Shown here one piece after another: positions 1 to 32,000 of a stretch of DNA of 32,000 bases. The translations under genes were made by a program, and so were the position numbers. The stretch is from assembly GCF_000223395.1 (NCBI RefSeq), contig NC_015931.1, positions 510,001-542,000 of the forward strand, written 5' to 3'. This DNA comes from Pyrolobus fumarii 1A (GTDB lineage: Archaea > Thermoproteota > Thermoprotei_A > Sulfolobales > Pyrodictiaceae). The notes beneath the pieces are model-generated. The model had not been told where the DNA came from. It ran no database searches and worked only from the letters and a program-made list of their open reading frames with translations. The stretch's first letter is position 1, and every line of letters starts with the position of its first letter.

Positions 1-47
1 AAGCTCAGCGTTGAAGCCGGGAGCTAGGCGTAGGGGTGTCACTGACG

Positions 48-779
48 CTACTCTAGCCCCCATCTTACGCTCCTCGCGGCTACAGTCATAGATGCTACCA
101 GCCACGCTATGAGCGCGGTTAGCGGTAGTATCGGCGGGTATGGGCTTAGGCCCACGAGGCTCCGTGCGAACTCTGCCGCCGCGCCCGTCGGGACGAGCGT
201 CACGACAAGTAGCCTGAAGGGCTCCGGGATTACTGCTGCCGGGTAGAAGACCGGCGGCAGCATCATCAACGCGAAGCTTATCGGGTTGGTTATCGCCGCT
301 ATGTTTGTCGGCTTCTCTATCCTCATGGCTATGGCTAGGCCGAGGGCTGTACTGGTGGGTGTGAGTAGAAGCATTGCTGCGAAGCCAGCCAGGAGGTAGT
401 GTAGCGCGTTGAGCAGCACAGCCACAACTATCATGACGGCGAGCGGTGCCGGGGCGAAGATGAGGTGCCCGAGTAGCGCGCCGATGATATAGGCTCTTGG
501 CGTTACCGGGGACGCCACGAGCATGTCTATCATCCCCGTTATTCGCTTCCAACCCACCTCCTGCCCGACCACGTTGAGACCCAGCGAGAGGCCACTAGCC
601 ACCATGAATGCTATGAGGGTGTGGCGTACCGCGCCGACACCGCCCCACGCGTAGAGTATCACCATGAACGCAACTACAGTGAACACCTCTTGCACTATCC
701 ACATTGGTTGTCTCAGCACCCATCTCGACTCGAGGACGGCGACGCCCAGCACCTTGCGGAGGGTCTCCCGGAGGCTCAC
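48..779 (-). CDS. ABC-2-type transporter permease
   Basis: 243-aa ORF, strongly hydrophobic with about 6 predicted helices. Its GTG start (cac at 777-779) overlaps the TGA of the upstream ATPase gene by 4 nt (GTGA), which suggests a translationally coupled operon. Confidence 0.8.
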   Translation of the reverse strand: MSLRETLRKVLGVAVLESRWVLRQPMWIVQEVFTVVAFMVILYAWGGVGAVRHTLIAFMVASGLSLGLNVVGQEVGWKRITGMIDMLVASPVTPRAYIIGALLGHLIFAPAPLAVMIVVAVLLNALHYLLAGFAAMLLLTPTSTALGLAIAMRIEKPTNIAAITNPISFALMMLPPVFYPAAVIPEPFRLLVVTLVPTGAAAEFARSLVGLSPYPPILPLTALIAWLVASMTVAARSVRWGLE

Positions 780-1714
780 CGCGCGCCACCCCTCGTGTGG
801 TACAGGTAGACGTCCTCCAGCCCAACCTCCTCTATCGTGACGCTCTCCGCGTCAACCCTCGAGGCTATCTCGGAGGCCTCACCGCGGTCGCGCGCGTAGA
901 GCACGAGCATGTCGCCGATCTCTAGCCTCGGGCCGCTCCACTCGACCCTCCTGGGTCTCCGGAGCACGACGCGGTAACGGTAGGGTATGCTGCTCCGCAG
1001 CTCCTGGGGCGGGCCCTCGGCAGCCACACGCCCCTCGCTTATAAGCACCAGGTGGTCTGCGAGCGCCTCAGCCTCCCTCATGTCGTGTGTCGTCAGGAGA
1101 ACAGCGCTGCCCGACGAGGCGTACCTCCTCACGATGCCCCACACGCTGTACTTCGACTCCACGTCGAGGCCCGTGGACGGCTCGTCCAGGAACACCACCT
1201 CGGCGCCAGTAGCGAGCGCCATAGCGGTCACAACCTTCCTCTTCTGGCCTCCGGAGAGGTGCCAACCAGGCCTATCCCTCACATCCCAGAGCCCGAGCTC
1301 CTCTAGCACCTCCCTAGCCCTCGCATAGGCATCCGAGACGCTCCACCCACGGGCAACCAGGTACCACTTCACGGCCTCCATGGGCGTGAGGTTCGGGTCT
1401 ATGCTCGCCTCCTGTGGCACCAGCGCAATCCTCCTACGAACCTCCCAAGCCTCACGCACCACGTCGAAACCAGCCACAAGCCCACGACCGCCAGTAGGCC
1501 TAAGGAGAGTAGCCAGCATCTTCACGGTCGTGGTCTTCCCGGCGCCATTCGGCCCGAGGACGACCGTCACACGGCCATACGAGGCCCGGAAGGACACCTC
1601 CCTCGCGCCCCACACGCCATTAGGATACCGCTTCGAGAGGCTCTCGGCTACAACAGCCTCGCCGCGCGCCAAGATGCCCCGGGGCCTCCACAACCCCGCG
1701 ACAATACCCGACAT
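776..1714 (-). CDS. ABC transporter ATP-binding protein (DrrA/ABC-2 exporter type)
   Basis: Walker A GPNGAGKTT, signature LSGGQKRK, Walker B VVFLDEPSTGLD and H-loop TTHD are all visible. The ORF track extends to 1855, but the first 47 codons are hydrophobic and not ABC-like. An ATG at 1714 (MSGIVAGLW...) gives the usual about 25-aa lead before the beta-strand 'AVVAESLSKRY'. Confidence 0.9.
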   Translation of the reverse strand: MSGIVAGLWRPRGILARGEAVVAESLSKRYPNGVWGAREVSFRASYGRVTVVLGPNGAGKTTTVKMLATLLRPTGGRGLVAGFDVVREAWEVRRRIALVPQEASIDPNLTPMEAVKWYLVARGWSVSDAYARAREVLEELGLWDVRDRPGWHLSGGQKRKVVTAMALATGAEVVFLDEPSTGLDVESKYSVWGIVRRYASSGSAVLLTTHDMREAEALADHLVLISEGRVAAEGPPQELRSSIPYRYRVVLRRPRRVEWSGPRLEIGDMLVLYARDRGEASEIASRVDAESVTIEEVGLEDVYLYHTRGGAR

Positions 1715-1931
1715 AATAACAGCTTTGTGTGCAAACAGCCACACGTCAATATTGAATGGTAGGACAATTGTCGCCGGTAAAGACGGGTTTAGCGCGGCAG
1801 GTATCATAGCGAGCAAGGCTAGACTCTCGTTACACGGCGTCCATGCAACGCGCAACTATAATCCAGTTAGGTACCCGCAAACCCCAGACGTAGAAATAGA
1901 CGAGCCTATCTCAGTCCTGCTGGGGGAGGTT

Positions 1932-2431
1932 GTGCACACCACGGTGACTATCCGTATCCCGAGGAGCATGGTCAAGAGGCTTGCAAGGGAGGCTGAGAAG
2001 CTCGGAGTAACCCTCGAGGAGTATATACTCGACCTTCTCTCCAGCGACACCGACCCGCCCGAGAGAGCCCGGGAGTACGCGAGGCTGCACAAGCGCTCCT
2101 AGAGGAGGCGAAGGAGGAGCTGCAGCGGGGCGATGTACGCCAGGCCGCCGAGAAGGCATGGGGTGCCGCTGCGCTCGCCGTGAAGGCCTACGCGGCGTGG
2201 AGAGATGGAAGACGGTTAACCAGCCACGGCGAGCTATGGGAGTATATCGGGGTGTTGAAGAGGGAGCTGGGCGACTGGGCCAGTGACGCGTGGTATGCCG
2301 GGCAGAGCATGTACGTGTGCTTCTACGAGGGGTGGTGCAAGCCGTTCCACGTCCGGGATGCACTCGAGAGGATAGAGAGGCTTGTACAGGAGGTTGTCAG
2401 GAGGGTACTCGGTGAAGGCGTGGGAGCCTAG
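1932..2431 (+). pseudogene. PaREP1-family protein, interrupted by a 1-nt frameshift near 2085-2100
   Basis: Frame 3 encodes V(T)TIRIPRSMVKRLAREAEKLGVTLEEYILDLLSSDTDPPERAREYARLHKRS* (stop 2100-2102). Frame 2 is open from 2012 and reads ...AQALLEEAKEELQRGDVRQAAEKAWGAAALAVKAYAAWRDGRRLTSHGELWEYIGVL...FYEGW... through 2431. Together they give a full-length PaREP1-like architecture: an RHH-like N-terminus plus a helical 'QAAEKAWGA..A.KAYA..SH.ELW' core. The GTG start is at 1932 or 1944. Confidence 0.6.
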
Positions 2432-2536
2432 GCGCGTTAAGCTCGCCAGGGTTGGAGCGCGCCTCGTGCGTGTTGAACTCCGGTTTCGGGGTCCCGTCCT
2501 CGTGGCCGTATACCTTGGGACTCGGGTCTCGCGCCT

Positions 2537-2947
2537 CTAGGCCAATAGGCGTGTGTTTACACCGACTTGCCTGGCTGCCTCTGCTTGCCTAGCGTCGCAC
2601 GTCGCTAGGGTCGCTTTCTTGGCGAGGGCTAGGGCTACATAGAGCGCATCGTACACGGTGATACCCGTCTCTAGTGCCAGCCTGAAAGCATCTGTCAGCA
2701 CGCTGTCCTCCGGCTCCACAGTTACCACCCCCTTCTCGACGAGTATGGTGAGCGCCCTTGCCTTCTCCCTAGCCTCCCTGTGGCCTATCAGCCCCCTCCT
2801 GACGGCCTTCCAGATGGCGTTAAGCACCTCCTTCAGCGCATGGTCAACCGTAACCGCTGTGCTGGAAGCCAAGAGGTCCCTAGCCTTCTCCCAGCCCTCC
2901 TCCCGTAGTATGAAACGCGCCAGGATAGAAGCGTCAACCACTATCAC
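2537..2947 (-). CDS. vapC: PIN-domain toxin VapC
   Basis: 136 aa. N-terminal MIVVDASIL, plus acidic PIN residues in KEVLN, VYDALY and TCDARQ. It overlaps the upstream antitoxin ORF by 14 nt. Confidence 0.85.
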   Translation of the reverse strand: MIVVDASILARFILREEGWEKARDLLASSTAVTVDHALKEVLNAIWKAVRRGLIGHREAREKARALTILVEKGVVTVEPEDSVLTDAFRLALETGITVYDALYVALALAKKATLATCDARQAEAARQVGVNTRLLA

Positions 2948-3170
2948 GGTCCTCCCTCACCATCCGCACGACCATACCGCGAGGCAATACAGGGTGGCCT
3001 CGGAGCAACTCCTCAGCCTCACGTAGAGCCACAAGCCTCTCGTAGTACCTCACACGCTCCTCAAGGAACGCTATGATCTCCCTCCTCCAGTCAACGACGT
3101 CCCGCAGAGCCATCATCCTCTTCTTCAAATCCCGGGGCACCCGTATACTCAGAACCTCAGACACCCGCAC
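2934..3170 (-). CDS. vapB: VapB-type antitoxin (RHH-like, 'IRVPRDLKKRM' family)
   Basis: 78-aa ORF immediately upstream of the PIN gene and overlapping it. The motif LSIRVPRDLKKRMMALRDV.DWRREI is typical of archaeal VapB partners. Confidence 0.7.
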   Translation of the reverse strand: MRVSEVLSIRVPRDLKKRMMALRDVVDWRREIIAFLEERVRYYERLVALREAEELLRGHPVLPRGMVVRMVREDRDSG

Positions 3171-3220
3171 ACACCGCGCTCAACAACATGTAGACGGGGT
3201 CTAGATAAGCTTGCTCGTTC

Positions 3221-3306
3221 GGCCCGCGGGCTCCCACCAGCGAGACTAGCCACTACATGCTAGTCGAGGAGCGCAGCGGTCAGCGCTGCTTGCCAGCCCG
3301 CGAGCC
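3221..3306. other. GC-rich structured element (candidate ncRNA or regulatory structure)
   Basis: An outer inverted repeat, ggcccgcgggct (3221-3232) with agcccgcgagcc (3295-3306), pairs at 11 of 12 positions. It encloses two hairpins: gactagc-N8-gctagtc (3244-3265) and gcagcg-gtcag-cgctgc (3273-3289). The element lies in a 270-bp intergenic region that is otherwise AT-richer. Confidence 0.3.
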
Positions 3307-3411
3307 AATCGTAACGGACAGAATCAACATTCATTACAATCCATACCTGATACGTTCACATATCCCACAATCCAGTCGACCACGCAATCCGTCTTATGGC
3401 AGAGCGAATAA

Positions 3412-3420
3412 TTTATATAA
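3412..3420 (+). promoter_or_regulatory. TATA-box candidate for the amidotransferase gene
   Basis: tttatataa lies about 40 nt upstream of the ATG at 3457. It is the most AT-rich spot of the intergenic region. Confidence 0.4.
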
Positions 3421-3456
3421 GAACGTTTAGGAGACTATAATTTGCGGGTTGAACGT

Positions 3457-4254
3457 ATGTGTCGTCTATTCGGCTTATACGCTAACAAGCCTGTAGACGT
3501 CACCTTCAGCTTCTTTGAGTCCCCGAAGAACAGTCTAGTGGGGCTCTCATACAGTAATCCCCATGGATGGGGTGTCGCGTGGCTAGACAATAGCGGCTGG
3601 CAGGTGATCAAAGAACCCGTGGCATTGTACGAGTCGAGGAGAGCCAGGAAGGTTATCAAGAAGCGTGTCTACGGCAGGATAATAGTGTCTCACGTTAGGC
3701 TCGCCAGCTCCGGGGGCAGCGGGGTAGAGAATACACACCCGTGGGTCTACCGGGGCTGGGCATTCGCGCACAACGGGACCATATACGACAGGTCGGCACT
3801 GCTAAAGCTCCTCACCGACGAGCACCGTGATAGTCTCGAGGGCAGTACGGACTCTGAGGCGTTCTTCCACCTCATAGTCCAGGAGGCTGAGGAGCTGGGA
3901 GACCCTGTGGACGGCATAAAAAGCGCCATCAGGAAGATGAATAGGAGCGGGATTAGGTACACGTCGCTGAACTTTATCGCCAGCGACGGCGAGAGGCTCT
4001 ACGCCCTAAGGTACGCCGCCACAAGCCTAGGCTACTACACGCTCTACTACCTAGAAAGGCCAAGGGACGGCCTTGAGCTGAGGAGGTTGTCGGAGGTGAC
4101 GCGGCAGCTCATAGCGGCGAAGCTCGCCCGCGGCGAGAGAGCCTTGCTCGTAGCCTCTGAGCCTATGAGCGACGAGCCCAACTGGAAACCAATCCCGAAC
4201 AAACACCTACTCATAGTCTACTCCGACCTAAGCACAGAGATCGTGAGAGTGTAG
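3457..4254 (+). CDS. class II (Ntn-type) glutamine amidotransferase, YafJ-like
   Basis: MCRLFGLYANKP... has the catalytic Cys directly after the initiator Met, followed by HGWG and HVR.AS.G.....N.HP-like motifs. The ORF track starts 5 codons earlier at TTG 3442, which has AGGAG 8 nt upstream; that start would imply a short propeptide. Confidence 0.8.
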   Translation: MCRLFGLYANKPVDVTFSFFESPKNSLVGLSYSNPHGWGVAWLDNSGWQVIKEPVALYESRRARKVIKKRVYGRIIVSHVRLASSGGSGVENTHPWVYRGWAFAHNGTIYDRSALLKLLTDEHRDSLEGSTDSEAFFHLIVQEAEELGDPVDGIKSAIRKMNRSGIRYTSLNFIASDGERLYALRYAATSLGYYTLYYLERPRDGLELRRLSEVTRQLIAAKLARGERALLVASEPMSDEPNWKPIPNKHLLIVYSDLSTEIVRV

Positions 4255-4277
4255 CATGGTACATACTTGTTTAGGCT

Positions 4278-4298
4278 TCGAGCCTCTCCTCGGCTCGA
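4278..4298 (+). terminator. hairpin after the amidotransferase gene
   Basis: tcgagcc-tctcctc-ggctcga forms a 7-bp stem about 25 nt after the stop, preceded by the T-rich cttgttta. A tataag box follows directly at 4301-4306. Confidence 0.3.
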
Positions 4299-4361
4299 GG
4301 TATAAGTGGTTGACAGCGCGTCACGCTTAGCGCCAGCGCCAAACCAGTACAGGTTAAGCTA

Positions 4362-5399
4362 ATGGTGGTTGCTGTGCGTGGCTCGCGCCTGAAGCCGGGT
4401 AAGCTACCCCAGGATCTCCTTGAGCGTCTGGTGTTGCGGCGTGTGGGTGTGTTGGACGAGAGTGTGGTGGTCGGGCCTCGTGTTGGCGAGGACGCGGCCG
4501 TCACAAAGCTCGGTGATGACTTGTATCTCGTGGCGCATTTGGATCCGATAACGGCTGCTGGGAGGCTCGCGGGTTGGCTCGCCGTCCACGTCGCCTGTAA
4601 TGACGTTGCCGTTACGGGTGCTAGGCCGCGTTGGCTCCTCTCCCTCATACTGGCGCCCGTGGAGGCCGCCGAGGAGTTCATCGAGGAGGTTACGAGGCAG
4701 ATGCATGAGGCTGCCGTGGAGCTCGGCGTGGGTATAGTTGGTGGTCACACGGAGGTTGTGGAGGATAGGCAGCCGCTGGTTGCTGTCACTGCCGTGGGGG
4801 TTGCTAGGCGCCCAGTGTTGACGGGTGGAGCCCGCCCCGGCGACTACATTGTGATGAGTAAGACGGCGGGCGTCGAGGGCACGGCGATACTAGCAACGGA
4901 CTTCGAGGGTGTGCTAGTCGAGCGCGTGGGTAGGGACGTGGTGGAGAGGGCTAAGAGCTTCCTAAAGAGGGTGAGTGTCGTCAAGGAGGCCATCGTCCTC
5001 GCCGAGAAGGGGCTCGTAGACGCAATGCACGACCCTACGGAGGGTGGCGTGCTGGGCGGCGTATACGAGATGGCCTATGCTTCTGGGCTCGCGGCCGAGG
5101 TGTGGCTCGAGGAGATACCGGTCGCTGAGGAGACCAGGCTCATAGCCGAGGCTATGGGGGTAGACCCCTACAGACTCATAAGTAGTGGCGTGTTGCTCGC
5201 CGCCGTGCCGCCGGACAGGGTGGATGAGGTGCTGGGCGTGCTTAGGAGGGAGGCTGGCGTCGAGGCGGCGGTGATAGGACGGTTCCTGGGGGAGAGGAGG
5301 CCAGTCGTCCGGGTAATGGAGGGCGGAGTGGTCAAGGAAGTCATAGATAGCATGGTGCCCGACGAGATATACAGGGTTGTATCGAGGGCGTCAAGCTGA
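4362..5399 (+). CDS. AIR synthase-related protein (PurM/HypE/ThiL/SelD fold, COG2144-like)
   Basis: 345 aa. N-terminal PGKLPQDLLERLV..., then GEDAAV....HLDPIT, GGHTE and DPTEGG, which are typical of the PurM-like ATP-binding superfamily. Confidence 0.75.
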   Translation: MVVAVRGSRLKPGKLPQDLLERLVLRRVGVLDESVVVGPRVGEDAAVTKLGDDLYLVAHLDPITAAGRLAGWLAVHVACNDVAVTGARPRWLLSLILAPVEAAEEFIEEVTRQMHEAAVELGVGIVGGHTEVVEDRQPLVAVTAVGVARRPVLTGGARPGDYIVMSKTAGVEGTAILATDFEGVLVERVGRDVVERAKSFLKRVSVVKEAIVLAEKGLVDAMHDPTEGGVLGGVYEMAYASGLAAEVWLEEIPVAEETRLIAEAMGVDPYRLISSGVLLAAVPPDRVDEVLGVLRREAGVEAAVIGRFLGERRPVVRVMEGGVVKEVIDSMVPDEIYRVVSRASS

Positions 5400-5513
5400 G
5401 TGCATTCTGTCGTAGATGCGGCTCCATTCACTACAACCCGCCGCCATCAACCAGGTACAGTGCCGACGGTGCAACTGTGAAGTCATATCATGATACGCAT
5501 ATGTACTTGGCTT

Positions 5514-5522
5514 GTGTATATT
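5514..5522 (+). promoter_or_regulatory. TATA-box candidate (leaderless start at 5543)
   Basis: gtgtatatt is centred about 24 nt upstream of the in-frame GTG at 5543. Confidence 0.35.
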
Positions 5523-5542
5523 CCGGGCGGGAGTGGTGTAGA

Positions 5543-6136
5543 GTGACGCTTGATACCGGGTTATTAGAAGAGCCGTTGCCTAAGCCTAGGAGAGATCTCG
5601 TCAGCTACGCTGGTGCACGGACGCTAGAGTCTCTTCTGGAGTCGCTGTTGTCGCTGGAGTTCCTCGGCAAGGGTTACACTAGGAATGCTGCCGGGAAGGC
5701 CTTCCAGGCGTGGAAAGCGCTGCTTGGGGCGCTCCTGGCGCTAAACCGGGACAAACTAGAGGAGATACTTGGGAACAGGGAGCAGGTTAGGTGGCTAGAG
5801 GAGATTGGGATACCCCGTGTGCCGACAGCTAAGCTTAAGCGGCTGGCACAGCTGCTAGAACGAGCAGGTTATAAGTATATCTCGTTCCACATTGATAAAG
5901 CACTGGATCTCCATGATTACCAGTACCACGGGCCCGATCCGAGCGGAGAACTATCCAAATATACTAGTAGAGGGGAGGCAGCCGAGGATATCATCCTCCT
6001 GCTGGAGGCGCTGGTAGAGCTGGTAGAGAGGAGGGTCAAACCAGTGCTTGAAAGCGTGGGGCAGTGGACGGATGAGCATAGCCAAGCGCTACGCCAGCTG
6101 GAGAAGAGGATAAGCACCCTAAAGGGGGCGAGGTAG
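5543..6136 (+). CDS. hypothetical helical protein, PaREP1/PaREP8-like (HEPN-like)
   Basis: The core GYTRNAAGKAFQAWKALLGALLA....ALDLHDYQYHGP parallels the PaREP1 pattern QAAEKAWGAAALAVKAYA....FYEGW seen at 2120-2340. The ORF track start at 5477 adds 22 codons (MKSYHDTHMYLACVYSGREWCR) that overlap the AT-rich promoter-like sequence, so I prefer GTG 5543. Confidence 0.55.
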   Translation: MTLDTGLLEEPLPKPRRDLVSYAGARTLESLLESLLSLEFLGKGYTRNAAGKAFQAWKALLGALLALNRDKLEEILGNREQVRWLEEIGIPRVPTAKLKRLAQLLERAGYKYISFHIDKALDLHDYQYHGPDPSGELSKYTSRGEAAEDIILLLEALVELVERRVKPVLESVGQWTDEHSQALRQLEKRISTLKGAR

Positions 6137-6406
6137 CGGTCAAATCGCAGCCCTGTGTCGAGACTTTCCGAGCGGCTAGTTGAAGAGGCGGCGTCCTCCC
6201 AAGCCCGGTACGCCTACGCCCCGATAGTATTGGTGGCGGTTTCATACCTGGTAGCCTTCTGCCCAGCCCCGGCGGCTTTTGCCTAGGCACCGTTCTCGTA
6301 GGTAAGCTATGTTTAGTCGACGGGTATAACACGCAACCTATGGGACATACTCGTAGGCTTATCCTAGTCCTTGCCTCCTCTCCGGGAGGCGTAGGGTGGA
6401 CGCGCC

Positions 6407-7633
6407 ATGGCCATGGACTGCCCGGCGCTGGACGGCGAGCCTCTTGTCGAGGCTAGGGAGGGGTTGGCGAGGCTCTGTGTACCGGACCCAAAGAGGTACC
6501 TTAGGCCTGACGGCGTGTATGAGCCTGCGTGGGCGCCTGTCTTCTACAACCCCAGGATGGCGTTCAACCGTGACGTGGCTGTCGTGTTCCTAAGGGCGTG
6601 GGCCAAGCTACGCGGCGTCGACGAGCCTGTGGTTGTCGAGCCGCTTGCTGGCTCCGGTGTTAGGGCTGTACGATATGCTCTCGAGGCTGGCGCTGGTCGC
6701 GTGTATGCCGTTGATATCGACCCGGTGGCGGTGAGGCTAGCGGAGATCAACATCGAGGTTAACAAGGTTGCGGATCGCGTGTACCTCGCGCAGGGCGATG
6801 CTAATGCCTTCCTGCACACTCTCCGCTCCAAGAAAGCCAGGGTACACCTGGTTGATCTCGACCCCTTCGGCTCCCCGGCGCCATTCATAGAGGCTAGTCT
6901 AGCGGCACTCCGAGGTAGAGGCGTGCTAGCAGCCACGGCTACCGACACAGCCCCGTTGACCGGCACGCACCCGGCAGCCCTCAGGAGGCGCTATGATGTA
7001 GTCCCGGGTAGGAGCTTCCTGGAGAAGGAGCAGGCTGTGAGGATACTAGCGGGCTACATCATACGCCGCGCGGCTAGCCGCGAGTACGGGGCCAAGGTGC
7101 TCCTCGCATACTACGCGGACTACTATGTCCGCGTTTATGTCGAGCTTGTGCCGGGCGCAAGAAGGGCGGATAAGAGCCTCGAGAGCCTCGCCTACCTCGC
7201 CTTCTGCCCGAAGTGCGGCATAGCGTGGTACGCGAGTAAGCCTTGGAGGCCGGGAGGCTGCCCGCGCTGCGGCTCCCAGCCGCAGCTCATAGGGCCGGTC
7301 TATGCGGGGCCGCTCTGCGACGAGAAGCTCGTAGACGAGATGATACGCGTGGCTAGCGAGGCAAGCTGGCTCAGCAACCAGGCGAGGACACTCGAACTGC
7401 TCCGCCAGCTTCGCGAGGAGTGCGGGCTTGTCAACCCGCACTACCGGGTGGACAAGGTGGCCTCCGTGTTGAAGGTCAACATGCCGAGCCCGAGGCTGGT
7501 CGTCGAGGAGCTGAGGAGGCTCGGGTATCGCGCCACGCTAACCCACTTCGATAAACGCGGTGTGAGGAGTGACGCGCCGCCAGACGTCATCTACAATGTT
7601 GTCTGGCGGCTCTCCCCGTCAAATGCCGGTTAG
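6407..7633 (+). CDS. trm1: tRNA (guanine(26)-N2)-dimethyltransferase Trm1
   Basis: 408 aa. FYNPRMAFNRDVAV, SAM-binding EPLAGSGVRAVRYA, DLDPFGSPAPF, and a Cys cluster CPKCG...CPRCG. Confidence 0.9.
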   Translation: MAMDCPALDGEPLVEAREGLARLCVPDPKRYLRPDGVYEPAWAPVFYNPRMAFNRDVAVVFLRAWAKLRGVDEPVVVEPLAGSGVRAVRYALEAGAGRVYAVDIDPVAVRLAEINIEVNKVADRVYLAQGDANAFLHTLRSKKARVHLVDLDPFGSPAPFIEASLAALRGRGVLAATATDTAPLTGTHPAALRRRYDVVPGRSFLEKEQAVRILAGYIIRRAASREYGAKVLLAYYADYYVRVYVELVPGARRADKSLESLAYLAFCPKCGIAWYASKPWRPGGCPRCGSQPQLIGPVYAGPLCDEKLVDEMIRVASEASWLSNQARTLELLRQLREECGLVNPHYRVDKVASVLKVNMPSPRLVVEELRRLGYRATLTHFDKRGVRSDAPPDVIYNVVWRLSPSNAG

Positions 7634-8046
7634 CGCCTCTCCCTCTCCTCGGTCTTGCTCGTCAACCAGATTGAGAGCCTCGGGCACTTGCGGGGGTCGT
7701 GGAAGCCGCCGGTGTAGCACTCGTGCAGGTAGAGGCACGTGAAGCACGGCACCTCGATAGCGACGTTCAGCGAGACGTCCATCTTGAAGCTCCTTGGCGT
7801 CGTGGAGCCGGGCTTCGCCAGGTAGAGCTTGTAGGTACGGTGCCCCCTGTGTACCGCCGGCTCACGTACAATCAAGCCCTTCTTGTAGAGGCGCAGCGCT
7901 AGCCTCGACCCCTCACGGCTGTCTATGCCCAGCAACTTCCACAACTCGTGCTGGTAGATGCCCTCCTTGCCACGGCTCTTTATTATCTCGAGGGCCTTCT
8001 GCTCGAGCTCCGAGAGGCTTGGTCTATGCTCCTCCGAGATAGCCAT
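7630..8046 (-). CDS. winged-helix DNA-binding protein with C-terminal Cys/His-rich domain
   Basis: LSELEQKALEIIKSRGKEGIYQHELWKLLGIDSREGSRLALRLYKKGLIVRE is a wHTH. The C-terminus carries CFTCLYLHECYTGGFHDPRKCP. The ATG at 8046 has GGAGGGG 7 nt upstream; the ORF track start at 8142 is the alternative. Its stop overlaps the trm1 stop (ttag, convergent). Confidence 0.65.
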   Translation of the reverse strand: MAISEEHRPSLSELEQKALEIIKSRGKEGIYQHELWKLLGIDSREGSRLALRLYKKGLIVREPAVHRGHRTYKLYLAKPGSTTPRSFKMDVSLNVAIEVPCFTCLYLHECYTGGFHDPRKCPRLSIWLTSKTEERERR

Positions 8047-8227
8047 CTCTGACCCCTCCCCTAAGAGGGTGTGACTACCCCGAAATTGTATTTCTCTCTC
8101 GAGAAGCCCCCTATATCCTACATCTTCACACTCCACCCGCATCTATCATAAACTAGGGTTAATTAGAGGGTGTATGTACCTAGTCTAGTTGTGAGACTGT
8201 CGCCACAGCGAAGATTTAGCATGAGGA

Positions 8228-9205
8228 ATGATAGCCTTGAGGCGTGCAGCGGTAGTCTCGCACTGGGATGTGGATGGTGTCGCCTCGGCGGCTATCGCGA
8301 AGAGGCTAGGGGCTAGTATAGTGAAGCTTGCGTCTATCACGGCGCTCCCGCGTATGATCGAGGAGGCTGTACAGAGCCTAGAGAAGAGCGGCGGCGACAC
8401 CCTCATAATAGCTGATTTGAACCCGTCGCCTGGCCAAGAGCTGTTGATAGTAACGTCGCTGGACTATGCGCTGAGCCTGGGGGTCCGCATAATCTGGCTT
8501 GATCATCACGAGTGGGAGCAGAGGATTATTGAGGAGCTTCGCGGCATGGGTGTAGACGTGCGCGTTGACACGGGGAGGGTCGCAGCTGAGCTGGTGATGG
8601 AGGCTCTTGGGTGCCGCGACGGCGTATGCATGAGGCTCGTGGAGCTCGCGGTTGATGACGACCGTTTCGTCAACAGTGATAGGCTTGCTGTGAGGTGGAG
8701 GAGGCTTCTACGCTGGTATGGCTGGAGGGTGAGGTACCAGGCTGTTGAGGAGTGGGCTAGGGGCAGGATATGGCCAGAGTGGGCTAGGAGCCTATGGGAG
8801 AAGATGGAGGAGGAGTACGAGAGGCTCATGGAGAAGACTGTGGCGGGCGTCCAGATCCACAAGAGGAATGGGCTGAGCATTGCTACCGTTCGGGTTGCCA
8901 GCGAGAAGTTACACCCGGGCGAGGTGCACGAGAGGCTCCTGGAGAAGGGGGTTGAGGCCGACATCTACGCAATGATATACGAGAATGGCGTTAGCCTACG
9001 CTCCTCGACGGCGCCCCTCGCGTGCATAGCGAGGCTACTAGGGGGAGGTGGTCACGACAACGCCGCGGGTATACCGGGTGGAGAGTGGACACCAGAGTCC
9101 CTCGTGGACGCCCTGCTGGGGGCGCTGGAGCGCTGTGCGAGCGAGAGACCCACCGATGCTATAAGGGCGCGTGCGTCCCTGGCAACCTGGGCGAGGGCGA
9201 GTTGA
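8228..9205 (+). CDS. DHH/DHHA1-family phosphoesterase (RecJ/NrnA-like)
   Basis: Motifs SHWDVDGVAS, IIADLN, WLDHHEW (DHH) and GGGGHDNAAG (DHHA1). Confidence 0.8.
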   Translation: MIALRRAAVVSHWDVDGVASAAIAKRLGASIVKLASITALPRMIEEAVQSLEKSGGDTLIIADLNPSPGQELLIVTSLDYALSLGVRIIWLDHHEWEQRIIEELRGMGVDVRVDTGRVAAELVMEALGCRDGVCMRLVELAVDDDRFVNSDRLAVRWRRLLRWYGWRVRYQAVEEWARGRIWPEWARSLWEKMEEEYERLMEKTVAGVQIHKRNGLSIATVRVASEKLHPGEVHERLLEKGVEADIYAMIYENGVSLRSSTAPLACIARLLGGGGHDNAAGIPGGEWTPESLVDALLGALERCASERPTDAIRARASLATWARAS

Positions 9206-9984
9206 GCCGTATACTAGCTCCGCTCGCCATAGCCCTAGCTTTGATGATATTCGTGACGACGGTTGTCGCTGCAGAAGGCCCGCCTGGGAGCTATGCGCGC
9301 TACGAGTTCATGCTTCGCAACGTGCTTGGCCCCATACCCGGGCACGAGACCACAATCAGGCTTTACGCCGAGGGGGTTCTCGACCTACGCGTCACAGGAG
9401 TGAAGGACAACATGCTAGTTGTGAACTATACTGCAAGCCTCGACAAGTTTAACGTCGAGGGTCTCCCAGGCGGCGAGCAGATGAAGAAGATGCTAGCAGA
9501 GAAGTTCAGCCAGGGTGGCACCCTCCTCATTGACCCGGAGAGATGTGCGACCAGTAGTGCTGGGTCGATTGCACAACCAGAGCAGATGATTACAAGCCTC
9601 GCGTTCTACTGTAACGTTGGGCAGCTCGAGGCTATCGCGGCCAACCTTACGCGCATGGGTCTGGACGCTCGCGTCGAGCGGACCAGCGACACCTATACAC
9701 TGGTCGTCGAGGGGCGCGGGCTGCACGCCAGGATAGTCTATACCTCGACGGGCGTCCTGAAAGAGGCGAGGCTGGCGCTGAATGTCACGCAGGCTGCTAG
9801 CCCGCATGGGCCTGGTATACACGGCGAGGTTGAGATGAGCCTACGTCTCTTGGACACAGATTTCCCGATGCCCGGGCCCGCGGGGCTACCCGTCGATAAC
9901 AAGGAGCTTATCATAGCAGCTGGTGCTGCTGGCGGAGTGGTTGCAGTTGCACTGTGGCTTGTCTGGAGAAAGGGTGGTCGGTAA
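9202..9984 (+). CDS. secreted protein with C-terminal membrane anchor (hypothetical)
   Basis: The TTG at 9202 overlaps the DHH gene's TGA (TTGA). There is an N-terminal signal-like SRILAPLAIALALMIFVTTVVAA|EG and a C-terminal helix LIIAAGAAGGVVAVALWLVW followed by RKGGR. Sequons NYT, NLT and NVT are present. The part of the tracked ORF upstream of 9202 overlaps the DHH gene and is Arg/Gly-rich junk. Confidence 0.6.
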   Translation: MSRILAPLAIALALMIFVTTVVAAEGPPGSYARYEFMLRNVLGPIPGHETTIRLYAEGVLDLRVTGVKDNMLVVNYTASLDKFNVEGLPGGEQMKKMLAEKFSQGGTLLIDPERCATSSAGSIAQPEQMITSLAFYCNVGQLEAIAANLTRMGLDARVERTSDTYTLVVEGRGLHARIVYTSTGVLKEARLALNVTQAASPHGPGIHGEVEMSLRLLDTDFPMPGPAGLPVDNKELIIAAGAAGGVVAVALWLVWRKGGR

Positions 9985-10039
9985 ACCGCGGCTCGCTCAT
10001 CCCTCTGGGGTCGCAGCCGGGCATGAGCAGGGGGTCTCC

Positions 10040-11176
10040 TCACTCCTCTAGTAGGAACCTGCCAGCCTTGTAGATAAGCTCGCCATCGGCATAGACGCGT
10101 GCCTCTGGGTCCCTCATGTCTTTTATCAGGTCCCAGTGGATGGCGCTCTTGTTTCTCGAGCCGGTCTCCGGGTAGCCGTTTCCAAGCGCCATGTGGATGG
10201 TACCCCCTATCTTCTCGTCGAAGAGTATCTCTCGCGTCGCCCTGGTTATGCCATAGTTCAGCCCGAAGGCCAGCTCTCCTAGCCTCTTGGCGCCCTCGTC
10301 CACACTCAGCATCTTAGCGAGGAAGTCGCGGCCCTTGACGGCGTCATACTCTACAACCTCGCCCCTCTTGAAGCACAGCTTGACGCCCTCTACCTCCACG
10401 CCGCGATAGACGCTCGGGAAGTCGAAGCGTACACAGCCCTCCACGCTATCCTCGACGGGGCCCGTGAACACCTCGCCACCCGGCATATTCTCGTGGCCGT
10501 CGTCAACGATCCAGCGGCGGCCACCGACCTTCACGGTTAGGTCGATGCCCGGGCCCTTGAAGACAAGCTCATCAGCCTTCGAGAGGATCTCGTCGACTAT
10601 CCTCCTCTGGTACTCGGCTTGCCTCCTCCACGCGGCGACCGGGTCGTCCTCCGTGACCTTCACTGCTCTTGCCACGAACTCCTCGAACTCGATAGGCGTC
10701 ATGCCAGCCTCCTGGGCCATCGCGAGCGTCGGGTAGGCGGCGAGAACCCACCTCTTCTTGCCCTCAGCGGCCTCCTGGAGGAACCTCGTGAAGTAGGGCT
10801 CGAGGGCCTTGCTCCTCCTAGCCTGCTTCTCCGGCGGGATACTCACAAGATTCTTCAAGTGGCTCGGGGCAAAGAGGGTTATCACGACGTCGAACTCGGT
10901 GTATATGCTGCGGCGGAGGGCGTCAACGAAATCGATCTGCTCGTCGCTAGCCTCGCGGTAGAATATCTCGGCGAGGATATCATCCTCCAGGTATAGTGCG
11001 GGGTGCGCGCCCCTCCTCAGCACCTCGCGGTAGACGAGCCTTGCGAGGGGGAGAGCCTCAAGCCACGTCCTTATAACGACACGGTCGCCGCGCTTAACCT
11101 CGACGCTGTAGTCTACGAGGAGCCGCGCGTACTTCTCGAGATACGCGGGGAATACGATGGACACCGGGCGTTTCAC
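10040..11176 (-). CDS. M29-family aminopeptidase (AmpS/PepS-like)
   Basis: 378 aa. C-terminal GGTIHMALGNGYPETGSRNKSAIHWDLI is characteristic of thermophilic metallo-aminopeptidases. GTG start. Confidence 0.85.
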   Translation of the reverse strand: MKRPVSIVFPAYLEKYARLLVDYSVEVKRGDRVVIRTWLEALPLARLVYREVLRRGAHPALYLEDDILAEIFYREASDEQIDFVDALRRSIYTEFDVVITLFAPSHLKNLVSIPPEKQARRSKALEPYFTRFLQEAAEGKKRWVLAAYPTLAMAQEAGMTPIEFEEFVARAVKVTEDDPVAAWRRQAEYQRRIVDEILSKADELVFKGPGIDLTVKVGGRRWIVDDGHENMPGGEVFTGPVEDSVEGCVRFDFPSVYRGVEVEGVKLCFKRGEVVEYDAVKGRDFLAKMLSVDEGAKRLGELAFGLNYGITRATREILFDEKIGGTIHMALGNGYPETGSRNKSAIHWDLIKDMRDPEARVYADGELIYKAGRFLLEE

Positions 11177-11203
11177 CGTCCCACGCTTTAACGCCTGGAG
11201 GGT

Positions 11204-12400
11204 TTAACCGGTAGCCTCGCCCGAGACACTCCTACACACCGGGAGCTGGTCTGGATCGGACGGCGCTAGGAGGAGGAGACGGTTTAGAAGCTGCTCTAGC
11301 GGGTCGCCCGGCGCGAACCTAACGGGCGTTCTAAGCTCGACCACGCGGGGGGACGGCAGCTGCTCGATGAGGACGCGGAGCCAGTACCTGCCGCTACCCT
11401 CGTAGCCGTGCACCGTCGTCACGGCTATCGTGTTTCTCGCGCGCCCAGCGAGCCTACGTACACGGGCAGGGCCTACAGCCGCAGCCTCCTCTATCACGAC
11501 TAGCGGGGCTGGCTCGGCTCTCCACGGCTCAAGGTAGCGGACGCGGAACCACGCGCCCTTCAACCCATGGTAGAGTCTGCCAGGCCCCCACGCCTTGAAC
11601 CGGATACGCGCCGCCCTCAACCCCCTAGCCAGCCACGAGAAGAGCGTCTGTACGCTAGCCTCGCTAGGCCCCGTGACGACAACATCGCCGACGAGCTTCT
11701 CGGCTATCAACGCGGCCAGTGCGAGCCCCACAGCAGCGCTCTTGCCGCGTCCCCGGTCGCCCGTCACCAGCAGCACGCCGGCCTCGTAGCTCTTGACTAG
11801 ACGCCTAGCCTCCTCCACAACCCTAACCTGATCCTCGCAGCACAGGAGCCTCGCTAGCCACCCAGGTATGCCGCCCCGCGGCTCGACACCACTCCACCAG
11901 CGTGAGGGGCCACTCTCTATACGCGTGGTGGACACGCGACCCGAGCCTAACTCGATTACCACCCGGTTGATGCTCATCCGCTCGATGTGTCTACGGAGCC
12001 TCTCTGCGAAGAGACCGAGGGACTCTGGTGCGGAGAACCCGTTCCACCCGTGAGAGGCGAGTATGAGTACGCCACCGCCCCTAACCATCTCCGCTGCGGC
12101 GGCCAGCGTGTTAGCCTGCAGACCCTCAAACGCGTCAATGACAACGACATCGTGCTCCTCTCCCAGCCTCTCGTGCAAGTGGCCCACAAAGACCATGTCC
12201 CAGCCTCTTAGCAGCTGCCTCGCGGTGTCAACGCCACGCCCCGGCCAGTAGACAAGAAGCGAGTCGCGAGCCTCAACACGGGACACCACACTATAGACGT
12301 CGCCAGGCTCGCCGAGGATAACCGCAAGGCCACGGTAGCCGCCGCCACGCAAGCCACCCACTAGAGCCTCCAGGGCCTCGATGGCACGCTTTGCCTCCAA
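11204..12400 (-). CDS. TmcA/Nat10-like ATPase (DUF1726 + RecD-like helicase module) lacking the GNAT acetyltransferase domain
   Basis: The sequence matches E. coli TmcA, as recalled from memory, from the N-terminus through the helicase module: GDRGRGKSAAVG (Walker A), VVVTGPSEAS, LVVIEEAAAV, TVHGYEGSGRYW and PVRFAPGDPLEQLL. The ORF then ends. The next gene, the aminopeptidase, starts 27 nt downstream. Confidence 0.75.
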   Translation of the reverse strand: MEAKRAIEALEALVGGLRGGGYRGLAVILGEPGDVYSVVSRVEARDSLLVYWPGRGVDTARQLLRGWDMVFVGHLHERLGEEHDVVVIDAFEGLQANTLAAAAEMVRGGGVLILASHGWNGFSAPESLGLFAERLRRHIERMSINRVVIELGSGRVSTTRIESGPSRWWSGVEPRGGIPGWLARLLCCEDQVRVVEEARRLVKSYEAGVLLVTGDRGRGKSAAVGLALAALIAEKLVGDVVVTGPSEASVQTLFSWLARGLRAARIRFKAWGPGRLYHGLKGAWFRVRYLEPWRAEPAPLVVIEEAAAVGPARVRRLAGRARNTIAVTTVHGYEGSGRYWLRVLIEQLPSPRVVELRTPVRFAPGDPLEQLLNRLLLLAPSDPDQLPVCRSVSGEATG

Positions 12401-12709
12401 TCCTCAAACCCAGTATTGGAGGCCCTCCACTCTCTCCTAGAGGCTGATCGGCTACGACGTCCTTACTATCTCCGTGTATTGGCTTGATAAGGGGCGTATG
12501 CACGCCTCTCTGCAAAACTGGATACGTTCATAGCCGCAATGCGCTTGACACTATGATAGACTCCTAGGGGCTTCAACGTCCACTTGCCTCAGCATAGCGG
12601 ATACGCTCAGTTTGTATTGTGCTGGGTGGGAGAATGTTGTTGGTACGAACAGCTCATGGGTGAGTGCTTTGAAGATTTGCCGGAGGGGTTAACCCTGGGG
12701 GCCGGGAGC

Positions 12710-12730
12710 GATATAGTGGATATAGTGGAT
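12710..12730 (+). repeat. tandem 9-bp repeat GATATAGTG x2 (+GAT) in the vapBC-2 promoter
   Basis: gatatagtg gatatagtg gat lies 26-46 nt upstream of the TTG start at 12756. It contains TATA-like atatag twice. GGAGGTG (12740-12746) follows as a Shine-Dalgarno sequence. Confidence 0.5.
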
Positions 12731-12755
12731 GCCTATCTAGGAGGTGTGACTCATA

Positions 12756-12980
12756 TTGTCTGTTGTGATTAGCGTGCGTATACCAAGATGGGTTAAAGAG
12801 ATTCTCGAGAGGCACGGAGTTGACGTATCAGAGCTTGTGCAGAGGGTGCTGATAGAGAAAGCTGAGAGGCTTGAAGAAGAGGAGCTTGCTAGACTCCTAG
12901 ATGAAGTTAGAGCGAGACTGTCGGGAAGGGTGGACGTAGCTGAACTCGTGAGACTGATAGATGAGGAGAGGAAGCGTTGA
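12756..12980 (+). CDS. vapB: VapB-type antitoxin (RHH-like)
   Basis: The 74-aa product VISVRIPRWVKEILERHGVDVSELV... belongs to the same family as 2934-3170. TTG start with a strong SD. It overlaps the PIN gene by 4 nt (TTGA). Confidence 0.75.
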   Translation: MSVVISVRIPRWVKEILERHGVDVSELVQRVLIEKAERLEEEELARLLDEVRARLSGRVDVAELVRLIDEERKR

Positions 12981-13405
12981 AGATACTGCTCGATGCTAGC
13001 GTCTATGCTCCTCTCGTTATCCTCGCTGGCTCTCGTCTCCTCAGGATAGCGGACAGGCTGGCGATTCTTGACCTCACGGTATATGAGGTCTGCAACGCCT
13101 TCTGGAAGGAGGCTAGAAAGCTGCACAGAATAAGCACTGACGACGCTATTGTCGCGTGCAAAGCGGCCTACAAGGCGTCAAAGAGGATAACGGTAATCGG
13201 TTTGGACGATAGCATCGTTGAAGTGGCTATGCGGATAGCAGCCGAACAGAACATTACATTCTATGATGCGAGCTACATAGCCGCGTCCATCAAACTCGGG
13301 CTACACTTGGCCAGCGAGGACAAGGATATACTAAAAGCGGGTCCACGATACGGCCTTACACCCTTGCGTCTACAGGATGTAACGCTGCTCTTGGAACGTA
13401 GCTAG
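12977..13405 (+). CDS. vapC: PIN-domain toxin VapC
   Basis: MKILLDASVY..., YEVCNA, FYDASYIAAS and ASEDKD give the four PIN acidic positions. Confidence 0.85.
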   Translation: MKILLDASVYAPLVILAGSRLLRIADRLAILDLTVYEVCNAFWKEARKLHRISTDDAIVACKAAYKASKRITVIGLDDSIVEVAMRIAAEQNITFYDASYIAASIKLGLHLASEDKDILKAGPRYGLTPLRLQDVTLLLERS

Positions 13406-13501
13406 GCCCGTCCATACCACGGATGGTAGAACGCCTCACACGTCGTTTCTACACACTTAGTCTAGAACGTGTGCTGTAGCGGCGGCCTAACGACGAGCCT
13501 C

Positions 13502-14266
13502 CTAGCCAGCGTATACCCTCACGGCGTCGCGCTCGGTGAATATCCCGGCGAGGGTACCACCCTCCACCAGGATAACCGCGCCCACGTTGGACCTGAGCAC
13601 CTCCTCAGCCGCCTTGTAGACCGGTGTCCAGAGGTCGACTGTAACAGCGGGCTTCATGACCCTACCAACCTGCTCGTAGAGCATCTTTGGGTTAGCCACT
13701 AGAGCCTCCATCAACATATGCACTGTTGTGATCCCGGCGAGCGCGCCCCTAGCCAGCACCGGCAGCCTGCGGAACCCGCCCTCAACTATCACCCCAAGAG
13801 CTTCCATTATCGTCGCCTCGTACTCCACGTACACCAGGCGCCGGGTCGCGTGGCGGTAGACGGGGTCGCGCCTACCCTCCTCCACGAGAGCACGCACCAC
13901 GTCCGGCTCGCATATCGCGCGTGTAACGACATCATCCTTTACTACCGGGAGGCAGCCTATACGGTGAGAGTGCATTATCCTAGCAGCGTCCCTCATCGAC
14001 ACTCCCTCCTCGACGACGATAACTGGGCGCGTAGCTAGCCTCGACACCCTCTCCTCGAAGAACCTCCTCACCGCGTCAACCCTCTCGACGTCACCCGCCG
14101 CCTCGAGCTTCTCCATGAAGCTCCTTGCGGCATCCACGACAGACAGTATACCCTCTACACGCTCGCCACTCGTGACAAGCACATGGTACAACCCATACTC
14201 TCTCATGACGCGTATAGCGTCGGCTATGCGGGCATCCGCCTCGACAGCTGGAAGCATACGCCCCAA
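13502..14266 (-). CDS. CBS-domain protein (tandem CBS pairs)
   Basis: 254 aa with four repeats of the CBS pattern (e.g. IADAIRVMREYGLYHVLV, MRDAARIMHSHRIGCLPVV, IMEALGVIVEGGFRRLPVL, VYKAAEEVLRSNVGAVILV). Start is TTG 14266 or ATG 14257. Confidence 0.8.
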   Translation of the reverse strand: MGRMLPAVEADARIADAIRVMREYGLYHVLVTSGERVEGILSVVDAARSFMEKLEAAGDVERVDAVRRFFEERVSRLATRPVIVVEEGVSMRDAARIMHSHRIGCLPVVKDDVVTRAICEPDVVRALVEEGRRDPVYRHATRRLVYVEYEATIMEALGVIVEGGFRRLPVLARGALAGITTVHMLMEALVANPKMLYEQVGRVMKPAVTVDLWTPVYKAAEEVLRSNVGAVILVEGGTLAGIFTERDAVRVYAG

Positions 14267-14303
14267 CCTAGGCGAGCACCGTTATAGATGACGATTAATG
14301 GGG

Positions 14304-14335
14304 TATAAAGGTGGCTGGTGTACCGGTATACCGGT
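14304..14335 (+). promoter_or_regulatory. TATA box plus 14-bp perfect palindrome (candidate VapB operator)
   Basis: tataaa at 14304-14309. The perfect palindrome accggtataccggt at 14322-14335 sits where the transcription start would be expected, 14 nt before the GTG at 14349. Confidence 0.45.
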
Positions 14336-14348
14336 GCAGGTGGTATAC

Positions 14349-14555
14349 GTGACAGAGGTTACTACGATAAAGGTGTCGAAGAATACCCTACGCGGGCTTG
14401 AGAGGCTCAAGAGGATCATGGGAGCATCCAGCTACGACGAGGTTATACGCGAGTTGATACGCGAGTACCGTGCCTCGAGACTATCGAGACTCATGGGCAG
14501 GAGGCCTGGCCTATCACCGCTGAGAGAGGAGGAGAGGCTTGACGCACGCGACTAG
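14349..14555 (+). CDS. vapB: VapB-type antitoxin (COG1753-like, 'KVSKNTLRGLERLK...SYDEVIRELI')
   Basis: The GTG at 14349 is preceded by caGGTGG. The sequence pattern matches the small archaeal antitoxin family paired with PIN genes. The tracked start at 14298 adds 17 unlikely codons that overlap the promoter. Confidence 0.7.
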   Translation: MTEVTTIKVSKNTLRGLERLKRIMGASSYDEVIRELIREYRASRLSRLMGRRPGLSPLREEERLDARD

Positions 14556-14961
14556 AGTTGTTGTCGACACGTACGCGTGGGTCGAGGTGCTAAGGGGTAG
14601 TAGGGAGGGTCGTAAAGCGCTTGAAGTGATAGGCGCTGCTCAGGAGGTTTACACCCCTAGCATCGTGCTTGTTGAGCTTGCAGCGAAGCTCGCTAGAGAG
14701 GGCGCCAGCGAAGAAGAGATACACGATACGCTCAGAGAGATTCTCGAGGCTAGCGACCTTGTCGAGATAACGCCCCGCTTGGCTGTCGAGGCTGCAAAGT
14801 GCAGGAGAATTCTAGAGGAGCATGCGAAGAGGCGCGGGTTGAGAAGCAAACCGAGCTTAGCAGATGCGATCATACTAGCTGCGGCGAGGATGCTGGGCGC
14901 CAAGGTGTTAACCGGTGATAAACACTTCGAGGGGCTCCCAGAGACTATTTGGCTCGGGTGA
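14539..14961 (+). CDS. vapC: PIN-domain toxin VapC
   Basis: VVVDTYAWVEVL, LVELAAKL, LADAIILAAA and LTGDKHF. It overlaps the antitoxin by 17 nt. Confidence 0.85.
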   Translation: MTHATRVVVDTYAWVEVLRGSREGRKALEVIGAAQEVYTPSIVLVELAAKLAREGASEEEIHDTLREILEASDLVEITPRLAVEAAKCRRILEEHAKRRGLRSKPSLADAIILAAARMLGAKVLTGDKHFEGLPETIWLG

Positions 14962-14973
14962 GTGGCGGGGAGC

Positions 14974-15312
14974 CTAGCTGCTCTCCTCGCTGCTAGCTAG
15001 CACCTTTACCAACGCCTCTATGACCGTGTCGCGGTCGACCTCATAGATACGCACGCGTTTCGTGGTGTCCCTAGTGCCGTACACCACCTCGACCCTAGAG
15101 GTTGGGATGTTTAGCAGCTGAGCAAGGTACCTCACTAGGTCTGCATTGGGCCTCCCAGCCACATCTGGTTCTACCGTGTGGAACACTAGGTCGTCTCCCT
15201 CGAGTACCAGCTTGGACTCGCGTTGCTCCGGCTTAACATACACTATGATGTCTACGTAGCCGGGGCCGTCATACACGTGCTTCTCGAGTATACTCCGGAT
15301 CTTCTCCTCCAT
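14974..15312 (-). CDS. DUF167 (YggU) family protein
   Basis: IIVYVKPEQRESKLV...GRPNADLVRYLAQLLNIPTSRVEVVYGTRDTTKRVRI matches the DUF167 pattern (..GKAN..L...LA..L.v....v.iv.G..sr.K.v.I). I prefer ATG 15312 (MEEKIRS) over the tracked 15387. Confidence 0.7.
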   Translation of the reverse strand: MEEKIRSILEKHVYDGPGYVDIIVYVKPEQRESKLVLEGDDLVFHTVEPDVAGRPNADLVRYLAQLLNIPTSRVEVVYGTRDTTKRVRIYEVDRDTVIEALVKVLASSEESS

Positions 15313-15399
15313 GCTCAAGCCCGGTCCCCTCTCTTGGAGACAGGACCCGGATTGGTTAAGTGTATGTGGGGCTCGGCCTGGCGGCAATAGGCGGGAAGC

Positions 15400-16122
15400 G
15401 TGGACACGTCACACACATCTTGGCTTCTGGCCGCGCTCCTCCAGGGGCTTCTAGAGTGGCTCCCCGTGAGTAGCAGTGGTGTTCTAGTGCTCCTCGGCCT
15501 ACCCTACCGGGAGGTTCTCGCCATACACCTTGCTACGAGCCTAGGCGGCCTGGTATACCTCGCGGCTAGGAGGAGTAAGCGGCTTCCAAGGCTGCTGATA
15601 GGATGGGGTCTCCTGCCGCTGGTGGCCGGCGCGCCAATAGCACTGATACTCGAGGATACCGCGGCCAGCCTCCCGCCAAGCACGCTAGAGACACTCACGC
15701 TTACACTCTACACTGTGACCCTCCTCGCCCTCCTAGCCCGTATAGCGGCTCGCACGAAGCACTCCAAGCCACGCATGGCGGATAGGCTCGTACTGGGTGT
15801 ATTCGAGGGCCTGGCTGTTCTACCCGGCGTCTCGAGGAGTGGCGTCACTGCGGCCTACCTCGCCGCTCGCGGCCTAGACCCCAGGATAGTCACGGACGCC
15901 GTGATAGCGTCTGGTGTCGTGGCTGGGGGCGCGGCGGGACTCTACGAGTTGCTAGCTCACGGGGCGGCAATGGACCCAATAATGTTCACTGTGACCCTCC
16001 TAGCGTCGATCGCCTCGGCATGGATCCTAAGCAGCATAGGCGAGAGGAGTGCAACGCTATTATCCATAGTGATAGTGGCTGGTATACTCGCGAGCATGGC
16101 GGCGCACCTGCTCCTAGTATAA
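15400..16122 (+). CDS. uppP: undecaprenyl/dolichyl-diphosphate phosphatase (BacA/UppP family)
   Basis: Polytopic membrane protein carrying the two family motifs EWLPVSSSG and PGVSRSG. Confidence 0.8.
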   Translation: MDTSHTSWLLAALLQGLLEWLPVSSSGVLVLLGLPYREVLAIHLATSLGGLVYLAARRSKRLPRLLIGWGLLPLVAGAPIALILEDTAASLPPSTLETLTLTLYTVTLLALLARIAARTKHSKPRMADRLVLGVFEGLAVLPGVSRSGVTAAYLAARGLDPRIVTDAVIASGVVAGGAAGLYELLAHGAAMDPIMFTVTLLASIASAWILSSIGERSATLLSIVIVAGILASMAAHLLLV

Positions 16123-16361
16123 GTGTCTCGCTGAACAGATCCGTTCACTCCCATTAAAGAACCAGTGGGGCAAGGGCTCCACCTAGACGATGTACGCGAG
16201 GTGCGCGTCATGCTAGCCGAGTTTGTTGAGTGCACGGTCCTCGCAATCGACACGCACGAGGAGACTGGCGACGCCGTCGTCCTCCTTGACTGTGGTACTT
16301 GTAGCCCAGCAGCATGGAAGAATTGAGGTAGGAGCGGCGCCGTACAAGACACCCCGGTGGT

Positions 16362-16868
16362 TTGTTGCAGAGCCTCATAGAGCAAGTGGAGAGTGTGGCC
16401 CGTAAAGCCGGTCTACGCGTCGAGGAGCCCCGGGGAGTCGCGCCACCCCCGGGCATGGAATGGGTGCGCGACATTATAGCCGAGGGGCCTGGTATCCGCG
16501 TGGTTGTGCGCGTAGCGGGCTCCGAGAGGGATAGGCGTCTAGTGCTCATAATGCCTATTGGCTTCTCCGAGGTGCACATGAGGCTCATTCAGGGGCTGCC
16601 CCTCGAGGAGAGGATGGCGCTTCTTGCTAGGCTGCTACGCGAGGTTATACACGTCTGCCCGTATTGCCGTGTTGGCGTAGGCGGGGCGCCTACAACACCC
16701 CAGGGCATTATAGCCGAGATACACTATGTGGATGGCGTGCCTGACTCGCAACGCCTACTAGACGACATAACGAGGCTGATAAGCGTCTTCATGGCTGTCA
16801 ACACGGTCCTTTGGGAGAGGTTCCCGGGTACCATGCCAGGCCACGAGAAGCCCCAGCTCTACACTTGA
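16362..16868 (+). CDS. hypothetical protein
   Basis: 168-aa ORF with TTG start after GGTGG and ordinary codon/amino-acid composition. It contains CPYC. I recognise no family. Confidence 0.5.
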   Translation: MLQSLIEQVESVARKAGLRVEEPRGVAPPPGMEWVRDIIAEGPGIRVVVRVAGSERDRRLVLIMPIGFSEVHMRLIQGLPLEERMALLARLLREVIHVCPYCRVGVGGAPTTPQGIIAEIHYVDGVPDSQRLLDDITRLISVFMAVNTVLWERFPGTMPGHEKPQLYT

Positions 16869-17014
16869 ACACCCAACCCATTACCCGGCTGGCGATTGTC
16901 CCTCTGCAAGCGGGGCCGATGAGGAGCCGTGTTTAAGCCGAGTGGTGGCGAGAGCCACGGCCGTGCCGAGGCCCGCCATAAACCCGCACGGGGCTGTAGA
17001 CGCTGGGGCACGTC

Positions 17015-17734
17015 GTGCTGCACCGTTACGCGTTCCTGGTCAAGAACTTGCGCGGGGTGCTGGCGGGGGCGCCCGCTGACAACCTGGAGGCTTACGTGCC
17101 ATGGCTATCTAGGAGGTTCCGCTATCGCGACCTCGGCGTACCCCCATGCATATTGAGGAGGGCGCCTAGCGTCTTCGAGGGTAGGCTGGGCGGCAACCCC
17201 TTCCACGAGCTGCACTACCCGACGGCTAGTGTCGAGCACGCCGCCCGGGAGATGGCTAACAGGCTATCGAGTGCTACTGGTCTAGACGAGTGTCTAGCTC
17301 ATTCCCTCCTGCTCGCCTCTGCGTACGCCTCGCCAGTCATAGCGCTGCCGGGCGCAGCGGCAGAGCTACTCAGCAGCAGAGTAGCGGTGCACATCGTGAA
17401 GGGGCCCGTGATGGACGCGCAGCAGGCGAGGTTACACCTCCGTATAGTCGACTATACAGTGCTGGACGCCTACATAGAGAGCATCGAGGAGGCGGTCGAG
17501 GCGATAGAGTCTGGCGGCGAGCCGTCCACGTTGAGGGAGAGGAGGCTCGAGAGGGCGCGGAGAGACGAGAAGCGCTACTGGAGGATAGCGGGCAAAGGCG
17601 ACAAGCCTGTCATAATATACCTTGACCATGTGTCGCCGCTGTTGGAGGGCGGGTATAGGCCTCCAACGGGGCCCGAGGAGAGAGTGCTACTCGCGCAGCT
17701 AGCCGTGTTCAACCTAGAGGCGGTAAGCGTCTAG
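17015..17734 (+). CDS. hypothetical protein
   Basis: 239-aa ORF with GTG start, protein-like composition and an acidic/basic coiled segment (EEAVEAIESGGEPSTLRERRLERARRDEKRYW). I recognise no family. Confidence 0.5.
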   Translation: MLHRYAFLVKNLRGVLAGAPADNLEAYVPWLSRRFRYRDLGVPPCILRRAPSVFEGRLGGNPFHELHYPTASVEHAAREMANRLSSATGLDECLAHSLLLASAYASPVIALPGAAAELLSSRVAVHIVKGPVMDAQQARLHLRIVDYTVLDAYIESIEEAVEAIESGGEPSTLRERRLERARRDEKRYWRIAGKGDKPVIIYLDHVSPLLEGGYRPPTGPEERVLLAQLAVFNLEAVSV

Positions 17735-17826
17735 GCGATAGTTACGCCCGCCACTCTACCAGTTCTACACTGGCTGGGTGTCAAGCCGCTTCGGGGAAAA
17801 CTGGGGGAGGCGGGACCGAAAGTGGT

Positions 17827-18201
17827 GTGCAGAGAATGGAAGCGCCGAGCATACCACTCCTGCTAGCCGCGTACACAGCGACGATAGTGCTACACGAGCT
17901 GATACACTACATTGTTGCTAGGCTGGCAGGTGTCGAGGGTCTACGTTTTGTCGTTGACGCGAAGCGCGGCGCGATAGGGTTTACGTATGAGAGGGCCACA
18001 CCGATGGCAATCCGCGTGGCTGCACTAGCGCCACAACTACTCACAGTCGTGTTGCTAGCGGTGTGGCTCGTAACGGGCGCGGTCGAGGCCCTCCTAACCG
18101 CCATTCTAAACATCGTGGGCAGTGTCAACGACCTCGCGAACAGTGTTAAACCCGTTATACCTGTGCCCGCAGAGCGTCTTGACGCGCCACGTCTAGACTA
18201 G
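17827..18201 (+). CDS. small membrane protein with HExxH zincin motif
   Basis: 124 aa with about 3 hydrophobic helices. HELIH is embedded at the end of helix 1 (TATIVLHELIHYIVARLAG). The start may instead be the ATG at 17836. Confidence 0.5.
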   Translation: MQRMEAPSIPLLLAAYTATIVLHELIHYIVARLAGVEGLRFVVDAKRGAIGFTYERATPMAIRVAALAPQLLTVVLLAVWLVTGAVEALLTAILNIVGSVNDLANSVKPVIPVPAERLDAPRLD

Positions 18202-18255
18202 CGCTCCCCGTATAGGCGGCTACCTTGGACTAATGACGTCGGGTGCTAGCTCAGC

Positions 18256-19458
18256 GTGCATGTAGGCCGATGGCCATTCGACGAGAAGCCTCTCCTGGTA
18301 TTCTGGGAGACTACGAAGGCGTGCCTCCTGGTCTGTAAGCACTGCAGGGCCAAGGCGATCAGGGAGCCTCTGCCCGGGGAGCTGGACACGAGGGAGGGCA
18401 AGAGGCTCATAGAGATGGTTGCAGAGTTTGGCAGGCCATACCCGATACTCGTGTTCACCGGCGGAGACCCCCTGATGCGCAAGGATGTATGGGAGCTTCT
18501 CGAGTACGCGAAGAGCCTTGGTCTACGCGTGGGCCTCGCACCCAGCATCACACCGCTATTGACACCAGAGAACATCAAGAGGATAGCAAGGGTGGTAGAC
18601 GCTGTCTCCATCAGCCTCGATGCGCCTAGCCCAGCGATCCACGACGCTATAAGGGGGTACGAGGGCATCTGGGGGAAGACAATCGAGGTTATCAAGAGGT
18701 TCATCGAGGAGGGTGTACGCGTACAAGTCAACACTGTTGTGTTGAGGGAGACCGCGCCACACTTAGCCGACATGGCCAAGCTACTCGTAGACCTGGGCGT
18801 CAAGACCTGGGAGGTGTTCTACCTGGTCCCCGTTGGCAGAGCCAACCTAGAGCTAATGCCCACGCCCAGCGAGTTCGAGGACGTCTCGCACTTCCTCTAT
18901 GAGGCTTCGAAGTACGGCATCCTAGTGAGGACGACAGAGGGCCCAATGTTCAGGAGGGTAGCGTGGACGCGGAGAGCCCTGGAGGAGAAGGGCCTCGACC
19001 CCGACGAGGTGTTGAAACCCGGCCCGTTGTACCAGAAGCTCGTCGCGAGGCTAAGGGAGCTGCTAGGAGAGCCTCGCGGCCAGCCTCTAGCCCAGACGGT
19101 GGGCACGAGGGACGGCAAAGGAATCATATTCATCGGGTATGATGGTCGCGTCTATCCAAGCGGGTTCATGGAGTACCACGTCGGCAGCATCAGGGAGAAG
19201 AGCCTAAAGGAGATCTACCAGGAGCATCCACTCCTCCGCAAGATACGCGCAGCGGAGTTCAAAGGAAGGTGCGGGCTCTGCGAGTTCCGCGACATATGCG
19301 GCGGTAGCCGCGCAAGAGCCTACCATGTCACCGGTGACCCTCTAGGCGAGGACCCAGCCTGCCCCTACCAGCCCGGAGAGTATACCAAACTCGCAGAGAA
19401 GCTATCACTACCGCTAAACCCGCCGCTAAAGCCCGTCCCCCGGCAACAAAAGGAGTAA
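18256..19458 (+). CDS. radical SAM enzyme with C-terminal SPASM domain (AhbD/NirJ/PqqE-like)
   Basis: CLLVCKHC is a CX3CX2C cluster, preceded by PLLVFWETTKA. A GGDPL SAM motif is present. The C-terminal CGLCEFRDICGGSRARAY...CPY is the Cys-rich auxiliary-cluster region. Confidence 0.85.
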   Translation: MHVGRWPFDEKPLLVFWETTKACLLVCKHCRAKAIREPLPGELDTREGKRLIEMVAEFGRPYPILVFTGGDPLMRKDVWELLEYAKSLGLRVGLAPSITPLLTPENIKRIARVVDAVSISLDAPSPAIHDAIRGYEGIWGKTIEVIKRFIEEGVRVQVNTVVLRETAPHLADMAKLLVDLGVKTWEVFYLVPVGRANLELMPTPSEFEDVSHFLYEASKYGILVRTTEGPMFRRVAWTRRALEEKGLDPDEVLKPGPLYQKLVARLRELLGEPRGQPLAQTVGTRDGKGIIFIGYDGRVYPSGFMEYHVGSIREKSLKEIYQEHPLLRKIRAAEFKGRCGLCEFRDICGGSRARAYHVTGDPLGEDPACPYQPGEYTKLAEKLSLPLNPPLKPVPRQQKE

Positions 19459-19532
19459 GACGATAGTAAGTAAGGCATGACACCCTAGCTATCATCGTCG
19501 AGTAGTCATGTAGTCCGGTGTCTAGCACCCTG

Positions 19533-19553
19533 CTTTTCTTAGGCGGGGTTTTC
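19533..19553 (+). terminator. oligo-T tracts after the radical SAM gene
   Basis: cttttctt at 19533-19540 and ggggttttcgg, 75-95 nt after the stop. An imperfect inverted repeat gacgatag...ctatcatcgtc (19459-19499) precedes them. Confidence 0.3.
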
Positions 19554-19577
19554 GGAGCGACGCGGGAGCAGTGAGAG

Positions 19578-21029
19578 TTGAGAATTGCTCGTGTTGTCGT
19601 AGCGCGTCTAGCGCTACGCGCCCTTGGACTCATACCACAGCTATTCGCTAGCATCGCGGTGGCCAGGAAGCTCGATGTAAACGAGTATGCGCTCTACCAG
19701 ACGATCAGTACGCGAGTCTCCACCTACTCTATGTTTGTTCCTCAGGTTCTGGGCTACTGGGCTTACAGGTACACGGTGCAGGGTATCCGCGGCTCACTCA
19801 AGATGTACCTCCTTGTGCTCCTCCTGGCAGCGTGTGGCGGCTTCCTACTGGCTTTTACCATGGCACGGCTAATGGGCGCTGATATACCAACGTCCCTCTT
19901 GCTCGCGGTAATGCTCTACTTTGTGGTTATTGTCAGGGGGTTAAGCCGTGTATTGGGCGGCGTTAGGCCGATACTTGCAGACGCAGCCGAGGTTTGCGGC
20001 AAGCTCCTCTACGTGTCCCTCATAGCGCTTTCAGTGTTCGTAATGGATGGTCTTGACGTACAGAAGGTGGCACTGTACCAGATAGCGGGGATTACGTTAA
20101 CCATCGTGATATTGACGCTAGAGACGCTCGTGGCGTATCTACGTGAGCCGCTGTGCACACGGTGCATTAGGGAGTGGGTTAGAGGCGCTTGGCTCCCATT
20201 TTTACGCCATGCATCAATGCTCTTAATCGCGATGGATGTTCTGGTCGTTCTGAACGTTATACGCGACTCGCATTACACGATAGCAGCGTTTATGGTAGTA
20301 AGTCTGGCGGCAAGGACTATCTCCTGGCTAGCTATCACCAGTGTTGCTCCGCTACACGCCTTTGTGCTAGAGACGAGCGACGTGATATCAGCGAACAATG
20401 TAAGCCGTATTATTCTAGTGCTTTTCGCGTTGTTTCTAGGCTATATAGCGGCTAGGCCGGAGCAGGTGGTTGCAATCTTTAACCCGGTGTACGTGCATGT
20501 CGCGGCGGCTGCTCAGCTTGTAGCGGCAGCGACCCTGGTAACGATAATGCTCAACATTGTTGACGGTATAATCCAGGGTATGGATAAGAGTACTGCCGTG
20601 AAGCCGGGTATGATTTTAAAAGCGTCATCACTGACCAGGATAGTATCTTCACTGGCCTATCTTGTCTTGCTCTATGCGTCGCTTTGCGTCGTAAACGATC
20701 AGGTAGAGGCTGTTTGGGCGTGGGCGGCTTCGCTTCTCGCGGCACGGGTGCTCAACATGATGCTAATAGCCTATGTTGCTAGGAGGTATGGCGTGTCGTT
20801 GAGCCTAGCGTCCCTAGCCTATCCTATCGCGTACTTTGTGATAGCGTGGCTCGTGGCGTCTATAGTAGCGCCGGTGGGCTACTCGCCACTAGCACTGCAA
20901 GACGCTATGCTCGTGTTGACGGGTGTTGTTTACACGGCGCCGGTGTACATCGTGCTGGTGATGCTGGTTGACCCTGGGCTTCGCAGTCTCGCTAGGCTCA
21001 CGGTAGAGAAGTATGTGCGGGTGAGGTAG
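19578..21029 (+). CDS. MOP/Wzx-type polysaccharide (oligosaccharide) flippase
   Basis: 483 aa with about 12-14 hydrophobic helices. The length and topology fit polysaccharide-biosynthesis flippases, and the gene is adjacent to a glycosyltransferase. Confidence 0.65.
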   Translation: MRIARVVVARLALRALGLIPQLFASIAVARKLDVNEYALYQTISTRVSTYSMFVPQVLGYWAYRYTVQGIRGSLKMYLLVLLLAACGGFLLAFTMARLMGADIPTSLLLAVMLYFVVIVRGLSRVLGGVRPILADAAEVCGKLLYVSLIALSVFVMDGLDVQKVALYQIAGITLTIVILTLETLVAYLREPLCTRCIREWVRGAWLPFLRHASMLLIAMDVLVVLNVIRDSHYTIAAFMVVSLAARTISWLAITSVAPLHAFVLETSDVISANNVSRIILVLFALFLGYIAARPEQVVAIFNPVYVHVAAAAQLVAAATLVTIMLNIVDGIIQGMDKSTAVKPGMILKASSLTRIVSSLAYLVLLYASLCVVNDQVEAVWAWAASLLAARVLNMMLIAYVARRYGVSLSLASLAYPIAYFVIAWLVASIVAPVGYSPLALQDAMLVLTGVVYTAPVYIVLVMLVDPGLRSLARLTVEKYVRVR

Positions 21030-21085
21030 GGCTTCGCAACCCCTCTCCTATAACCTCCCAGTGTGCGTCGGGGTGCGGGGATAGT

Positions 21086-22111
21086 GTGAGGGTATTCGTC
21101 GCGTGGCGGAGGATCAGCGCGCGCACCAGGGATCTCGCCGGGAGCCTGAGAGCAAAGCTAGTGTTCATAAGGAGTGGCCCGCCCTATATCCGCGCGTGTA
21201 TCGAGACTAAGCGTGTCCTTGAGGAACTCCGGCCACAGACCGTTATCGTTCAGTTGCCGCAGGGGCCTCTCCTCTACCGCGTGGCTCAGCTACGCGATAG
21301 GCTAGGCTATGTGCTCGTTGCCGATGTGCACACGGCTATGGTTGTGCATGACACCCTCAAGAGCCTGGTGTTGAACAAGCCGTTTACGAGGTACTTGCGC
21401 AGAGCGGATATCGTGGTTGTGCACAACCGGCTGGTTGCTAGGCTCGTGGAGGAGAAGATAGGGGTAGAGCCCAGCCGCATACTGGTCGTCTACGACCCGC
21501 CGCCCAGGATGGAGCCGGTCGAGGAGCCACCATTCGCCAAGGAGCTCGGAGAGTTTATCCTCGTGCCGGCTGGCTGGGCTGCCGACGAGCCGCTAGAGGA
21601 GATAGTCGAGGCGTTCTGCGCGAGCAAGGCCAGCAGTAAGTACAGGTTGGTGCTCACAGGCGATTATGGTAGGGCGCGGCGCCGCGCCACGAGAATAGCT
21701 AGTATGTGCAGGGCGGTGATGCTCACCGGGTTCCTGCCAGCACCCCAGTACAACTGGCTCGTGAGAAACGCTACCGCGGTGATAGCGGCGACGCTGAGAG
21801 AGTATACCTTCCTCCGCGCAGCGTGGGAAGCGATAGTGCTGCACAAGCCGCTCTTGGCATCCAGGACGCGCACCATGGAGGACTTGTTGGGGGCTGACTA
21901 CCCAGGGTTGTTTAACCCCCGGAGCGGTGATCTGGAGAGGTTGCTGGGTGGGCTAGCCGAGGGCAATCTCATCGAAGAGCTTCGTGCCAGCGTGGCACGC
22001 CTGGCGGAGAGGCTTGTACCCGAGCAGAGGTCCATGCTCGAGGAGCTTGATAGGAGGATTCGCGAGCTGGAGACGAGCAAGCTGGAGTGCGGGTGTAGCT
22101 TCACCAGGTGA
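21086..22111 (+). CDS. glycosyltransferase (GT-B fold, GT4-like)
   Basis: 341 aa. The N-terminal Rossmann half is followed by a C-terminal half with the LTGDYG...GFLP...Y..L...A.AVI.....E pattern typical of group-1 glycosyltransferases. Confidence 0.65.
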   Translation: MRVFVAWRRISARTRDLAGSLRAKLVFIRSGPPYIRACIETKRVLEELRPQTVIVQLPQGPLLYRVAQLRDRLGYVLVADVHTAMVVHDTLKSLVLNKPFTRYLRRADIVVVHNRLVARLVEEKIGVEPSRILVVYDPPPRMEPVEEPPFAKELGEFILVPAGWAADEPLEEIVEAFCASKASSKYRLVLTGDYGRARRRATRIASMCRAVMLTGFLPAPQYNWLVRNATAVIAATLREYTFLRAAWEAIVLHKPLLASRTRTMEDLLGADYPGLFNPRSGDLERLLGGLAEGNLIEELRASVARLAERLVPEQRSMLEELDRRIRELETSKLECGCSFTR

Positions 22112-22182
22112 GGTTCGCCGTGTACGCTCTTGCTTAGAGCCTGTGGGGCGCTCCCTTATACCAGCGGAGGAGGCTCCCAGGT

Positions 22183-22806
22183 TTGAAAGGCGTGCCTCGC
22201 ATCCTCGCGGTCGTCTACCGGGCTAAGGAGAGGGACTTCGCGGAGAAGCTGGAGGAGGCTACGCGCGAGGACATAGTGTACGTGACGGATCTCACCTCGT
22301 GTAGCCAGAAGAGGGTCTTCCGCCTCAGCATGCCGCTGCTCTCATTCCGCTTCGAGCCGGCCATGCTCCTCGGGGAGCTTGTGCACCGTGGCCTCGAGGC
22401 TATACTCGAGGAGGAGGGCTGGGCAACCGAAATGGAGGTCGTGAAGCGCTTCGAGATAGACGGGGAGGTTTACGAGCTCCGTGGGCGTGTCGACGCTGCA
22501 CTAGTCACGGAGGATGGCGTGGAGGAGGTCGTGGAGATAAAGACTGCTAGGAGCGTCGAGAAGCCCCTGGAGCATCACGTTCTCCAGCTCCAGGTTTACA
22601 TGACGCTACTGGGCGCCAAGCGGGGGACGCTAGTCTACGTGACGCCGGATAGGGTGGTGGAGTATGCTGTTGGGCCCCGCGAGGTTGACGTGGAGCAGCT
22701 TGTGAGGGAGACTGTCCACAACCTGGCGCGACCCAGGTTCGACTGGGAGTGCCGCTACTGCCCGTACCGCAGGTACTGCCCATACGTGAGGAGCCAGGAG
22801 CACTAG
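22183..22806 (+). CDS. Cas4-like PD-(D/E)xK nuclease with 4-Cys cluster (solo, no CRISPR-cas neighbours)
   Basis: VYVTDLTSCSQKR supplies the N-terminal Cys. GRVDA...VVEIKTARS gives D...ExK. QLQVYMTLL is the QxxxY motif. C-terminal CRYCPYRRYCPY supplies three more Cys. Confidence 0.75.
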   Translation: MKGVPRILAVVYRAKERDFAEKLEEATREDIVYVTDLTSCSQKRVFRLSMPLLSFRFEPAMLLGELVHRGLEAILEEEGWATEMEVVKRFEIDGEVYELRGRVDAALVTEDGVEEVVEIKTARSVEKPLEHHVLQLQVYMTLLGAKRGTLVYVTPDRVVEYAVGPREVDVEQLVRETVHNLARPRFDWECRYCPYRRYCPYVRSQEH

Positions 22807-22846
22807 GAGAGTTGTGCGCGGTGCGTCCCCGCCCCGGTCACCCCAA

Positions 22847-22870
22847 CCGGGTGCTCCTCTAGGCACCCGG
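22847..22870 (+). terminator. perfect 8-bp hairpin downstream of the Cas4-like gene
   Basis: ccgggtgc-tcctctag-gcacccgg, flanked by further CCCGGG-type hairpins (22832-22853, 22866-22880) and the T-tract ctctttta at about 22911-22918. Confidence 0.3.
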
Positions 22871-23075
22871 GCGTCCCGGGGCACCCACTATGCCACTACA
22901 CCGGGCCTCACTCTTTTAGAGACTCCCGGCCAGCGGCAAGAGAACATTAGGCGCCACAATAATCTCTAGGTATGCGTGGTGATACCGGGTTTGGCCTCCT
23001 AGCCTGTGTTGCCCCTCCCCGGGCTTGCGCGTAGGCAGAGGCCGCATGTAGGCATACCACGTATGTTAATACGGT

Positions 23076-23091
23076 GTTAGGCTAGCCTAAC
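23076..23091. promoter_or_regulatory. 16-bp perfect palindrome upstream of the RNR gene (candidate operator)
   Basis: gttaggctagcctaac lies 74 nt before the GTG at 23165, between AT-rich TATA-like segments (tgttaata 23063-23070; ctaatgcaa about 23127-23135). Confidence 0.35.
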
Positions 23092-23164
23092 TTCTGATCG
23101 GGGTATCACTTGCCCACATACACACTGCTAATGCAATCCCCGAGTATCCGGAGGGTATAGTGCC

Positions 23165-26089
23165 GTGAGCACGGGTAGTGACGCTAAGCAGCTTGAGCTT
23201 ATCCGGGAGTCGCTGTACAGCCCGGAGGCCGAGGAGGAGGCGAAACGCCTCTTCCTCGAGGAGGTCTACAAGCAGGTTCGCTCCGCGTGGAGGCCGGTAG
23301 CACCCAACGGCGGGAGGCTAGCCGACCTCCCAGAGTGCGTGAGGAAAGGCGAGATATGCAAGGACGACGTGGGCCTCGCGTATAACGCGCTGCGTGTGCT
23401 GGCTGCCAGGTATATGACGCGCGACGAGACGGGCCGCTGGATGGAGACGCCCTCGATGGTGTTCCGGCGTGTGGCTGAGGGCCTAGGGAGGCGCACCAGC
23501 GTTGGCGTAGAGAGGCTCTATAGGCTGCTCGTCGAGGGTCGCTTCATGTTCAACTCTCCGACACTATTCAACATGTATTGTGACGGTGCGCGTGGGACTC
23601 TCAGCGCCTGCTACGTGACGCCCGTCTATGACTCGATGGATGGCATCATGGACGCTGCTAGGGTGCAAGCGCTCACCTTCAAGTGGGGTGGTGGCCAGGG
23701 CTTCTCCTTCTCCGAGCTAAGGCCAAGGTACGACATAGTGAGGGGTACTAGCGGCGTAGCCAGCGGACCCCTCAGCTTCATGAGGCTCTTCGACATGGTC
23801 ACGGAGGTCGTCAAGCAGGGTGGGAAGCGGAGAGGCGCCAACATGGGCATCCTCCACGCCTGGCACCCCGACATCTACAACCCGCACTTCGACCCGTGGG
23901 CAGCCCTCTACAACACGCTGCCGCCGCAAATCCGTGACCTGCTCAAAGCGTTCAAGAGGCTCATCGAGGAGCTGGAGGCGGAGGGGTACACGGTAGACCC
24001 CGAGGTCAAGAGGTGGGTTGCTTGGCTCGTCGAGGCCGGAGAGAAGAAGCCATGGGTGACCGTCGAGGAGGCGGGCTTCGTCCAGGCCAAGGAGCCGCCG
24101 CTCCAAGACACCAACCTCACAAACTTCAACATCAGCGTGGCGGCTAACGACGCGTTCATGAAGGCTGTGCTTGAGGACGGCGAATGGTGGATGGTGAACC
24201 CGAGGTTCTCGGAGGAGAATGGCGTCTACCGCCTCCACTACACCGTCAGCAGGGCGACTAACCCCAACGCCCCGGGCGTCAAGGCAGCCGAGGAGCTGCA
24301 ACACGAGAACCCGTACGTCGGCGTCTTCGAGGACATCCTCGAGAACGCGAAGAGACGTGCCCTGACCGCGCTGGAGGAGAGGAGGAGGGCGACTGGGTGG
24401 CCCACGAGCCCCGACGAGAAGAACCCGATAGTCTGGAGGACTAGGGCGCGCGACGTGTTCAAGAAGGCTGTGGAGAACGCGTGGGCTGGCGGCGACCCAG
24501 GCTTCATCTACATAGACAACCATAACAAGTGGCATCCGACGCCGTGGCTGGGCATGGTTAACGCCACTAACCCTTGTGGCGAGCAGCCGCTCTACCCCTT
24601 CGAGTCCTGCAACCTAGGCAGCGTTAACCTCGAGAAGTACGTGGTGTGTGAGGGAACGCGCTGCTACTTCGACCTAGAGGCGTTCGCGAGGGATGTTGCC
24701 GCTGCCACGGAGGCCCTAGACGCCGTGATAGACGCGAACAACCACCCGGACTGGAGGCAGAGGACTGCAAACCTCTTCACGCGGAAGGTGGGCCTAGGCT
24801 TCATGGGTCTTGCCTCGGCTCTCGCGAGGCTAGGCATACCCTACGATAGCGACGAGGGCGTAGCTTTCACGCTCGTGGCCACAGCCGCGCTCGAGGCGTT
24901 CTCCTGGAGGAGGAGTTGGGAGCTTGGCGCCGAGAAGGGACCGGCCCCAGCCTTCCGCTGCAAGAGGTACGACTGGGAGGGTATGGAGTGCGTCGAGGAG
25001 GCTAGCCCAGAGTGGACGCTGAGGCTCCATACCCCGGGCCTCCGCAAGGCTGGGATGGTCTCGGGGTTCGAAGAGGGCTGGCTAACGCTCCACTACCACA
25101 AAGTGAGTATCGACGAGTGGGGGTTCTCGCTCCTCCGGGGCGTTGCGCGGGAGAGGGTGCTCGCCACCGGCAAGGTTAGGCTGCTGCCAGCCGAGAAGCT
25201 CGAGAACATCGCTAAGAGCGTCTTTGGCTTCACCAGGGAGACTGCCGAGGAGGCGGCTAGGCTACCAGCCGCGAAGGTCGTGGAGGACCCGGTGCTGCTC
25301 ACGGCGCTAGCCGTCTACGACCCGGGCAGAGCCTGGGAGAAGCTCGTCGAGTACGGCAGGGGGGTCGGCGCCGAGGCGCCGAGGAACACCGTGACCACGA
25401 CAGTGGCGCCAACCGGCACCATAAGCATCATAGCGGGTACCAGCAGCGGCATCGAGCCATTCTTCGCCATAGTCTTCAAGCGTGTGGTCACCGTCGGCAC
25501 ATTCCTAGAGGTCGTGAGGCCGTTCCGCGACGCGCTACTAAAGCTAGCCGAGGAGACCGGCGCTACAAGGGAACACCTCAAGCTGGTCTATGAGGCTGTG
25601 AACTCCGCCAAGGGGAGCATCCGGAGGGCGCTTGCGGAGGGCCTCGCAGAGAGGCTGAGGAGCGCAGGTGCACCAGAAGAGTTCATAAGGGGACTCGAGG
25701 GGCTGGCGAGAGCATACCCATCGACGCATGACATCGACGTCTGGTGGCACGTGGCGCACCAGGCGGCTGCACAACTATACGTCGACCAAGCGATATCCAA
25801 GACCATTAACCTCGAGAGGGACACGCCCATAGAAGCGGCGTACACCGCGTTCATCCTAGGGTGGCTAGCCGGCCTCAAAGGCGTCACGATATTCAGGGAG
25901 GGTAGCAAGGCGGCCAGCGTCATACAGACGGGCAGCGGCAAGACAGCCGAGAGGAGGCTACTGAGGAGAAAGCGAAGGAGCATGAGGATGCAAGTGCCCA
26001 AGAAGAGAGCAGTTCTAACCGGCGAGGTCAAAGACGAAGTGATAGTAGACATGTTCACTGGCAGCGAGTGCAAGACCTGCGAGCTTTGA
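23165..26089 (+). CDS. nrdJ: ribonucleoside-diphosphate reductase, class II (adenosylcobalamin-dependent, NrdJ-type)
   Basis: 974 aa. Active-site motifs NPCGEQPL, SCNLGSVNL and TVAPTGTISIIAGTSSGIEPFF, plus a C-terminal Cys pair CKTCEL. There is no ATP-cone or class I tail. The conserved motifs are contiguous, so no intein. Confidence 0.85.
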   Translation: MSTGSDAKQLELIRESLYSPEAEEEAKRLFLEEVYKQVRSAWRPVAPNGGRLADLPECVRKGEICKDDVGLAYNALRVLAARYMTRDETGRWMETPSMVFRRVAEGLGRRTSVGVERLYRLLVEGRFMFNSPTLFNMYCDGARGTLSACYVTPVYDSMDGIMDAARVQALTFKWGGGQGFSFSELRPRYDIVRGTSGVASGPLSFMRLFDMVTEVVKQGGKRRGANMGILHAWHPDIYNPHFDPWAALYNTLPPQIRDLLKAFKRLIEELEAEGYTVDPEVKRWVAWLVEAGEKKPWVTVEEAGFVQAKEPPLQDTNLTNFNISVAANDAFMKAVLEDGEWWMVNPRFSEENGVYRLHYTVSRATNPNAPGVKAAEELQHENPYVGVFEDILENAKRRALTALEERRRATGWPTSPDEKNPIVWRTRARDVFKKAVENAWAGGDPGFIYIDNHNKWHPTPWLGMVNATNPCGEQPLYPFESCNLGSVNLEKYVVCEGTRCYFDLEAFARDVAAATEALDAVIDANNHPDWRQRTANLFTRKVGLGFMGLASALARLGIPYDSDEGVAFTLVATAALEAFSWRRSWELGAEKGPAPAFRCKRYDWEGMECVEEASPEWTLRLHTPGLRKAGMVSGFEEGWLTLHYHKVSIDEWGFSLLRGVARERVLATGKVRLLPAEKLENIAKSVFGFTRETAEEAARLPAAKVVEDPVLLTALAVYDPGRAWEKLVEYGRGVGAEAPRNTVTTTVAPTGTISIIAGTSSGIEPFFAIVFKRVVTVGTFLEVVRPFRDALLKLAEETGATREHLKLVYEAVNSAKGSIRRALAEGLAERLRSAGAPEEFIRGLEGLARAYPSTHDIDVWWHVAHQAAAQLYVDQAISKTINLERDTPIEAAYTAFILGWLAGLKGVTIFREGSKAASVIQTGSGKTAERRLLRRKRRSMRMQVPKKRAVLTGEVKDEVIVDMFTGSECKTCEL

Positions 26090-26092
26090 AAA

Positions 26093-26536
26093 CTATTCCT
26101 TTTCTCGCTTTTCACTCCTAGACCGTAAAGCTATGCCCCCATAGCTAGTCCTCTTCCAACGGATAGCCTTTGCCCTCAACTCCTTCCAAAACCCATCGTC
26201 ATACACGACAATACCATGATCAAGAGCATCTATAACGTCGAGCCTCGGGTTTCTCAATGCAGCTTCAACAACTTCCTCTGGCGTGTAACACCAGGGTTCT
26301 ATTGGCAGCTTACCTCGGTACAACTTGTACACGAGAAACTCGCGCTCGTAGAAGGGCTGGCCCCGGAAACACTCTGCAACAACAAGAATGTCTATGTCGC
26401 TCTCGCGTAGCTGTTCGCCGCGAGCCCAGCTGCCAAAGAGTATAAGGGCGCGGAGACCGAGACGAACACGAAGTATTCTCGCAAGTTTTGAAAGCTCGTC
26501 TATCACGTCTTGGATGCTAGGAGTTTTTTCACCCAC
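26093..26536 (-). CDS. MNT-type nucleotidyltransferase (HEPN-MNT module partner)
   Basis: ILFGSWARGEQLRESDIDILVV matches the GSxxRG...SDxD pol-beta NTase motif. It overlaps the upstream HEPN gene by 34 nt. It ends 3 nt from the convergent RNR stop. Confidence 0.85.
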   Translation of the reverse strand: MGEKTPSIQDVIDELSKLARILRVRLGLRALILFGSWARGEQLRESDIDILVVAECFRGQPFYEREFLVYKLYRGKLPIEPWCYTPEEVVEAALRNPRLDVIDALDHGIVVYDDGFWKELRAKAIRWKRTSYGGIALRSRSEKREKE

Positions 26537-26907
26537 TTTACCACCCTCTCAGCCAGGTTCACAAGCTGAGATGATATACGAGCCGAGTAAACCTCCATAG
26601 GCACGCCGTTAGCCGCATCAGGGTAACGAGCAACACGATAGTGAGGATTGAGCATCCGGAGGGCATCCATTATATCCTCGTCATCCACGCCTAGTATAGA
26701 GGCTAGCCGCACCAGGTTATGCGTCTTGGGAGGAAGTTCACCCCGTAGAGCTATAATAGCCGCTTTCAACGCCTTCTCTGCAGCCTGATGCGCGTGAAAC
26801 GCTGCTGCCGCATACCTCCCCGCCCCAAGGAGAACCTTGGCGTCCAGAAGATCGTCCTCCGCGGCTCTCAGCCACTCCTCAGCCTCAGGGCGCAAAAGGA
26901 CACCCAC
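26503..26907 (-). CDS. HEPN-domain protein
   Basis: WLRAAEDDLLDAKVLL..GRYAAAAFHAHQAAEKALKAAI...KTHNL..L......LNPHYRVARYPD is the classical HEPN pattern. GTG start. Confidence 0.85.
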   Translation of the reverse strand: MGVLLRPEAEEWLRAAEDDLLDAKVLLGAGRYAAAAFHAHQAAEKALKAAIIALRGELPPKTHNLVRLASILGVDDEDIMDALRMLNPHYRVARYPDAANGVPMEVYSARISSQLVNLAERVVKWVKKLLASKT

Positions 26908-26920
26908 CCATCAAAAACAC

Positions 26921-26936
26921 GCGTCTCGCAAGACGC
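26921..26936. promoter_or_regulatory. inverted repeat in the divergent HEPN / pilin-like promoter region
   Basis: gcgtct-cgca-agacgc (6-bp stem) lies 14 nt upstream of the HEPN start. TATA-like ttaaaa (26978-26983) and ttatactttt (26987-26996) lie further on, towards the GTG at 27037. Confidence 0.3.
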
Positions 26937-27036
26937 TAGTATTCTTCTCAAGTTGTTTACTCCAAGCGGAGACACCATTAAAACCGTTATACTTTTGCAT
27001 GGCTAGCCCCTAACAATAGGCCATTAGGGTGATAGG

Positions 27037-27717
27037 GTGAACCGCCATGACAAGAGTCTACGCTCACAAGCGGAACCCATAGCTGTAATCATGCTTACCG
27101 TTGTCGGGCTTGCCATAGCGCTCATGGCCTGGGGGTGGCTCAACGCCAGCCTCGGACCCGTGTCGAGACAAGCGCTTCTAACCGAGTACCTTGCGTTGGA
27201 GCGTAGCAGAGAGTTTGCCAACCTCCTGGCTAGCGGTGTAGACGCTGCAACAGGATACAAAGAGTATGTTGTCGAGCTTATGCACACCGTTGTAACCCAC
27301 CGCAAGTGGTTCGCCTTCATACTACTAGTCAACAACCCGGAGAGCGACACGCTAGTCGACACGGTGCTAACCGAGCAGCTCAACCAGGCTATAGGCACCA
27401 ACGTTAAGGTGTATCTCCTCCAGCCGTTCAGCGGAAGCTACGTGAGGAACGCCACACCAGTCGAGACGATAACAGTCCAGCCAGGGGACGTGATACTCGC
27501 CGATGGGCGCGACCTGAGCATATTCGGGCTCAACACTTCGATCATCGTGATCCGCGTCCCGGAGTACTACAGTGGGGTCGGCGACCCGACACCACAAGCT
27601 ATTATCGACATACTTGTCGACCCCGCGTTGCTCCCGGACACTTCACGCCTCGTGCTCGTCACGCTCACACTGTACGACAACAAGTGGTATGAAGTGACGA
27701 GACTGATACTACCTTAA
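27037..27717 (+). CDS. pilin-like protein with class III (prepilin-type) signal peptide
   Basis: The N-terminus MNRHDKSLRS|QAEPIAVIMLTVVGLAIALMAWGWL is a short charged leader, then LRSQ, then a single about 22-residue hydrophobic helix. The rest is beta-rich. Sequons NAS, NAT and NTS. GTG start after GGTGA. Confidence 0.6.
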   Translation: MNRHDKSLRSQAEPIAVIMLTVVGLAIALMAWGWLNASLGPVSRQALLTEYLALERSREFANLLASGVDAATGYKEYVVELMHTVVTHRKWFAFILLVNNPESDTLVDTVLTEQLNQAIGTNVKVYLLQPFSGSYVRNATPVETITVQPGDVILADGRDLSIFGLNTSIIVIRVPEYYSGVGDPTPQAIIDILVDPALLPDTSRLVLVTLTLYDNKWYEVTRLILP

Positions 27718-27756
27718 AATGCGGGGTTTAGCGGGATAACAAGATGGGAATAGTTA

Positions 27757-30558
27757 ATGAACTCCATGCTTAGGAGCCAGGGCGTACTCATCGGCGGCGT
27801 TATACTACTAATGCTGCTCGTGGCCGTCGTACTCCCGCTAATACTCCGTCTAAACACCACAGCAGCCATGATAGGCGAGAGTGTCAGGCTAGCATCGCAG
27901 GTCAAAATGCAAGCGATGAAGGAGAAAGTACAAGTTGCGTTCAAGTACAACGACACGTACACCGGCATACTGGTGAACAACACCGGCACGGTAAAGGTCA
28001 TCATAGAGAAGGTTATCATACTAAACTTGACAACGGGCCAGCCGATATCAGACCCGCTGATATGCGGCGAGAACGGCGGAATATGCGGTATCATAAACAT
28101 AGCAGACGCGGACAAGAACCCACTAGTGTCGTTCGCGGCGCCCTTCATCGACAATTGTAAAGTCGGTATACTACGGAGAGGCAAGTATAGCCCCGCAACA
28201 CTAGACTGTCTCGACGGCACGAATCGCGTTGCAGTGCTAGAACCCGGCGACGTGCTATTCGTGAGCATCGACCCGGCGATACTCCCACTCCTGATAAACA
28301 AGACAGTGATATACGCGGAGTCTGCATACGGCGTTATCCACCCAGTCGTCTCACCGCCCCCAAGGCCAGGAGCAGGGGGAGCTGGACTACCCGTACCCTC
28401 CTCTGCCATACCGAGAGGCCTCTACACCCCGATAACCGGGTTCATACTGTGGGGCTACGAGGATCTCATCAACTACACGTACGTGCAGGCGATGCGGCCC
28501 CCGTACAGGATATCCACGATAGGGCCGCACCCAGACATTAGCGTGCTGGGCGAGTACGACAATGGTCAGAGGCTATACTGTGGCGGTGTACCATTCTACA
28601 CTGCAGGCTTCTCGGTCGATTATAACGAGCATCTAGGCACCTATAGAATCACGTTCACCGTTTCAAGCATATGCTGGTTCCGAGACTGCTACCTATACGT
28701 GTATACCGCGTATGGGGGCACGCCAGGATGGCTCGCTATAAGACTGTGGCCAAACCGCGTATACACCATAGTAGGTTACGTGGGTGCCATTGGGCTTATG
28801 AGCCCCGAGCAAGTATTGACTAGAAGAGCCGCCGTGGTATACTGCCCGTTTGGCACCGACGCGCAGCTTTTGATACTCGATGGATGGGCCTACCAGATAC
28901 TCGAGAACGGCAAACCTCTGGATATCGGCCAGCCAGCCTACCTGCCGTACCCGCAGAGCCTCAGCGAGTTGACAGCCTCGGGTGGCGTGTCGGAAAGCGA
29001 TGTTGACGAGAACAATATAACAGAGTTGAAGGTGTCGACGTTCAAGTACGGCATAACATGGGATGCTCTAGATGCTGATGGCTCGAGCAGCAGCATGTAC
29101 TCCTACTATGTTGACGAGGAGTACGCATACAGCGACGACGTTGTAGTCTACAACATCACGCTGCTCCGAGACATAACCGGTGTTGACGCGATACAAGTAG
29201 CTGTTAAGGCCACACTCCGGTACAACTACCTGCTATTCACGGACTTCACGCCAGACCCGATGGCATACATATCCAAGCCGATCATCGCCGTCGCGTTGCT
29301 AAAACTAGACCGGAAGACGTACAAGTGGAGAATCGTGAACATGGAGACGAAGGAGTTTAGCATAGGCATGCCGAAAACATTCTGGATAAACGTGATGTTC
29401 CCCGTGAACTCTAGCGATGTCTATAGAATCGCCATATACGTGTATGACCCTTACGGCCTTCTCAACATAGGTACGGACGCTGTACACGGTTGGTGCGAGA
29501 CACCCGTAGCAACACGCAGAGGCAGCGTAAGCTGCTCGAGCTATTACACTTTCATGAGCACTATAGAGACGAAGCTGCACATCGAGCATATAATAGTTCA
29601 GTACTACGTGTATAACCCGCTGCTTAGGAAGATACCGGCAGTCTACCTCGTCAACATAACTGGTGTGCCCTACTGGCCGAGTGGCGTCAACACAGCGTAT
29701 GGTACCTTCGGTGTGATCAACGAGACTATGCTTAGCGACTACTGGTCGTGGCTACTGGAGTACATGCATAGGCTCGGCATATACCCGATAATCGTCAACA
29801 ACTGGGACGAGTTCAAAGTGCTACTTGGGAGCCCGGATGCACCCGTCGATGCAATCGTGATCTTCATGCACGGCCCGATACTGCCATTCAAGTACGGTAT
29901 AAGCCTCTACGACCCATCGGTAGACGACTACGTGACGATATACTCGCCTTACCAGTTCGAACAGTGGCTCGCCCACATGATCCAGGAGCGCGGCTGGATA
30001 GTGGTATTCCCCTATGGCCCGCCGCTAGCCTTCGTATGGGACACCGACGCAAACACCTACTATAACGGCCCCAACGCGTTCATAAGCGGCGGGCTACTCG
30101 ACGACTTCGTTGAACAGCTCATAGGCACTGTCGTTGACGTGAGCTACCTATTCGTCTATGTGGGCGGCTTCGAGTATAACGTGAAAGGTGAGACTTACAC
30201 ACTCAGCAACTACACTGTCGGTATTGGCGACCTTGGCGTGACAGCCACAAGGTCATTGAGGGTATGGGCTGCACCGAGAGTGTTCACAGGCAACTATACC
30301 ATAGCGTCTAGGAGCCTAGAGCTCTACCAGGCCGTGCAACCCTACTATCTCAACGAGACGCCTCCCGACGGGCTCTCGTGGAGCAAGCTAAACGTGCCAA
30401 CCGGCGGCTATGCGCTCGGCGCTGGCTTCATACAGTCGGGTAGGGGTGCAGCCGTCTTCATAACCGCGCCGAGGCCCGGCGTACTAGACCCACTGAGGCT
30501 AGCAGCGCTAGACGTAGCACTGAGCGTATACACGTGGAAGCTCATGGTAGGAGGCTAG
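27757..30558 (+). CDS. giant (933 aa) pilin-like surface glycoprotein with class III-type signal peptide
   Basis: MNSMLRS|QGVLIGGVILLMLLVAVVLPLIL has the same LRSQ + helix signature as the upstream gene. An about 170-aa beta-rich N-domain has 4 Cys. A Pro/Gly linker VSPPPRPGAGGAGLPVPSS (nt about 28348-28410) follows, then an about 715-aa Tyr-rich region. I count about 14 N-x-S/T sequons by eye. The start is 39 nt after the previous gene. Confidence 0.65.
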   Translation: MNSMLRSQGVLIGGVILLMLLVAVVLPLILRLNTTAAMIGESVRLASQVKMQAMKEKVQVAFKYNDTYTGILVNNTGTVKVIIEKVIILNLTTGQPISDPLICGENGGICGIINIADADKNPLVSFAAPFIDNCKVGILRRGKYSPATLDCLDGTNRVAVLEPGDVLFVSIDPAILPLLINKTVIYAESAYGVIHPVVSPPPRPGAGGAGLPVPSSAIPRGLYTPITGFILWGYEDLINYTYVQAMRPPYRISTIGPHPDISVLGEYDNGQRLYCGGVPFYTAGFSVDYNEHLGTYRITFTVSSICWFRDCYLYVYTAYGGTPGWLAIRLWPNRVYTIVGYVGAIGLMSPEQVLTRRAAVVYCPFGTDAQLLILDGWAYQILENGKPLDIGQPAYLPYPQSLSELTASGGVSESDVDENNITELKVSTFKYGITWDALDADGSSSSMYSYYVDEEYAYSDDVVVYNITLLRDITGVDAIQVAVKATLRYNYLLFTDFTPDPMAYISKPIIAVALLKLDRKTYKWRIVNMETKEFSIGMPKTFWINVMFPVNSSDVYRIAIYVYDPYGLLNIGTDAVHGWCETPVATRRGSVSCSSYYTFMSTIETKLHIEHIIVQYYVYNPLLRKIPAVYLVNITGVPYWPSGVNTAYGTFGVINETMLSDYWSWLLEYMHRLGIYPIIVNNWDEFKVLLGSPDAPVDAIVIFMHGPILPFKYGISLYDPSVDDYVTIYSPYQFEQWLAHMIQERGWIVVFPYGPPLAFVWDTDANTYYNGPNAFISGGLLDDFVEQLIGTVVDVSYLFVYVGGFEYNVKGETYTLSNYTVGIGDLGVTATRSLRVWAAPRVFTGNYTIASRSLELYQAVQPYYLNETPPDGLSWSKLNVPTGGYALGAGFIQSGRGAAVFITAPRPGVLDPLRLAALDVALSVYTWKLMVGG

Positions 30559-30597
30559 CATAGTTTGTCTCAACAACTCATAACTCATAGCCAGATA

Positions 30598-30604
30598 TTT
30601 TCTT
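30598..30604 (+). terminator. oligo-T terminator candidate for the pilin-like operon
   Basis: ttttctt lies 40 nt after the stop, preceded by the tandem aactcat-aactcat (30575-30588). Confidence 0.35.
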
Positions 30605-30747
30605 CATAACCTTGTCAGCGGGTGGCGCATTCCAGCAATATCCGGGTGGCCATAGCCCCGAGCGCACACAGCTATACGTGACCCCAATCCCAGTGTAACG
30701 ATGTGTTTTTACCGACTCTATGGCTTTGTGAGCGAATTGTGTTCGAT

Positions 30748-30820
30748 GGGGCGGGAGGACCCCGTCTCATCCACCCCCATGCGGGGGTGTTGCCGGGGTC
30801 CCACCCCTGGCCCGGGCCCC
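30748..30820. other. GC-rich multi-hairpin element (candidate ncRNA)
   Basis: Three consecutive hairpins: GGGG-N8-CCCC (30748-30763); cacccccATGCgggggtg with a 7-bp stem (30772-30789); GGGG-tccca-CCCC (30795-30807). The palindrome ggcccgggcc follows (30809-30818). T5 lies upstream (30706-30710) and T4 downstream (about 30861-30864). The element sits in a 520-bp stretch with no credible ORF. Confidence 0.3.
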
Positions 30821-31080
30821 AAGTAGTATGTTAGGGTTCTACCCGGGTCCAGTATCTTGTTTTAGGCGAAACTAGCTGCCTCCTCTATATGGTAAACGGA
30901 GACGCTGTACTCTTGATACCTTGTGGTGTACGAGGAGCGTTTCTACCGGTGTATGAGCGAGCGTTCCGCGCTGCGCCAGTGGATGTAGAGATGCTTGATG
31001 TGTATATGCTATTCTGGCTGGTATTATTGGTAATGCCGGGTCTATCTAGATGTTGGCGTGTAGTGGAGTGGAAGCGGGTC

Positions 31081-31734
31081 CTACCCGTATCGTGTTACGG
31101 GTCTTAGTATGGGTATTGTAATGCTCCGTATGAGGTTTGCTGGCAGGAGTGGCGCTAGAGGCTGGATGAGTGGTAAACGTGGCTTTTCTGTCCGCGTTGT
31201 TATCCACGCCTCGACCCTATCTATTAGGCGTTCGACGTTCGCTATCATCGCTTGGAGGGTTTCCGGCGGGTGGCCAGGATCGTAGTAGTTGTTGTGGAGG
31301 GCTTCTGCGACGCCAAACTCGCTCCGTATGTCGAGGCCTTCGCGGTATAACTCAGCTACTATGATGCGTAGCGCTTGATGACTTTTGGCCTCGATCCCCC
31401 AGGCGGCAATAGCCGCCGCGTTTATTGCGTCGATGGTAGCCCTCCATGCTTCCTCCCCGGCCTCATCGCCGAGTCCCTCGGCTAGAAGCCTCCAGGCTTT
31501 GGCCAGCCGGGCTCTTGCTCGTGCCAACCTTGTGCCCCAGCCACTGCTCGCCGCATCCACATCCCTGCGTCCACGGAGCCTAGGCGGTAGTGCGGTGGTT
31601 GAGATTTTTACGAGCATCTCTACGGATGGTAGAAGTAGTCTTACATACGCGCTTACACTGCTAACGGAGGAGCGTAGAAGGGCATCCGTAAAGAGACTAT
31701 AGTCGCCCTTCGGCCTCTCGCGCATAGCGTGCAC
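31081..31734 (-). CDS. PaREP1-like (HEPN-like) helical protein
   Basis: GEEAWRATIDAINAAAIAAWGIEAKSHQALRIIVAELYREG.....AEALHNNYYDPGHPP parallels the PaREP1 core seen at 2120-2340 and 5690-5930. The start is GTG 31734 or ATG 31725, with the TATA-like cctataca about 25 nt upstream. A hairpin acccgta-N6-tacgggt sits at its 3' end (31083-31102). Confidence 0.55.
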   Translation of the reverse strand: MHAMRERPKGDYSLFTDALLRSSVSSVSAYVRLLLPSVEMLVKISTTALPPRLRGRRDVDAASSGWGTRLARARARLAKAWRLLAEGLGDEAGEEAWRATIDAINAAAIAAWGIEAKSHQALRIIVAELYREGLDIRSEFGVAEALHNNYYDPGHPPETLQAMIANVERLIDRVEAWITTRTEKPRLPLIQPLAPLLPANLIRSITIPILRPVTRYG

Positions 31735-31802
31735 CCTCGTGTATAGGGGAGCCGCCCAGATACACCACGGTGTCTAGGCATCCGGTTAAAGACTTGAACA
31801 GG

Positions 31803-31808
31803 TATAAA
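31803..31808 (+). promoter_or_regulatory. TATA box (tataaa) for the window-edge gene
   Basis: ggtataaagc lies 34-39 nt upstream of the ATG at 31842. Confidence 0.4.
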
Positions 31809-31841
31809 GCGCTGTAAAACTCTGCCCGTTCGTGGATAGCG

Positions 31842-32000
31842 ATGACGGGTTACCAGATACGCGTGGAGGATATTGTAAGTGCGCTACGCGCCCATATAGA
31901 GGTTTTAGAGAGGATAGTCGAGCTTCAGATAGAGTTCCTCGAGAAACACGGTGACGTTATAACCATACTCTCCAACGTTAGAAACCTCGAGAAGTACGTC
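31842..32000 (+). CDS. hypothetical protein, 5' fragment (runs off the window)
   Basis: An ATG at 31842 opens a frame that stays open to the window end (MTGYQIRVEDIVSALRAHIEVLERIVELQIEFLEKHGDVITILSNVRNLEKYV). It is helical and protein-like and has a good TATA box. It is absent from the ORF track because it is truncated. Confidence 0.4.
   Translation, partial: MTGYQIRVEDIVSALRAHIEVLERIVELQIEFLEKHGDVITILSNVRNLEKYV

Follow-up and report, generated by a model that had tools for sequence, protein, structure and literature searches.

A conserved pair of small and giant type IV pilin-like genes in Pyrolobus fumarii and related archaea

A two-gene cassette and its surroundings

We analyzed a stretch of 32,000 nt from Pyrolobus fumarii 1A (hereafter, the window), in which a sequence-only reading had described a cassette of two prepilin-like genes lying between a HEPN/MNT module and a PaREP1-like gene. 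Both ORFs are present (Table 1) and a Pfam scan confirmed both flanks. The first ORF starts with GTG and the second with ATG, and they correspond to Pyrfu_0582 and Pyrfu_0583 of P. fumarii 1A. Direct reading of the sequence upstream of Pyrfu_0582 revealed a putative TATA-like A/T-rich stretch (approximately 26977-26995) and a putative Shine-Dalgarno-like GGTGA at 27028-27032, 4 nt 5' of the start codon. The short same-strand spacer between the two genes is consistent with co-transcription.

The cassette had been described as lower in GC than its surroundings. Its GC content is 54.2%, that of the window is 58.8%, that of the stretch 26090-32000 is 53.9% and that of the genome is 54.9% (PMC3156397). 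Thus, the cassette lies at the genome mean and it is the upstream genes that are unusually GC-rich, so that the claim of a low GC content is dropped here.

Table 1. Features of the Pyrfu_0582-Pyrfu_0583 locus (positions in the window)
Feature	Position	Strand	Basis
Intergenic region 5' of the cassette	26908..27036	+	direct sequence reading
Small pilin-like gene Pyrfu_0582, 226 aa	27037..27717	+	ORF, 100% match
Predicted class III signal peptide, Pyrfu_0582	27037..27150	+	family N-termini
Pyrfu_0582-Pyrfu_0583 spacer, 39 nt	27718..27756	+	genes on same strand
Large modular pilin-like gene Pyrfu_0583, 933 aa	27757..30558	+	ORF, 100% match
Predicted class III signal peptide, Pyrfu_0583	27757..27849	+	family N-termini
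Pilin-like head domain, aa 8-198, Pyrfu_0583	27778..28350	+	weak profile/fold matches
Pro/Gly-rich linker, aa 199-216, SPPPRPGAGGAGLPVPSS	28351..28404	+	sequence
Middle module, mainly beta-strand, aa ~217-620	28405..29616	+	family alignment
Candidate Ca2+-binding loop D-x-D-x-N-x-x-x-E (D415, D417, N419, E423)	28999..29025	+	alignment
C-terminal module, aa ~621-933	29617..30555	+	alignment, low-confidence model

Class III signal peptides and the small protein

The N-termini are MNRHDKSLRS↓QAEPIAVIMLTVVGLAIAL in Pyrfu_0582 and MNSMLRS↓QGVLIGGVILLMLLVAVVL in Pyrfu_0583, where the arrow marks the predicted cleavage site. Both proteins share one layout, in which a short basic leader is followed by [G/A/S]↓Q and then by one hydrophobic helix. 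In Pyrfu_0582, the leader comprises aa 1-10 (27037-27066), cleavage is predicted between S10 and Q11 (Q codon, 27067-27069) and the helix spans aa 11-38. In Pyrfu_0583, the leader comprises aa 1-7, cleavage is predicted between S7 and Q8 (Q codon, 27778-27780) and the helix spans aa 8-31. As had been proposed, Pyrfu_0582 and Pyrfu_0583 each contain one strongly hydrophobic segment, located at the N-terminus; in Pyrfu_0583, a further isolated window of 19 residues (at residue 167) barely reaches the cut-off. Of the 125 ORFs in the window with 60 aa or more, a simple class III rule flagged 3, two of which were Pyrfu_0582 and Pyrfu_0583. The third was spurious and lay antisense within a ribonucleotide reductase gene.

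The N-termini are conserved in orthologues. Among 50 distinct N-termini of the large family, position -1 was G/A/S, position +1 was Q and position +7 was G in all 50, and 48 each had R/K at -2 and I at +5. In the small family, -1 was G/A/S in 29/29, +1 was Q in 27/29 and -2 was R/K in 22/29. The motif is kept although the relatives share just 13-26% overall identity. The tetrapeptide LRSQ noticed in the sequence-only reading occurs in both P. fumarii proteins but is specific to them, and the conserved form is [K/R]-[G/A/S]↓Q.

The +1 Gln had suggested an analogy with DUF361-type pilins. EpdA-E of Methanococcus, which are processed by EppA and contain DUF361, likewise have Gln at +1 after [K/R][G/A] (sites KGQV and RAQI; PMC4371748). 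However, Glu is at +3 rather than +5 in the present proteins, and the resemblance is confined to the +1 residue. In the part of the 2016 census table used here, EppA (arCOG02300) is scored 0 in P. fumarii and in all other listed Desulfurococcales, and P. fumarii has one short FlaK/PibD-type (A24) peptidase (Makarova 2016, PMC4858521, Table S1). The DUF361/EppA analogy therefore fails as far as that part of the table goes. Further, the Pfam class III/DUF361 model matched neither protein.

Six orthologues of Pyrfu_0582 were found (52-66% identity). In its AlphaFold2 model (mean pLDDT 84.3), a helix spanning residues 12-58 is followed by a beta-sandwich, the architecture for which the sequence-only reading had proposed to look. 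The best matches of the small-family profile in the PDB were archaeal type IV pilins (8fjs, E 0.008; 8tib, 7txi and 9myg), with alignments starting at the signal peptide. For the globular part, Foldseek gave only generic beta-sandwich matches, among them the p53 core and domains of adhesins (TM 0.3-0.45). From the model we infer that Pyrfu_0582 is a conventional helix-plus-beta-sandwich pilin.

Neither protein matched any curated pilin model above its cut-off. This favors a reading in which the N-terminal helices are plain, uncleaved type II signal anchors of ordinary membrane-tethered surface glycoproteins unrelated to type IV machinery. We regard this as improbable. Such anchors would have no need for an invariant Gln after R/K and G/A/S exactly at the start of the helix, in two families that are 13-26% identical, and the pilin homology runs approximately 60 residues past the motif.

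A modular large protein

Pyrfu_0583 has three close orthologues (45-49% identity). Approximately 20 full-length proteins are more distantly related (E 1e-61 to 1e-21); they measure 576-963 aa, mostly 700-960, and one of them is APE_0898.1 of Aeropyrum pernix. Its AlphaFold2 model is poor (pLDDT 39) and the fold of the head is therefore assigned from weak signals. The best profile matches of the head were the UpsA/UpsB and BasA/B/C models of Sulfolobales (NF046074, NF046073, NF053670), which represent substrates of the crenarchaeal PibD. These matches were sub-threshold (18-30 bits, against curated cut-offs of 70-230 bits) and covered residues ~15-92, that is, the alpha-1 helix and the first strands with an NNTG motif. 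Among the heads of close orthologues, UpsB was matched by 6/6 (best E 1.7e-6), BasB by 5/6 and UpsA by 3/6, all below the cut-off, and 5/18 members of the wider large family matched UpsB, also below it. The Ups and Bas pilins are 126-136 aa long (model lengths), have I/L at +1 and are encoded beside UpsEF or BasEF, whereas in Pyrfu_0583 over 700 further residues come after the head, and +1 is always Gln in the large family.

The large-family profile gave four weak matches in the PDB, among which the sole pilin was the flagellar-like type IV pilus subunit of Pyrobaculum calidifontis (8fk7; PMC10334743), ranked second (E 0.59). The same structure was the top Foldseek match of the low-confidence model (E 0.041, prob 0.99, TM 0.47 on target). 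It has the same helix-then-beta-sandwich head, but is a filament-forming major subunit of 136-144 aa without cargo; the similarity is weak and comes in part from the low-confidence model. Aligning the large head with the small family using hhalign gave 94% probability (E 1.5e-7) over the first 62 columns, which indicates at the sequence level that this region (signal peptide and alpha-1 helix) is homologous in the two families. The four Cys expected in the head were found (C103, C110, C134 and C151); these Cys are conserved and lie in an insertion that is specific to Pyrodictiaceae and missing from other clades. In P0031-P0038, the head is fused to other C-terminal regions, one with DUF2341 domains, and judging from these fusions the head is portable.

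The Pro/Gly linker that had been predicted was found, and the alignment places a low-complexity G/P/A linker at the equivalent position throughout the large family. The middle module carries the conserved motifs WRGxFxPxSGFxLxGY, DPEYPG, GFxGTY, RDITGxD, FPVNRxxIYR and EHxIV. It had no match in Pfam, NCBIfam or PDB sequence searches, and the AlphaFold2 model is unreliable over this region. The loop D-x-D-x-N-x-x-x-E is invariant or nearly so across 18 diverse large-family members and, from its motif type, is a candidate for Ca2+ binding; one member had a weak FG-GAP match (E 0.003). The C-terminal module has the conserved motifs PxVY[IL]VAI, PPKxAI[VI]IxLxG and GW[IV]xV, and strands and helices alternate in its low-confidence model. 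It had no family or structural match in Pfam, NCBIfam or the PDB. In one relative (P0024), the module contains a PA14-like insertion (6qe7, E 3.9e-4) that was missed by Pfam.

The C-terminal extension is Tyr-rich, as first described (residues 219-933: Tyr 9.1%, aromatics 15.5%). The estimate of approximately 14 N-glycosylation sequons was borne out: Pyrfu_0583 has 14 N-x-S/T sites, compared with 4.6 +/- 1.9 expected from shuffles, and 0/2000 shuffles reached 14. The counts in cytoplasmic neighbour proteins were at expectation.

The S-layer glycoproteins of Sulfolobales, the large SlaA and the small SlaB, are encoded by adjacent genes, and SlaB-type anchors are C-terminal. By analogy, Pyrfu_0583 and Pyrfu_0582 might be the lattice protein and small anchor of an S-layer or extracellular matrix, the hydrophobic N-terminus being incidental. 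The adjacent large and small glycoprotein genes, the strong sequon enrichment and a very weak RsaA_NTD match in one member (E 0.069) agree with this. We nevertheless consider it highly improbable, as the large protein has a pilin-type anchor, the predicted anchoring is N-terminal in both proteins and no similarity to solved S-layer proteins was found. Further, a search of 5.8 billion proteins yielded no more than three close orthologues of Pyrfu_0583, located on single or few contigs, a count that is silent on expression.

Gene pairing, pilus machinery and related systems

In 39 of 43 locus or window records, the gene immediately upstream of the large one belonged to the small family; many of these records repeat a pair that is also present in another record. 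No small-family gene without a large-family gene was found among the records examined. The pairs are tandem or divergent, and in tandem relatives the spacer is at most approximately 100 nt, while at the other extreme the stop and start codons overlap. Desulfurococcales-type archaea share the small and giant pair as a conserved module that had not been described before. In the 2016 census table (PMC4858521), three parts out of four were covered, and the pair is absent from the pilus-associated arCOGs there.

As the sequence-only reading had stated, no assembly ATPase, platform protein or prepilin peptidase was found in the window: Pfam scans of approximately 30 selected larger ORFs, leaving out smaller and overlapping ones, detected no T2SSE ATPase, T2SSF/TadC or A24 peptidase. 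With the P. fumarii locus (L042) extended past the window, neither the 27 kb on its upstream side nor the 10 kb on its downstream side contained pilus machinery. In two lineages (L014 and L031), however, a canonical short pilin, the small/large pair and orthologous T2SSE ATPases occur together, and L031 has a TadC-like ORF as well. Thus, the cassette is an orphan in P. fumarii, whereas its family is not. An ATPase was nearby in 2 of 37 non-redundant loci, compared with 0.65-0.8 expected by chance (P ~0.14-0.19), and ATPase adjacency is not statistically enriched. This, together with the lack of nearby machinery genes in P. fumarii, speaks for plain signal anchors; the arrangement with pilin and ATPase genes that two lineages have in common speaks against them.

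The distance from ATPase and TadC genes at most loci, including that of P. fumarii, is also a property of the bindosome substrates of Sulfolobales. GlcS, AraS and TreS are large extracellular glycoproteins (>500 aa) whose N-terminus is of the pilin type and which are encoded far from the assembling ATPase and platform genes, and approximately 4,364 class III signal-peptide substrate-binding protein candidates are reported from other archaea (10.64898/2026.04.22.720090). On a bindosome-like reading, PibD would process the present pair, and the pilin helices would form only a short, membrane-proximal stub or oligomer. As with the class III sugar-binding proteins and the small BasABC pilins of Sulfolobales, this stub would keep the large module, either a binding protein or an enzyme, at the surface. 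A quasi-periplasmic space of 40 nm in P. fumarii could house such a stub, and pili go unmentioned in the genome paper (PMC3156397). The BasB matches (best E 1.3e-5, sub-cut-off) and the modeled strand/helix alternation of the C-terminal module point the same way. We nonetheless judge this arrangement rather unlikely. Bindosome proteins have recognisable solute-binding domains and ABC-transporter operons, whereas Pfam and NCBIfam detected a solute-binding-protein domain in 0/18 large-family members, and an ABC transporter adjoined the pair at none of the loci examined (the ABC genes of the window are 25 kb off). The obligate small pilin-like neighbour is a further difference, and in L014 and L031 a canonical filament-type short pilin adjoins the pair.

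We therefore favor, with some confidence, the reading in which Pyrfu_0582 and Pyrfu_0583 are co-inherited type IV pilin-like surface proteins that are trimmed, join a filament or pseudopilus and display a cargo. The single FlaK/PibD-type peptidase would trim both immediately before the invariant Gln, and the long hydrophobic helices would let them enter a type IV filament or short pseudopilus. The builder may be one of the FlaI-type ATPase/TadC machines encoded elsewhere in the genome, for which the part of Table S1 used here gives four FlaI-type ATPases (PMC4858521). Pyrfu_0583 would be a modular pilin with an UpsB-like head, a Pro/Gly linker and approximately 715 residues of heavily N-glycosylated cargo. 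The most likely arrangement would be a minor-pilin complex of both proteins at the filament tip or start, displaying this cargo for adhesion or ligand capture; the pair probably carries a large glycosylated domain on a stalk that resembles a pilus. Several observations count against this reading: P. fumarii is described as non-motile and its genome paper is silent on pili (PMC3156397), the matches to curated pilin models are sub-threshold, machinery genes are lacking near the P. fumarii locus, ATPase adjacency is not enriched, and the pair is absent from the pilus-associated arCOGs in the census parts covered. Of the original prepilin-like proposal, the conserved motif, the small-protein fold and the head matches are retained; DUF361/EppA, the low GC content and the family-wide orphan status are not.

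Modular class III signal proteins are already known, and the pair is a new family among them. In bacterial modular minor pilins (PilB and PilA-PilC of Streptococcus sanguinis, CofB, and GspK of the T2SS), a small class III pilin module is connected through a short linker with a bulky cargo, which is a vWA module in PilB and a lectin module in the PilA-PilC complex, and a position at the filament tip has been proposed (PMC8179133). The present pair resembles them in the reuse of the head with different cargoes and in the adjacent small pilin-like partner gene. In contrast, it is archaeal and has no sequence relationship to them, the N-methylation motif IPR012902 is absent, the site is [K/R][G/A/S]↓Q, the ~715-aa cargo has no recognisable domain and the genes are usually unlinked to machinery.

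N-terminal signals of the two proteins

Pyrfu_0582 and Pyrfu_0583 of Pyrolobus fumarii 1A lie on the same strand, separated by 39 nt, and a GGTGA motif stands 4 nt upstream of the start codon of Pyrfu_0582. The sequence-only reading had described both products as prepilin-like, and most of its description of the proteins was borne out. The N-termini are ...KSLRS↓QAEPIAVIMLTVVGLAIAL in Pyrfu_0582 and MNSMLRS↓QGVLIGGVILLMLLVAVVL in Pyrfu_0583 (arrow, predicted cleavage), and each protein has one strongly hydrophobic segment, which is N-terminal. Pyrfu_0583 has four Cys within its first 170 residues, a Pro/Gly linker and a Tyr-rich extension (9.1% Tyr past the linker). The 14 N-glycosylation sequons counted previously compare with 4.6 ± 1.9 expected from composition; none of 2000 shuffles of Pyrfu_0583 reached 14, and the sequons of cytoplasmic neighbours were at expectation. 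The positions of the two genes and of the other features considered here are listed in the table.

Positions of the cassette genes, of surrounding features in the window and of features in related locus records
Record	Feature	Position	Strand	Details
Window	PIN-domain ORF	2537-2947	-	
Window	PaREP1-family gene	5477-6136	+	
Window	B-block_TFIIIC-like regulator, DHH-family protein, M29 peptidase	7630-11176		~16 kb from cassette
Window	ORF	9022-9984	+	320 aa
Window	PIN-domain ORF	12977-13405	+	
Window	PIN-domain ORF	14539-14961	+	
Window	ORF	17015-17734	+	239 aa
Window	ORF	19578-21029	+	483 aa
Window	Ribonucleotide reductase gene	23165-26089	+	974 aa
Window	MNT-type nucleotidyltransferase gene	26093-26536	-	
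Window	HEPN-domain gene	26503-26907	-	
Window	Pyrfu_0582, small gene	27037-27717	+	GTG start; 226 aa; translation 100% identical to Pyrfu_0582
Window	Pyrfu_0583, large gene	27757-30558	+	933 aa; translation 100% identical to Pyrfu_0583; head aa 8-198, P/G linker 199-216, then ~715 aa cargo
Window	GC-rich intergenic stretch	30740-30830		
Window	Two hairpins	30745-30790		
Window	PaREP1-family gene	31081-31734	-	
L042 (P. fumarii, downstream)	PaREP1-family genes	9066-15205		
L001 (related MAG contig)	B-block_TFIIIC-like/DHH/M29 trio	16395-20049		
L003	Large gene, two ORFs	2593-4587; 4615-5451		664 and 278 aa
L010 (Aeropyrum pernix)	AAA_5/MoxR-like ATPase gene and the called gene after it	6672-9075		
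L014	T2SSE-type ATPase gene	4245-7298	-	1017 aa in total
L031	Secreted protein	4874-8869	-	1331 aa
L031	Surface protein	15265-19803	-	1512 aa

Both proteins open with a short basic leader whose last residues are [K/R]-[G/A/S]; directly after it comes a hydrophobic segment of approximately 20 residues. When a simple class III rule was applied to 125 ORFs of the window, it picked only these two proteins and one antisense artefact. The LRSQ tetrapeptide, previously noted in both proteins, is a detail of P. fumarii; the conserved feature is [K/R]-[G/A/S]↓Q. Among 50 distinct N-termini of the large family, Arg or Lys occupied position -2 in 48, and Gly, Ala or Ser at -1, Gln at +1 and Gly at +7 were invariant (50/50 each); Ile at +5 (48/50) and Glu at +3 (40/50) were frequent. 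Small-family N-termini had Gly, Ala or Ser at -1 (29/29) and Gln at +1 (27/29). Judged by its residues, the N-terminus of the large family is a textbook class III signal. The single hydrophobic segment might instead remain uncleaved and anchor each protein in the membrane; the remainder of the large protein is much less conserved than the signal motif, which counts against a plain membrane anchor, and we regard this alternative as unlikely.

Two Desulfurococcaceae members of the small family start with the canonical KG↓ISPV, and thus the small family grades into ordinary PibD-type pilins. The proposed analogy with DUF361-type pilins processed by EppA did not hold. Gln at +1 is shared with Methanococcus Epd; the Glu of the family is at +3, not at +5, and is absent from Pyrfu_0583. 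Table S1 of PMC4858521, the literature source of this count, scores EppA (long-form A24, arCOG02300) as zero for P. fumarii and for every Desulfurococcales entry that it lists. We rejected assignment to the EppA/DUF361-type pilins because there was neither a Pfam match to the DUF361/class III model nor an EppA gene in that table.

Pilin-like heads and the cargo of the large protein

The AlphaFold2 model of Pyrfu_0582, built from seven sequences, had a pLDDT of 84.3 and a pTM of 0.74, and consists of a helix (residues 12-58), with a kink at the conserved Pro41, and then a beta-sandwich of 10 strands. The best PDB sequence matches of the small-family profile were archaeal type IV pilins, namely 8fjs (a Pilin_N protein, E 0.008), 8tib, 7txi (a flagellin) and 9myg, and the alignments with these pilins begin at the signal peptide. 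In a Foldseek search, the globular part matched only generic beta-sandwiches (p53 core, reelin-N and adhesin domains; TM 0.3-0.45), which is evidence neither way on pilin identity. The small family matched no NCBIfam model and no Pfam pilin model.

In the large family, the pilin-like head of all six proteins tested matched the NCBIfam model UpsB (best E 1.7e-6), five of the six matched BasB and three UpsA, in each case over residues 15-92 and under the curated cut-offs of these models, which are 70-230 bits. Matches to the Pfam pilin models Pilin_N and Class_IIIsignal were not found. The type IV pilus subunit of Pyrobaculum calidifontis (8fk7) was the sole pilin among four weak PDB matches of the large-family profile, ranking second (E 0.59), and was also the top Foldseek match of the large-protein model (E 0.041, probability 0.99), although that model is poor: AlphaFold2 had only four sequences and reached a pLDDT of 39. 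The layout of helix plus beta-sandwich was therefore found in the predicted structure of the small protein and is only suggestive for the large one. Further, the first 62 columns of the head, comprising the signal and the alpha-1 helix, are homologous to the small family (hhalign 94%, E 1.5e-7). On the strength of these model, PDB and hhalign matches, we accept both proteins as predicted type IV pilin-like proteins, though neither passed a curated model.

Past the head, sequence searches of Pfam, NCBIfam and the PDB gave no match to residues ~217-933 of Pyrfu_0583, and the C-terminal 700 residues may hold a new fold. This cargo conserves a D-x-D-x-N-x-x-x-E loop (D415, D417, N419 and E423), whose form makes it a candidate for Ca2+ binding; a weak FG-GAP match was obtained for one member of the family. 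The C-terminal part also has the motifs PPKxAI[VI]IxLxG and GW[IV]xV and, in the low-confidence model, an alternating strand/helix pattern. The small partners of Acidilobaceae (L010, L012, L013, L017, L020 and L025; columns 150-175 of the small-partner alignment) have an inserted segment whose DxDxDGxx[D/E]L motif is similar to the DxDxNGxxE loop in the large proteins, a segment that the small protein of P. fumarii does not have; the two loops may form a matched pair of candidate Ca2+ sites. In the large-family relative P0024, a 170-aa insertion in the C-terminal part matched PA14 in the PDB (6qe7, E 3.9e-4; marginal) and was not detected as PA14 by Pfam, a hint of a PA14-like insertion.

In P0031-P0038, the same head is joined to C-termini of very unlike sequence, one of them with two DUF2341 domains. 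A pilin module, a short linker and an extra module make up a modular type IV pilin, a concept described for bacteria (PMC8179133; Raynaud et al. 2021), and Pyrfu_0583 has all three, with a head that recurs with other modules; the original definition uses the bacterial IPR012902 motif, which is inapplicable to archaea. The cargo may serve adhesion or ligand binding. A solute-binding protein was rejected, since 18 family members contained no solute-binding domain and no ABC transporter gene lay beside the pair in the loci with listed neighbours. A large, sequon-rich surface protein might also belong to the S-layer; we consider such a role very improbable.

Gene pairing and the link to pilus machinery

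A search of 5.8 billion proteins yielded three close homologues of the large protein (45-49% identity) and six of the small one (52-66%), and a word-index protein search with the family profile gave four close homologues and nothing further. In these close relatives, the small gene lies directly 5' of the large gene wherever the DNA suffices, the flanking genes vary by locus, and both N-termini are conserved, as the sequence-only reading had required for its claim to stand. A profile search of 1.84 billion representative proteins extended the large family to approximately 20 full-length relatives of 576-963 aa (most 700-960 aa; E 1e-61 to 1e-21), one of which is APE_0898.1 of Aeropyrum pernix, and also found shorter proteins with the head alone. 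The large family is alignable from end to end, with 22-26% identity to Pyrfu_0583. Scanning one genome per species with an alignment of nine sequences, a subset of the 18-sequence family alignment, added 27 loci from Acidilobaceae, Aeropyrum, Thermodiscus, Pyrodictiaceae and other Desulfurococcales bins.

In 39 of the 43 locus/window records, several of them duplicate views of one and the same pair, the gene directly 5' of the large one was recognised as a member by the small-family HMM; in the same records, no small-family gene was found without a large gene. The four exceptions are two contigs without upstream DNA, L029, and L032, in which the partner is truly absent at the upstream position. 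Tandem pairs are seen in the Pyrodictiaceae-like group and in a few others; in Acidilobaceae the two genes diverge from an upstream region of 100-270 nt that they have in common. Small-family proteins are highly diverse (13-24% identity between clades) and retain their length and a C-terminal NNKYY strand. We conclude that the small and large genes form a unit, found in Pyrodictiaceae, Aeropyrum/Acidilobaceae and other Desulfurococcales-type lineages; nearly all of the carriers are metagenome bins, several of them named for vent samples. This family is well defined and widespread in vent hyperthermophiles. In one record (L003, a MAG), the large gene is split into two ORFs with approximately 30 residues missing between them; a frameshift or misassembly might account for the split, or the gene may be a pseudogene.

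As noted previously, there is no pilus machinery near the cassette: searches of selected larger ORFs of the window with Pfam, and the gene calls of the following 10 kb, revealed no T2SSE ATPase, TadC/FlaJ protein or A24 peptidase. P. fumarii is listed with four FlaI-type ATPases, one short FlaK/PibD-type peptidase (arCOG02298 = 1) and no archaellum (Makarova et al. 2016, PMC4858521 Table S1). The genome thus encodes, at other sites, a processing enzyme and candidate assembly machines, an arrangement common for archaeal pilins (PMC4371748).

Two loci connect the pair to canonical pilins and a pilus ATPase. In L014, the small gene follows the C-terminal portion of a canonical short pilin; next come the large gene and, after 127 nt, a convergent gene for a T2SSE ATPase with an intein. 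In L031, the order is small gene, large gene, two canonical pilins of 139-146 aa, ATPase and a TadC-like ORF. The ATPases of L014 and L031 are orthologues (E 7.5e-194), and the short pilins of the two loci share 42% identity. An ATPase occurred near the pair in 2 of the 37 non-redundant loci, as compared with 0.65-0.8 expected by chance (P ~0.14-0.19), and we dropped adjacency as a statistical argument because it was not significant. The link to pili thus rests on the architecture common to L014 and L031 and not on frequency. The intein of the L014 ATPase has a LAGLIDADG homing-endonuclease domain, and the C-terminus of the protein has a weak PilB3_C match. L031 also encodes a secreted protein that is protease-like by eye and a surface protein that has a C-terminal membrane anchor and numerous beta-domain repeats; these two proteins may be further surface components of the pilus-linked cluster. 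In A. pernix (L010), a MoxR-like ATPase gene lies upstream of the pair; it was dropped as a candidate partner, as it is not conserved at other loci. The gene that follows it has a length not divisible by three and 28 stops when translated straight through, and is either frameshifted or wrongly annotated.

These observations make it reasonably probable, in our view, that the two proteins are a pilin-like pair that is processed and mounted on a type IV filament or pseudopilus. The proteins would be inserted by Sec through their N-terminal signals, and the motif suggests that a single PibD/FlaK-type peptidase cuts before Gln. The alpha-1 helices would then let the proteins enter a filament or pseudopilus that an unlinked FlaI/TadC pair assembles, a step supported by L014 and L031. 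The two proteins would act together, probably as a minor-pilin complex at the tip or start of the filament, a reading based on how strictly the genes are paired and on the parallel with S. sanguinis PilA-PilC and with GspK of the T2SS. Finally, the cargo would be displayed with putative glycosylation at its enriched sequons. Within this general model, we give a tip complex and a bindosome-like surface stub roughly equal likelihood. More tentatively, and with rather less than even confidence, we suggest that the small pilin and the giant modular pilin are the first archaeal counterpart of the bacterial tip-located minor-pilin complexes. As a heterodimer, they would prime or cap a type IV filament; the UpsB-like head would be a portable carrier, joined in Desulfurococcales-type archaea to several different cargoes, here an approximately 700-residue, Ca2+-stabilised and glycan-covered adhesion module of new fold.

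Class III signals have been described on large archaeal proteins before, for example on sugar-binding proteins of Sulfolobales, and a 2026 preprint lists thousands of candidates (10.64898/2026.04.22.720090). The present pair differs from these in having no solute-binding domain, an obligate small pilin partner and a portable head. Its family has no Pfam entry and is annotated only as "hypothetical protein"; literature searches for Pyrfu_0582, Pyrfu_0583 and APE_0898 returned no mention, and among the entries searched in the supplements of the 2016 census (PMC4858521), the pair was found neither by A. pernix coordinates nor by arCOG presence pattern, and was not one of the pilus-associated arCOGs covered. 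Archaeal genomes typically list 20-50 predicted prepilin-peptidase substrates, most of them without a known role (PMC4371748), and Pyrodictium delaneyi has 26 (PMC8105010). Two hypothetical proteins thereby become a defined family pair with class III signal, pilin head, linker and large cargo. If the large protein is truly filament-borne, "modular pilins" would extend from Bacteria to Archaea and give a clue to how organisms growing above 100°C attach to minerals or to each other. The idea is testable, because the cultivable A. pernix has the pair (APE_0898.1 and its divergent neighbour of 270 aa).

Base composition and surroundings of the cassette

The cassette had been read as lower in GC than its surroundings. 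Its GC content is 54.2%, compared with 58.8% for the window, but the right-hand 6 kb has 53.9% and the genome 54.9% (PMC3156397). The composition of the cassette is thus ordinary and it is the genes upstream that are GC-rich; a low-GC island or horizontal transfer of the cassette was rejected because its GC equals the genome mean. The apparent step is created by the ribonucleotide reductase gene, with a GC3 of 80% as compared with 67-68% in the cassette.

Between the ribonucleotide reductase gene and the cassette lie the HEPN and MNT genes, which overlap by 34 nt (HEPN, E 2.2e-30; NTP_transf_2, E 6.9e-10; MntA-like, E 1.3e-6) and are a typical HEPN/MNT toxin-antitoxin pair. The three separate PIN-domain ORFs within the 32 kb are probable VapC-like toxins. 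PaREP1-family genes are unusually dense: the window holds two, and a further four (five in total) lie less than 7 kb downstream of the cassette, which thus adjoins a PaREP1-rich stretch. The intergenic stretch downstream of Pyrfu_0583 is very GC-rich and contains two strong hairpins, the folding of which was not clearly better than that of shuffles (z -1.3 and -1.9); the stretch had no Rfam match, and tRNA and Rfam scans of the whole window gave none. The ORFs of 320, 239 and 483 aa had no Pfam match; the last, just 5' of a glycosyltransferase gene, coincides with a local T-rich stretch of low GC (~53% GC, AT skew -0.18). The B-block_TFIIIC-like/DHH/M29 trio of the window recurs in L001, 4-7 kb downstream of the orthologous pair, and its placement in the two genomes is a remnant of shared synteny after rearrangement.
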